64,000 bases of DNA, from the NCBI GenBank assembly GCA_973895155.1, contig OZ316896.1, forward strand, positions 20,838,152 through 20,902,151, in the 5' to 3' direction. The stretch's first letter is position 1. Each line of letters opens with the position of its first letter. Under the pieces are notes generated by a model. It searched no databases, was not told the DNA's origin, and saw only the letters and a list, made by a program, of their open reading frames with translations. Both the position numbers and the translations under genes were made by a program. The DNA comes from Marsupella aquatica (lineage: Eukaryota > Plantae > Marchantiophyta). Below, in pieces: positions 1 to 64,000 of the stretch.

Positions 1-113
1 TATGGACACAAAAAGTTATGGACTATGAATTTGCCATCAGATTGGTTGTATGCCATAACCAGTTTAGCCTTACACTTCCAGTTGACAGCCTTGCTATGGA
101 TTATAGTATTATT

Positions 114-354
114 AGGGCGTCTGAAAGCTAACAATTTGATGGACCTTACTCCCTCATTGCAGGTTACGGGCACAAAAAGTTATGGACTATGAATTCGCCA
201 TAAGGATTGGTCATATGCCATAACCATTAGTCATTGTAGAGGCTGGTGACAGAGAAAACAAAAAGATCTTTGACATAACCTTGTGAAAAAAATTAGAACC
301 ATTCCTTTATGTCCAAATGACATCTTCCATAATTTATAAGCTTTGAGACCCCCT
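114..354. mobile_element. Non-autonomous PHIS/Pangu-like MITE (241 bp)
   Basis: TIRs AGGGCGTCTGAAAGCT / rc AGGGGGTCTCAAAGCT (14/16); ATT on both sides (111-113, 355-357); TIR resembles that of the 24507-30629 element. Confidence 0.7.
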
Positions 355-1879
355 ATTGAGATTGCAAGGTGTGAACATGGATTTCCCAGGTTATTTATTA
401 CCTTGGGATCAAATTGGTTCCTGATCAAAGAAAAGGACAATGGGGGCCAGGTCTGGTCTGGGTTACTAGCATGTAACAATGTGACCAGAAAGTGAAGAAA
501 ACCTGACATGCCTCTAGGAAGTTTTGGTTGAACCTAGAATTCCTCTCCATAGTAACACTATAGTACATGACTGCTAGAAAAAGGTTATAGTACATGACTG
601 CTAGAAAAAGGTTACTTTTGGGCAAGAGATTATGGGAATATTATGTACTTCCAAAAATGGTTACACTCATTCCCTACAGTAATTACATGTAAAATAATAA
701 ATAGCGCCCAGCTCAGAGACAATCCCACAGGCTAAAGACCCACAGAAGGGGCAGGCAAACAAAGGGTCTAAAGGCCAGAGCAACAAAGGAATGAGATCAC
801 AACAAAAACACCCAGGGGAAAAAAGACCAGAAACCCTATTGCTCCGCAGACCAAAGAGAGTTTAGCTCAGGGGTGAAGTGCATAGGAGAGTCTAGCAAAG
901 GAATCTGTCTCGATTCCCTACAACTTATGGTCTCCACCCTACAAAAAATAGTGAATCCCTGAGCCCTCTCAAGTGCAGCAGACACCCTGTGACGAAAAAA
1001 GGCGGTGATAACAGAAAAAGGTGATAACAGAAAAAGGCGGTGATAACAGACACAGGGGTGTAATGCCTCCTCTCAACATAATGTACCATACAAGATCAGA
1101 GGAAATGGTCAAATGTTGGGTGTAAAGCCCCAAAACCCTCCATAGCAAATGGGTATAATAGATCACTAGGGTAACCACGCATAGCATAACCCTCCTTAAA
1201 GCTGCACAGTCCTTGCAGTGGCATGGCCAGGTACATGAGCAGTCGCTGCAACATTGGTCAGATTTGTGATCTCCTCGCCAGGACGAATGGGGTTGAAAAA
1301 AATGAGACCAGAGCCTTTCACACGTTGATTCTTGACCTTAAACAGTGAAAACATGACGGCCCTTTATGCTTTCATTGGCAATCACCAGTTAGACCATACA
1401 AGATACTGGAAGCAAAACTCCATGAAAGTGCAGAGTTGTACAGAATCACGGAGAGTAGACCAGCAGTGGACGGTTCTGCGCTTCCACCATGCTTAAAACC
1501 AAATTGAACCGCTGTGGGATGGAGGAGAGTATCTCATTAGGGAGAAATTCAATGAATTATTTCTAAAAGTACACAGATCTACAAGGGATGAGGTATTCCA
1601 CCAAAATTGGTCACAGCTCTGATAAAGCCAAAGAATGAATGGGACGAGTTCAGCTAGTTCATACATCAACGTTCTGTCGTAGCAGAAATTTGATGACTAT
1701 TTTCAAACTCATGACAATGCGCCTATCCCTTGACCAGGTCAATCGAGAAAGAACAACTACCAATTATTGAGCAAGAATGCTGGGGTTCAAAGGGCGCTCG
1801 AGTAGAGCACAACCTAACAACCTCCCGTTGGCACCTCTCGGACGACTTTCACTCATCTTATCAACTGACGGATGATATG

Positions 1880-3877
1880 TCAGGAGATAGAACACTTCTC
1901 AGGATCAGAACTTGAAGTACCACCATGGTCTCGCTCCACATGATTAACTAAGGATATAGCGTCATTGAACCCTCTTCCACATTTTGGACATATATCCAGC
2001 GGTTCCTGGGGACTTGCAACTCTCCATTGGCCAGTAGTGTGTATTCTTTCTGCATGTTGAATGAGCTCGCTTACTGTGTTGAACGTCGCTCCACATTCTG
2101 AACACAACTCTCTGGAAGAGGAGTTGTTTGCACGGATAGGTACCCCTTGTGGAGCCTGGCTCACAGGACTTTGAATTCTGTTCACATTACCCTTCATTGT
2201 GTTCAACCAATCACTTGTTGTTGAGCCTAACCTGCTCATACTCTTTTCCACAGTCGATGCAGCTGTCTGAAAGCCTGCACGAAGTGCTTGGGATTGGGAC
2301 TGGGAAGTTGAAGATACTGCAGGCCCTTTTGCACTAACCGCTGTAGGGGCCAATGTGGCCTTTTTGCTGAAATTTTGTAAGAACTTGTTACCGAAAAACG
2401 AAGAGTTCTTCGCAGCATCAGCTTTCCTCAGTTCCTGGCAGTTATGATCAGCACCAAATCGATGTTTCAAACAAACCTCCCGTCCACAATCTTTGCATCT
2501 CACTTTGTTGGAAAATGTGAGAATCTCTTTGCAACCTGGAACGATGCACCTCGGCTTTTTGGTGGCTTTGGTGTAATTGCTGGGATCACAATTTGTTTGC
2601 ACATGCCTTTCCCACGTTACATTGGGATCCTCTTGGGCTACTAAACGCACCCCTTTCGCACATATAGGGCACACTAGAACAGTGACGTCTTGAGCATTAG
2701 CTTTGGGACAGCTATGATTTCCATACGTTCTGTGTTCTAAGCAAAACACCTACACACAACACAGCAACATGATTCACTATAGTTAGAACATTTTTTTTTC
2801 CTACGGACATAGGACTTGACAGTAATCTTCCATAGTGACGCTGAATAGATTAATCACATCAAATTCGTATGTGGGCGAATAAAGAAGGTTTTTTAAGCAC
2901 TCACAGGGCAGAGAACAGCTTAATATAAACACAACGATGATACAGCCACACATACATCCATAGCTCGCAAGAATAAGGCCCGTGCATACATAAAAGTGGT
3001 TTCAACACCGATACTAGATGGTAATATCCACAACAGGTATCACGACGTCTACGCATTCCTACCATAGGTTTAAGGTTGGATTCTTCATAGAGGTGGGTGT
3101 AGATTAGGAACGTGTGGTAGTCACTTTCAAAGACTATCTATATCACGAGAATTGAGAAGCAATTTGATAGACGGATATTGTCGACCATAGAACTTGAGCA
3201 AACTCGTAATGAGATGCAGCGAGCAATGACTCAGACTCTTTACACCTTAATATCAGATCGATCATTCGGTCAACGCCCCCCATTCTTTGACCATGGAGTT
3301 CAAATGCTAACAGGGCGAAAGAAACTGTGATATTAGTTCCGATCAGCCCTCAGCAGCCTTGTCCTCCATACTGACAATGAACTCACTGACATTGCCATAA
3401 TCTTTGTACAGGTGTTGCCAATTTAAAACACCTGGATAATGACTTACTCGCTGAACAAGGGCAACATCCCTTCTTCAGCTGGGCTTGCGACTTTAGACTT
3501 GGATGGCTCTTTTAGGGCAGTATCAGATCGTACGACCACAAAAATGGAGTAATCAATGTGACGGCCCATAGAGTCTATCTGATGTACACAAAACTGAAGT
3601 GTCCAAATTGAAGCAACGGGATGGGAAGTCAGAGACACATTAAGCAGGTGCTAGCGTAAAGAGACTTGACCTTAAAACCATTCACATGTTCTTTCGATCA
3701 TTCATTAATTCATTTCAACCATTAGCTAAAAGAAGACCAGCCAGGGCAGGAGAAAAATGTATGAACCGTTAGGCTTACGTGTTTGCAAGCATCACAAGTA
3801 AACGGCAGAAAGTCGACAAGGCTGCATTCGCGAACCGCACAGTGTTTTCCAAGATCCGGAAACGCAGGTGTCCCCAT
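1880..3877 (-). CDS. SAP11: AN1- and C2H2-zinc-finger stress-associated protein (SAP11/13/16, ZFAND2-like), 2 exons: 3877-3779, 2749-1880; 322 aa
   Basis: Exon 1 MGTPAFPDLGKHCAVRECSLVDFLPFTCDACKH ends at GTAAG; TAG acceptor at 2752-2750 joins in frame to VFCLEHRTYGNHSC; second AN1 finger (RCIVPGCKEILTFSNKVRCKDCGREVCLKHRFGADHNC) and two C-terminal C2H2 fingers. Confidence 0.93.
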
Positions 3878-3989
3878 TCTCAGGATCAGTAGTTAAGTTC
3901 AGTTCCGTCAAAATCAGGCAGCTCCAGCTCCTATTGCGCTTTCTTCTGCTCTTCTGCTCTTCTTCGTCTTCTTGTTGTTTTTGTTGTAG

Positions 3990-4050
3990 TCCTACTTCAC
4001 CTAATTCTTCTCTTCTTCTTCTTCTTCTTATTCTTCTTCTTCTTCTTCTA
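3990..4050. repeat. (CTT)n/(GAA)n microsatellite upstream of the SAP start codon
   Basis: Imperfect CTT run seen directly. Confidence 0.7.
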
Positions 4051-7000
4051 TATCCTCACAACCTTCCAAGCGACAGGTTCTCCAGAGCACGATTGACTTT
4101 CGGACTCAATCCACAACAACGAATCCATCGCCTGCCTCCACATCAACCAGGGCAAACCAATCCCACCCGGATTCACTCACTCAATCAATCATTCCACGAC
4201 CCAACCGCAGCCAGCCTCCTCTTCTCTCCGCACCTATCCCTCCATCCACTTCAGAAGAACTAAATCGATCCAAGCCACCCAACAATTGGGTTGGGATCCG
4301 AGTCGCAAGAAACGCGTGCGTCCTCAGCTACCCATCTATCGGTCCATCCACTTCCGGAGAACGAAATCGATGAAAGACAAAAAAGAATCGGATTCGACTC
4401 GTTTCTCGTGCCTCCTGAGCTTCTTCAGTTCCGCAAACTCTGCCTTTGACGATCAGCCACACAGGGACCCGTCTTCCTCCTCTCCTTCCTCACGAATTAC
4501 ACCACAATTGAAATCGGATGCAGTGCATCTGCCGGCGAGAGGCAACGAATCTGTTCTCCCAAGTCTACCTGCCTTCATTCAGCGATCACTACAGTAATTG
4601 CGCTCAGTAGTAATGTCTTGTTTCGTTTCCGGAGCACTGTGGGCCATAACTCCCCCAAAAAGAGGGTTTTAGCTCGAGTTTTGACTGGTTATTATTGCTC
4701 ACTAACCCAATGTCCGTCAGTTGCACACTATTTTTTAGAGTAAGTAAGGTCCAAATGGGGTCATTGTAGAGTACAAGGAAACAGTAAAACATTCACTCTC
4801 ACTAACAAACTTTTTCCTCACATGACCCTTATACCCTTATTTTTCTATATCCAACTGCCTTGCTAACACTAACCTGGTTGGTAACATCCATTTTGGGCAA
4901 GGATAACATCCATTCCTGTTTTGACTAGCCAACTTGCTATCCTTTTGAAGTCTTAAAAACCCACTAAACATTTAAAAGGCAGCCAAAAGCAAAGAAATTT
5001 AAAACCATTACTTGCTCACTAACAACACTCTCCTCGCTATCAATTTTCCTCTTTGCTTGCCTTATACAATACCTCGGTCCAAATGTTATGGAGGATGGGG
5101 TAGTTCAACCTTGTTGCTGTGAGTGTGAATCTAGTTCACAACTATATAGAAGTGTGCAAGCTGTAGGAAGACGGGCGGGTTGGATGCAAAAATTGTCACC
5201 ATAGTTAATGGTAAGGAAGCTCCACTGCTGGAATGACATTTTGCAAAGAGACTGTGAGAAAACAAGAATGAGATTTTGTATTTAAGTGTTTAGATAATGC
5301 TCTCAGGCATTTCAGATTTTTAATTTTTGGTAAAAGTAGAGGAGAAGCTATTTTTGGGTGTGCATTTTCTCTATCAATACACTGAAGAAAAATCAATAAT
5401 GGCCTTTATATGTAGACTAAAATCTGGTTTCCATGGCATTGTATGCCATATGCTTCAAAAAAGAAAGTTCAAGTTATCTTACTTATAAAGCACCAAGTGG
5501 AAGCTAGAGTCAGGGTGTAAACTTCTACAATGAAGCCTCTAGATTGTGACTGTAGGGCCCCACCAAAGCATATGTGTATGTAAAGAAAGTGTACATAAAC
5601 ATGAATGAATGATTGTTTTTTAATTTTATTAATATATTTAAAGAATGAGAATCTTAATAATAGAGCATCAACTACAAGCTAGAGTTGGGGTCTTACTAGG
5701 CTTAGAGAGTGAAGTCTCTAGACAGTAACTCCATGGCCCATCACGTGTATAGTAAAACTCATGACTATGATATATGTCAGATGATAATAATACATTTTTT
5801 TGTCATGATTTTTATTTATATTCAAAAAATAGACTCTATGGCCCCAACCATAACATCTGTGCATAGAAAGGAGGACTATATGTTATGTATGATTATTAAA
5901 ATGACATTTGACATGCATGATTTTTTTATCATTTCATTAACCATCAAAGAATGTGAATAGTGAATATATTTTGGTGACGTATTTATTGTCTTCCTTGCTA
6001 TTCACGTTGAAAGAAAGAATGGGTAGTCGGGGCTCATTTGGAATATATTTTGTTACATTTTATTGTACTCTCCTCTACAAGAAGGTGTAGTTGGGGCTAG
6101 TGAATAACTAATATTGACCTTTGTGATTTTTTTCTCTGTAATTGTCACTGCAATATTGGAGAATTCTTTGTAATCTCAGGACAATATTGGAGGAAAATAG
6201 TCAAGATTTTGATCAACTTAATATGACTATCCTCCTTCTACTAGAATTCTCTTAGTTCTTGCATGTGTTAAAGTCTTGTTACCAAAGCATTACATGCAAT
6301 ACTACTCTAGTCCCTCAAAACTCAAGTCAAAACTCTCTTGTTGGGGACATTATGGCATCTGTAAACAGGAATTTCCTATGTAACTTTAAATTAAAAAAAA
6401 ATGTTTCAATTTACTATATACCTAAACTCTCCTTCGTGTATTTTTTCATGGAAGGCTTTGGGCCATAGCCAAACTTTTTGTATAGATTTTAATTGACTCC
6501 TTTGTATTTTCATGGACGTTTATTTTTTCATTGGAGGCTATTGTCCATGACCCCCTAAATTCTCCGTGTGAGTTTTAATTTTTTAATTTTTCAATGACTC
6601 ATTGTGAGCTTTTCTGTGTACTTTCACCGAAGTTTGTATTCTCATTGAAGGCTGTGGGCCATAATACCCCTCTCCCCAGTCTTCTCAAGATTCTCTCTTT
6701 TGAATATAGATCTCCTTGTCTAGTTTTGTTTGTAATTTCAATTGAATGTTGTGGGCCATAACCAGCTCACTATTCTGGCCCATATTATCGAGCAATCTTT
6801 AGAAGCCATCACACTCTCAATTCGTCATGATCACAACGATACTAGATTGGTTGGCAAACCTTTTCCCTTCCAACTATTATAATAAGAGCATGTTCCATTA
6901 GATATCAAGGGAGATATTGAAGGCATGCAAAACTTTGCTGAAAGCACTTGACAATGCAAATTGCATGGGTCACAGGATCCCTCAATGGGGAACATTCTTT

Positions 7001-8199
7001 TTCTATTTTAGGCATTTTGATGCACTTTTCCTTATTTGTTATATATTTATTTACCAGGGAGACGGATGTTTGTTTCTCTAGTTTTCCTAGTTTGGGCATT
7101 TTCATAAATTATCCTTATTTATTATTTAATTGATTTATATGTTTATCAGGGAGATGACCGATTGAAGCAAGAACAGTCACAACGCGCACCAACGCAAGCA
7201 AACGCGCGATAGGCACAGCTGTCGCGCACTCCAACGAAATGTGCATCCGCTGACGTTAAATCCATGTACATCTAAGGGTCTCTGTGGCTCGCGCATTTCT
7301 GGGAGAGCCATCTGACCGTAGCTAATTTGAACGTATTCCACTACAAGTGGTGTAATTTCTTTATCTCCAAGTTTGCTCGACGCTCGGTACCTTTTAAGCA
7401 AGCAGTGCCGACGAGGCCAATCGTGCCGTCAATGCAAAGTTTTTCCCATGCGACTACCGTAGATTCCCCATAGAGCCCTCCCCCGGGCTTAACCTTTAAC
7501 CTCTGAACTGCGACTACTTTCTGTGGTGCTTTGTACGTAAATTATTGTCCCTCAAGATCTGGCAGCCCTTTGGAAACCTCCGCGGTATTTAGAGCATTCC
7601 CACCCCTTGTGGTGATGGGATATAGTATTGGGGTCTATGGCAAGGTCAGGTGTGGGCGGAATCCACAAAAAAAATCTGCAGTGGACCTTCTGGTAACCAT
7701 TTTATTGGCAGAGTTGCCATCCAGATAAATAAGTGCCGGATGGCAAGGGAGGCTAGTGCATCCTCAAACTCGCCAAGTGGACAGGGGCAGTGGGCTAAAA
7801 CCACAAGTTCCCACATAAAGTAATCCAGGTAGCCTGTAATACTCATAGAAGGCTCAGTGGGGAAAATGCAAACAATAAGCCTCTTGCTAAACTCATCATT
7901 GGCCATGCATTTAATTAGAGCTACCAATTAGTCCGGTGACCTGTTGAGATAAGCCTCATGGTAATTGCACATCAAAATGGGACAATATATTGTATTCTAT
8001 GTCACTCCATACCATGACAGACCCAATTATTTTCTTCAAATCATTTTGTTAGGAATAGATAGTCCACTCTAAATCTGGCTGGAGGGTAGTACTGTTTTCT
8101 CTAGACAAGTGGTAGCTTTTGGCAAACCCTTTACCCCATTTCAGCTAAAATTTGCTAGATTTTTTGGTCACATTAGCCAGTTTAACACCAAATGTAGAC

Positions 8200-9700
8200 T
8201 GGCTACATTTGGAGATGGTGGACTGTAGAGTTGTTCCTAGCTTAGCTGGAGTCGCTACACTTAGACTGTGGTGGACTGCAATTTTCTCCTAGTTTAGTGG
8301 TGGTCCAAGATCTAGTTGACGTTAGACACAACATGGTGGACTCTAGAGTTGTTCCTAGTTACAAGGAGTCTGGGGTCTAGTTGAACTTAGACACAGTAGA
8401 GTTCTCTATAATCCTCTATTGCCTGGTGAGTTCAGAGGGTGAAAAGGGGGTTGATTGATTACACAGGGTGCGTCCGCTTTGGAAGCATAATTAAAATCCA
8501 CTACAATAAAAGACAGGGCGGAAAAAAACAACCTTCAGGGGTGACAAAGCCGTAGTCACCCTCTGAACCTTGTTGGCATCCATAGCTTCGAGCAGCACAG
8601 CAAGGTTCAGCAGCAGTCGGGTAAGGTCCAGCAACAGAGCATCATTCTTTAGCAGAGCTTTGTTCTTCTGCAAGGCGAGGGCAGGTAGCCAGCAGCATCC
8701 ATTGGGACCTTGTAGTAACATTAAGGTGCAGAATAGAGGAGCAGCATCAATCGGAGCAACAATCAGGAGGGGAGCATCAATCCGAAGGGATTCACGTTGT
8801 TGCCTTAGAATAATGTATATGTTTATGGTCCCTGCTTGTTCTGTAATGGAGTATTGGAGGTGATCGTATGGCCGACCCGCGGGAGTGGGAAGGCATACGG
8901 AAGCCCCAGTACTCCATTAAGGAGTAATAGGGGACCCTAAATATACGTTAAGCAGTCATATTTTATTTTGACGACCGAGATTGAAACGCACATCTACAGG
9001 TTGGTCTCGCTCGTCTATCATGCGTATTCCATCATACTCCACTATCAAGTTTGTGTTTTCCGAAAAATCTGTATCCATAAATGTCATGCATATAAATACA
9101 CCCCTGATACAATCACAAATAATGAGATATAAAGCTGTATACGTGGCAAGCTGTGGGAAGCCAAGAGGCTTTCAAAAAACACCACGACCCTGCTGTGGGA
9201 AGCCGTGAGGCATTAAAAAAACACCACGACCCTTAACGTATTCATTTTGCTAGTGTTCACCGTGCGCTTTGACTAAGAAACCTTTTAATTGCCTACTTTT
9301 AAGGTAACTTAATTTTTAGAGTCACAAGGTGAATCGTCTGTATTTTCATGGGCTGCATTTACGGATGGACTGTAAAGTTTGTTCCTAGTTTAGCACCAGT
9401 CCGGGTCTACGTGAACTTAGACACGGTTGACTGTAAAGTTAGTCCTACTTTTGTCGGACTCCGTGCGGACTGCTAACTTGTTCCTAGTTTAGCAGCAGTC
9501 CGCGGTCGAGTTGAACCTCCGACACTGTGGATTGTAGAGCATTCCCTATTGTAGCGGCGGTCAGCAGTCGAGTTGAACCCTTAGACACGGTGGACTGTCG
9601 AGCTCTCGCTACTCTAGCGGCGGTCCGAGGTCGAGTTGAGCCTTAGACGCGGTGGGCAGTAGAGTTGTTCCTATTTTAGCGGCGGTCCGCGCTCTAGTCG
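8200..9700. repeat. Degenerate ~60-bp minisatellite in two blocks (~8200-8420 and ~9360-9700)
   Basis: Recurrent unit ~GTTGAACTTAGACACGGTGGACTGTAGAGTTGTTCCTAGTTTAGCGGCGGTCC; about 4 plus 6 copies separated by ~940 bp of unrelated DNA. Confidence 0.75.
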
Positions 9701-10351
9701 GGCTGTTGGAGGGACCCCCAAACGAGCGCTGTTCAGTCTCTGGCGGTCCGTTCTTTTTGTCGGCAGCGCCGAGCCCGAGGGTCAGAGGGCTCAACTTTAA
9801 GGATCGAGGAGGACGAGAGAAACGAGAGATAACAGAGACGACGAAAAGCAAGACGACAGTGTAGATGAGAAGCAAAACAACGAGCAAACCAACGAACGAA
9901 CGAACGAGCGATGCATTTGTCTCGAGACGCGTTTTGCTCATCTTTGCTCTTCAGTCAGATCTGAGGCCGGTGAATCGTCAGTGGAGTGAAGAGGAAGGCG
10001 AGCGCCCGTACTTCAGGCTGTTTCGTGGTTTTTAATCCGCAGACGAAGACGAAGACGAAGAAGAAGACGTCCGGTGTGGTGCGTGGAGAACAGGTCGATC
10101 GATCGGTAGGTTTACTGTACGTTGGAGTGGGTGGAGTTTGGTTCTGTGATTTCGGACATCGAAAGAGCGGGAATAGATTGATTGATTGGGTTTCGCTGCT
10201 GAGAACAGCGGAGGAAGGTTTGATTAGATCCGCATTGTTTTGGGTGATTTAGGTTTGAAAGCGTTGTGAGCGATCGGTTGGAGATTGAGAGAAAGAGAGA
10301 GGGGAAGGCAAGGCGAGGCGGAGGAGGAGCGCCAGATCAGATCGTCTCAAA

Positions 10352-10969
10352 ATGGCAGCAGGGGCGGTGCCGGTGTCGACCTCACCGGCGGGTGTAACAT
10401 CGACCGGAATAACCACAACACCCGCAGCGAGGGCGTTCTTCACCCATGTGTCGGAGGCGACGAAACTGGCCGTAGCACAGAGACGTCCATGGACGGAGAT
10501 GGCAGACAAGAACTCGTTCGCCAAGCCCGAGAACTTCAGCGAAGCCCTCACACGCGTTCGCAAAAATCTGGGCTATTTCCGGGTCAATTACCTCATCTTC
10601 CTCTTATCAGTCGTTGCCCTCAGCCTGATCACGCACATTGGCTCTTTGCTTACTCTGATCGTGATTGTGGCGGCATGGGGGTACCTCTACATGGTGAGGC
10701 GTGATCCGTTGGTCATCTGGGGGAGGACTTTCAATGAGAGAGAGATTTTGGCTCTCATGACGGTGCTGACAGTAGCAGCCTTTTTCCTCACGAACGTGGC
10801 GTCTTTGATCATATCTGCCCTTCTCCTTGGGGGAGGTCTTATTTCGGTTCATGGAGCATTTAGAGTGCCGGATGATCTGTTCTTGGACGACCAAGAAACG
10901 TCAGGAGGCTTCCTGTCGTTCTTGGGCACCGGAGGCCCACAGCCTCCTGCTGTCGTGAGCCATGTCTAA
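10352..10969 (+). CDS. PRA1B: PRA1 family (prenylated Rab acceptor) protein, PRA1.B-like, single exon, 205 aa
   Basis: RRPWTEM..SFAKPENFSEALTRVRKNLGYFRVNY, hydrophobic segments and HGAFRVPDDLFLDDQE are hallmark PRA1.B motifs. Confidence 0.95.
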   Translation: MAAGAVPVSTSPAGVTSTGITTTPAARAFFTHVSEATKLAVAQRRPWTEMADKNSFAKPENFSEALTRVRKNLGYFRVNYLIFLLSVVALSLITHIGSLLTLIVIVAAWGYLYMVRRDPLVIWGRTFNEREILALMTVLTVAAFFLTNVASLIISALLLGGGLISVHGAFRVPDDLFLDDQETSGGFLSFLGTGGPQPPAVVSHV

Positions 10970-12075
10970 AGAGAGCTCTGCCTTTTCTGGAAGTTTAGGA
11001 CGGACCCAGAGACTGGATGGGTACTGCTGGCTCAAAGTTCAACTTCATATGGCTCATGACGAATGTTTATGACCCGTGTGTACAACTTTTGGTATGTTAG
11101 AACTTCTGTTGCTGAGCAGGTGACGACGATCGGCGTTGTTGGATTTCCGCTTGTCTCCGGCAGTCGCCAGCACGATTATGGCTGATGTCGGCGTCCCCTT
11201 CGGCTGAGAATGGCACTGTCAGCTCAACTACTACAAGCGATGCTACGTTGTGGACAACAGATCTCCAATCGGTGTCGATTGTCTCCAGCCGGCGATTCTC
11301 ACAGGGCTAGATGAGAAGGTCTGGGTTTATATTATAGGTCTGCTGTATTTTTCGGACGTTTCTACGAGAAAGCTATAGGCTTGAAGACGGAAGTCCCAGA
11401 CAATTTTTTGGTCCATGTAAGGGCTACAAATTATAGAGAGAGCCCCATGGCGCTTTCAATGTACACACTAATTCTTCAATTCCACGTTGCCTTGATATCT
11501 GAGATTTTTCCCTCCAGTGTCTTTGGACTTGGAGACCAATTCTATGAAGTTGTGCTTTTGGTGCTTCAGTGGGATTCTGGGGAACTCAATGTGTAGTTTG
11601 GTTTGCAGCCTCTCTTTGTGATGTGTGCCGAAGGAGATGTGTAGATTGGCCAGTAAACGCGCCTTTAGAAGTCTTGTCATTCCGTTAAAGCTTACGACAA
11701 GGAGCCTCTGCGGCTCTATTATCTGACTTCTCTTGTTGTGGAAGTCTTGTCCTAGTTGTTTTGACACTTGGTATGAATTTGACAGCAGACTTTCAATTTT
11801 ATGATTTGGGATTTGCCCATCTAAGCGATTGATGACATCCTTGCTGACTAATCCTTGCGAGCGACAGTTTTATCATTCCGACAAGTGAATGGCCATTATT
11901 TGAAACATGCTTCATTTGCTTCCATCCACAACTCAAGGTAGCCGAGAATCCAACGTTGCGATATTCAGGAGATCTTTCTGACAATCTGCCCTGAGATTGT
12001 CAGGTTTCTTTAGATGAGGCGAGAAGCGTTTGCCTACACTTCCCGATCTCTGCACAGATTTTGCAGGGATACAGT

Positions 12076-12268
12076 GGATGCTGCAATTTGCGGACGGGTA
12101 GGGCTCCCTAGCAAAAAGGCGTCATGATCTTCTCCGGTGTCAATTCCGAGTCGAAGGCAAATTTGTTCAGGAAAACAGAGGATGCTGCACTTCGCGGAAG
12201 GATGGGGCTCCCTAGCAAAGAGGCGTTCGTGATCTTCTCCGGTTTCAATTCCGAGTTGACGGGAAATG
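12076..12268. repeat. Two-copy ~100-bp direct repeat
   Basis: GGATGCTGCA..GGGCTCCCTAGCAAA..GATCTTCTCCGGT.TCAATTCCGAGT at ~12076 and ~12180. Confidence 0.7.
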
Positions 12269-13777
12269 GCATCTACCTGCTACCCATTTGCATTGGGTTC
12301 TATCCCCTCTTCTGTCTTAATGCAATGGGGTTCCTCTCATGCAGTGTGTCATGCAATTTACCCCTGTATACTTATTTGAAGCGTTCTCCCTTTCCTCATG
12401 GTCACCCCATCTTTGTTAAATTTACTGAACCATCCAATGTCTCACTCTCCTGCATTGTGTCGGACAATCATTCCTTCCCGAAAGTATTATTGCATTTTGC
12501 AGTCCCTCCGCCTTTATGCGGCAATTACCCTTCTGGTATGGGTCGTCTCCTCGGGTTCATTGCCACACCTCATGTGGTGTAGTTTTTACTTGCCTCACAT
12601 ATTGTCTCCTCTTACCAAGCTAAACTTAACTCCCAGGTCATGTCTAATTTGGAGCGCCAAAGCCTACGACACTCACTTGCACGGACTTCAGGTCTCAGAA
12701 CTGCAGCAGTCCTTGCCCAACCTCAAATTTTTTGGGACAGGATTGATTGATTTTTCGCGCTGAGATTCTGATGCTAGGCTTCCAGTCAGATTTAACTTCC
12801 GAATTCTGCGCTTAAGGAAATGCTTGCTCACCTGAATGGACTGACGTCGCTTGCTGTGTAAAATGCTCGACAATTTATGCAAACAACCTCCGGAATCCGA
12901 AGGCTTGTTCACCTATGTAGTAAATACGCAAATCACGAATATATCCCGATCTGCAACTTTATGGACTTTTAAAATGATTTCAACCCGTGAAACAGTCCTA
13001 GCTAAGATTCTCTGCTTCTGACTTAGCACCCAAGTTCCAAAAAGGTCCCATTCCCAAGCTTCTCGACGCTGAAGCGTTAAGTTTACTCACTACTCACCAT
13101 TTAACATACTATTTCCAGCACAGACTCAACCGGCCAATTGAATCGACACCATTGGGTACGGAGAGTCCCATGCATTGAATGCTTTCGACCGAGGAGGGCC
13201 CACTAATGCCTCCTCCAGCTTCGCCTTCTCCTAGCGCAAGGAACATATCTATTACATTGTAGGGTTCCCGAATATGGACGACTTGCCAAAGATAATTTGA
13301 TGCCCGCAACTCACTCTCCTGCACCTAGAGCTGTCACGCCAGACTGACATGAAAAGCTTGGAGCGAACTGGTCATGAGACGCACGTACTTGTATTCTATC
13401 CGAAATGGGTTTAGGGTATTCATAAGCATGTACACTGCTCAGATCCGCATCATGAATCTTTTTTTACAGAAGCAAATGTGTCAATCATATAAGAAGTAAT
13501 TCCCCCACTTGAAACAGTAGAGAACCCGTTCACATGATCTCATGCAGGTGCTGCATGCAATCCGCATGAAAATAATTGTAAACTCGAAAACTTTACAAAA
13601 TTCATGATGAAGACCGCGATGAATTGAATTGTGGCCTGAATTATGACCGGACTTGTGACCGAAATTAAAGACTATATACACCGAACAACGCAGCTCCAAG
13701 TTGCACTCAGGGGCCATTTCATATGCAGAAATCTACAACGTAATCCATTTATTTCAATATATTACAGACAACATTTT

Positions 13778-16254
13778 TTAAGGCGAAGTCAGCACCTCTC
13801 TAACATCCTTCTGCCTGTCAGTTTGTATCATATTTTTAATGAAGTATTCCCCAGCCTTGTATGATGATCTGACCATTGGCCCCGACGCAACATATCGAAA
13901 ACCCTGCAAGAAAAACCTTCGGTTAGGAAATCATGGCTTATAGGATCATCAAAAGGATAGGATAGGTTTCACACCCGCAAGTCAGGATAACCATAGGTCT
14001 GCACTGACTAAAAAGATCAACATAGCAGTGGTGCGAATATGAAGGAAAATGGACAAAAACCAAAATACAGGCAAGACAGTCGAGTTTCTTTCATCACCAT
14101 TGGCCAAGAAAGGAACAAACTAACTAATGCGCGTAACCTATTTACCACCTCTGCTGAATGCAGAAAGTAAAGACACTCTGCATACAAGGACCACTGAAAA
14201 AAGTGGAAGTCATGCGCTTCTACAGCTTATACACGCAGGGCTACATAAGGTTGAAATTTGGAGAGGGGAGCACAAAGAGTACCACATACCAAGTGTTCGC
14301 CATATTCTCTATATTTGTCAAATGCTTCAGGAGTGACAAACTCAGACACCGGCATATGCTTTTTGGTTGGACGCATGTACTGGCCAAAGGTGATCACATC
14401 AACACCAGCTGCCCGCACTTTTTCCATTGTTCTGAGAACCTGAGATGGTGTTTCTCCGCAGCCCAGCATAACAGAAGTTTTTGTCAATGTGCCTGCAGGA
14501 GCCATAGACTTGGCCAGTTTCAACACCTCCACAGATTGCTTGAAGTTGGCTCGATGATCCCGCACAGAACTCTGAAGCTCTTCCACTGTTTCAATGTTGT
14601 GTGCAAACACGTCCAACCCTGACGTGGCCACTCGTTCTACACACTCCGGGTCACCACGAAAATCTGGTACTGGATTGCAAAACAAGGCGATGGACTCAGT
14701 TCAAATGCCGGAAAATGAAAACAGAAGGCATCCGTCAGGTCAGCTACAGAGCTCTTGGATTCAAATCGAGCTCGCCAAGTTGAAAGACAACATGACTATC
14801 CCGGTGCAACCTGATCTTGGACCTCGAACGGTGTGACTACTTTTCACCGGTGGTGTTCATTTGTCACTCATTAGCTCACTCGGAGTGGATTTGGCATCAG
14901 TGCTATTGACATCTAGTCACAATCACGTCATCATCTTTGAACTTTTTTCTTATCCGTCTCAAGCAGACATGTCAACGATCTCTTTATGCCTTACCAAGAG
15001 CCTCCACGAGCATAGAGGGTTTGCGCAACTTCAAAAGCCTCACGGTCTCAGCAAAATGATTGCTTCCCTGGTCTGGAAGATCATCTCTGTCCACGCTGGT
15101 GAGAACCACATAGTCCAATCCCCACGCCACTATCGCCTCCGAGACATTTTCTGGCTCCTTGGGATCTGGAGGTGGCGGAGCGCGAGAGGTCTTGACTGCA
15201 CAAAACCTGTGGCAAAAAAAAAAAAGAGTTACTATGGTGAAAACTCCACCCGCTCCACAAGCAGGCCATTGAGCAGAAATTCGTTCCAAAACTTTCAGTA
15301 GCATCTGGCGGAAATGTCGAAGACAACAATGTATGCATGGAAAAACAATACCACCTTGACAACTGCTCTACGAGACTCTTCTCAAATGAAGGATGTGGAC
15401 GAGTGAATGAATGAATGAATTCCATTGCACTAAGGACCAGGCTGTTGATCTAATATACGTCCGCGGAGGCGAACATATCTTTCTTTTCCTTATGCTTTCC
15501 AACTATTAATGCTCATCAATGACATTCTTTGAGCAACAGGCACCACGGGACCAAACCTAGCATCCACATCAGGACCAATTGGCAAGATGACAGAACGCCC
15601 TCCTCTGAAAAAGTCCAGTATTGTGACGAACAGGCATTTGATCTAATTGAGATGGAGATTTTTAAATGGATTGATGTGGATTCTCTGAATAGGCGGCTGA
15701 ATCGCTGTGAGCAGAACCAACCTACAACCTCAAGTCCAAACAAACAATTGAAGAGATTTCAAGTAAAGATTGAAGGATAGCTGCCTTAGCCCCCCAGTTT
15801 GTGACTGTTGTCAACAAGAGAACGTGAGTAGAACCCACCTACAACCTCGTGTACAAGTGTCGCCAAGTATCATAATAGTCGCCGTGGCCGTCCCTGTCTC
15901 TCCTCCACTCCAACACTCACCAATATTGGGGCATTTCGCCTCCTCACACACCGTGTTCAGCTTCAGACCCCTCAAATCGTTTTTGATGGTGGTGTATTTG
16001 TCCCCTCCAGGAATGACTCTCTTCATCCAATCAGGCTTCGGCCTGCGAGCCTTTTTTGTTCCAACTTCGACGGAATAATCAGACGCATCAAATGCCTGCA
16101 GGAAGTCCTTCAACGTCGGCTCCTCGCTGCTCAGCTTCTCTTGTAACGCAGCCAACTGTGGGCGACTTGTGCTGCCGGATTGCGACGAGACCAGTCTCGC
16201 AAATTTGCTGAGTTCCACGCCGCGGCGGACCAGGGGAGCCAGAAGGGGCTGCAT
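13778..16254 (-). CDS. LIP1: Lipoyl synthase, mitochondrial (radical SAM), 4 exons: 16254-15839, 15206-14995, 14669-14290, 13903-13778; 377 aa
   Basis: LipA motifs [23 protein letters not shown] (across intron 1), [35 protein letters not shown]; all GT-AG junctions join in frame (1134 nt); Arg/Ser-rich N-terminus resembles a transit peptide. Confidence 0.95.
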
Positions 16255-18221
16255 TGTGCCGAAACCTCGCACGGTCCTCGCTCCTAGCTGGCCAGATCTT
16301 CCTCACTCAGCGAGCATCACCAACTCTCAGGAAACTTTTGCCCACACCTGATCGAACAACCAGAATTCGACCTAATTCAGATCAACTCTCAAAGCTTCAT
16401 CACAACGAAGGCCAGACTCACTGGTATCCACAATCCTTAACTTCGAACAATCTTCCAATTGTCACAAACCTAAACACTATCCCACATTATCTGACTGGCC
16501 AGGACCAGAAAGACCTAAAAGCACAGCGACCAGAGAACCTATACACCAAGAGTCAACAACCGTCAAACAATAGAGTATCTTGTGCGAAACCTGAACACAA
16601 TCACACGAGAGCCCCCGCGGACGGATAAAATTCCAGAATTCCCATCCGGATGCCAAAAATCCATCTACCTTTCTCAATGATTGAAAGATTCCGGATAACA
16701 TCCAAAGCGGTGAGCGATGAGACAGTCGCAGCAAGCCAGGTCAATTGCAACGGTAGGCTTCAGTTGTTTATGTCAACTACTCGTCGCAGCACCAAGCATC
16801 TGCACTTGAACTCAATTCCGAAATCCAGCTTCTGATGACAAGAAATAAAACACACGGAGTCAATCCCGCCATGAGAATAGCCGCTGACTGGCCATACGAG
16901 CGATGGTTCCGTCGAGCTCTGACTCTGCTGCTCCACCCACAAGACCACGATCCATCCGCAATGCACACCGAAACAACGACACAAGGTCCCAATTGGCGCA
17001 GAGACAAAGTAAAAGGGAGGAGAACTAAAGCCTAAGAAAGAGGCCTCACATCTAGGAGGGAACCGGGAGCTCCCAGATGGGTATTGAATCATAAGTTTTT
17101 CTTTCTTCAATTATCAGAGTCCAGGTCGTGCTTGGCCAAGACGGTGGCGATCATTCTCTGTTATCTTCCTCTCGTTCGTCTGGCAGCCATAGCCAAAAGC
17201 TGCAGAGAGCTGCACAGCCTCAGAAGCGAAAACGGACTTTCCGCCCACAATTCGCGAGAGTGTCTTTGAAGGTTGACGAAAGGTACTATCACATGGCATA
17301 CATGCTTCTTGTACCCATGCGGATCTTTCGAATGTTGCTATCGGGATTGAATGGGAATGTAATGGTGCTATCGGGATTGAATGGGAATGTAATGGTGCTC
17401 TCGAGATTAATAAGATTTAGGGCCTGCATTCGCGCCGCCCTCGAGACTTGGCGTTACTGGTTCGAGTTCCATGGTCGTCAGCTCCTTTCCTTTTGGTTCA
17501 TCTAACTAATAGTGGCTTATTGTCTAGAGTGAAGGGTTATTCTTTGGCCTATTGTCTGTGTAATTAGTGTCAGGACCAAAAGTTACCTGTGTCTAATCTT
17601 TTCTAGTAAGTGTTACCATTTTTATAACCCTGTGCCCGGAAAGTCTTATCCAATAATCTTTTGTTCCAGACAGGTTTTACATATGATAATGATTGTTTGT
17701 GTTGGGGTTTTAATCTGAAACCTGTTTCCACAAAGCTCAGAAAAATTTCCCTATTGTTGTTAGTCAGCATTTCTTCACTTTCTGGTTACAGGCTACTAAC
17801 AGAGACCAAACAATCATTACCCTATACAAGTGAAGTCTCTGGATAGTGACTCTTAAAAGAGTACATAATGAATGGAATCATATTACCCTTTCCCATTTCT
17901 CCATAATGATGGAATCATATTACCAAGTTCCCACTTCTTTGGAGGGAGGAGTGGGCACACAAGGCACGGAGCACACGCGACCAAGCTGCAGTGGGGAGCC
18001 TCCACCTCACACCAGGCGTGGGGCAGTAATGCACCTCCTGCCTCTTGGTGGGGAGGAGGTTGGCCTTGGCTGACCCTCCACCCTCAGAGTTTCAGCAAGA
18101 GTGACATGCAGGAGGCCGGCCTTCCTCCTTCCCTCCCCCTTTTTTTTTTCTTTAGGTTCACGTGATGGCTGGAGTACCATGGCCGTGTATGGCTGGCTGG
18201 CTGGCTCATGGGTGGTTGTCT

Positions 18222-18455
18222 TTGGTTTAACTGCATGATTTTGCAATCCCTGGTTTCTGTCTGGTCTTGACTATCCTTTGGTTTAACTGCATGATTTTGC
18301 AATCCCTGGTTTCTGTCTGGTCTTGACTATCCTTCATAGAGCAGAGGCAGTTGGTTTTAGGCCCCTAGGCATAATCCACTTTGTGACTAGTCTTGACTAT
18401 CCTTCATAAAGCAAAGGCAGGTGGTTTTAGGCCCCTAAGGATAATGCACTTTGTG
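18222..18455. repeat. Local tandem duplications (~56 bp x2 and ~71 bp x2)
   Basis: TTTGGTTTAACTGCATGATTTTGCAATCCCTGGTTTCTGTCTGGTCTTGACTATCC twice; TCTTGACTATCCTTCATA.AGCA.AGGCAG.TGGTTTTAGGCCCCTA twice. Confidence 0.7.
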
Positions 18456-18949
18456 ACACTCTTGTGCAATTTACTCCATAGCACCAAGCTCTCCAGTTCT
18501 CCGCTTTCCAGTTCTCTGCCCACTAAGGTGTTCGTCTTCTAGGCCACTTAGTGGAATCTTTGGTTGGTTGTTTCCTTCTGGTTGTGGGGGACCCCTTGGC
18601 TTGTTGGCCTCTTTGGTCATCTGTGAACTTTTTCCCTCCCTTCTCCCTTTATTGGGTTACTTTGCCTTTGGGACCCTGATGGGAGTTTTAGTTTCTTTGG
18701 CACTCTTGTATATAAATGAAAGTGAAAGTGTACACAAAAGGTAAAGGTACAAACAAAAAATGGGGATGTGCAGGAGATGAAAGTTAGTAGAGGAGACTCA
18801 GAGCCAGTGCTCTACTGTACTGTAGCACACTCTCATGCAACAGAGTTGACGTCCAACCGATTGAAGAACCGACGGAGCGGATTATGCCACGAAGTGTATG
18901 AACTAATGGGTTCAATGAGCAAAGTGCAGTGCTGCAGTGGTAGATTCTT

Positions 18950-20950
18950 CTAAGGGAGGAGAAGAGAGGGACTCCACGAAGCAACCAGCTGCAATCCATC
19001 GGCGAGATCTTGGCAGGGTTTCAAATATGGAGCAACTTGAGCTATCTCCTTCCCATCCACGTCCTTGTTGAACGGACAGTCAAACTTGGAGACGGGGAAT
19101 TGAAAGCACGCATCCGTGGACTGACCCCGCACACAACTCCTGTTGCTGTCCCCTGGACGGCCACGCTGGAAGTCTATCAGCCATGGAGTCAAACCCCCAA
19201 GCCCTTGTGCTATTTGACCGTATGTTGATTGTGGACTCGTCACAAGCTCATCGACTAGTGACAAACAAATAATCTCCAAAAAGGCCTGATGGTCGCCTTC
19301 CAGATCAAAGGCTTGGAAACCATACTTGGACAGCTGAACAAGCTTCAGGCTCACCCTTTCCCCCTTCTTCTTCTTGAGTGGTTCCTGATACTCCTTCTCC
19401 AAATGCTCCCACAGCCCTGGGAAGAGTGAAGCTATGAAGATGACCAGAGGACCCTCAGTCTGGCTCAACCGTGAGGCAGCAGCTGGATCAGGAATGAGGC
19501 CATGATTCAGACCACATTGGCAGATCCGCTCGTTGACTAGAGTGTTGAGATTTCTATACATTCCAATTCCATCCCTGTACCTCACTTGCATCCCAACCAC
19601 TTTGCTTGCACTATTGAACTCCTTGGTATACATACCTCGCACCCTTCGCCAGATGGAGTCCACCGGAAGGGTCAGCTGGCGGAGAAGGTGTGTCACTGGG
19701 TCCCTGTTGGGAAACAGGTCTTCCAGAACCGGCTGAAAGGTTGGAATGGCAAATAGGTCAGGGAGGAAGTAGAGGCAACCGTTGATGAAATTTATCCATC
19801 TCACTCGCTGAAGACGCTCATGCTCATTGTCACAGAAGAATCTAGAATGGGGACCCCATCCTTCATTGGCTTGAACGTGATGGAAATAAGGGGGGGGCGT
19901 GTTTCCTGACGCGTCTTCTCCGATCATCATCAGTCTCCTTTCCACAAACTGAGCGGTCATTTCCTCCTCCATGCTACTCAATCCATCCCCATTTGCACTT
20001 GAAACAACTTCTGCCTGAATCCTCGCCATTGTGTGTCTCTTCTCCTTTGCTATGCTCTGTGCGTCGAGGATCCTCAATCCATCCTTGTTTGGAGTCTCTG
20101 CATTTTTCACACTCTCATGCTCGACTACCAGTGCCCTGTTGTCCCAATTATCCCAGGCTGTCTGGAACTCGCTTGGCTGGGGCCAGTTCAGATTCGAAGA
20201 GTATGGGAAATCAGAAGGGAGACCCCAAGAGGAGCCAGGGAAAGGCTCACAGAGAAGACTAGGAATGGTGGAATCGGTGTCAATGAGCAGAACTCGTTTG
20301 GTGAGCAAAGCATACTGATAGGCGGAGACCAGCCACAGCAGCCGGTTTCCAACTCCGTGTGTGCCAAACTCAACGACTGCGAATTGACAAGGAGTGCTGC
20401 TTTCGTTGCCTGATTCGAACAGCTTTGTCACGTATTCCATGTTTCCTCCATGAGTGCATGTCCGGTGGAGATTGGCATACTCATTGAACAAAACTTTCCT
20501 GAGAGTGGATGACTTACTTCCCTGCTGGTGGGTAGTCGTTGTGTTGGTGATTAGAGGAAATCTCTTCGGCTTGGTCCACAACCGAAACAGGTGCTGCCTC
20601 CCTGCACATGGGTTGGCTGCATCCCAAGCCTTCCTCCGCTCTAGGGACAGAACAGAGTTTGGCACTCCTCCTGCCGCTGCTATGGCCGCCCGCGTTTCCT
20701 CCACGAGAAGCCATCCAGGGGATCCCCCTGACTCCCCCAACTCCTCTTCGGCGTCTTGACGAATGAGAAATGCCTCCCAAGGATCGGCAGTCTCGACGTC
20801 GTCCTGAATTCTCCCCTCCCGAAGCGCTCCGTTGAAAACCAAGCAGAGGACGAGGCAGAGGAGCATCATGAGAGCCAAAGCTCGTCGCCTGCTGAACCGC
20901 AACAGGAATGGGCTAACGTTTATCCTTTTCATGCATTTGTTAAACGTCAT
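18950..20950 (-). CDS. GT37 (xyloglucan/AGP-type) alpha-1,2-fucosyltransferase family protein, single exon; first ATG at 20950
   Basis: N-terminal type II membrane anchor; GVGNRLLWLVSAYQYALLTKRVLLID, LLCEPFPGSSW, FFCD, VGMQVR and LVTSPQSTYGQIAQGLGGLTPW match the FUT1-family pattern. Confidence 0.9.
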   Translation of the reverse strand: MTFNKCMKRINVSPFLLRFSRRRALALMMLLCLVLCLVFNGALREGRIQDDVETADPWEAFLIRQDAEEELGESGGSPGWLLVEETRAAIAAAGGVPNSVLSLERRKAWDAANPCAGRQHLFRLWTKPKRFPLITNTTTTHQQGSKSSTLRKVLFNEYANLHRTCTHGGNMEYVTKLFESGNESSTPCQFAVVEFGTHGVGNRLLWLVSAYQYALLTKRVLLIDTDSTIPSLLCEPFPGSSWGLPSDFPYSSNLNWPQPSEFQTAWDNWDNRALVVEHESVKNAETPNKDGLRILDAQSIAKEKRHTMARIQAEVVSSANGDGLSSMEEEMTAQFVERRLMMIGEDASGNTPPPYFHHVQANEGWGPHSRFFCDNEHERLQRVRWINFINGCLYFLPDLFAIPTFQPVLEDLFPNRDPVTHLLRQLTLPVDSIWRRVRGMYTKEFNSASKVVGMQVRYRDGIGMYRNLNTLVNERICQCGLNHGLIPDPAAASRLSQTEGPLVIFIASLFPGLWEHLEKEYQEPLKKKKGERVSLKLVQLSKYGFQAFDLEGDHQAFLEIICLSLVDELVTSPQSTYGQIAQGLGGLTPWLIDFQRGRPGDSNRSCVRGQSTDACFQFPVSKFDCPFNKDVDGKEIAQVAPYLKPCQDLADGLQLVASWSPSLLLP

Positions 20951-23164
20951 TTTGAAGTCGCCCACCTGCCAAATCACACGAGTGCTACCCCTAGCGCCTA
21001 CGAAATTCTCGTTCTAGTATTACTGATGATTCCCAAGGCAAATTTGGTAGCGTTGCGTGAATACCCCCATTGTTTCTTCCCGGCAGGGCAGTTTCTCACG
21101 GGTGCTGTACTGTCAGCTGGCAGTAAGATGGCAGTCCTGCACTTAGATTCAGAAACGCTCAAAAAATCCTGTCCTTGGAACGTAACAGAAACTCCTCAAA
21201 GATTTGGGCCAAAGCTACCGGACTCGTCTGCATAGTTACAATAATTTTGGGTTAGTTAATTCAGTCCACAGCAAATCTCTCCGTTCCTGCGAGTGTACAC
21301 CAAAATACTGTTTCCACATTTGTCTCAGTCATGCACAGACTACGTGCCAGGTACAGTTCAGAAAAATTGAGTGGTTTTCGTGCGCTATGATATGCTGAAC
21401 TTAAATTTCCTCCATTAGCTGAATTTCTCTCCTTGCATTCTTAGCATATTTATGCATCGACTTTTGAAATAGAGGAATCCCTGGTGAGAACAAACCTCCA
21501 AAGGAATCCATCCGTGTCGATCTAACCAGCGTTCAGCTTCAGCTGACGCCATGCCGACTCTGAAGGTTGATTTACAGCAAGTTGGAATGACCTAAATAGG
21601 ACGTTTAGTCTGCAATCCATCACGTCCATCGATAAAATATAGGCAAATCATCACTTTCAGAGCCCAATGACGGCATGTGTCCGCTTTCACAGCTTCTAAT
21701 ATCAGACAAATCCCGGGTGCCATCATATTCATCCTTCAAGCTTAGCATTCTCACAGACAGGACCCTAAAATTGACTACAGCGCCTCCTGTTCCATTCGAA
21801 CTCCATGAAGTCAGCATATAACTAAACGGTGTGGAGGAAGATTGAAAAAAAACCATCCTACAATATGGAGCAGAACTGTTAAAACAAATTAAACAAAATC
21901 GTTTATAAATTTAAAAAATTGATTCAATTATCGATATCATTACACGCAAAAGCGTCGTTGAAAAAAACTAGCAAAGCCTGATCCGACATAGTGAATCGAT
22001 GTTAAGGGTAGAATGCCTGTAACTAGAACATTGAACGGAAAACTATACAGAGGGCCCGACAGCATTGGAGATAGGGGAGAGACGTGCAATTCACACAGGC
22101 CCGATGCGAAATTCCGGGTGATCTAGCAACTAACCTGCTGAACGAAATCCAATAACTGATAGATTCATGGATTCAACGACGCGGGTGGCAGAAGCCTGAT
22201 CCGCAGAATCCTGATCCACTGATGATTTTGAGCAAAAGATTTATCCTGTCCTAACCTAGAAAGGATCCTCTGCCCTGCAGCCCACAACAGGCCCTCAACG
22301 ACAACAAAAAATATCTCCAATTCCCGCGCAGCATCGCCCCAGCCGGCCATCCCTACCCTGTTCAGTACATGACGTCCACGTTCGTTTCCATTCGAACTTC
22401 CACTGCTTCTCGCTCCATAGTCTGTCCATGGGCGTTTGTCTATCTACTCTGTAACCCTCCTTGTCATGCCTCCGAACGAAATCATCAAATCTCGGAACGC
22501 CGTTCCTCTCTCTCGCCCTCTTCGTCAGTCGGAGTAACGTGAGCAGCACCCTCTCACCTCCTTCCGCGAGAATGGAAAACAAATAATCCCGCCAAGCCAC
22601 ACTTCTTCGCGCAATGGCACTGAACCCGACCAACTCAGCGTGTCCTGCACCCCAAAGCAATTCCCATTCTTGTACATTTCGAAGGATTTTCTCTTCACCT
22701 CCCAATACTCCTCACTCCCCTCGCCTCTCTAGAATCCATCTCCGGGTGTCTCTCTCTCTGTGTCGTTGTGCTCCGAATCGTGAATGCACCAAGCCAGTTC
22801 TCCACTCATCCTCTGCTCCACCTCGATTCTCCTGTTCTTTACTAGAGAACTCTGCCTCTGGATCCCTCGGCTCTCGTCTGTGAAGCTTTGGGAGCTCAAT
22901 TGAATTCCAATCCAACACATCAAATTTCTCCTTCGGCCCTCCTCATGGACCTACTGTAAAGGAGAGAGGACACAGGACGGCGGAGAAATCCATGAGGTTC
23001 GACAAATTCAGCAATCATCATAGATGACGACTCGTCGACAAGCAGTCAGGCATATTCCATGCACGGAGAGTTAGCTGGGTAGCAATAGGCGGTGCAGAAT
23101 GGGCACCTTAGTTTATTAAAGTTTTATTTTGGTTTTAGCTAGGGTGTCCAATGTGAGAATCTAA

Positions 23165-23499
23165 GGGCTGTCTTGCATGTGCAAGAGTCCTCAAAAAAGT
23201 GGCCCTTACCAGCCCACAAATGTAGGGAAAAGTGCAAACCAAATCTACCAGGAGTGGGGAGCAGATACAGGGGAAAAACGTCCAGAAGTCTAGGTCGAAG
23301 ACGACGTGTTATGTCTACCATTTTGTTTTATTATGATTTGAAGGTTGGGGACCTCAAGGGCCGGAAATTTTCCGGCCCTTGCCCTTGCAACTCCACCAAA
23401 GATGGCGTCAAGACTGCCGAACTGTCGCTTGATTAAAAAAAGGCCACGGGTTCATTTCAGGGCCGGAAACCAAAAGACCTTGTACATGCAAGACGGCCC
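23165..23499. mobile_element. Tourist-like (PIF/Harbinger) MITE, 335 bp
   Basis: TIR GGGCTGTCTTGCATGTGCAAG / rc GGGCCGTCTTGCATGTACAAG; TAA TSD at 23162-23164 and 23500-23502. Confidence 0.8.
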
Positions 23500-23729
23500 T
23501 AAAGCCCTGATGGACCCAGACATTCTCCTGCATGCCTAACCCCAGGGACTGCAAAAAGTGATTGTTGCTTTAATCAAAAGCAAAGGGAGCAGATAGTAGT
23601 TGACTACTTTTGGCTACCTGGTGGAGAAAATAGTCAACACATCCTTTTTGAAAATGGTCTCTTTTCAATGTAATGTAGTCTGAATGGCTTAGCAACTTTA
23701 TTTTATTTTTATTTTTTAATTATTGTTTT

Positions 23730-24503
23730 CAAAAAACAAAACCTTTATTTCAATGGGAAAAAACAAGGCGCCAGCCTAGAGGAGGAGACAAGAAAGGACC
23801 AAAAGGACCAAAATAAGGGGGCTAAGAGAGGGAGCACCCTAGAGAGAAGAGAGAGGGCCAAACTAAACCAGTACGCCTAATGGGAGGAGACGAAGGAGTG
23901 AGGAGAAGATGACCCCAGGAAGCGGAATGATGTCTGCCACCAAACTGAACCTAAATGATGAGAAAGACTAAAGGAAGGATGAGACACAACCATAGCCAGA
24001 AATCCTGCTAGAAACAGCCTAAGCTAGCCGCTTTCCCCATTCTCCAAGTCAAAGCTGCCACTTGCAAATTCCGCACCACCAACCACACCTCTAACATCCA
24101 AAGGACATCCACCAAACCATACTAGAAGAAAGTTCAGAACATAACTCTGGGCCTTCCAGGGCCCCAACATCAAAGAGAGAGCCTCCTGCCAATGTCTCCT
24201 CCCATCACAACCTTTGTGCACCTCAGGGAAGATTATAGAGGTCAGCCTGATATATCATTTTGTGCTCTTGCAACAGGACCCTGGGAAGGGCCATGGGCTA
24301 AATCAAGAACCCGCTACCAAAGAGGAGTGTAGTCAAATCCGGTAACTTGATCAGCCATCCATCCTGCAGAGAGAAAGCAACTTTTCACCAAGTCCAAGAA
24401 TGACCAGGAAAGATAGATACCGCATGGGCTCCAGATAATCAGGAGAGAAAAAGGAGATTTCCGGATTTCCAGATATCAGAGACAAAAAATGCCGTAGAAA
24501 TAT
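23730..24503 (-). mobile_element. Probable degenerate LINE 3' fragment, target of the Pangu-like insertion (may continue at ~30633-30800)
   Basis: Broken zf-RVT-like C..C...EETL..LF and LW..W..RN-like residues on the minus strand, followed by AATAAA. Confidence 0.35.
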
Positions 24504-24784
24504 ATTAGGGCATCTCAAATATGGTTTTTTATTGGATCTTTCGGGCCGCCCGCAAGGCACTCGAGTCACCCGCAACATGCTACTACCGGGCAACTATCTT
24601 GAAGGGTCATGAAATATGAGACGGGTCGCGGTTGAATATGCAACTGGGTTGCCCCCGTAACTGCGTCGTGGGTGCTCATGCAAGTTGGTTTCCACCTACT
24701 GCGGTTAACCATACATAGACAACGTCGACGCCTCACTCTGCTCCCCCCCTCAAATTTTTGAACGCGCCGACAATTACAAGCTCC

Positions 24785-26414
24785 ATGAATGCTTTGGACG
24801 AATGCAGCGACATTTCAAATTGGCATTCCCTCGCTCAATTTGGGGCTGAGCCTGAATTCCGCAGGATTGACATTACAACAGCAAAAATGGCAAGCACAAT
24901 AGGCATTTCTCCTGGCAGATCTGAGGTGAACAATCTTGATTTTCCTCCTCCGCATCAGTCCCGTTGTTCACATTTTGAGAGCGTTATTCCTGACTCCCAA
25001 CTTCCTGAATCGCTCCTCGACATGGTGCCACCAGCTTCTGCCATGGCTCCAGGTGGGGACAATCGTAAGCTGTTGCCAGTGCACCTTGCTCACATCGTGG
25101 ATTGGCTAGAAGTGCCAGAGAACTTTGCTATGCTCAATGGGACCAGTAGCCGCCCTTCTGTTACTGGCAAACATCCGCCAAAGAAGACTGTGTTTAAAAA
25201 GATGCTTATCTACCTCCATGACGTTGGTTTTCCTAAATTTGTCGCCACAGGAGATAACCTTGGGAAACGGTTTCAACGTTTCATAAAAAAGTACAAGGAG
25301 GCCCTGGCGATGAAGCAAGACTCTGGTGCAGGATTAACAGATGCTGAATTGAGACAAGGTCTTACACTGGCAGATAAGTATGAGAAGGTGTGTCCCCATT
25401 TCGAGCGCATGCATGCAATCTATGGGGAGAGAGCAAATGTGTCACCTCCCAGCACAGCCGCATGTGGGTTACAAGGGCATCAAGAACTATACGTTGATGA
25501 GGGTTCGGATGACGATGAGCTTCCTGAATCATCATTTCCAATCCACAATGACCTGGAACTACCACAATTTAGGTAAGTTTATGTCTTTCTCTTTTGCCTT
25601 TAGAGCATCATGATCATTTTTCGGCAATCATAGCTGGATGTTTGCCAAAATTGGATTGTACACAAAATGGACTGTGAGTAGTTATATAATTGGGTTTCAT
25701 TTTTCACTCTATGCAACCGACCACAATTTCCAGTTTGCTCAAACCATCTCCGAAGATGACGTCGAAGGCGGTCCACCTCCTGCTGGAGGCAACACCTCAG
25801 TTGATGAATCGCTGCCCAATACTCCAACTGAGACTCAATCGCAGCCTGCATCAAATTGTCCTAATGTGGAAGAACCAGTCCCAACTCCAACTTCCAACCC
25901 GGCATCCGCACCCACACGACCACACGGTAGGAGCAGAGGCACGACATCTGCTCATCCAACCATCACACAAGAGCGAGGTAGTGTACGACCTCGGCAAGGC
26001 AAGAGGCCATCGCCCACACAGGCTAGCTCTAGGCCCGATCTAGCTGAGGTGTATGTTGAGAAATTGCAAGACAAGAATGCTTTCAGAATTCAGATGATTG
26101 ATGCAAGGGACAGATGGAAAGCTCAAGAAATTGCTGACAGGAAAGAGGCCAGAGAATCAGAAGCATTCAAGGAAAAGATTATGATGGATGCCAAATCGGC
26201 AGAGTTGGCTAAAAGGGATCGGATTCAACGTAGACAAGAAGAAAAACGAGCAAGAATTGACCTTCATCATCAGCTGGCTATCATCAAAGCCCAGCAAGCA
26301 ACAGTGCTATTAACAGAGATTCTCAAGCAAGACAAGGGGCCTGATCACTTTAAGATAATGATGGGTATTATACATGCTGGAACTACGATTGCCCCAGATG
26401 GGTCAATCCCATAG
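24785..26414 (+). CDS. Transposon accessory Myb/SANT(trihelix)-like DNA-binding protein; exons 24785-25572 and 25634-26414 (possible further 60-nt intron 25674-25733)
   Basis: IVDWLEVPENF...KKYKEA...SGAGLTD...EKVCPHFERMHAIYGERANV resembles Harbinger ORF2 proteins; acidic/Pro-rich linker and C-terminal coiled coil; a GTAAG...TAG intron joins the two ORFs in frame. Confidence 0.7.
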
Positions 26415-27010
26415 TTGTATTTACTTTGTTGTTGTAGTAATAGTAGTAGTAGTAGTTACTGCTGCTATTATTGCCAACAGCTTGTACAAAAATCTACCGG
26501 ATCCAAGACCTCAGTTTTGCTCCATGGCCGAGTGGATGTCATTGGTAATAAAGGGGCCCAAGAAATTTCCTATATCAATTCAATTGATCCCTATGTGTTA
26601 TATGGTTTACGATTTTTGTCAGAATTTTTGCTTTGACTGAGGAAATCTGTCACTGAGGCAAACGAAGTGACAAATGCAAAATCGTGCAAAGGCAAAACCT
26701 ATCTGTAGGAGCGTTGTCATAACACAAAAATGAGGCATCAATGAACGTGAACTGTCCATTGAAAAAACACAGCATGAACTCGTAGGGCAGTGAGCCAGTG
26801 TTAGGGAAAAAAACTGTCGAACAACTTCGACTCTTTCCATTCATGAAATCAAAATTACATGTTCAAAATCTACCAGATTGGATAAGCTGCTATGTGCCAT
26901 TGCAATCTCCAACGAATGAGGAGTAAAAATCCAGAACTGGGGTAGGGGCAGAGGCCCTTCTAGAACGGATAACTACGTAATGCGCAAGGAAACCTGGCCT
27001 ATTGTCTGAT

Positions 27011-27539
27011 TCAGGCAGTGGGCGGTCCACTATCCAGTGCTTGACCACTCTGGTCCTTGCTTCCTCCTTGCTGTGAACGCTCCATAGAAGACACCTCGCC
27101 CAAAGTGGACTCCCCAGTAGTAACTGACATTGTTGTTACTGTGCTTGAAGCCTCCAAGTCAAAATCGTCAACGCTTATGACTGGTAGATCAGGCATAGGG
27201 ATTTCCCAGTAAGGGCGTGCTGCCTCTCTCCCAAAAAGAACCGCCTCTGAATAGAGTAGGGCTCGCGTGGCCTCGACTTCAAGGACTTGTACACCACGGA
27301 AGGTAGCGTCAAAATTTTGCACCCCTGAATGTGGTCGCTGGAAGGCAAGCCGAGGTGCTTTGGGCCACAATGGAAAGCCACGTATAGCAATCCACATGGT
27401 GGCATCAGTTTGTCCCTTTCCTACAAGCCAAAGCCAAGTGTTCTCCATTCCCGTTGCTTCTCGTTGCTTCTCAATCACGAACAAAACTGGACTTCCTGAA
27501 TGCTGCGTTTGGCCGAATGAGAACTTGAAAATGTAAACT
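27011..27539 (-). CDS. Unknown-function ORF inside the transposon (5' end uncertain)
   Basis: Open frame of ~175 codons (VYIFKFSFGQ...WLWLVGKG...WIAIRGFPLWP) preceded by a TTGCAG acceptor; no recognisable motif. Confidence 0.4.
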
Positions 27540-27776
27540 CTGCAACTCTACAGCTTTTGGTCCAACCAAAACCGAGCTCAAAGTCAAACAAAACCTGAGG
27601 CTGGAGGACTCGCATGCTGGTCACATGAAAACGCAGTCGGGTACCTCACATGAAAACACCTTCAGTTGTCCATTGACAGTAGTACCAGATGTACCAAAGG
27701 TACTTTGAATGGTCTATTTCTTGAAAACAAAACGTGACACAAAGGACACATGCTTAAACCTGCCAAGTGTGCAGAG

Positions 27777-29296
27777 TTACTCCCCCACGCTGCATAGAAA
27801 TCTTCCAAGGGTCCTATTAAATTGCAGGGCAAAATCCATGACCTGCACTAGCAAGGCATTTCCTGCCTGTGATGTTGCTCGCCTTGATGCCCTAGGACGT
27901 CCTTCATAGTCGGATGGGTTAGCACCATCCACCTCAACCTGGTCATCCACCTGGTCATCTTCTGTCCACTCATCATTTTCACTAATGACATAATTGTGCA
28001 GTTTACAACAAAGGGTAATCCATCTCACCATCCAAAATGAATCCTTTTTTTGATTTAGTTGCACTCTTATCTCTTTCAGTGAATGCCACGGTGACTTAAG
28101 AACTCCAATACAATGTTCATTTGTAACTCAACATATTGCCACACAAGTGTTGAAGTCCTCTCTGTTGTTTGATAGATCAGCTCGTTTGAAGGAACATACA
28201 AAATGGGGACTGGCCTGGTAGCCAGAGTCACCCAATAAATATTGCCCTTCTTGGAACAATATGTTTGGACCCACCTGGTTGCAGTAGTCCCACAAGGGGG
28301 ACCTCCTGAGGCTAGTCAAGTCAACACATGATCCTGGCATTCCTGAATCATTCCAAACTTGAAGTTCAGTGGCTGGAAGAAATTCAAACACATAATTACA
28401 AGAGAAAATAAAGAAATAGTTATGCAAAAAAGGATCAAAGTACCTGTGAACATGAAAGTAATTCTTCGGTTGTGGTCACACACAACTTGTGTGTTAATGG
28501 AGTACCGGCTCTTCCTATCATAGTAGCATTCTCCATGTTCCTTTGGGCATTGTGTGAGTGGCATGAGGGACCCATCAATGAGCCCTACACATCCTGGAAA
28601 GCCATGTGCTGCAAATGTAGCCGAAATGGCCACTCTTTCAGTAGGCTCTGGCCAGACAATTTGGTCACACAGCACAGCCTCTAAAGCCACAAAACACCGC
28701 TTGCTGAAGTTGACTAGGCTGCCATAACTAACTCCCCAAGTTGGTATCAAATGGTTTATACAGGCCCCATTACCATCATGGCCAAGTCTGTCAAGACAGA
28801 CAGCTAGCTGTGTAATTATGGGTGCCTGACCATAATTTGATTGGGATTCAAAAATGGGATGAGATTCAATTTTGTTCACCAGACCAAAGAATGTTCGCTT
28901 ATCCATTCTGGTCAGCTGTCTGAAAAGTGTGGCAGGCAAGTTGTGGAAGTATTGGGTCACAAAATCAGCTGACTTAGTAGTCACTTGTCTTGGCACAAAG
29001 AACCTGGTGTTATAAAGCACAAAATACAATTCAAACATAGAAGTAGGAGTTTCCCCTTGAAATTCATGTGGATCATCTGAGATCTTTGAATCTTCACTAC
29101 TAGAGTCCATAGGTAACTCACTGTCTGATTCTAATAAAAGAGAGGCATTGCCCTGGTCCACTGCCGAGAGGTAGCCCATTGAAAGGTCAAGAGAGTCTGC
29201 ATCGGATGAAGAGTCTGAGGACTCCATAGCAATGTTTAGTTGAAGTTGATGCCTGACTGCCCTCAACTGTTTTTGGCGCTTTGAAACATGAGGCAT
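27777..29296 (-). pseudogene. Harbinger/HARBI1-type DDE transposase; exons 29296-28444 and 28342-27777; one internal TGA at 28130-28128
   Basis: FRQLTRMDKRTF, QLAVCLDRLGHDGNG, GFPGCVGLIDGS, YYDRKSRYSINTQVVCD, GMPGSCVD, YLLGDSGY, C*VTNEHCIGVLK, CCKLHNY; the frame continues past the stop. Confidence 0.88.
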
Positions 29297-29488
29297 AGTA
29301 AACGAAGCAGAGTACTGGAAAAGGTACAACAACAATGGGGCACATTGTTCAGAGTCTAACTACTACTGGTACACATAAATTGCACAATACCCATAAACTG
29401 AATGACATAGAATATACACAACATGAATTCACCAATGGACGCTTTATATGCAAAAACTGTCAATACATATGAGCAAATGATTGGGAGT

Positions 29489-30169
29489 CTAGTCTGACAG
29501 GTCAGTGTCCTCAAGAGCTTCTATCAAATCAGCTAGGATTTTTTTGGCACTCTTTGGCTTCGTAGGAGTGCAATCCCACTGTGGGATTTTTTTGGGTGTA
29601 CCCTGGTTGGGCGAAATTGCTACGCTTGTACCTACATGGACCCCAGGACTGCTTGTACATGCATCGTGCACAAATGCCAAACGCTGGATGTGCAGCTCCA
29701 TATCTTTCACCTCAAGCCACACTCGCATTTTAGGACATTTCTGCAATACTTTGTGGACAGTGAGTAGTTGTTGGATTTCATCTAAAAGGCTGAATTCCCT
29801 TGGTTGTACATTCAAGAGCACAGTTGCCTGATCCCAGATCAGGGCTTTGAGTGGAGGGGTGCCGCCGTTCACAACATCAAAGAGAATTAGTTGAAATCGG
29901 TATTTTGGCTCCCCAAGGGCAGAATGCCCACATTTTCGACCAAACTCTAGGGATTTCTTACAGGCTTTGCCAGGCTCAATGGGTTGAGAACATCCTGAAT
30001 ATGTAAACTTCCTTGGAAAAGGATTTCTCGCGCAATAATTCCCTGCCCAGACTAGCGAAGGAGGAAAGGACTCGGTTTTGCCTACAAGCCTTGCGTCCTC
30101 CACCACTGAAAGGGAAGTCCAGTCCCCCATGGCCTGGAATGCCACATGACACAGAAATTTCAAGCCCAT
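29489..30169 (-). CDS. RPA1 C-terminal-like OB-fold/zinc-ribbon protein carried in the transposon (alternative start 30130)
   Basis: FTYSGC..CKKSL..CGH..PKYRFQLILFD..ALIWDQATVLLNVQPREF fits the Rep_fac-A_C pattern YxAC..CxKK..C..RY.l...D.....fd..a..llG; intact 226 aa. Confidence 0.6.
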   Translation of the reverse strand: MGLKFLCHVAFQAMGDWTSLSVVEDARLVGKTESFPPSLVWAGNYCARNPFPRKFTYSGCSQPIEPGKACKKSLEFGRKCGHSALGEPKYRFQLILFDVVNGGTPPLKALIWDQATVLLNVQPREFSLLDEIQQLLTVHKVLQKCPKMRVWLEVKDMELHIQRLAFVHDACTSSPGVHVGTSVAISPNQGTPKKIPQWDCTPTKPKSAKKILADLIEALEDTDLSD

Positions 30170-32109
30170 AGCTATCTAAAAGGCAGAATCGCATAAAGGC
30201 ATTTCATATTGCAAGTTTTGATTCAAAGACTTCCTTACAAATTTGAGTAGTCGGGTGACGAACTGTTTCAGGCCGCTGCACAAACAGTCGTCGATGAAGC
30301 TCGTTGAAACTCACTGCTCGTGAAGAATGCTCACCAAGCTGACCTGATCCAAGGGCCCTCGATGAAGCACACTCGCGTCGAGCTTCTTCGCAAATTTTCC
30401 GCTCTGTGTCGCGTGGCTCTGCCGCGCTAAACCCCTAAGCTGAACTCCTAAACCCTTAACCTTGGTTACGCGCAGTTGAGCGCAGTCGGGCGCTCATTCT
30501 CGGTCACGGAACCCGGGCGTGACTGATCCGGTGTCGCATGCGACGCCCGACCAGTCATGCATGTTGCCCCGACCGGCTACAGTCTCGGGCGCGGTCATTC
30601 GTAAAAAAAATGCATATTTGAGACGCCCTATTAGAGTATCCCGAGAGAAGACTCTCTCCAGAATACGTGTCCGGTCCTCGCTGCAGCCCAACGGAGAATG
30701 GAGAAAGTGGTGGCCCAGGACTGAAGAAAAGTTGGCCAAGGAGCGAAAACATGAGACCCCAAAGCAAAAGGAGACTGCCTCCATCATTGCTGTTCAGCCG
30801 TAACTAGATGGAAATTTGACTATTCCACATTAGCTCAAAAGAAAATAAGGGAAAGATCCTGGACATCTATTTGCTTGCAATAATCCATGGACCCCCTTGT
30901 TTCTTTACATAATTAGGGTGTTTTAAATTAATGAGCTTAGTTGGAGTTAGTGTTTTCAATCATCCTTACTGACATTGTCATCATTATTCTCACCAGGAAC
31001 AGCTCTTTGTTGCAAGACCCATTTGCTATTGCATGAAAATTTGTTCTCTTCCTCTTCCTCCTTGAAAAAATTCTGGACTCTTTATGTCATTTTCATCCTT
31101 TTGCCAGGAAACTCTCCCTACCTGTATTGCCAGGAAAATAGATTGCTTGAAGGGAAGGGAGCCGTTCAAGCGCAGATAATTCATTTCAAGTGCTCATTTG
31201 CAAAAATGTTCCTGGAGTGATTACACATTTTGTTGGCACACCCTGTAAGTTTCTTCCTTGTGCTGAAGTTGGGCCTGCATAAAACATTGGAGAATGAATA
31301 TATCATTCCCCATAGTGGGCTACCCTACAGTTCTGCATGATTATTGTCAACTAATGGGTGGATACTCGTTTGGTTAATTTCAAGGGGGAAGGAAAAAACT
31401 TCCATGGAATGGAAGTAAAGCCAATCAACATCCACCAAGTTAAATGACTTGCATGCCCTTAAATGAAATAGAAATTCTCATTGATATATTGAAAGGACAA
31501 TTTAAAACAGAAAATACAGTCCATGTTGTACGGGAGATTTCCTATGGTCTGTTTACAAAATTTCTTTCCGACTCGAACGGCCTCCAACTATCGGGGAGCC
31601 TCTTTGGCCATTCAATTATTGTGACATTTCTTCCTAACCATGAGGGTCCTAAAATTGTCATCGTGCACCTTTTGCCATGCCCAACCTCATCACTCTCCCC
31701 ACAACTCGCACATTCCTTGAAATCCAGTTCATTGTGAGACCGGTTCATGAATTATAGTCTTTGATTCAATATTTAGAATCTGTTTGGGTAGTTAGAGGCA
31801 TGGGAGTATGTGGCCTTCCTGTGCATATCACGGGTATTGGGGCTGGTTAAAATTACTCACGGTGAAGTGTAAAGTGAGACACCTTGGCTATGGTGGAGGG
31901 GATGCGCACAAGTATTCAGGCTCGACAGTTGCACTTGTGCATGTTGAATTGGCCTTAGTTGCACTTATGCACTGATAGTGGACTGTAAGTGAGAAATCTC
32001 TACTATGGTGGAAGGAGGAGAGGCCCTACAAACTTGCCGACTCAGGGCATGAGACATGCCATGGCATTGTCTAATTCATCCAACCTAGCGTTGGGTAGTA
32101 CCTGTAGAA

Positions 32110-32690
32110 TCACCGGATATGTTGACAAGACGACTGCAGGCGGACAACTTAGGATTTGTAATGTCATGGAAATGGTTGACTCAGACAATTAATTGAGGCA
32201 TTTGTTGTCCTCGTGCATTGCCACTCTATGGACTCCCAAAACAAACACTTTACAATGATTCACAACAAACTTGCGTCGGCCTGGCGCCCCAATGCACATC
32301 CAAAGATCCTTGTCTTCGTGCATGCCATAGCAAGCGCTCAAGCTGCCACAATTCTTGACCATTTTACTATTATTGTTGTTTTGCATTTTGGTCTACAGTT
32401 GACGTTGTGCAGTGGTCTGTGGAGAATGGTAAGTTCCCACATGCTCTCCTCAAGTTGTATCGAGTGGTGTTTGTTGAGCAAACCGAAGAGCGTATTCTGG
32501 GCGGGGATGTAGAGCAGCTCATCTACATTGTGGAAGAAGGTTCATTGAGTGGTGAATCTGGTTTTGTATATGTAGTTGTTGATGAAGAGGACCTACTTTA
32601 GCTACCAGCTTAGGTACGCTTTGATGGCGGTGAGCAATTCAACATCATTTGATCCATAGTGCCAGCATATGTCTTGCTTTTGTGTTCAAT
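32110..32690 (-). pseudogene. GT92/DUF23 (GALS-like) glycosyltransferase pseudogene fragment
   Basis: K*VLFINNYIYKTRFTTQ*TFFHNVDELLYIP restores by transitions to QVLFINDCIYKTRFTTQWTFFHDVDELLYIP; downstream RRKFVV...VFVLGVH and NHFHD parallel GALS RKYAV...VFATGVH and HYH. Confidence 0.55.
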
Positions 32691-32719
32691 GCCTCCATGA
32701 GATTAGAAGTAGAAATGCA

Positions 32720-33810
32720 TTCATGCAGTGTTAGATTCTTCTAAGGGAGAAGATTGAAGAGAGGGACTCCCATGAAGGAACCATCTACAATCCATAGGTA
32801 AGATCTTGGCAGGGTTTCAAATAGGGGCAACTTGAGCTATCTCCCTCCCATCCGCATCCTTGTTGAATGAACAGTTAAACTTGGAGATGGGGAATTGCAA
32901 GCATGCATCCGTGGACTGTAAACCCGAAACCCTACACACAACTCTTGTTGTTGTCCACCGGATGACAATGTTGGAAGTCTATCAGTCATGGAGTCAAGCC
33001 CCCAAGCCCTTGTGCTATTTGACTGGATGTTGATTGTGGACTTATTAGAAGCTCATTGACTAGTGAAAACAAATCATTGGCCTGATGGTCATCTTTCAGA
33101 TCGAAGGTCTGGAAACCAAACTTAGATAGCTAAACAAGCTTCAGGCTTGCCCTCTTGTCATTAGAATCTTGACGGGTTCCCCAAGTGGTTCCTGATATAC
33201 TCCTTCTCTAAATGCTCCCAAAGCCTTGGGAAGAGTGAAGCTATGAAGATGATCAGAGAGCCTTTGGTCCAGCTCAACTATGAGGTAGCAGCTGGATCAG
33301 GATTGAAGCCATGATCCAAACCACTCGTTGACTATTGTGCTAAGTTTCTATACATTCCAGTTCCATCCCTGTACCTCACTTGCATCCCAACCACTTGCTT
33401 GCACTACTAAACTCCTTGATATACACATTTCGCACCCTTTGCCAGATGGAGTCCATTGGAAGAGTCAGCTAGCGGAGGAGGTGTGTCATTGGGTCACTAT
33501 TTGGGAATAAATATTTCATAACTGGATGAATGGTTGGAATGGCAGATAGGCAAGGGAGGAGATAGAGCAATTGTTGATGAAATTTATCCATCTCACTTGC
33601 TGGAGATGCTCATGCTCATTGTCACAAAAGAATCTAGAATGGGGACCCTGTCCTTCATTGGCTTGAAAGTGAGAAATAAGGTTGTTGTAGTGGGGGGGGG
33701 GGGGGGGGGTCAATTTCCAGACATATCAATCTTCTTCGGTCATCACAATCTCCTTTTCACATACTGAGCGGTCATTCCTCATCCATGCAACTCAATTCCG
33801 TCCCCATTAA
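32720..33810 (-). pseudogene. Degenerate copy of the 3' half of the GT37 fucosyltransferase gene (source ~18920-19993)
   Basis: Colinear nucleotide similarity (AGATTCTTCTAAGGGAG, GATCTTGGCAGGGTTTCAAAT, GAAATTTATCCATCTCAC); peptide ANEGQGPHSRFFCDNEHEHLQQVRWINFIN; many stops and frameshifts. Confidence 0.9.
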
Positions 33811-36800
33811 TTTGCTCTTACCTTTGCTACTCTCATTGGTCTCGATCATTACGCCTCCTTCTTGAACAAGTATCTCCAAGAATAGGGCAAGATCTTTGAG
33901 AAAAAATTCACTAAAAATCCCATTGATTTTCCATTGAAGCTTCCTCAGTCGCTTGACCTGCAACATTTGCACAAACAATTATAACCCACATCCCAGAAGT
34001 GGGGTTCACCAAAGCCCTTTGCACACAAACAACTAAGTGATATTTCAATATCTCTCTATCACCTAAATGAAAGCGAGCAGCCAGGAACATCTAGGAGTGG
34101 GGCCAAAGGGTTATAAAATATCCCATAATATATGAGTTTGTAAGAACCATTTAGCTAAACTGCCATTGACTACTCTTATGACTGTATACAGTACTAATAT
34201 AAGTTGGGTGTAAAAGTTGGTCAGGGCTGTCCTCATGTCTAACTACAGTAGGTTACATTTGGCACCTTTGTCTGTCATATATATTAAATGGCAAGACACT
34301 CTTAATGAAGGTTGTGAGTGGTATCTCTGCTTTGGCCGGCCTCCGGGGGTGGTTTAAATTCCTCACTTGCCTTGCTTGAGATACAATGCTTAAAAAACTT
34401 GTGTCCCTCCCCTCCTTATCCCTTCTTGTCGGATGCCAAATTAGGTAGTAGTGTTTGACTAGAGTTAAAAGATGGAGTAAACTATAGTTAGAAGCAACCA
34501 CGGTTTGAAGTAAGGTAGGATAGACAAAAAGAAAAGCATAGTATGAAGTAGACGGTCGAGACAACTAAAGCATGGAGTGCCAAGCTGAGTTAGGTAAGAT
34601 TAGGTTAGAAAAATAAGATTCATTAGGTTAGCATTAGTAGTTAAATAATTCGAATGTGAATGAAGGGATGGCCAACTTAGCAGAATTATAGAAAATTATC
34701 AAAATAGAATTTAGGTCAGGAAATTTGGCAAGTAGTTAGTCTTTGGATCAAGGAACACACTGGCAAGGTTTCAAGAAAAAATGGAGGTTGGAGCACAACA
34801 CTAGAGATTTATGAAACAGGGGCTTTGTTATAAGTATATTCAAACGATGTACTGTAGAAGTAAATTGCGGGTTCTGAGTACAAGCAACCAGTGCTATAGG
34901 AGTTAGTTGATAAGGCCAGGTGTCACCACAGGAGTCCTTCTCATAAGGACACAAACTTCCAAAGGAAAGCTAAGAAGCAGGAATGGGGGAAGAGCAAAAT
35001 TCCAGCAGAAATTTCAGGGTGGCAGCCCGGTGCAATTAAGGGAAATCAACATCCTTCCATAAGGACAATGTTGGTTGACTCGAAAACGGAGGAACACAGG
35101 AATCAGCGGCATGTGAGGCATGAAGGGATAAGGGATTGAGATTTGCCACCGAGAGAACATCTATGGTGCTGAAGGAAGCTCTGGAGATAGGAAAATCTCT
35201 TCCTCCGTGGCAAATTTACTACTGCACTCGGGATTAGCCGGCACTGAAGCTCGATGCTGCTGCTGCTTCACTGAAGCTTGATGCTGCTGCTTCATTGAAG
35301 ATCAATACTGGGGATGCTACTCTGTTGATTGAGACACAATGCTGCTAATATATAGCAGCTCGCAGTTGCTGCTAGTGGAACCCGAGATACTACATTACAA
35401 ATCAAAATTTTCTGATTGGAACTTGCTGCTGATTGAAGATCATAGCTGATACGTACATTGCTGCTACATTGAGCTATGCTACTGAATAGAGGAGTTTTGT
35501 TGTTGGCCATCAATGGAGTTGTTGTGCTGCTATTGAAATTGATGCTGGCTATGGAGGAGGGAAGTTGTTGCAGCTAATTTGTAGCCTATTGCTGCTGCTT
35601 AAAGTCAAAGCTGCCACAGCTAACATGGAAGCTTGTAGCTGAAATTGAAGGTTGCTACTACCAATTGAAGTTGAGAGCTCGTTGTTGCTGAAGAGAGTTG
35701 CTGAAGAGAGCTACTGAAGAGCTTACTGCTGAAAGAGCTTAATGTTGCGCTATGGAAAAAGCTATGGAGAAGAGCTATGCAGCTAGAGCTTCATGCTGCT
35801 ATGGAGTTTGCAGCTATGGAGGTGGAAGTTGCAGCTATGGAGGAGAGACTCGCTGCTGAGTAAGGATCGGCGAGCTGTGCTACGCCACTGCAATTGTGCT
35901 TCGCAAAAAGAGAAAAGAAAGATTAAAAAAAATGTGAGAGTTGCGTTGGCACTAGGATTTGACCACAAGACCTAGGGGATGGTAAGGAATTCGAGTGGGC
36001 TACCAAGGGAGCATTCCAATCTCTTCAATTAGAAAGCCTATGCGAACTTTAATTAAATCTGTGACACAATCGTGGTTTAAGGCCGGGTGGGGACCAGGGA
36101 GGTTAAGGAAGGACCCCACGATGTAGACATGACTTCCGAGATGACTTAGCATTTGTTTTGAACCTAAGTGGACTATTGGAAGCAGTTTTTTGTTGACTCT
36201 AAAGTAGCCGTTGTGTTAAGTAGTTGGGCTATTATGAAGCCAACACTTAGGGGATACAAATAAACTAGCAAGGATTTTAGTGCTGCTGATTAGATAGTTA
36301 TGCATCAGTTGTGTGCCAGCAACTTGAGATCATTTTGTTTTGCTAGTTATCTTCGAAGCATATTCATGCGGAAGTATTCTCCAGGTAAAGTCTATAGACT
36401 GAAAAAAAGAGCCGATCTGTACTCCTGTGGTAACCTGAGGTTCAGTGGCATAACTCGAGACTCAATGGTGACCCGGAACTCAGAGACGTTCCAACACTCA
36501 GTTGTAGACCGGACCTAGAGCTTCCTTGTGAGAATGTTATTTTTGTATAGTGTATAAACTCTGGTGGTTGTAAGAGTTACCAAGGGGTACCCTGGTTACT
36601 CGCGTCATAAAGAGAGTATCTTGGCACTGTTGTTTCCTGGGTGACAACCAGAGTTAGAGTTATAGTAGTTGAAGGGTTTTGACCTGCGGTTAAAGTAGAA
36701 ACTTAACCAGAGTTAAGTTCAGTAAGCTGGTGGTTACACTTGGGTTAGGTTTTTCAGTGACCACTAACCTGAGTTAGCACCCTAGGTTTGGTTTGGTTTG

Positions 36801-37995
36801 GTTTGGTGTGGCTTGGCTTGGATCCCTGGGGTGCTGTGTGAGAGATAAAGAGGAGAAATAGGGGACTGCTTCCTCACTTGTTTACTTCTATCCTCCTTGG
36901 TAAGGTTGAAAGTTTGGAGGCTAGGACTCTCATTTCATAGGGCAGCAACATTGGCTTGAGGTACTTGGGAGGATATATGGATAGTGAATTAGTCCACTAG
37001 GTAGGCACCAAGGAAAGGGTCAAGAGAGGTGTTGGGATCCAAACTTGTACTATTCCTTGTAGTAAAGACGCATGTTGAAGCCTCAATCTCGAAACATTGT
37101 CCAGTGAGTATGTGAAATCCAATGAGCGTGTATACCAAATTTTGTTATGATTTGACACCAGAGGGGTGAAACTTGAAGTCGGGGTTGAAAGAGGAACTAA
37201 GCACTTGCCTTGTTGTGATAGGAGATGACGACTATGGAGCCCTCAACGAGGGAAGTGGAGGTAACTCTGGGGAGTTAGCCATAGTGAGAGTTGGTGGGGA
37301 CAGCTTGTGGGGGGTGCTTGCCGTGTTGAGATCGGGAGTGGATTTGTGTGATTTCTTTCCAACGGAGAAGGGGGGGAGTGATAGCCACCCTTCGAGGTTA
37401 TCTTTCTAGCGATGGAAATAAAACTACCTGGTTGGGTGTGTGAGTGGAAAATAAGAGAGTAAGATAGAAAGAGGCCTCCTCTCCTGCTATTCACCCGTCT
37501 TAGGAATCCGGATAACGATAAGAAGGGACATTAGTGGTGAGAGTTAAGCCCCATTGCAAGGTATTGACACTTTTTCTATGAGCATTGTCAATGAAGTCAA
37601 ACGGGGTGACAATGTCTGAAAAGCTAGTGTGGGCCAGATTTGACACCTATTAATAGAGAAAAGCAACAGAAGAGTACTGCAAAGGCTACAAGGAGTAAGG
37701 ACATGGTAGTTCACATAAAATATAGAAAGCAGTCATTGCAAGGAAATATTTGACTAACTTGGCTGTGGCTTGATGACAGGGCAAGAAATGAACATGTAAG
37801 TCTCCAAATGTGTCAACAACTATTCAATCTACCTATGTATGGAGCCGTTTGAGGTCCTTCAATGTACTATCATCTAGTGTCACATTCAAACCCTACTTTG
37901 TTGGTCCCTCAACATCATTCTTGACACCACCCATTTCACCAGCATAAAATGACCATCCCAATTAATGTTGGAACTCATAGAATCCATCTCAAAAT

Positions 37996-38281
37996 CCCGG
38001 GGGGGTTGACTATCAAAAATCTTAAGAATCACGTACGATCCAAAATATGTATTTTTGATAAAAATTAACTAAATTTTTAAAAAGCATAGGAGGCAAAAGA
38101 AGGTATTATAAACTCATGTTATATGATATTCCCTAAAATACATTTTTTATAAAGTAAAATAAGTTATTAATATTGAAAATTGAGATTAAATTTAATTTAA
38201 TTTTTTATAAAATAGGTTTATTTATATTAGGCTATGAATCGCACATAGTATCTCAAAATATATACTTAGTTAACCCCCAAG
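37996..38281. mobile_element. AT-rich MITE copy, inverted relative to 40148-40433
   Basis: CCCGGGGGGGTTGAC...GTTAACCCCCAAG; interior is the reverse complement of 40148-40433. Confidence 0.75.
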
Positions 38282-38351
38282 CTCACTTTCTCTGCGGTTT
38301 CACTCATCTTTGCTCGAGCTCTTTCCCACTATTCAGATTTTGACAATGCAT

Positions 38352-38690
38352 TAGACTACTAACTTCCTTGAAGTCTCTCCAGTTCTTTCCTTGGCAGCGG
38401 TTTAGAATTTTTCCCTGTACAGCCTTTGTGGGCCACTCCTCAAGACTTGGGGCAAGTACAACACAATGGATTTAGAGTGCTTTGGCCAATACCTTGCATA
38501 GACTAGAATAGACTACACTAATTTTCTTGAAGTCTCTCTAGTTCTTTCCTTTGTAGCAGTTTAGAATTTTGCCCTATACGGCCTTTGCAGGCCATTTGTG
38601 AGGACCTGGAGCGAGTACAACACACGATGAGGATGCGTGTACAATAGAGTGGATTTAGAGTGTTCTGGCCAATACCTTGCCTAGACTATT
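38352..38690. repeat. Two-copy ~160-185 bp direct repeat
   Basis: TAGACTAC..CTTGAAGTCTCTC.AGTTCTTTCCTT...TGGATTTAGAGTG..TGGCCAATACCTTGC.TAGACTA twice. Confidence 0.75.
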
Positions 38691-39167
38691 CAAAATAGAC
38701 TATTATATTAAGATATATAAGGTAAAATCTAATTTAAAATCTAATTGAATTTAATATTTTGTCAAGGTTTGTTGTTATGGAGTGAGATTAGATTTGATAT
38801 GTTGGACCACAAGTGGACAAGTGATTGACCTGTCATATTTCATTATCAGCCTTGCTTGATACGCACAATCTTTTCTTATACTCTGAGTTCCTCATATCTC
38901 TTGAGTGAAAATTGTACAGTTCTTTCAAGTTTATACTATTTTTTTCAATTCATTGTGGCTACTTGGTTTAATTTCTCAATGACTCTATTTTGTAGAGCAA
39001 CGGCTTACTTTTTCAACAATTTTTGTTTTATCTTCTCAGATCTATACGAGCAATTTTTTTTAAAATTCTTTAAAATGCCATACTAGAATGAAGTTGCTTA
39101 TAATGACCTCTTGCCTTTCAGATCGATACAAGATACTCTGCCATAGAGAACTTGAAGACAATTTGAG

Positions 39168-39310
39168 TTTGGGGGGTTAACTAAGTGTATATTTTAGAAT
39201 ATCACGTGTAATTCTAACCTAAATTAAATAGACCTATTTTATAAAAAATGTATTCCAAGATTATTCTCCATTTTTTAATAATCTATTTTAATTTAGAAAA
39301 GGTATATGTA
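39168..39310. mobile_element. Truncated third copy of the same MITE
   Basis: GGGGGGTTAACTAAGTGTATATTTT...ACCTATTTTATAAA matches the start of 40148-40433. Confidence 0.65.
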
Positions 39311-39720
39311 CAACTATAATATGCTAGCCCGCCAAATCTGGACTTTAGTCTACTTAGAACAAGTGGAAAAAATGGGATTGATTTGTAACCGTTAGATATA
39401 CCCTATGTATAATTATGACCCTCAAATTCATAAAAAAAAAAGAATGATGGAGGCTGTCGAGACTAGCCCACACCGTGCTTTGGGAGGAGCAAGCCACGAT
39501 CCGTGACCGAATTTGTTTCTCCACCTCTGTTGCTGGAAAGCTTGACGATAATGCTACATGAGCACAGAGCACAGTGCACACCATCAAACCTTTCCAATTT
39601 GGATGACGCTCAAAGAGCTTGGTCACAAACTCTTTTGAGTCAGTGGAGGTTTTCCTTTTCCGTGCCCGGAGGCAAGTAAGTGAGTGACCGAGATGCCTGG
39701 TAACCCTTGGTGTAAGGAGT

Positions 39721-39963
39721 GTAGTGGTAATGAGGTTTCTGCAAAAAATAATAAATATTGGCGCCCAGGGGAAAATGTTATGTTCCAAAAATGGTTGGCA
39801 GTTTTTGGAAATAGGGAGGAAATTAAATTGTAACTAAGTAGAGTAGTGGTAATGAGGTTCCTGCAAAAACTAATGAAACAATAAATATTGGCGCCCAGGG
39901 GGGAAATGAGATGTTCCAAATATGATGAACAGTTTCTGGAAATGGGGACTTAATTAAATTGTA
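39721..39963. repeat. Two-copy ~122-bp direct repeat
   Basis: GTAGTGGTAATGAGGTT.CTGCAAAAA...AATAAATATTGGCGCCCAGGGG...ATGTTCCAAA twice. Confidence 0.75.
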
Positions 39964-40147
39964 GACACAACTGCCGGAAATATTTATGTGAGGAGAGATG
40001 CCCTGGAAAATGGTGTTTTTTTTATTGAAGTATGCAGTGAACACATGTTTTGGCTAGGTGTAGCAAATCCTTAGTAGATTGAGAAAACTATTTGGGCTGA
40101 GGAAAATTAAAAAGTGGACACCCACAAAAGTCAAGGTAACCTGGTTG

Positions 40148-40433
40148 CTCGGGGGGTTAACTAAGTGTATATTTTGGGGTACCACGTGTGATCTTAGCCT
40201 AATATAAATAAACCTATTTTATAAAGAAAATATTCCAATAATATTCTCTATTTTCAATATTAATAACCTATTTTACTTTATAAAGGGTATATATTAAAGA
40301 ATATTCTATAAACACAAGTTTATAATACCTTCTTTTGCCTCCTACGCTTTTTAAAAATTTAGTTAAAATCTGCCAAAAATACCTATTTTGGATCGCACGT
40401 GGTTCCTAAGATTTTTGTAGTCAACCCCCCGAG
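40148..40433. mobile_element. MITE (286 bp) with 8-bp TSD
   Basis: TIR CTCGGGGGGTTAACTA / rc CTCGGGGGGTTGACTA; CCTGGTTG at 40140-40147 and 40434-40441. Confidence 0.85.
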
Positions 40434-42499
40434 CCTGGTTGGCGATCCAACTTACTAGTGACTATGATAGGTACAAAGCACGCACACGAATGGTGCCTAC
40501 AGTTTGAAGTTTAAACCCAGCAGCGGGAGAGATGGACTAACTTGATGGAAACGAGCCAAACAAATTGCTGAGTCTGAAAGGAAAAAGTGGAGTCTGAAGG
40601 AAGAGGGTGAATTGGGACCCCTATGGACCCAAACAAAAAACAATGCAATGGATGACCTCAAAAATCTACAACGAAGAAAAACTAGAAAGCAATCTGATCT
40701 TTCATTGCAATAGTGTGTGAGACACTCACAGTGGAGAAAGAACAGGGGAAGTGTGTTTGAATTTGACAACCTTTACCTAGAGCAATGTTTTGCTAAGCAA
40801 ATTTAGACCGTGGAGAATGCCCTGTTCAAGATATTCACAATTTGTTAAAGTAAGTAAGCAAACTCAACACCAGACATTGCCATATGGCAGATCTTTGTTT
40901 CAGTCTTCCTAGTTCATTTTTGTTTTGTTATTAATTTTAATTTGGCCTATGAAGGCTGTCTTCTTTGTTATTCCATCAGTTTTAAATTTATCTCAGACCC
41001 CCTAAATGTTCTTTGTTATTTCAAAATCATTTGTTTTTCTTTTTTGTACTTGTTCTCCTTTCCACAATTCTTATATAATTTTGCCTTTCAAAATAATCTT
41101 GACGTAAAATAATTGTTACTTGTAAAGATAGGTAATCTCATTAGTTATCAGTTACTTTCATCAGTCTACTTGATATCAGCTGCCACCTCATCTCAAAGAG
41201 GCCGCCAAGTTACGGTGCGAGAAAAAAAATGAGAGAATATTTCTTTCAAAATTTGAAGGAAAAATTATTTTCTTTGAAAATTTTTTCGCCATGGGGCATC
41301 CGTACCGTACGGACACCTCATCTCGGTGAGGCCAGCTGAGATGGGAGAAAAAAAATTGAGAATTTTTTTCCAATTTTGTTTTTTGGAAAATTTTTGGTTT
41401 TCTTTTTGTTTTTGGTTTTTTTTCCAGTCCGTACCCATCTCATAGAGGCCAGCCGAGATGAGAGAAAAATTTTTGGTCAAATTTTTGGTTTTTTTGGTTT
41501 TTTTTTTGGTTTTTTTCAGTCCGTACGCCCATCTCGGCGAGTTCCCCCGAGATTGAGTCAACCTTAGCTACCCAGCTAAGATGCATGGAAGTTTGAAGGC
41601 TCCATCTCAACTCCTCAGTTGAGATTCTGAAATTTTTACAATACGAGTTATCAGTCATTGATATCACTTATCAGTCTGATGATATTGTGTACCCTTTACT
41701 TGCAAGGGACAAACCCCCAACCCACCAGATCCCACATAAGGCCACCACCACTATGCTACAATGGTTGTACTGCACATACATGATATTTATGACTTAAATG
41801 TTTTTAAATTCTATGGCCTGTACAAGTGCACAACGCATGCTGTACGAGATTGATGCGCCTCTCTTTCTTCACAATAAATTCGTTTCAGTACTTTAATTCA
41901 AATGATTACTTTAATAAACTCAGATAGGATATGATAAGATAGTTTTTACATCATTTTGAATAAGTTAAAATAGCAAAGTCTTAGAACGGTGTAGCTATAT
42001 ATAAGCAAACTCAACACCAGACTCAACAAATAGTGAATGAGTTTCAATTCATCTATACTAGCTTGACTGTCTGTTTTTTGAGCATACATAGAGATGAGGA
42101 CAAGCAAAATCTTTGCTGAAAATTGTATTGACTAGTGTTAACTCTGTTCACATGTTTTGCAAAGACTTGCCCCCAATCCCTCGTATCTGCCTGCACCCCT
42201 CACCTTGAGTAATGTTCCTAGAGTCCCGGTCTACTTCTAGACAATAGGCGTTAGGAGTAGCCTTTGATGGCAATTATATAGTTAGATTTCATATTTAGAC
42301 AGTCTACAGTATATTGGATTGAATGAGTTGAATGAACTAATAATAGTAGGACCCAAAACCTTGACCCTGTATCCCCCAGGGTAGGCTAGTCAGAAAGGAT
42401 GGTCATCCATCCCCCGCATACATTCAGAAAGATGAAGTCAGCACTGAAAAAACAAGAAGAGACTAGTTCAGTCTTATTGTGACCAAAGAGCTCTTTGGT

Positions 42500-44400
42500 C
42501 ACAGACTCTGTTTTTCTGAAAATACCAGAAAAACCTTATCTCAAAACCCTCTTCTCAAAAGCTTTCTGTAAGACAATACCCCCTGGGAGAGAAACTGGTG
42601 CTTGGGAAAATGTTTGACCTTAGGATTTAGATTGACCAAACATTGTTTGAAGACAGGAGAATATTTAAAGAAAGGAAAAGTGCTATCTCATTAAAAAGTA
42701 AATTTAAAGATGGTCTATATGTCATCCGTCCAAGCATCTTGTCAAAACGCTTTGTTGTTGACTAAATCAAGTGAAATGTTAGTGTTGTGACATTGAGACT
42801 TCAAAATCTTAAACTGGTATGTGAGGGTAGGGTAGCCAGGATAACAGTCATGATACATCAGAGAATGTACAATTTCCTTTGGTCTATGGTGACCAAACCT
42901 TGTTGGTCACTGACCTGGTCTATGGGAACTTCACTATCCATGGATGGGAGAGCTTCAATTACAAGCATCTTGTCAAACAAATGATAATTTACAGAAGTAC
43001 CCTTACTAGTTATCAAATTCCCCACAATTTACCTATAATAATACCGTCAGTGTTTCAAATTTCCAACAACAAAAAAACTGCAATGTCTCTTGTGGATGCA
43101 AGGGTGCCTCTCGTTTCTCATGGTGGACCTTGCTTTCTGTCGACTCACAAAAATAACCTGTATTGTACTGTATTGTACAACAACAATGCACATTGTATAG
43201 CAACCCAGTTTTTGCTTTGTTACTTTCAATGGCCAGTGAAAGGGGCAATGACATGGCAAACACTGGTATCCCAGAGAATTTTGAGAGAATTTGTTTGGGC
43301 AACTCAATAATTGCACAAAATTATTAGGTTGCCCCTCAAAACTAATTTAATATTTAGGAAGGGTCTCCCTTGCAAACTATTGAATGAACAAAAGTAGCTC
43401 AAGAAGTTCAAATGTACAGCTAAGATTGATTGATGCGGCCAACTAGTAATTCATTTAGTCTGGGGGAAAATTATTAATCATGGATGGTTTTGGAAAAGTT
43501 GTGGTGGTAATTTGGTAATTTGGCCAAACAAAAATGGGAAGCAGAAGTTCAACCTTCCATGGACCCAGGACAAAAACCTTGGGATCCGGATGGACACTAC
43601 ACAGACTGTATTACATTTGTAGATGTAAGGAGCTTTACATGGTAAGTCAAATAACGGCTCCTAGCCCATATATAGGATATACAGTAACCATGGTCCCAGC
43701 ATTCCATTTGGTTTTCCAGCAAAGTACAGTAGCCATCAGAATGTGGTGGGATGCGGCCTCCTGGTCCAACCTTTGCTCCAAAGTCTGGTAAGTATCAGCC
43801 ATTTGCCAGATGCATCAGGCAAATAGCAGATTCAACAGAGGAACCATACTTATTCCAGTCACACAAACTTAGTGTACATGCCCATTCAATTACTTTACTG
43901 ACTTCATATTGCAATAATTGTGGAAATGGTAATGGGGAGGCACCATTCTGAGTTTCTTTTCAGGAAAATTACAGAGGTCCATTTGGGCTTTGTTTTCATG
44001 GAAACTGAGTTGAAGTGGCCCTTTATAAAGTGACTCCCGCCCTGTAAAGGCCACTCAGGCAGTGCTTCTCCTAAGGAATTCCAAATGTTGCCAAACAAAG
44101 TGGCTTCCACAAGGGGACTTCGGGCAGCCAAACCTGCTGGATCCCACAGGTAAATTGGCGATTTCATGGGCATGTGTGAACATGTTTGGTGAGCTGACCA
44201 GTCAGAGCAAAAATGCAAAAAAGATAGGCAACCCTAGCACACATAAAAGGACAATTGGCAATGCAATGTTGCAAGACAAAATAATGGTTATCTGGGCCCA
44301 GTTGACTATGTGTGTTACTACATGGCAAGCCTTAAACTGCAACCGCCTACCAGGTTTGGGGATGACAAAATAGGGCACTTTTTTACTTTCTTAAGAACAC
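42500..44400 (+). mobile_element. Highly degenerate LINE ORF2 remnant (tentative)
   Basis: ILREFVW-like post-RT motif at ~43280 and scattered RT/zf-RVT-like residues; no long ORF. Confidence 0.3.
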
Positions 44401-44764
44401 TGATTAATTTTGGTCACCTGCATCCATGAGGTTTTGCATAGGGGACAGTGGCAGTCTAAGACCCAGCTGACACATGGCACCCTTGAAGAAAGCGACCCTG
44501 AGCACTCACAAAACCCTAGACAAAAAGGAGATCTAGATTGACAACAAGATCTGCTGCCTCATGTCAAAGGGACCTCAAGGGCCGCAAAGTTTAGGGTTTA
44601 AGGTTGAGTTTCCGGCCGTTGCCCTTGGGACTCCACATATTTCTATCAGGCCTTGCACATGAGGGGTTTCAGGCATGTACCTCTTGCTCACTCATATGTT
44701 GGCACCTGTGAAGTTGAGGGCCGCATTCTTCAGGACCCTGTACATGCAAGTTGGGCCTATTTAA

Positions 44765-44962
44765 GGGCCATCTTCCATGTGAGGGTCTTCACATAATCCG
44801 CCTTCTAAGTGATCAGGTGGCACCTTTGGATGAGCAAGAGTTTCCTGCCCCACCGGTTCCTGCCTCACCCCCCTCCTGAGCCAGTCCTTATGGCTACATC
44901 CCACAATTTGGGGAGTGCAAAGGGCCTATTTTTTGAAGACCTCACTAAATGCAAGACAGCCC
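44765..44962. mobile_element. Tourist-like MITE related to 23165-23499; a degenerate relative lies directly upstream (~44560-44760)
   Basis: TAA|GGGCCATCTTCCATGTGAGG...CCTCACTAAATGCAAGACAGCCC|TAA; GGGACCTCAAGGGCCG is shared by ~23348 and ~44568. Confidence 0.7.
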
Positions 44963-45314
44963 TAAAACATCAACTGAGCAAAACTTGCAGCTGGGATCCT
45001 GTGGACAAGGCATTTTTGGCAAATTGCTTAATTTTTTTTACTTTATACCCGCAAACAAGGCATTTTTGGCAATTTGTTCTTAAAATTTTCACTTTTATTG
45101 TCTCTATATTGTATGGAATGGAATAGCCAACACAAATTGAGCATTCTTGGCTATTAGTAGCCAATCGAAAAAACACTGGAGGTGGGCAGTGCATATTTTT
45201 TATCTGGTTATTTTCCTGACAGTCAGATCGCCCTAGATTTAAGGATCACCATTAGATTTGGGTTAATGGGACCTGTGATCAGGTGAGACACTGGCTAATG
45301 GGATTCGGGCTAAT

Positions 45315-45487
45315 AGGGAGTGTCAAAGCACAACTGTACCTGAGTTATAGCTCAGGACATAAAACACACTTACCACCATTTGACAAATAATTATGGGTTA
45401 CCAAACTATGTATCCAGTAAGGGTGGTACGTCCAAATAACAAATAAATCCATAACACTTTGGTTACAGGATAACTTTGACACTCCCT
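45315..45487. mobile_element. Non-autonomous PHIS/Pangu-like MITE (173 bp)
   Basis: Perfect 14-bp TIR AGGGAGTGTCAAAG / CTTTGACACTCCCT; AAT TSD at 45312-45314 and 45488-45490. Confidence 0.75.
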
Positions 45488-45886
45488 AATGAGACATGTG
45501 GGAGAGGCTAATGGGAAAGAAAAATACTAGCCAATTTTAGCCAAAAGTGGCAAAATAACTTTGATGCTCCCTAATGAGACATGTGGGAGAGGCTAATGGG
45601 AAAGTAAAATACTAGCCAATTTGAGCCAAAAGTGGCAAAATAACTTTGACACTCCCTAATGAGACATGTGGGAGAGGCTAATGGGAAAGAAAAATACTAG
45701 CCAATTTTAGCCAAAAGTGGCAAAATAACTTTGACACTCCCTAATGAGACATGTGGGAGAGGCTAATGGGAAAGAAAAATACTAGCTAATTTTAGCCAAA
45801 AGTGGCAAAATAACTTTGACACTAGACATGTGGGAGAGGCTAATGGGAAAGAAAAAGACTAGCCAATTTTAGCCAAAAGTGGCGAA
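45471..45886. repeat. 85-bp tandem repeat, ~5 near-identical copies
   Basis: Units start at 45471, 45556, 45641, 45726, 45811 (TAACTTTGACACTCCCTAATGAGACATGTGGGAGAGGCTAATGGGAAAG...). Confidence 0.95.
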
Positions 45887-46731
45887 AGCTTTTTTGGGAG
45901 GTGTAATGTATCGAATTTTCGCCACTAAAAAAAACGCTGGTGTGGGCACTGCCATTCCCGCGCTTTCCAGGGCTCCATCGCTCTGTTCTGAACTCGCCAC
46001 GAATGTCTACCACAGACTACCGTATGAAATAATTGGAGGGAGAGGCGAGAGATTCTCAGGCAGCTCTCCAGCTTGGAGAGTCTCTGCCTTCTCTCGAGCA
46101 TATGCATGACTTCGTCTGGAGCAATTGTAATGTAGAGCATGTGAAAAGGGAAGCCTGTGAGATCTCACTGACCGATGGCTGACCTGAGGGATACCATAGA
46201 GAAATGGGGTGAGATTTCAGTGTGGAGAGTGAGTGAATGGGTGATTGACTGTCCAGCTGAAGGTTACAATTGGGTGTAGTGGTTATAGAAGTGGAGGGAA
46301 CGAGTGAGTGAGTGAGTGAAATCAGCCTCTGGCTTTTCAGACCTCACTGATCGACACCGAGCAGTAGAAGATTGACCTTGGCATTCCACCGACAGATCTA
46401 TGAATTTCAGGTGAAGTCAGAATAGTCGTTGAACCCTCACTTTTAGGGTTCAGAGAGCGAGTGCGAGAGAGAGAACACGGAATGGCCTCAGGGTAATCGG
46501 AGAATTTTGCTGGGAAATTCTGTTTAGGGGACGAATATGGCTGGGTAAATCCCCATGGTCAATGTGAGACCTTCAATTCTGTGAGGAGCAGATTATATAT
46601 TTATGTAAGGGGTGTGAATTTTCGTTGGAACCATCATAGAAGAGAGCTTGAAAGGAAGCGGGGACATTATGGAAGTGAGAGGGAGGGAGTGAATTGCATA
46701 TTGAAGGGGGAGGAGCAGGAGGAAGGTGACA

Positions 46732-49700
46732 ATGAAAAGACAGCAAGTAATATCCCGGTTCTTTGCGCCCAAGGAAAGCAGCTCCTCCTCTGCCTCGACT
46801 CAAAATGCTGCCTCTTCCAAAGAGAATCCCACAGTTTCCGTGTCTCCAAGGGTTCCAGCTCCCCCTTCCGTAAAGAAAGCATCCCCTGTGGATTGGCCTC
46901 GGAGCAGGAGGCGAAGAGCACTGAATTCCGAATCTCTTCCTTCTTCATTTTCTAGGAAGAGAACAATTGATAGCGTCAACAGTGCTGGAAGTATTTTGTC
47001 GTCCGATCAAGCCATCGAAGGAGAAGAAATAGTCGAGTTGCACTCTCGGAAGAAACGATCCAGCTTGACCCAGAGGGCTAGTAGCTCGTGGGTAGATGGA
47101 AATGAAGGATTCCTGGTACCCCATGAATCTGAATCTGAACTTGCTGTTGATGTTGAACCTCCTGAAGATGAATCTGATCCAGAAGGTTTACCCACGGAAC
47201 AAGACGAGTTGAGCCATTTGGAGGAATCTGACCATCCAGGTGCATCTGCTGATCTACATATATGGTCGGAAGGAGATGATAGTTCTAAGAGTTATTTCAA
47301 GGCAGCTGGAGAGATCTTATCCTCTACTTTGGATGCCAAGCAGTCCCAAGCGAGGCCAATTCGAGACTACAGGGCGGAGATCCCGGCTTCCAATCCCGTT
47401 AAGCATAAGCTTTTTGTAGAGAAGCTTTTGGCTCGAATTGACAAGAACGGGGAGGTCAGGAAACCCTGGTATGGGAGTCCCCCAACTGGAAAAGAGAAGC
47501 TCACCCCCTTAGAGGTTCAAGTAGTTGAGCTGAAGGCCAAATACCCAGACGTAATGCTGATGGTGGAGGTTGGTTACAGATATCGTTTCTTTGGCGATGA
47601 TGCAGAAACAGCGGGCCGAATTTAGGGGATTTTCCCTCACTACGACCATAATTTTCTCACGGCTAGTATTCCCACCTTTAGGTTGCATTTTCATGTGAGG
47701 CGGTTGGTGGCTGCTGGATTGAAAGTGGGGGTCGTGAGACAGACAGAAACTGCCGCAATCAAGGCTCATGGATCCAACAAAACTGGACCGTTTACCAGAG
47801 GTCTTTCAGCGTTGTATACAAGATCAACTATAGAGGCAGCAGAGGACTTGGGAGGTGGAGGGACAGGGGGCCAAATATCTCGAATCAGTAGTTATCTTAT
47901 GTGTATAGCGGAAGGCCGATTCATGCCGGGAAGAGTACCGTCATTAAGAACGCGAAGCCTCTAGGACACGAGGCACCAGGGTCGGAGAAAGATGTTGGGT
48001 CCAGGAGTGGAAGTTACGACACAGAATTCGGTGTAGTAGCTGTTGAAACAGCAACTGGGGATGTCATGTTTGGAAGCTTCAAAGACACTGTTGTGAGAAC
48101 TGACTTGGAGAGCCACTTGATTACTTGCTCTCCTGCGGAGCTTCTTCTTGCAACTCCACTTTCTGCCCCTACAGATAAGGTATGTCCACCTTAGAGGTAC
48201 AAAACACTTACCACGGGTTTCGATTTATGTTCTCTTCCAATGATGTAGTAGTCTGATGTGGTCCTGTCAACAATTTATCTATCAAGCAACCTCATTTTTT
48301 CGTTCTAGTTCCGTTGTGTAGGTGGCACTTCAATGTCCACCTTTCCCCCTTTTGATAGTGCATATGGCCGTTGTCGACTCCGTCGAGACAATATATTTCA
48401 TCCGTTTTGTCAGCTTCGGAAACAGTCTGGCCACCTTTGGCTCGAGCTCCTCCCGGCAGCTTTCATAATTTCCTCATTGTCACACTTTGTTTTAACTTCT
48501 GGGTTGTGGTGGGGTGTAGCTTCTCAAAGACTTTGCAGGTCCTTCATCAGAGATTCGGGTAGAGCGAGTTTCTCGGGACTGTTTTAAGGATGGGGGGGGG
48601 GCGTTGGCCGAAGTTGTTGACTTTTATACTGCTAAGGATGATTTTGAGAATGCTGACATCCTGGAAGCCGAAGGGAGGATAGCTGAAAATGGCTTGGAGG
48701 TAAGAAGTTTTCCTCTTGAGAAGTCCACATCAGGACTTTCCGTGATCCAGTCCTTCATCGCCAAATAGATCTGCATGACGATGGTTTTTTTGAGAATCTT
48801 TAGACGTACAAATTGCAGCTACTAGCTAGAACTCGTTGATATTATCACCGTGGTTCTGGATTTATGTAAAGTCAGTGAGACATTGAAATAGCACAATATG
48901 TTTCAGAACAGAGTATTAAACCATATTTAGGCTAGGGACTGGTGAATTGAACAACCGGTTTCTGATAGTATTGTAGAACATACGATTGAGGAGCGTGTTG
49001 GTGCATTTCTCTGCAATGAGTTGATCACGACGTGGTTTTGTAGGTTATAATGGCAATGCCTGACATTGTAGTGCAAGCTTTGGCCCTAGCCTTGCGGTAC
49101 CTACAGCAGTTCAATCTGGAGAGAGTGTTAAGATTGGGTGCGGTCTTTCGGCCTTTCTCTGGTTATAAGGAGATGAATCTTTCTCCTAACACACTTCGTC
49201 AGCTGGAGGTACCCAAACGGCCACACGTTCATATTCTGTTATGAATGTGCAGGAGAAGCTTTCTGTCATGCAAAGTACATCCTTTCGATGATGGTTGAAG
49301 CATACCGAACCTTATTTATGAAAACAAAGATAGTATTTGTGAACATGGTTTCACGATAATACTCTTCTAGGTGCATCATTTAGTGGCTCGTTCATAATCT
49401 TGAAGTATTAAAGTATCTCACAGATGTCGGATGGCTGACTCTCATCAATTTTCTTACCTGCGCTAGATCTTGAATAATAATACAGATGGGAGTAAGAAAG
49501 GTTCTCTGCTTTGGCTTATGGACCACACTGAAACTGCATTCGGCGCGCGTCTGCTTCGATATTGGGTGAGCTTTTTCATATGTCTTTACTCCTCATGTTT
49601 TGGTATTGCCAATCCACATATGCCACATGCGTGGATAATCTCAACTACTTCGGGCTCGATCAGTTAGATCCTAAATTTGATCTCTATCTGTCCCTTGGGA

Positions 49701-52700
49701 GTGGGATTGACAGGCATGTACTTCATTAAGGGCTGACAGGAAATGGCTGTTGTAGGTGACACATCCATTGTGTGATCGCATCCTCATTGGGGCACGGCTG
49801 GATGCGGTGGCTGAAATTGCCAAGTCCACTTGCAGTTTAGGACGTGCACAGATTGAAGGTACTTTTCCGGGCAGCGGTAGAGGGGGTGGGGCCAGTCGTT
49901 CACTCCACCAGAATTCAATTGGTGGTCTGCTTCGTACTTTGGGGAGAATGCCGGACCTGGAGCGTGGTCTTACCCGAATCTTCCATAGGACTGCAACTGC
50001 AGCAGAGGTGCCAACGAAAACAAGCTGCAGCTTAGAGAAGAGTTCATATCGTGTGAAAGTTCTCTGTTGATGTTCCACCCAAATTGATCACAGTTGTCCC
50101 TTTCAATTCCCTCAACTAAAGATTATTATAAAAGTCTAATTGCCCAGCGCACATTGGTCCCCAATTCGAAACTCCGGAAAAAGACGTGATGCAATACCCA
50201 CATTATAATGACAGATGCTTTAGTGTTTACAATGTTTTTCTTTCGTTTGTGTCAAATCTCGAAATTTTTATGGGCTTGAGTGAAAGTGGGAAACATCTAT
50301 CAAACAAAGTTTCGGTCACGAGATGAGTGAATTTCAGTCCACTACAGGAATATCTGGAACAGTTGTACTGCTCTCGTGATCTGATGTATAGTTTGTTGGG
50401 TGCAGTTTGTGAATGTTATTCAAGCGCTCATCACATCTGCAAAACATTTGCAGCGACTGCGATTCGATGGGGAAGACATGGACAGCGTATTGGAAGAGGG
50501 GGCAGAGGAGCAGAACAAGAAAAATCAATCCACATTATTGCAAAGGCTTGTTTCAGCTATATCCTCACCATCGCTCTGTGAGCATGCAAATCGGCTGCTG
50601 TCTGCCTTAAACACGGATGCTGCTACAGCAGGAGACAAGCTCAATCTCTTTAATTGTAAAGATGGAAGGTTTCCAGAGGTTTATTGCTCTTCAACCAAAT
50701 TGTGATTTATTTAAAACCAATTATAGACAAAGTTGAGTAAATATGAGCGAACTCGTTGAGCATTACAGCCATCCGTTTCAGAGTTTGAGTGTACAGTTTG
50801 GTCATCGCAGCCCAGGTTTCTAAGTTTAATGCATTTTTCTTATGCTAGTCACCTGGGCTCAACCAGCTCGTTGGATAATGTTTCAGTCAACGTTTTTCAG
50901 ATATTAAGATGATTTTCTTGTGGATCATCTGCAGGTCGCGAATTGCCGTCTAGCGATCAAAACTGCGGAGAAGGAATTGGATGAATTTTTGCCTGGTTTT
51001 CGTAAATTACTCAGACTTCCGAGCTTGCAATACATATCGATAAATGGCCTTTCGCATCTTGTAGAGGTCAGTACTGTAAGGCTGTCTTCCTGGCTTCACT
51101 TCCTTACGTTTCAAATTTCCATGTTAGGTGCATTTTTTGTTCGGTAATACATTAAGTCCTTCCTATGCTAGTTACCTTTATTAAAGAAATTCAAGAGAAC
51201 TACCAATCCATTTTGTAGGCTAATGCTGAGAATCTTAAGATGGGGCCAGTGAGACGTCCACTGCGTCTCCTCAAAAGAGGGTGCTTTTGAGAGTGATACT
51301 TAGGGAATTCTTGGAGTTTTCACTTATCTTAAGTTCCTATAACTTTACGAAAAGAGAAATGAAAGTTACAAAGATTGGACATGCATTGGTAGACTCATCT
51401 CCTGCATAAGTTGCCTCTGGCTCTCTATATGCTATCACTTCTATGAATCGAATGGACTTAGGCAAACTTGTGGCTGATCCAGGCCCCTGCAGCTCAACGT
51501 GTACCAGCAAACTGGATGAAAGTGAACAGTACAAAGAAGACCACTCGGTATCATCCACCAGAACCTTGAGAGCAGAGATAAGCTGGCACTTGCTCAGGAA
51601 GAGTTGGCTGTAGCTTGTGTGAGGGCATGGAATTTGTTCTTGGCAGAGTTTTCTACTCACTATGTTGACTTTCGAGCTTCAGTGCAGGCCCTTGCTGCAT
51701 TAGACTGCCTTCACTCTCTTGCTCTGCTTTCTCGCAACCAGGTGCTCATCTTGACCAAAGTTAATAGACTTGTTCCATTAAAGTTTGCGCTTTCCTCATT
51801 CTCTTGTTATTCTTTCTAACAGGTTAGGATATTTTTCTGTTTTTGAATCCTGAACCCCTAGGGCTACACCAGACCAGAATTTGTTGGAGATTCTGAGCCC
51901 TCGCAACTCAGGATACAGTCGGGCCGCAATCCGGTACACCTTTTCAACCAGTTTATGTGCCTGATTTTTTTCTGTGTTACGGCAACTTTCCATGACAGCA
52001 TGTGCCTTCCAACTCTTGTGGGTGTCAGATTTATTATTAACTGTTCTAGACAGAAGTAATAAACCGCTGAAGGATTCACTGAAAGTTCCGAAAGTAAAAC
52101 ATGTACGCAAGAGTCTTAAATTGGCTTTACCATATCGGAGCGTAAGTGATAATGTATTGTAACTATGTAGGATTTAGTTTTGAATGTGTGGACATGTCGT
52201 CCTATCTTTGCCTTTCTTTCTTCAATATAGGCAAAGCACACCCCCCCACCCCCGCCGACCCCTCTCATATTCGCTAGCAGAAACAAAATTAAAGCTGTCC
52301 TCATTTTGTCTTCGTAGAGTTCTGTTTGGGAGTGTACGCGTCCCGAAGTGTGTATTGTATATGGCTTTTAAATTATTTCTAATTATTTCTGTTACAGCAC
52401 TAGCATGGCATGTGTGTTTTTGTGGGGAGTGTCTTGGTGACCATACTGACGGAAGACTTATCTTATGCAGATTCTGGACTCGACTCTGCAAGATGCGTTT
52501 GTACCAAATGATACCTTTTTGGGTGACCCAAATGAACGTTGTCAGATAATCACAGGACCAAACATGGGCGGAAAGAGTTGCTACATTCGGCAAGTGGCCT
52601 TGATTGCCATCATGGCCCAGGTACGCGGTGATTTTGTAACAAACTAGCTCGTTGCGGTAGATTTGGAGTTTGAAGAGAGAGGCTCATTTGATTGATTGCA

Positions 52701-54166
52701 TGTTCTTGCTTTCTCGGCTTCTGTGGTAAACCCCAGGGAGGTCGAGAAGTTGTCTATCTCATTCTGAGGTTGCTCGTCCGTGTAACATGAATGGTTCATT
52801 TAATGGTAAGTAACTGTTTCGTACCCTGTTTTCTGTGAAGGTGGGCTCATATGTTCCAGCTTCATCTGCAAAGCTCCATGTCTTTGATTCTGTTCAGACT
52901 CGCATGGGTGCATCTGACAGTCTGCATAAAGGGTCAAGCACTTTCTTTGAGGAGCTTAGTGAAACCTCTACCATATTGAGAACTGCAACCTCTCGGTCGT
53001 TGGTTATATTGGATGAGCTGGGCCGAGGGACAAGCACCCATGATGGAGTAGCAATAGCATATGCTACGCTGCACCATTTACTGAAGGAGACGAGGTGTCT
53101 GACTCTCTTTGTTACTCATTATCCTAAGATTTCTGAGCTGATGGATGAGTTCCCAGGAGAGGTGAACTCCTATTATGTGTCTTACATGGCACATGAATCA
53201 GGGGCAGCGAAGGAATTGACACTAGACTCTAGCCAAGGTGGCAATGAGATATCCGAGGACTCGCAGACCATCACATTCTTGTACAAGTTGGTGCCAGGAG
53301 TCGCAAGCAGAAGTTTTGGTCTGCATGTTGCTCGGCTTGCACAGGTCAGACAAATTCCACCCCCAGTAGTTGTCTATCCCATATCTACATTACTTTTTGT
53401 TCCGGTTTGCCTTCATGGGGTATCCTTGTTGGGGTAAAGAGCACTGATATTATTTGGTTAGGGACGGGACGCCATGCTTAAAATCGAGTCTTCAAGAAAG
53501 CTTGGACCTTGGGTCTAACCGTTGTGTTATTTTCTGAATCCTCAGATTCCTGAAGCGTGTGTGCTTCGCGCCGCCAGTATGGCAGCCAAGTTTGAGAAGG
53601 AAGTCAGCAACCGAGAGATTTTGGAGGTCACAAGTGACTGTGTTGAGGGGACCCGCAACATAATGACCTTGTCGGAGTGCAGAGAAAATGGCACTAGCAA
53701 TTGTCTTGAGGACAAACCCAATAAAGGGATCTTGTTAGATAGTAGGGATGCCAACAACTGCGTCGAGGTAGGACCCCACAATAGGATCGTGTTAAGTGAC
53801 AAAGGTGCCCCTACCAAGAGTGGAGACGGTTTGGAAGAGTGTCGTTCTGTAGAGACCGAGGGCACAAACATAGCCCCTGACAGTAACCAAATAGTTCGTA
53901 CTTCAATTGGAAATATTGTAGAGTTAAGTGCTGAGCCAACAAGTAGTAGCCTGGCAACCTTTTCAACAGATCGGCTTGAAGATGGAAGTCTTCCGGATGG
54001 TAGACATGTGTATACGACAGAAACTAGGAAGTTCACAGCTGAGTCTGACCTTAGAGCGCTGTTTTTGTCCATGAAAGATGCCCTAGAACATCATAATGAT
54101 CACGCAGAGTGTATTTCTTTGCTTATAGACATTCAGAAGCAGGTACGGGCGACAATCTACAGTTAA
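46732..54166 (+). CDS. MSH3: DNA mismatch repair protein MSH3; 12 exons: 46732-48179, 48520-48699, 49044-49208, 49467-49565, 49756-50007, 50406-50678, 50935-51066, 51483-51741, 51862-51933, 52471-52620, 52841-53344, 53546-54166; frame lesions in exons 1 and 8 (pseudogene or assembly error)
   Basis: N-terminal PIP box [10 protein letters not shown]; [21 protein letters not shown] (MSH3-type domain I); [15 protein letters not shown]; Walker [11 protein letters not shown]; RMGASD..STFFEEL; [16 protein letters not shown]; FVTHY; [10 protein letters not shown]. Confidence 0.92.
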
Positions 54167-56746
54167 ATTTAAATTGCGGAGGTTTTGCTCCCCACCAATC
54201 TACAAAGAGAGCCGTCTGAAAAATTCCACTTAGAATTAGATGCGGTTAAATTCCCGAAGTTCATCGATTACTGTACTTCGCAGCTTTGGGGCTTCAAATT
54301 GAAGGCTTCCAATGTACTTTAAAGTTGGGCACAATGAAAGACACTCAAATTACATATCCCTTCAGCGACCTGTTGGCCGTCCCGTTTACAGCTGTAGCTG
54401 CTCATTCGATACCAATCTGAGCTCCCAATTCGAAATGATGAAACAAATCAGGTCGCCCAATAGAAAAACTAAGGAGTCTTGAAATATCACTCATCAGAAA
54501 ATGAGGACCAATTGTAGGATACCGGGCACCAACCCATTAAACGGAGCCGAAGCACAAATTGGGAAAGAACCGTCGCTTGACTTACTACAGCGGAAAGAAT
54601 TCATGATGGTGTGATGCAATAGACGTGCTCCGGAATATATGAAGCTGACAAAATGACAGCCGCAGAGGTGCAGGGATTCCAACTCCGCCGAAATGTTCGT
54701 CACCGCATAGATACTTTGACTAAGCTAGTTCAGCGTGACGAGGCAATGGATTATGCACAAATTTTGTAGATCGATTGGTGACTAGTTTCTGCGAAATAGC
54801 TGTGAGTACACCGAAGTGTGACTTGTTCATCATGGGATCAACTGTGAAATCCTTTCTATATGGTGTACTTCAACTGATGTGTCGTCGAGTGCTCCGTTCC
54901 ATTCTTTCAATGAGAAACACATTCAGTCTGGAGGCGCCTTGCAATCACAAAGTAGAGGGTGAAGTTCATTGATCAAGGGATACAACACAATACTGGAGAT
55001 TGAAGTTATGTAGCGTCAAAAGAAGTTGAAGTATTTTCCATTTCTGATTGCAGTAAGGTATCGAGAGTCGTTCAAAAATATTTGACCGCCTCCCAAAATT
55101 GTTCCACTGCCATAGTCGTCCTTGTAACTCAAACTACAATGGATATATAACAGCTATAGTCAGGATGCTGTTACCTCTGTACATTGCGACTGACAGAAAA
55201 TTGTCGAAACTACCAATCGTCTAGAACTAAAAACTGCGTGTGCGCCAAGCTTAAGCCTAAAATAATTGAACCATGCCATTCAACTAGCCTTACACCGCGA
55301 GATATTCGCTGTAATGAATAGTGGGGAGCTAGCTAAGCCGAATTGAAGTTACATGAAGATAGTTGGCCCCGCTTCAACTGAATTGAAACGAAGAAGTGAA
55401 CGCTGATCACAACTGCGCTCCATCCAGCAGTGAGAGCATCGATGAACTCAAATTAGATACCTTCTTTCTCTCAAGGTACCCGCCCTGTGGTCACAACCGA
55501 TGGAGATGGTCTCGCTGATCGAATTCATTTCTCCCCTACTTGTGCTTCTTTTTTTCAAGGAGCTCTTCGGTTGAGGCTCCGGCAGCAGCATTTCTATTAA
55601 GAGCACGAAATGTTGTTGACGGGGTGTGACGATCTGCAGTGTCGTCAAAATTGCCAAGAAGTGAATCATTTGTACCGGGTTCTCGCTCGAGAGGTTGCTC
55701 CCCTGCGGAGTCGGAGAGTGGCGACGTCGCGTCAGAAGGAGGTTGTCTTTGTAAGGAACTCGTTCTCGCTGGAGTCGGCAGGTCCTCTTCGTTTCGAGCT
55801 TCGTTTCTGCTTTGGGGTTCGTGAAGATCTGGGTCAGCAGGATCAGGTTGTCTGAAACGGGGTCTGAAAACATCTGCTGCACACCCTGGTTCACCACAAG
55901 TATCGAAGATTACTTACGCGGATCGAGCTTGAGGCAACAGATCAGTAATTACAAAACAAGATTTCCCGAAAAATCGACAAACCGCCACAAATGCATTTCA
56001 TTGTGATCGTCGTTACCTCGATGTCTAAGCTCATGAATAAGAGACACGACGTTAAGAAATACGCCTCCCACGAGCGGATAGACAGGACCATTATCTCCCG
56101 GGGAAAGCCTGATTCCGACAAGCACTATGCCGAAGAGTATAAGGAAAATGATATAGTTCCGCATGATGTCCCACATGATGGATTTCGCCGAGTATTCGAT
56201 CTATTTTCTTTGATGAATCGATGTAAGTTGCTGGTACGCACGTCTAAGCCGAAAGCAAAGTGTGATGAATCTGAATGAGTGGATCTTTGGATGTTGCGAC
56301 CATCAGCAAAGCTTCCTTAATATTAGTCCAATTCTGGTCACAGTTGTGGCCAGCTTGTGTTGTGCAGTAGTGTTCGCCAGCATCAACACAACGTTTCATC
56401 CGCGGGTCGGTTCTGAGAATACATTCGTTAATCACTTCGTCTCTATTCTAGTGACCAGTAAGCTTTGGTAGGGGTGTACCACTGGTAAACACTTCAGGCT
56501 CCCGCATCCAGACCACCGGCCGGCCGGATCGACAATCTCCTCATAGATATCTTGTCCGAGTTCAATCTAAAGACCGCTAATATATAGTGCTCAGTCCTTT
56601 TGCGCGCATCTGTTCTTCAGGCTGTTGTGAGGTACGTTCCAATCATCACTGCTAACTTGCAACGAGTAAGGAGATTGCACATGCGTTCAGGACGGTACAA
56701 TTCAAGGCATCGATCTTTACGTTTCCCTTCTGAATTGCATTGAGCC

Positions 56747-56948
56747 GCGAGTGCGCGTTGCTATGACGGTTGATCGCCCGTTTCCCGTTTGAGTTGCATC
56801 GCGCGAGTGCGCATTGCTATGACGGTTGATCGCCCGTTTCCCGTTTGAGTTGCATCGAGTGCGCGTTGCGAAGACGGTTGATTGCCCGTTTCCCATTGAG
56901 TTGCATCAAGCCGCGCGTACGTGCGCGTTGCGATCACGGTTGATCGAC
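56747..56948. repeat. ~50-55 bp GC-rich tandem repeat, ~4 copies
   Basis: GAGTGCGCGTTGCTATGACGGTTGATCGCCCGTTTCCCGTTTGAGTTGCATC repeated. Confidence 0.85.
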
Positions 56949-57479
56949 GGGCTTTGTAGCGAATGTTCGATCAGGCGCTAGAGTCTAAGACACTTTTGAA
57001 CTATGAAGGTCAAGCTAGCTACCTCAGTCGAGTTTTGTGAGCTACAGGGAGAAACAGGAGATCATAATCTGAATTGCATCCTAGCACGTACATCTACGGC
57101 ATCGGTAGTGTTGGTTGTAAGTGGTGACGATCGATGGCGATGGTGGCGGTAGCAAATGGTGCATGGATGGATTTGTCGAGGAATCAGAAGGTTGAGTTGA
57201 TTGGCAATATCTCTTCAATATTGCTTGCTGCGTGGCTAAATTGAAAGGGAAGCAATTACGATGGCGGAAGCTAGGGGAGGCCCAGACGGAAGCAGATCGA
57301 ACATGAGCAGTCTCTGAATTGGCTAATTGAAGCGGGGAAGAATCGGTCAGATCGAGTTTAGCAGGCATGGTTTGTACCAGGAGTATTAAGATTGTTTACA
57401 ATACCCATTCCGTTGCAACATGATACTTACGCTGTAGAGAGACACACAATCCTATTGTGTGTCACTTCAGGATTGTGTG

Positions 57480-58313
57480 AAGTGACAAAGATGCCCCTAC
57501 CAAAAGAGTGTAGCGGATTTCGACGAGTTTCGTACTGTAGAGAGTGAGGGACCAAAAATAGCTTCTGACAGAAACGAAATAGTTCTTAGTTCTATTGGAA
57601 ATATTGTAGAGTGAATTGCTGAGCCAACAAGTAGTAGCCTAGCATCCTTTTCAACCGATAAGGTTGAAGATGGAAGCCTTCCGGATGGTGGGCATGTGTA
57701 TAGGGACAGAAACTGCGAAGTTAATTTACAGCTGAGTCTGACCTTCGAGCGCTGTTTTTGTCCATGAAAGATGCCCTGGAACATCATAATGATCACGCAG
57801 AGTGTATTTCTTTGGTTATAGACATTCAAAAGCAGGTACGGGCGACAATCTACACTTAAATTTAAATTGCGGAAGTTTTGCTCCCCACCAATCTACAAAG
57901 AGAGCCGTCTGAAAAATTCAACTTAGAAATAGATGCCCTTAAATCCCAGAAGTTGATCCAATCGATTACTGTACTTCGCAGCTTTGCTGGCTTCAAATTG
58001 AAGGCTTCCAAAATACTTTAAAGTTGGGTACATTGCGGGGTACATTGAAAGGCACTTGAACTACTTAACCCTTCAGCGACCTGTTGGCCGTCCCAGTTGT
58101 AGCTGCTCATTCGATACCAATCTGAGCTCCCAAACGGAAATGATGAATAAATCAGGTCGCCCAATACGATATGATGAAACAAATCAGGTCGCCCAATAGA
58201 AAACTAAGGATTCTTGAAATGAACGTCACGCATCAGAAAATCAGGACCAATTGTAGGATACTGGGTACGTACCTAAACCCATAAAACGAAGCCGAAGCAC
58301 AAATTGGGAAAGA
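57480..58313 (+). pseudogene. Duplicated fragment of the MSH3 last exon and 3' flank (source ~53793-54568)
   Basis: Colinear match (ATTGGAAATATTGTAGAGT, GCTGAGCCAACAAGTAGTAGCCT, CAGGTACGGGCGACAATCTACA, GAAGCACAAATTGGGAAAGA) with indels and stops. Confidence 0.9.
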
Positions 58314-59869
58314 TGTTGAAAATCTACGGAGCTACATTGTCCTCAGGTTCTGTCTTCATCACGCCTACTGCCTCACTTAATTAGTGAGCCAGTGATTAGC
58401 TGTAATTAATTAATGTCTGTTAAGCAATCCATTATTATGGTCGCTAGGCAGATCAACGAGCATAGAATTAGTTCCTTAGGACAAATCCCACCTAGGATTC
58501 CAACCACTTGCTCCGCTGTGATGGCTGTCTCCCATCCCTCTGATGGTTCTAATCCTACGGTGATTCTTAGTTGCCGCTTAGTTGCCGCTTAACGACAGTC
58601 TCTTTCTCTGTGTATAATTCCCCTCAGTCACGAGGGCTAATCAAGCATTATCAGAAAATTTCTTCATGGTATCAGAGCTACCAGGTTTCTGAGACTCGTC
58701 ACTCCATGACATTCCAAGGCCCCACCATGTCTTCCTCCGACACCACGAAGATCTCCTTCTCCAAGAGTGAAAAGTTGGTAGGAGCACTGAACTACATCAT
58801 CTGGGCCTTCCATGTCGAGCAGATTCTGCGGGAGAGAGGGCTGTGGTACATCGTCGACCCTTCAGCTCAGCCTGTCACCAATGGGCTACCCGGAGCCGGG
58901 GGAGGGAATCCATCACCCTCAGGGTCGACCACAGCCACGAGCAGCAAGTCAGGAGCCACCAGCAGCACAATTGCAACAGGACTCGCTAACACTGCAGACC
59001 CGGTTCAGAAAGACAAGGAGCGGGTAATCATAATTCTTACCAAAGCCTCCACTGTCTCTATATTTCCTATCATTAGGAAACTACGCAAGGACCCAGCTAA
59101 ACTCTGGGTCACTCTTAAGCAGAAGTTTGAATCCACCGCCATTCAGCGGAAGTTAGATCTTAAAACTGCCCTTGTTGAGTTCAAGATGCACGAAGGAGCA
59201 TCAGTTGAGGAATACCTCAAGAAAATTGATCATCACATGATGCAGCTTGCATCAATAGATGAAGAGATACCTGACAAGGAACTTATTCAGATAGTACTGC
59301 GTAACCTTCCTGCTAGTTGGGCGTCGTTTAAATCTGTTTATGGTGTCCTGTACTCGAAAGATACTACCGCTACCTTTGCAGACTTTGAGGAGTACCTTCA
59401 GGCAGAGGAGTTTAGCCGAAAGCCTTCTAGAGACCTTGTGGAACAGTCACTACTTGCTGCATCTAGCGACAACCGGCGTGAAGCCCAGATATCCCATCAT
59501 GGAGATCAGCGACGAGACTACAATCAAGGAAGGGGTCATGGTCGTGGCAGGCTCAACCGATGGGGGCCCAGGAATGCTGCACCACGAGTTTTTGCTGGCA
59601 GACCCTCCTGCAACTACTGCGGTAAGAAAGGACACTAGGAACCTGACTGTTTTGAAAAACAGGCTTATGCTAATATTAAGTCTATGTCTCCCACTCAGAT
59701 GCGAGAGCTAACTCAAAGCATCAAAGACATCAAGGGTCTTGGACCCAAGTCCTACCTGGCTACTCATAGCAACATCGGGGATAGCGACTCTGAGAAGAAC
59801 AGTGTCCCCACTGACGACCAGTCAACTCTCACGGTTGAAGCAATGCTCAGTGAGTTTGACGACACACGT
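58314..59869 (+). mobile_element. Ty1/Copia retrotransposon 5' part: LTR 58314-58666, PBS 58667-58678, gag
   Basis: TG...CA LTR followed by TGGTATCAGAGC (tRNA-iMet PBS); begins exactly where the MSH3 duplicate stops. Confidence 0.88.
58706..59869 (+). pseudogene. Copia gag (DUF4219/UBN2, zinc knuckle) with a nonsense codon in the knuckle
   Basis: KLVGALNYIIW..ILRERGLW; LWVTLKQKFE; MHEGASVEEYL; LRNLPASW; CNYCGKKGH*EPDC (TAG at 59636-59638). Confidence 0.85.
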
Positions 59870-60689
59870 TGTCCGGGTGACCGTGTTTTCTGGCAAGAGC
59901 ATGTTGGCTCTTATGAAGTTAACCTTGCATGCTCATAAGTTCTACACTAAAATCAAAATGATAATTCTAGTAACAAGGGTAGTGGGTATTAAGAAAGATT
60001 CAGGTGAAACTAAAATACTGTTAAACCCTACTTCACCATACTTGCGGACCAACACATCACGAAAATTAGTTTTCTTATGACATATGATCCTAATATCTCC
60101 AAGAGAAAATGAAATAGGAATATCATCCGGGCTCTTATTCAGATCCATGACTTCAATAAAGGACAAAGATGATGCACTCCCACTCCTCTCAGTACGACAC
60201 CACTGGGTATATTATTGGCTCGTTAGAAACCATAACAGCAGTTGCAAACTGAGCTCCAAAATGATAGGTTAGATGTTGCCTCATAGATGGTTTGTCTAAA
60301 AGATGGACTCTAATCAAAAACGGATTACAAAGAAGAAGATCAGGGATAACTCTCTCTCCTGGATTCATGATGGCTCTCCTATTCCTTTGCTATCCAGGCC
60401 AAAGGACGCCCCACCCCTATATTCCCAAAGAAACCTTATTCCCTAAGGTCCCATCTATAAGTCTACCACTCATTCCTTTGCTATCCGGGCCAAAGGACGC
60501 CCCACTACTATGTTCAAGGCACAAATGAGCTTCAAAACCTTGAATGATAAACACTGCGGAATGAGGGGAGAGTGCCCCTCACCACTTTATTTATAGTGCA
60601 CACCAAGAGGGCATGGATCAAGCCCAAGCACTTGGATGAAGGCCAAGTGGCAAGCATCAAATACCTAAGAGTGTGCTAGTACTGTTCAT

Positions 60690-60925
60690 AGTTGGTGAAA
60701 CTACTTTTAGTAGGTGGAACTACCATGCATTGGTGGAACTATTGTGCGTTGATGGACCTACTGTGCGTTGGTGGAACTATTGTGCGTTGGTGGTCCTACT
60801 ATGCGTTGGTGGACCTATTATGCGTTAGTGGACCTACTGTGTGTTGATAGAACTATTGTGCATTGGTAGAACTACTCATATACATTGGTAGAACTACTCA
60901 TATGCATTGGTGGAACTACTGTAGT
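60690..60925. repeat. ~20-bp tandem repeat (~11 copies) inside the Gypsy LTR
   Basis: TTGGTGGAACTACTGTGCG-like units. Confidence 0.85.
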
Positions 60926-61165
60926 CCGTTAATATAGTTAAAGAAGTAAATAAAATCTAAATTTAATAATCTAACTACTAAACTACTTATATAATCTATA
61001 ACATATTAAAACAAACAATTTTTTTATAACTTAAGAGAAAATCATGACACATCACCCCTACCAAACCTATGCATCCTCCGGTATACGCCACACCTAGAAT
61101 CACTACATGTCTTCTTCATCTAAAGCCTCATAGTCGTCTGGTTCAAACTCTTTCTCTGTCACAAA

Positions 61166-62670
61166 TCAAGTTCGTCGTTTAAACAATTTTACTCGCTTCC
61201 CTGCATAGGGATTGCGATGAATTGCTCCATCAATTTTTCTTACCACATATGTTGCATTAGGACGAACCTCCTCCACCACAAATGGTCCTCTCCAACGATG
61301 TGCAAACTTCTTCAGAGTAGAATGTTGCTGTTCCAACCCTCCCTCATAGATCAAGACCCAATCTCCATTTTGGATGGGAATTGGTCTCAAACGATGGGTC
61401 TTGTCAAACCGTTCCTTATTCTTCTCACGAGCCTCCTTTAGCTTTAGTAACGCCTCCTCAATCTTCTCCTTGGTCTGGCTAAAGTGCTCAATCCTTTGCT
61501 CCAACAACTTTTCTCGGGAGATTCTATCTTGCCATTCAATCATCCTCCAACTCTGAACATTTTCCTCAATTGGCATCAAAGGCAAATGTCCAGAGACTAA
61601 TTCGGCAGGCGTAATTCCTGTTGTGGTAGTGCATATCATTCGATCTGCCAAAAGAGCAAACAATAGAAGATTGGGCCAAAGCGATGGTTTTCATCGGCAA
61701 GATTTCACCAAGGCATTCACAATTGGTGGGTGCCCTCGCTCAATCTTTCCATTCCCTTCTGGGTTGTAGGCAGTAGTAAGTTTGAACTTGATGTTGAACC
61801 GGTCGAAAATTTTTGCAGCCTCTTCAGAATTCAACTCTCCTCTATCTGCTCTCATTTGCACAAAACAACCATGACGTGCTATAACGTCTTCAAGTATGAA
61901 CCTGCATACTGCTTCTATAGTGTTAGAGGTCAAAGCCCTTCCTTCAACATAGGAAGATAAATCTTCTCTTGCAAGGACAAGGTACTTTGCCCCCTAATTC
62001 CCCATGGCATGTGCACCACATCTACTTCCCATTGAAAATGTACAGAAAGAGGACTAGTGGGATTAAGTCCATCTCTAAACCGAACTTTAGAGTAATATTG
62101 ACAACTCTCACAAGATCCAACATAGGATTTTACATCCACATACATGCCTGACCACCAGTACCACCTTTGAACCCGCTCATAGGTAGCTTTAACTCCTCGA
62201 TGTCCTGCTTCAACAGCATCATGAGAATCCCATAAGACTCTCTTCTTCTCTTCATCTGTATCAAGAACTCTACAAGGAACATGTCCTTTCTTCAAAGACC
62301 TTCTCCATAAAACACCATCCTTTAGCATGAACTTGTAAGCCTTCTTCCGTAATTGTTGAAACTTCTCTTCTATCATTTCAACAGGCCTTTGAAGAGTACT
62401 AAGGTACCTTCCAATCAAGAGCAACTCTCCAGAATAGAGCTCCTCTTGAAATGTTAAGACCTCAAACTCTCCATTCATCACTCGAATTGCCTCCACTTCA
62501 TTCTGATCATAGCGGGCTCTTGAAAGCATATCTGCTAGTGGATTATCTTTTCCAGCAATGTGTCGAAGCTCGGGGTTGATCATCCTAATGAAAGCTATCC
62601 AACGTAGCATAGCAATGTCTGGAGTATCACAGTTAGCAATCATCCCTAAAAGTGGTAAACAATCAGTCTC
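61166..62670 (-). pseudogene. Gypsy pol fragment (RNase H C-terminus, HHCC zinc finger, rve integrase, GPY/F), frameshifted
   Basis: ETDCLPL..HIAGKDNPLADMLSR; HDAVEAGHRG..YWWSGMYVDVKSYVGSCESCQ; VDVVHMP; ADRGE; YNPEGNGKIERGH; RWRGPFVV. Confidence 0.9.
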
Positions 62671-63701
62671 CCCTGGGCCCTTAGTGTTACTAATACAGGG
62701 AGGACGTGCGAACAACGCAAGGGTATTTTTAATGTAATGCAAACTAATTTTTATAACAGTTTTTAAAGTAGGCAACATCCCTCTATATACATTCACCACA
62801 ATATTAGTAATAAGGCAAGAATCAAATACATGTCACATAAATCTTATGCAAGGGTACCCAAAACGCCAAGTACACGCGTCACTATATGGTTGACACACAT
62901 GTCATCACTTCATTTGCACACGTGTCCATATAGTAAATCAGATATTTAATTATTATCATCTTAAGGCAAGTTTGGTTTCGTTGGTCCCCTTATGGTGGAA
63001 CAAATGGGTTAAGGTAGACATGTTTACCCGCATGTTTAGGAGTTAAGTGGGGAGTTGAGTAAATTTTGGGCCAGGATCTTTGGGCCCAACTTGGTTGGGA
63101 AACTGGGATTGATGGGGATCCATGGATTAATCCCACATGGACGGACAAGATTACTTTTGAATTCCCTTGAATCAAACAGCCATGTATGAGGCCAGATGTG
63201 TTTGTGTATTGAGGGAGGGGTCTCGAGCGCTCAAACAATGTTTGTTATAGTTGGTTCAGACTTTGAAGTATTATTCCTGGATTATACATATATAGTACTA
63301 ATGAAAACTAGAAGTTCAGAGGCACTTTTGCGAACACTAAGACAAAACTGCAGGTCTATGTGTAAACTATAGGAAGAACTATAATTTTCTCTCGTCCTAA
63401 TTTTGTTTATCTATATAAAATATGTACCTTGAACATCAAGCATAACATACAAGTCCCCTATGAAAGATAAAGTTTTAACTATTTCAGTATGATATTTGTA
63501 ATTCTAAAAATTCAAGGGTGTTTTCAATTCCTTGAAAAACTCTATTATAATTTATAAAAGGATAAAATTTAATAGGAAAAGTTAATATTTTTACATTAAC
63601 AAGGGGATTTTTTTTGTGAACAAAAATATTAAGAAGGGGTACACGGGGGATATCTGTTCTCAGGGGGGTTCACTTGATATAGTAAGAGTGAGGGCCCAGG
63701 G
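62671..63701. mobile_element. Non-autonomous TIR element (1031 bp) with 8-bp TSD, inserted in the Gypsy RNase H
   Basis: TIR CCCTGGGCCCTTAGTGTTACTA / rc CCCTGGGCCCTCACTCTTACTA; TCAGTCTC at 62663-62670 and 63702-63709; removal restores VILETDCLPLL. Confidence 0.88.
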
Positions 63702-64000
63702 TCAGTCTCAAGAATAACCCCTATTTAGATAAAACTGGACAATTAGTGAAATTTTGGATTGATTGAAATTACAATTAAATCATATTTAAGCAAAATAAAT
63801 TCATTATTACTAAGTTAACACTTGCATGTACCAAAAAACCATATATATTGGTACACAATGTCATAATTAGAATTATTGTAATATGCACAATTTAGAATGA
63901 AAGATGCACAATCCATGGTCCAATAATGAATAAAGTGGTACAAGGTGTACAATCACATTAATGTGCACAAATTTACTAGTAAGAGTGAAATGCATAATCC

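Follow-up and report, generated by a model that had tools for sequence, protein, structure and literature searches.

The 64,000-nucleotide stretch of Marsupella aquatica DNA analysed here (the window) contains a transposable element of 6,123 bp, whose boundaries at 24507..30629 were observed. An ATT target-site duplication lies on either side of it (24504..24506 and 30630..30632, no strand assigned). The element is bounded by a 17-bp left terminal inverted repeat starting with AGGG (24507..24523, plus strand) and a right counterpart (30613..30629, minus strand). These ends form the longest inverted pair within 23-32 kb. One of their 17 bases differs, and the original prediction of matched 17-bp AGGG repeats holds for the ends themselves and not for a perfect match. 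The predicted ATT duplication is borne out by an empty site: in public runs X3 and X4, which belong to one study of organism B, a contig fuses both flanks through a single ATT. Taken alone, the site at 24507..30629 could equally be read as an element that starts with GGG between two copies of a 5-bp duplication, TATTA; with a 3-bp duplication, starting the ends at GGG leaves TTA on the left and TAT on the right. A separate 241-bp non-autonomous element outside the main one (114..354, no strand assigned) carries related AGGG ends and also has ATT on both sides. Its ends are complementary at 13 of 15 positions and identical to the right end of the large element at 13 of 17, and its combination of end pair and 3-bp repeat was found in 0 of 50 shuffles. 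The 5-bp reading was rejected because this second element is incompatible with it. The targets are T-ATT-A at the large element and T-ATT-G at the small one, a consensus based on two insertions, both at ATT. The full element is present in one copy within the window.

Inside the terminal repeats lie CpG-rich subterminal regions (24524..24740 on the left, 30400..30612 on the right, no strand assigned), in which RCCCG and GCAAC motifs are mirrored between the two ends; the right one includes one 25-bp palindrome at 30517-30560. RCCCG occurs five times per 230-bp end at each end, versus 0.13 times per 230 bp in the interior. The observed-to-expected CpG ratio is 0.94 in the left subterminal region and 0.19 in the transposase, and the coding interior is strongly CpG-depleted. 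The subterminal motifs are likely binding sites for the element's helper protein.

All four of the predicted open reading frames are present within the 6.1-kb unit, of which three are supported genes and one is doubtful; their models were each revised. The plus-strand gene (24785..26414) is an ORF1-type helper gene encoding 502 amino acids without an internal stop, with predicted exons at 24785-25572, 25634-25673 and 25734-26414. Its two predicted introns, of 61 and 60 bp, have GT-AG borders and keep the frame. The protein, which may resemble Myb/trihelix proteins, has no match in Pfam, NCBIfam or PDB, and its earlier designation as Myb-like is unconfirmed. When the helper domain and alignments A1 and A2 were compared with PDB by sequence, nothing significant came back.

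The transposase gene is on the minus strand. Exon 1 (28444..29296) carries the first catalytic residue, Asp241, and exon 2 (27777..28342) carries Asp323 and Glu360; both belong to Pfam DDE_Tnp_4, the only domain detected by Pfam, and 15 homologues were found. The exons are separated by a 101-bp GT-AG intron (28343..28443, minus strand), whose junction is consistent with unbroken homologues, and the spliced model is 52% identical to homologue P0020 of Calypogeia fissa across 472 columns. A premature in-frame stop occupies codon 356 of 472 (28128..28130, minus strand). This codon is a sense codon in P0020 and in other contigs of all four runs. The copy at 24507..30629 is dead, because the stop falls four codons before the catalytic Glu, a point missed by the original prediction. 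Among the changes listed for the transposase, 9 of 16 are synonymous versus an expected fraction of 0.277 (p=0.015), a count that was drawn from variant tables limited to the best-supported rows (40 of 1151 in one, 40 of 192 in another) and is not a dN/dS.

The third gene (29489..30130, minus strand, start at 30130) is intact and encodes a stand-alone protein of 213 amino acids that resembles the zinc/OB fold at the C-terminus of RPA70. The fold contains conserved Cys47, Cys57, Cys67 and His69; downstream of it come a linker of low complexity and then a short helix. The family comprises 123 matches, 81 of them with E<=1e-10, and its members are mostly stand-alone zinc/OB-fold proteins. In 39 aligned rows the Cys/Cys/Cys/His ligands are at least 90% conserved and most rows have a C-terminal helix-like segment; the linker between it and the fold varies and spans some 40 residues or more. 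Searched against PDB, the family profile matched only yeast RPA70-C (E=0.009), and homologue P0002 is grouped in Atlas with PF08646 (feature score 0.94; TM 0.73 over 138 residues). The predicted structure of the window protein is poor (pLDDT 40). With this low-confidence model, the top six VIA rows are RPA70-C or Teb1 OB-C (Z 5.6-6.6, rmsd 5.1-6.1, 126-133 residues aligned), structural identity to RPA70-C structures is 12-15%, and Foldseek gave no match at E<=0.001 (best 7.7e-3). The OB fold with zinc ribbon of PF08646 is present, but the window protein has no Pfam match and falls short of the curated cut-off, which 1 of 63 scanned homologues passed. The gene is genuine, and its family and fold class (RPA70-C-terminal-like zinc/OB) are established; it shares with the RPA70 C-terminal domain (PF08646, Rep_fac-A_C) the zinc-ribbon OB fold, the conserved zinc ligands and a short end helix. 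Unlike RPA70, members are stand-alone proteins of about 200-300 amino acids that lack the other OB domains. With only four variant rows inside the gene, the number is too small to test for selection.

ORF3 (27011..27448, minus strand, 145 amino acids) is of uncertain coding status, with its most likely start at 27448. Its region is covered by other contigs that are 7-11% divergent, so it is present in other copies, and one divergent contig type bridges it to the 3' side of the transposase. A homologue search returned 0 of 54 candidates, and a single-sequence model (pLDDT 41) gave no fold match (best Z 2.8). Among the best-supported variant rows, 7 of 20 listed changes are synonymous versus 0.28 expected (p=0.32; not a dN/dS), which is a neutral level, and the claim of a fourth gene under selection finds no support here. 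When 12 listed rows out of 59 were grouped by hand into indel events, three of four events inside ORF3 keep the frame (p about 0.11); if one more event, which affects the start codon, is included, the count is four of five (p=0.045). An upstream exon beginning with the ATG at 27615 was rejected, because this ATG is altered in other contigs and non-triplet gaps run across the region. On balance we lean slightly towards ORF3 being a real small gene.

The extra reading frames occur in other copies insofar as divergent contigs cover all four ORFs, but ORF3 has no homologue beyond such contigs. A contig of roughly 10% divergence in runs X1 and X2 bridges the 3' end of the RPA-like gene and the 5' part of the transposase. 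The named relatives that supplied homologues of the element's proteins are the liverworts C. fissa and Riccia sorocarpa. Two contig sizes recur between the RPA-like and transposase match lists, namely 3608 (P0021 and P0011) and 2983 (P0143 and P0005), with a chance probability of about 0.001 (7 x 31 lengths); the linkage in other species is based on these matching sizes and not on contig DNA sequence. The window RPA-like protein groups with P0021 (SH-aLRT 97, quick tree) and the window transposase with P0011 (100/99), while P0143 and P0005 each fall outside the window's group in their respective trees. Contig-size matches and congruent trees together suggest that, in two divergent elements, the RPA-like gene adjoins the transposase. 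The transposases of these putatively linked elements are only 49-54% identical. In C. fissa, a more distant RPA-like member is present in three copies that cluster together at 90% and lie on three different contigs, a pattern that a mobile gene would give. The pair of C. fissa proteins that share a chromosome differ by 377 accession numbers and are therefore not neighbours, which counts against linkage there. Judged from these comparisons, RPA-like gene and transposase have very probably been passed on together in divergent elements.

It is rather improbable that the RPA-like gene is a passenger common to several types of mobile element, for example Helitron-derived, and dispensable to the Harbinger-type element. 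Such an origin would fit the depth of the family, in whose tree a second clade holds 49 of 76 rows. From the accessible parts of the sources, RPA genes are present in plant Helitrons (PMC4289320), and TET/JBP genes have been transferred often but passively among transposon lineages (Kojima 2025, PMC12730594). Against it, the gene is intact in a copy whose transposase is broken, its zinc ligands are conserved, and the apparent linkage with congruent trees spans the divergent elements described above. Unlike the RPA genes of Helitrons, which are rolling-circle elements, this gene belongs to a DDE element and is enclosed by its terminal inverted repeats. The features of a Helitron are a Rep/helicase gene and the absence of terminal repeats and of a duplication; here repeats, duplication and DDE transposase are all present.

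The ATT duplication at two insertions, the AGGG ends and the DDE_Tnp_4 domain support the predicted PHIS transposon with an ANT-type duplication and Pangu-like ends. As far as the consulted part of Han et al. 2015 (PMC4482050) goes, the Pangu group is defined by 5'-ANT-3' duplications, terminal repeats of 11-40 bp starting with AG or GG, a DDE transposase without other domains, and a second ORF in which known motifs are usually lacking. The present element has an ANT duplication, 17-bp AGGG repeats, a transposase with DDE_Tnp_4 only and a plus-strand ORF without an assigned family, and its extra ORFs exceed that definition. By eye, the transposase core is nearest to Pangu-2_MLP (26 of 40 identical in a central block of Fig. 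S3 of the same paper, versus 18 of 40 for NuwaI-4_DRer and 7 of 40 for Pangu-3_Tmel, with one NuwaI row and one core Pangu row compared). In the same visual comparison it lacks the core Pangu/Harbinger2 motif, its own motif being of HARBI1/Nuwa type, and Pangu-2_MLP itself lacks the core 'PDG' motif in that figure. The proposed Pangu assignment therefore stands for the ANT site and AG-start ends but not for the transposase motif. From the same partial source, Pangu-2_MLP is Harbinger-3_MLP of Repbase, from the rust fungus Melampsora larici-populina, with AWT sites. The two elements share the AWT/ANT duplication, short AG-start ends, DDE_Tnp_4 and a large second ORF without a Pfam match, and differ in length (6.1 kb here versus 4.3 kb) and in the one or two extra genes here. 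The host here is a land plant, and there is none among the species of Table S3 of Han et al.

With canonical PIF/Harbinger elements (PIF, Pong, Ping), the element has in common DDE_Tnp_4, a separate helper ORF, short ends and a 3-bp duplication. It differs in the duplication, which is ATT at both insertions and not 5'-TWA-3', in the RPA-like gene, and in the helper, where Pfam detected no Myb/SANT domain. From the core motif of the transposase, and from the fact that neither ORF3 nor the Myb label is proven, one could argue for a common PIF/Harbinger element that has two genes and a TWA site, with chance or nested ORFs added. The ATT duplications and the 123 relatives of the RPA-like ORF speak against it; so does the finding that the element contains no internal terminal repeats or duplications of the kind that would mark a nested insertion. 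This reading is already largely refuted and we consider it highly improbable. Other groups differ further. NuwaI and NuwaII target CWG or C|TNA|G, in contrast to the two sites here, and the A|AT|T target, THAP transposase and YqaJ nuclease ORF of ISL2EU are replaced by a different target with no THAP or YqaJ match.

Additional genes are already known in Harbinger-type elements, and what sets the expanded architecture described as unfamiliar apart from them is its RPA-like cargo. In the accessible portion of Kojima 2025 (PMC12730594), HarbingerS carries a SET-domain cargo and PHISTA carries TET/JBP and a third protein. Like both, the present element belongs to the Harbinger superfamily and has conserved extra genes. 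Unlike them, its cargo is an OB fold and not a chromatin enzyme, and where PHISTA has TA duplications, the element has a 3-bp ATT and no ORF that matches a dioxygenase family. The prediction of the RPA-like ORF as an extra gene is supported in that it likely belongs to the transposon family. As far as we found, an RPA-like cargo gene is new for Harbinger-type elements. In the literature outside Repbase, Repbase Reports, subscription journals and bioRxiv supplements, searches turned up neither a Harbinger-type element described with an RPA/OB gene nor a report of Pangu from liverworts. A survey that covered 1007 plant genomes (PMC12973397), in its consulted parts, does not have Rep_fac-A_C among the transposon domains; REPA_OB_2 is confined there to isolated cases in MULEs, and the supplements include neither Calypogeia nor Riccia.

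We propose, with a probability of about 60%, that the locus holds one dead member of a multicopy family of cut-and-paste PHIS transposons (Harbinger superfamily) that make ATT duplications, and that this family likely has a third, long-standing gene, whose predicted RPA70-C-terminal-like product would bind single-stranded DNA in transposition. By analogy with the accessible part of PIF/Harbinger work (PMC2836001), the plus-strand protein would bind the mirrored subterminal motifs and recruit the DDE transposase, which would excise the element and insert it with a 3-base stagger. Where the element is cut out and where it inserts, the RPA-like protein would cover overhangs or gaps of single-stranded DNA while the conserved helix of its tail docks onto a partner. 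We give such a direct role in transposition roughly even odds; classic PIF/Harbinger elements move using two proteins only, which counts against a third working factor.

The RPA-like protein might instead serve as a decoy that ties up host RPA2/RPA3 and loosens the transcriptional silencing of the element, which we regard as unlikely. It keeps the tail fold and helix of RPA70 and lacks the main DNA-binding domains, the recurrence of the helix-like segment in most rows agrees with this, and RPA70-C is a trimerisation domain (the PDB titles of the VIA matches agree). The long variable linker, however, parts the helix from the fold, which is not so in RPA70, and the CpG depletion of the coding interior indicates that copies were methylated anyway. 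In the available portions of the respective papers, Arabidopsis RPA2A/ROR1 is required for transcriptional silencing (PMC3950690) and chromatin cargo (SET; TET/JBP) occurs in other Harbinger-type lineages (PMC12730594), both of which favour a decoy.

The proposed role in single-strand binding bears on two wider questions about Harbinger-type transposons, namely what makes additional proteins necessary and how clean excision is achieved; the roles of extra ORFs in such elements are still unexplained in the part of Han et al. 2015 (PMC4482050) consulted. Because this cut-and-paste element has a conserved gene resembling the tail of RPA, single-strand handling, or interference with RPA-dependent silencing, becomes testable. 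The element would also provide a likely genomic context for a protein family mostly missed by Pfam, and it adds land plants to the hosts of ANT-site elements; the Pangu table of that paper, in its available form, does not include any. More tentatively, a widespread new liverwort lineage of ANT-site Harbinger-type transposons may encode an RPA70-tail-like third working factor, either a transposon-specific ssDNA-binding protein that serves repair in cut-and-paste movement or an RPA2/RPA3-hijacking decoy that lifts silencing, and the rust-fungus element as nearest listed transposase relative raises the possibility of an old plant-fungus transfer. Beyond plants, a prokaryote scan with the helper domain returned 0 of 306, and when viruses were scanned using the aligned transposases, none of 38 candidates held up. 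A metagenome scan (233 pattern matches) yielded one locus, a transposase fragment of 36% identity on a 1.7-kb contig without cargo.

The Pangu-like transposon of the PIF/Harbinger superfamily occupies positions 24507-30629 and is present as a single copy within the 64-kb window, with ATT immediately outside both ends. Its ends had been described as matched 17-bp inverted repeats; the 17-bp span and the AGGG start hold, but 16 rather than all 17 bases match. Four of the five public sequencing runs listed contained 64-84% of the element's sampled words. In X3 and X4, two runs from one study of organism B, one contig consisted of both flanks fused across a single ATT (the empty site), and further contigs carried the filled right junction unaltered. 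Because empty and filled sites occur side by side, these boundaries are those of a real insertion. At this site alone, ATT with AGGG ends is indistinguishable from a 5-bp TATTA duplication with GGG ends. A 241-bp non-autonomous element at 114-354 has related AGGG ends (13/17 identical to the right end of the large element) and is flanked by ATT left and right. The fifth base of this small element contradicts the 5-bp reading, which is thereby ruled out in favor of a 3-bp duplication. None of 50 shuffled windows yielded a similar end pair with a 3-bp repeat. The predicted ATT target-site duplication is therefore borne out both by the empty site and by this second element.

The interior of the 114-354 element is partly repeated at 1-61. 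A 337-bp element at 23164-23500 has 22-bp inverted ends starting with AGGG, and a partial relative of the element ends near 44963. Its flanks (CTA and AAA) have no 3-bp match, and it may represent a small element that is older or of another kind. One X4 contig omits 26562-28330, with 26 letters in between, and is likely an internal-deletion derivative lacking ORF3 and the 3' part of the transposase gene. Organism B has two flank haplotypes at 23922-24247, one identical to the window and the other differing at 22 positions and containing 22 gap letters, as well as both filled and empty sites, which suggests polyploidy, diploid tissue or a mixed sample. A 45-bp stretch at 30881-30926 has many loose ends in several runs and is likely a short dispersed repeat.

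The transposase gene consists of two exons and a 101-bp GT-AG intron, giving 472 codons. Its product matches Pfam DDE_Tnp_4, is 52% identical over 472 columns to a full-length Calypogeia fissa transposase (P0020), and has an alignment-derived catalytic triad of Asp241, Asp323 and Glu360. Codon 356 is a stop in the window copy and a sense codon in P0020 and in contigs of all four runs. Judged from this stop, the window copy is dead and would need help in trans to move. Relative to other copies, 9/16 of the listed changes were synonymous against an expected fraction of 0.277 (p = 0.015). Of 15 transposase homologues, the eight named to species all come from the liverworts C. fissa and Riccia sorocarpa. 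The transposase core was compared by eye with the central 40-column block of Fig. S3 in Han et al. 2015 (PMC4482050), giving 26 identities with Pangu-2_MLP of poplar rust, 18 with one NuwaI row and 7 with one core Pangu row. Pangu-2_MLP is described there as 4,295 bp long with AWT sites and, like the large-element transposase, it lacks a motif common to most Pangu rows. The Pangu-like assignment in the original prediction thus agrees with the target-site and end criteria of that study, but not with this motif. Its Pangu table lists no land-plant species.

Three exons are predicted for the plus-strand gene, whose uninterrupted reading frame specifies 502 aa. The N-terminal domain of the product is helical, the central part is acidic and of low complexity, and the C-terminal part is charged. 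The protein, which may resemble Myb/trihelix helpers, had no match among Pfam, NCBIfam or PDB families. Both subterminal regions of the element are CpG-rich and each contains five copies of RCCCG, with mirrored distances from the ends of 39-41, 85 and 119-120; GCAACATG lies at 65 and 62 from the two ends. By analogy to PIF/Harbinger ORF1 (PMC2836001), these motifs are likely binding sites of the plus-strand protein.

The RPA-like ORF (30130-29489, minus strand) is intact and encodes 213 aa. A three-sequence profile searched against 1.84 billion proteins recovered 123 relatives (81 at E ≤ 1e-10); most of those that are full-length have 200-300 aa. The conservation of Cys47, Cys57, Cys67 and His69 is 90% or higher across 39 aligned rows. 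At the Pfam cut-off, neither the window protein nor 62 of 63 scanned relatives had a match. Evidence of several kinds favors a domain of the RPA70 C-terminal zinc/OB type: the Atlas placed homologue P0002 with PF08646 (feature score 0.94; TM 0.73 over 138 residues), the sole PDB match of the 39-row profile was yeast RPA70-C (E = 0.009), and a poor structure model of the window protein (pLDDT 40) ranked RPA70-C and Teb1 OB-C highest (Z 5.6-6.6). With the same model, Foldseek ranked RPA and telomere OB proteins at the top, none at E ≤ 0.001. In several members of one well-supported subclade (P0098, P0104, P0115, P0089, P0108 and P0111), the C-terminus is extended by a long stretch of unrelated sequence, up to 675 aa, that lacks a Pfam match.

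As to membership in the element, a contig ~10% divergent in X1 and X2 spans the RPA-like 3' end to the 5' part of the transposase gene. Two RPA-like proteins and two transposases share longest-contig sizes of 3608 (P0021 and P0011) and 2983 (P0143 and P0005), two matches among 7 x 31 lengths having a chance of ~0.001. In both trees the window proteins join the 3608 pair and the 2983 pair falls outside, the RPA-like tree being a quick one of 76 rows (150-400 aa, hits up to P0119). The topologies agree with a pairing drawn from contig sizes, which is indirect support. Counting against linkage, 377 accessions separate the two C. fissa proteins, one RPA-like and one a transposase, that share a chromosome. 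A more distant RPA-like member has three copies on separate C. fissa contigs, as a mobile gene would.

Cut-and-paste transposition by a helper and a transposase is established for Ping, Pong and Harbinger3_DR, and the present element would be moved in the same way, as in other PIF/Harbinger systems. The RPA-like protein would most likely bind single-stranded ends and gaps arising during excision and insertion. The main rival is that it acts as a decoy tying up host RPA2/RPA3, since Arabidopsis silencing requires RPA2A/ROR1 (PMC3950690). Ranked third is a passive passenger gene, perhaps Helitron-derived (PMC4289320). Searches of the open literature outside Repbase turned up neither an RPA/OB-fold gene reported for the Harbinger superfamily nor a liverwort record of ANT-site elements. 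The supplements to a 1007-genome survey (PMC12973397), and passages of the Blasia genome paper (PMC13182070) and of a Caenorhabditis preprint (10.64898/2026.05.26.728016), likewise contained neither. The four-gene architecture had been considered unfamiliar from plants, which appears to stand for this cargo but not for extra genes as such: Harbinger-type elements with extra genes are already known, HarbingerS carrying SET and PHISTA carrying TET/JBP and a third protein (PMC12730594).

The ORF3 region is covered at 27094-27462 by contigs 7-11% divergent, and in one contig type the 5' side of ORF3 is joined to DNA just beyond the transposase stop. ORF3 therefore belongs to the element family, as originally proposed, and a nested insert is ruled out. 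Conservation begins near an ATG at 27448, giving 145 aa. Among the changes listed, none creates a stop when adjacent changes are taken as one codon, and 7/20 are synonymous (p = 0.32); three of four internal indel events keep the frame among the 12 of 59 rows listed. Homologue search and fold comparison gave no match, and the balance tips slightly towards ORF3 being a real gene.

The neighborhood of the element holds genes for an AN1 zinc-finger protein, PRA1, a radical-SAM enzyme, a xyloglucan fucosyltransferase and a MutS protein, a set indicative of a land plant; with the named transposase homologues, a liverwort is the likely host. Part of the fucosyltransferase gene is duplicated (19029-19880 and 32824-33672, 13.8 kb apart, 82-92% identity), as is the 3'-end region of the MutS-family gene (53816-54467 and, 3.7 kb downstream, 57504-58203; 82-94% identity). 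At about 38000-40430 lies a 2.4-kb AT-rich element that resembles a Mutator-like or foldback element, its inverted arms of ~280 bp beginning with a run of Gs. Tandem arrays lie at 9454-9702 (62-bp unit), 45385-45894 (85 bp), 56746-56909 (56 bp) and 60672-60899 (19 bp), and LTR retrotransposon sequences include a Copia-type gag ORF (58571-59635) and an integrase zinc-binding domain (61933-62832).

Follow-up and report, generated by a model that had tools for sequence, protein, structure and literature searches.

Cut-and-paste transposons are thought to leave the repair of the breaks that they make to the host, and Helitrons produce long single-stranded DNA (ssDNA) via rolling-circle transposition. 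RPA genes, often fragmented, are carried by the Helitron-like elements HLE1 and HLE2 as these are described in PMC11417382, which bears out what an earlier note on the DNA considered here had said about RPA-like cargo in Helitrons. Most PHIS elements consist of two open reading frames (ORFs) according to Han et al. (2015, PMC4482050), and the additional gene reported below is therefore not needed for PHIS chemistry generally. Within PHIS, the Pangu group is defined in the same paper by target duplications of the form ANT and by terminal inverted repeats (TIRs) of 11-40 bp that start with AG or GG. Stable genes beyond the transposase and the second ORF are described for two PHIS lineages, a SET gene in HarbingerS and a TET (TET/JBP) gene in PHISTA (PMC12730594).

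Here, we studied a stretch of 64,000 nucleotides from the liverwort Marsupella aquatica (the window; contig OZ316896.1, positions 20,838,152 to 20,902,151). The window carries spliced genes and has land-plant nuclear character. A decayed partial copy (~32400-33500, minus strand) of an intact 687-codon ORF at 18950-21013, which we take to be fucosyltransferase-like, was seen in the translations, and 57497-57892 is a diverged second copy of 53519-54166, the last exon region in a gene at 46705-54166 that is presumably MutS/MSH3-like. Fragments at 58571-59638 (plus strand) and 61166-62832 (minus strand) resemble, as we read their motifs, Copia gag and Gypsy integrase. The subject of this report is a TIR-bounded element of 6.1 kb that contains a DDE_Tnp_4 transposase gene, a gene for a predicted OB-fold protein (the OB gene) and two further ORFs, and whose features are as follows.

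24504..24506, plus strand: left target duplication, ATT (or the 5-base TATTA, 24503-24507)
24507..24523, plus strand: left TIR, 17 bp counting the terminal A (alternative start 24508)
24785..26414, plus strand: ORF4, two open frames (24719-25576 and 25614-26414) probably joined by an intron, convergent to the other ORFs
27011..27547, minus strand: ORF3, 178 codons from stop to stop
27777..28341, minus strand: transposase exon 2, with a stop codon at 28128-28130 in the window copy
28342..28443, minus strand: putative GT-AG intron of the transposase, whose acceptor yields the join FTG-MPGSC as in homologues
28444..29296, minus strand: transposase exon 1, DDE_Tnp_4, region of the first catalytic Asp
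29489..30130, minus strand: OB gene, 213 aa from Met14, frame open to 30175
30613..30629, minus strand: right TIR, matching the left TIR at 16 of 17 positions
30630..30632, plus strand: right target duplication, ATT (or TATTA, 30629-30633)

The top-scoring inverted repeat within 22000-33000 pairs 24503-24533 with 30603-30633, and contigs from runs X3 and X4 represent the empty site, connecting 24470 to 30629 with a single copy of the junction sequence and a flank slightly diverged from that of the window. Filled and empty sites are compatible with one insertion that duplicated either ATT (element ends A-GGGC) or TATTA (ends GGGC); taking GGGC as the ends leaves TTA and TAT as 3-base flanks, not the TWA of canonical PIF/Harbinger. 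The element is multi-copy and of the cut-and-paste type, and the proposal that the OB gene sits inside such a transposon, made in the earlier note, is upheld by the TIRs, the neighboring DDE_Tnp_4 gene and the empty site. Helitron identity, by contrast, is contradicted by the TIRs, the target duplication, the DDE transposase and the lack of a RepHel transposase: DDE_Tnp_4 was the sole family, with no Helitron family, in a Pfam scan of seven element frames, and a rough, weak scan of the sequence that separates the OB gene from the transposase detected no Helitron 3' end. An imperfect 44-bp palindrome occupies 30517-30560 in the right subterminal region. Separately, a 335-bp Tourist-like MITE lies at 23165-23499, ~1 kb from the element, with GGGC ends matching at 15 of 16 positions and TAA flanks on both sides.

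By its sequence, the element seems nearer to Pangu/Harbinger2 than to canonical PIF, the transposase having been compared by eye: shared with that group as described are a DDE_Tnp_4 transposase and short TIRs with AG or GG starts, and the duplication, if it is ATT and not TATTA, would fit ANT/AWT (PMC4482050). Closest by eye is Pangu-2_MLP (Harbinger-3_MLP), with which the catalytic block has 21 of 32 residues and an NEH-x-IG end in common (Figure S3 of PMC4482050), and for which the target duplication is given as AWT (PMC4482050). The window element is unlike the group in having four ORFs instead of two and a length of 6.1 kb against a mean of ~3.5 kb, and no land-plant host appears among the 30 rows compared, out of 35, of the Pangu table (PMC4482050). 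The nearest named relatives, for the OB gene and the transposase alike, belong to two liverworts, Calypogeia fissa and Riccia sorocarpa. The transposase had 13 matches, a small set, among 89 candidates; the sole named non-liverwort transposase among the 13, P0114, is from an oomycete (its gene model name is of Phytophthora type) and is 47% identical over the region. Metagenome scans gave 221 pattern matches with the transposase alignment and 36 with the OB alignment, with 0 confirmed relatives in either.

The transposase lies directly downstream of the OB gene on the same strand. At 28128-28130, where the window copy has a stop codon, other copies read a sense codon; the window copy is therefore not autonomous, and its OB gene is intact. 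ORF4 had no Pfam or PDB match and presumably sits where PHIS elements carry their Myb/SANT-like second gene. ORF3 had no Pfam or sequence-search match, its fold predicted from the single sequence reached a pLDDT of 37, and diverged copies covering the region occur in each of the four runs; it contains a motif that we take to resemble the start of a PWWP domain, and it could be a second accessory gene.

The OB gene, which is separated from the right TIR by fewer than 500 bases, had been described in the earlier note as an intact 226-aa ORF with a set of zinc-ribbon and OB motifs. The frame is intact and the motifs are all present, namely YSGC (C60), CKK (C70), CGH (80-82), KYRFQLILFD and WDQATVLL, numbered here by the 226-aa form that the frame encodes from the ATG at 30169. 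The length, however, is to be revised: homologues begin at the equivalent of Met14 (ATG 30130, with an acceptor-like AG immediately upstream), and matches to diverged copies end at 30141, with one base inserted at 30144 in some copies. The first 13 codons are thus probably noncoding, which would leave a product of 213 aa. In the predicted model, the protein consists of a domain (14-168), a disordered linker and a C-terminal helix (208-221).

Searched alone, the window protein matched 0 Pfam families at E<=1 and no PDB sequence, and a word-indexed search returned 1 match, or 2 with a profile. A phmmer search of 1.84 billion representatives returned 98 matches at E<=0.001. One of these, P0016, was spurious, being a WASH-complex protein, and was dropped, so that the family stands at ~97 stand-alone proteins. 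We aligned 61 rows (the window protein, P0001 and 59 of the 98 phmmer matches, picked by length), of which 32 have zero residues ahead of the domain, the longest N-terminal extension being 73. Weak matches to CDC24_OB3 and Rep_fac-A_C at E<=1 occur in 9 and 6 of the 61 members, respectively, the best at E 8e-4 and short of the curated cut-off. The family profile, compared with 177,635 PDB sequences, had a sole match at E<=10, the DBD-C domain of yeast RPA1 (6i52_C, E 3.9e-4). Within the family, P0080 (a Riccia sorocarpa gene), P0086, P0092 and P0093 form a subclade whose shared C-terminal extension is longer and matches no named Pfam family.

An AlphaFold model of the OB protein reached a pLDDT of 85, with the domain mostly above 90. 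All nine Foldseek matches at E<=0.001 are RPA or Teb1 chains or RPA-containing complexes (best E 4e-5), and the best matches of Foldseek and VIA-align alike are RPA70 DBD-C and Teb1 OB-C; in VIA-align, the first seven rows are RPA or Teb1, headed by U. maydis RPA1 (Z 13.6, rmsd 2.8, 136 aligned). In the model, a zinc finger splits the barrel by separating strand 1 from strand 2, as in RPA1 DBD-C, and this zinc ribbon after the first strand is common to the RPA1 domain (Rep_fac-A_C; PDB 4gnx_C, 1l1o, 6i52_C) and to Tetrahymena Teb1 OB-C (3u50), at Z 13.0-13.6. Atlas look-alikes of the homologue P0010 are Rep_fac-A_C clusters, with feature scores below 0.9 that make them a lead. The OB protein is thus predicted from its model to fold like RPA1 DBD-C, in agreement with the resemblance to the RPA70 C-terminal OB domain first noticed from motifs; profile and structure comparison recover the OB fold through the family profile and Foldseek, but not through a Pfam match of the window protein itself. 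Identity to RPA1 chains is 13-20%. Unlike RPA1, the OB protein stands alone, lacks DBD-F/A/B, is encoded by a transposon and has its tail helix on a long linker. It also differs at the zinc site, and with these domains missing and the zinc spacing different it is not an RPA1.

A fourth zinc ligand that appeared to be His in the window protein is a family trait by sequence: C60 is invariant in the 61-row alignment, and 51 of the 61 proteins combine it with C70, C80 and a His at most four residues further on. The commonest spacing, C-x9-C-x9-C-x1-H, is found in 27 of the 61 rows, whereas the yeast RPA1 chain has C-x4-C-x13-C-x2-C, which the family does not share. This C3H site may bind metal, and zinc sites of archaeal RPA are described as either C4 or C3H (PMC8329085). 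For the binding surface, we used U. maydis DBD-C, in which six ssDNA contacts are given, including Y479, Y487, I524, W537, F541 and F590 (PMC8329085). Y487, I524, W537 and F541 were transferred by their spacing (37, 13, 4) onto the yeast chain and then onto the family, leaving out Y479 and F590. Across the 61 rows, the equivalents are Y57 (aromatic in 98%), R91 (basic in 80%), K108 (basic in 62%) and W112 (aromatic in 97%), so that, of the four contacts mapped out of six, two remain aromatic as in RPA1 DBD-C and two have turned basic. Net charge of the domain ranges across the family from -9 to +11, with a median of +2. The nucleic-acid-binding face is likely kept but altered, and because two of the four mapped contacts are non-aromatic and the zinc spacing differs from that of RPA1, the surface may serve another purpose.

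Does the OB gene belong to the transposon lineage? It is carried with the element's diverged copies: all four runs contain many contigs 80-99% identical across the OB gene, and one contig at ~90% identity spans the transposase start and the OB stop. The more distant relatives were assessed by the sizes of the Logan contigs on which they occur. OB homologues P0002 (50% identical) and P0008/P0103 (38%) lie on contigs of 3608, 5965 and 2983 bases, and the transposases P0116, P0120 and P0105 (the last 54% identical) lie on contigs of exactly 3608, 5965 and 2983 bases; three exact matches between 22 OB and 10 transposase contigs compare with a null mean of 0.08, or P ~0.002 when counted as two independent families. 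The expectation that homologues would be linked to Harbinger-type transposases thus holds in equal contig sizes, which is the basis of linkage for the distant families and covers the near clade rather than the 41 distant tree rows, which may ride in other element types. It does not hold among named accessions, where 0 of 4 OB accessions adjoin any of the 8 in a small set of named transposases.

This last result favors a reading in which the gene is a passenger, a fragment captured from RPA1 or a Helitron RPA that does not serve transposition and whose family is kept by selection elsewhere, in host genes or other elements. Single-base indels in the OB ORF of some copies, as well as the often fragmented RPA genes of Helitron-like elements (PMC11417382), fit the same reading. 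Against this, the window copy has an intact OB ORF although its transposase is broken, and variants of the domain among copies lean synonymous (10 of 15 against 34% expected, p 0.01, in the best-supported 40 of 413 rows). Homologues at 38% and 50% identity also sit on contigs sized like transposase contigs, no Helitron family is matched by the element ORFs, and no multi-OB RPA1 or Helitron RPA was matched by phmmer at E<=0.001, so the capture must be old. We therefore regard a mere passenger as improbable, and an extra gene conserved within a Pangu-like PHIS/Harbinger lineage, likely of liverworts, as the best explanation.

What such a gene would do for its element is a matter on which we are evenly divided between one proposal and all others. 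The earlier note had suggested that it could assist excision-site repair or strand transfer. The proposal, drawn from fold and context, is that the element encodes the OB protein as a helper, which would bind single-stranded or gapped DNA where the element leaves or enters and would dock via its tail helix. Its origin would lie in a single capture from an RPA1-like gene followed by loss of DBD-F/A/B. DBD-A/B, the strong-binding domains of RPA, are absent from the OB protein, and binding by DBD-C within RPA is described as weak (PMC8210275). The protein would therefore act in complex, and probably depends on partners or on self-association. Docking would fall to the amphipathic tail helix on its flexible linker, which would contact the protein itself, another element protein or host RPA2/RPA3. 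Held in this way, the protein could cover the resected ends of the excision break or short gaps at the insertion site, and repair would then end by sparing the host cell or restoring the donor copy. A complex of the OB protein with transposase exon 1, predicted without alignments, scored 0.01, which speaks neither for nor against docking.

The docking part brings in a second reading, by which the protein mimics RPA1: DBD-C and the tail helix would join host RPA2/RPA3 into a short RPA without signaling or strong-binding domains, blunting the damage response or redirecting repair at element breaks. DBD-C is indeed the RPA1 part of the trimerization core, whose bundle is made by the terminal helices of all three subunits (PMC8329085), and a DBD-C domain and a confident C-terminal helix are just what the family retains. 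The helix, however, is ~40 disordered residues off the barrel, the structural match to RPA70 stops near model residue 173, and an identity to RPA1 of 13-20% is low for a protein fitting conserved partners, so we consider the mimic unlikely. Bolder still is the idea that liverwort cut-and-paste elements built a miniature RPA1 of their own. Joined to host RPA2/RPA3 or to the transposase, it would bias repair of the excision break toward copying the element back, so that transposition ends in net replication and a transposon gene controls the choice of repair pathway in a plant whose dominant phase is haploid; this we offer as a speculation with little probability.

A third reading takes the protein away from breaks altogether and gives it a part in anti-silencing or targeting, where its OB fold would bind element RNA, R-loops or a sequence in the subterminal DNA and act with ORF3 on chromatin. 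Epigenetic third genes exist elsewhere in PHIS, SET in HarbingerS and TET in PHISTA (PMC12730594), and two stacking residues of the OB domain are swapped for basic ones. CpG is not depleted in the subterminal regions, with observed/expected ratios of 1.04 (24507-24780) and 1.19 (30140-30629), compared with 0.19-0.53 in the element ORFs. However, CpG-rich ends may be plain promoters, the domains closest in structure are those of DBD-C, which bind ssDNA, and the resemblance of ORF3 to a chromatin reader is unsupported by Pfam, sequence or fold. Weighing these points, we judge an anti-silencing role to be rather unlikely and retain the helper at excision or insertion sites as our preferred proposal.

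RPA cargo in Helitron-like elements and extra genes in PHIS are known; what would be new is for a DDE element to carry an RPA-like gene, with a function that we infer. Our literature search, with Repbase reports and subscription papers outside its scope, found no Harbinger or other DDE element reported to contain an RPA-like or OB gene, and RPA is not mentioned in the available part of a PIF/Harbinger bioRxiv paper (10.64898/2026.05.26.728016). The extras of HarbingerS and PHISTA are epigenetic enzymes (PMC12730594), whereas here the product is a predicted nucleic-acid-binding domain of repair type, and the OB gene would thus stand beside SET and TET as a third kind of PHIS extra gene. The finding adds an unannotated family of stand-alone DBD-C proteins with a rearranged C3H zinc site, and the OB protein is of a size that suits direct binding assays and structure determination. 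For the elements themselves, an RPA-derived gene kept under selection down to 38% identity suggests that some of them have either a break-repair factor of their own or a repurposed RPA domain.
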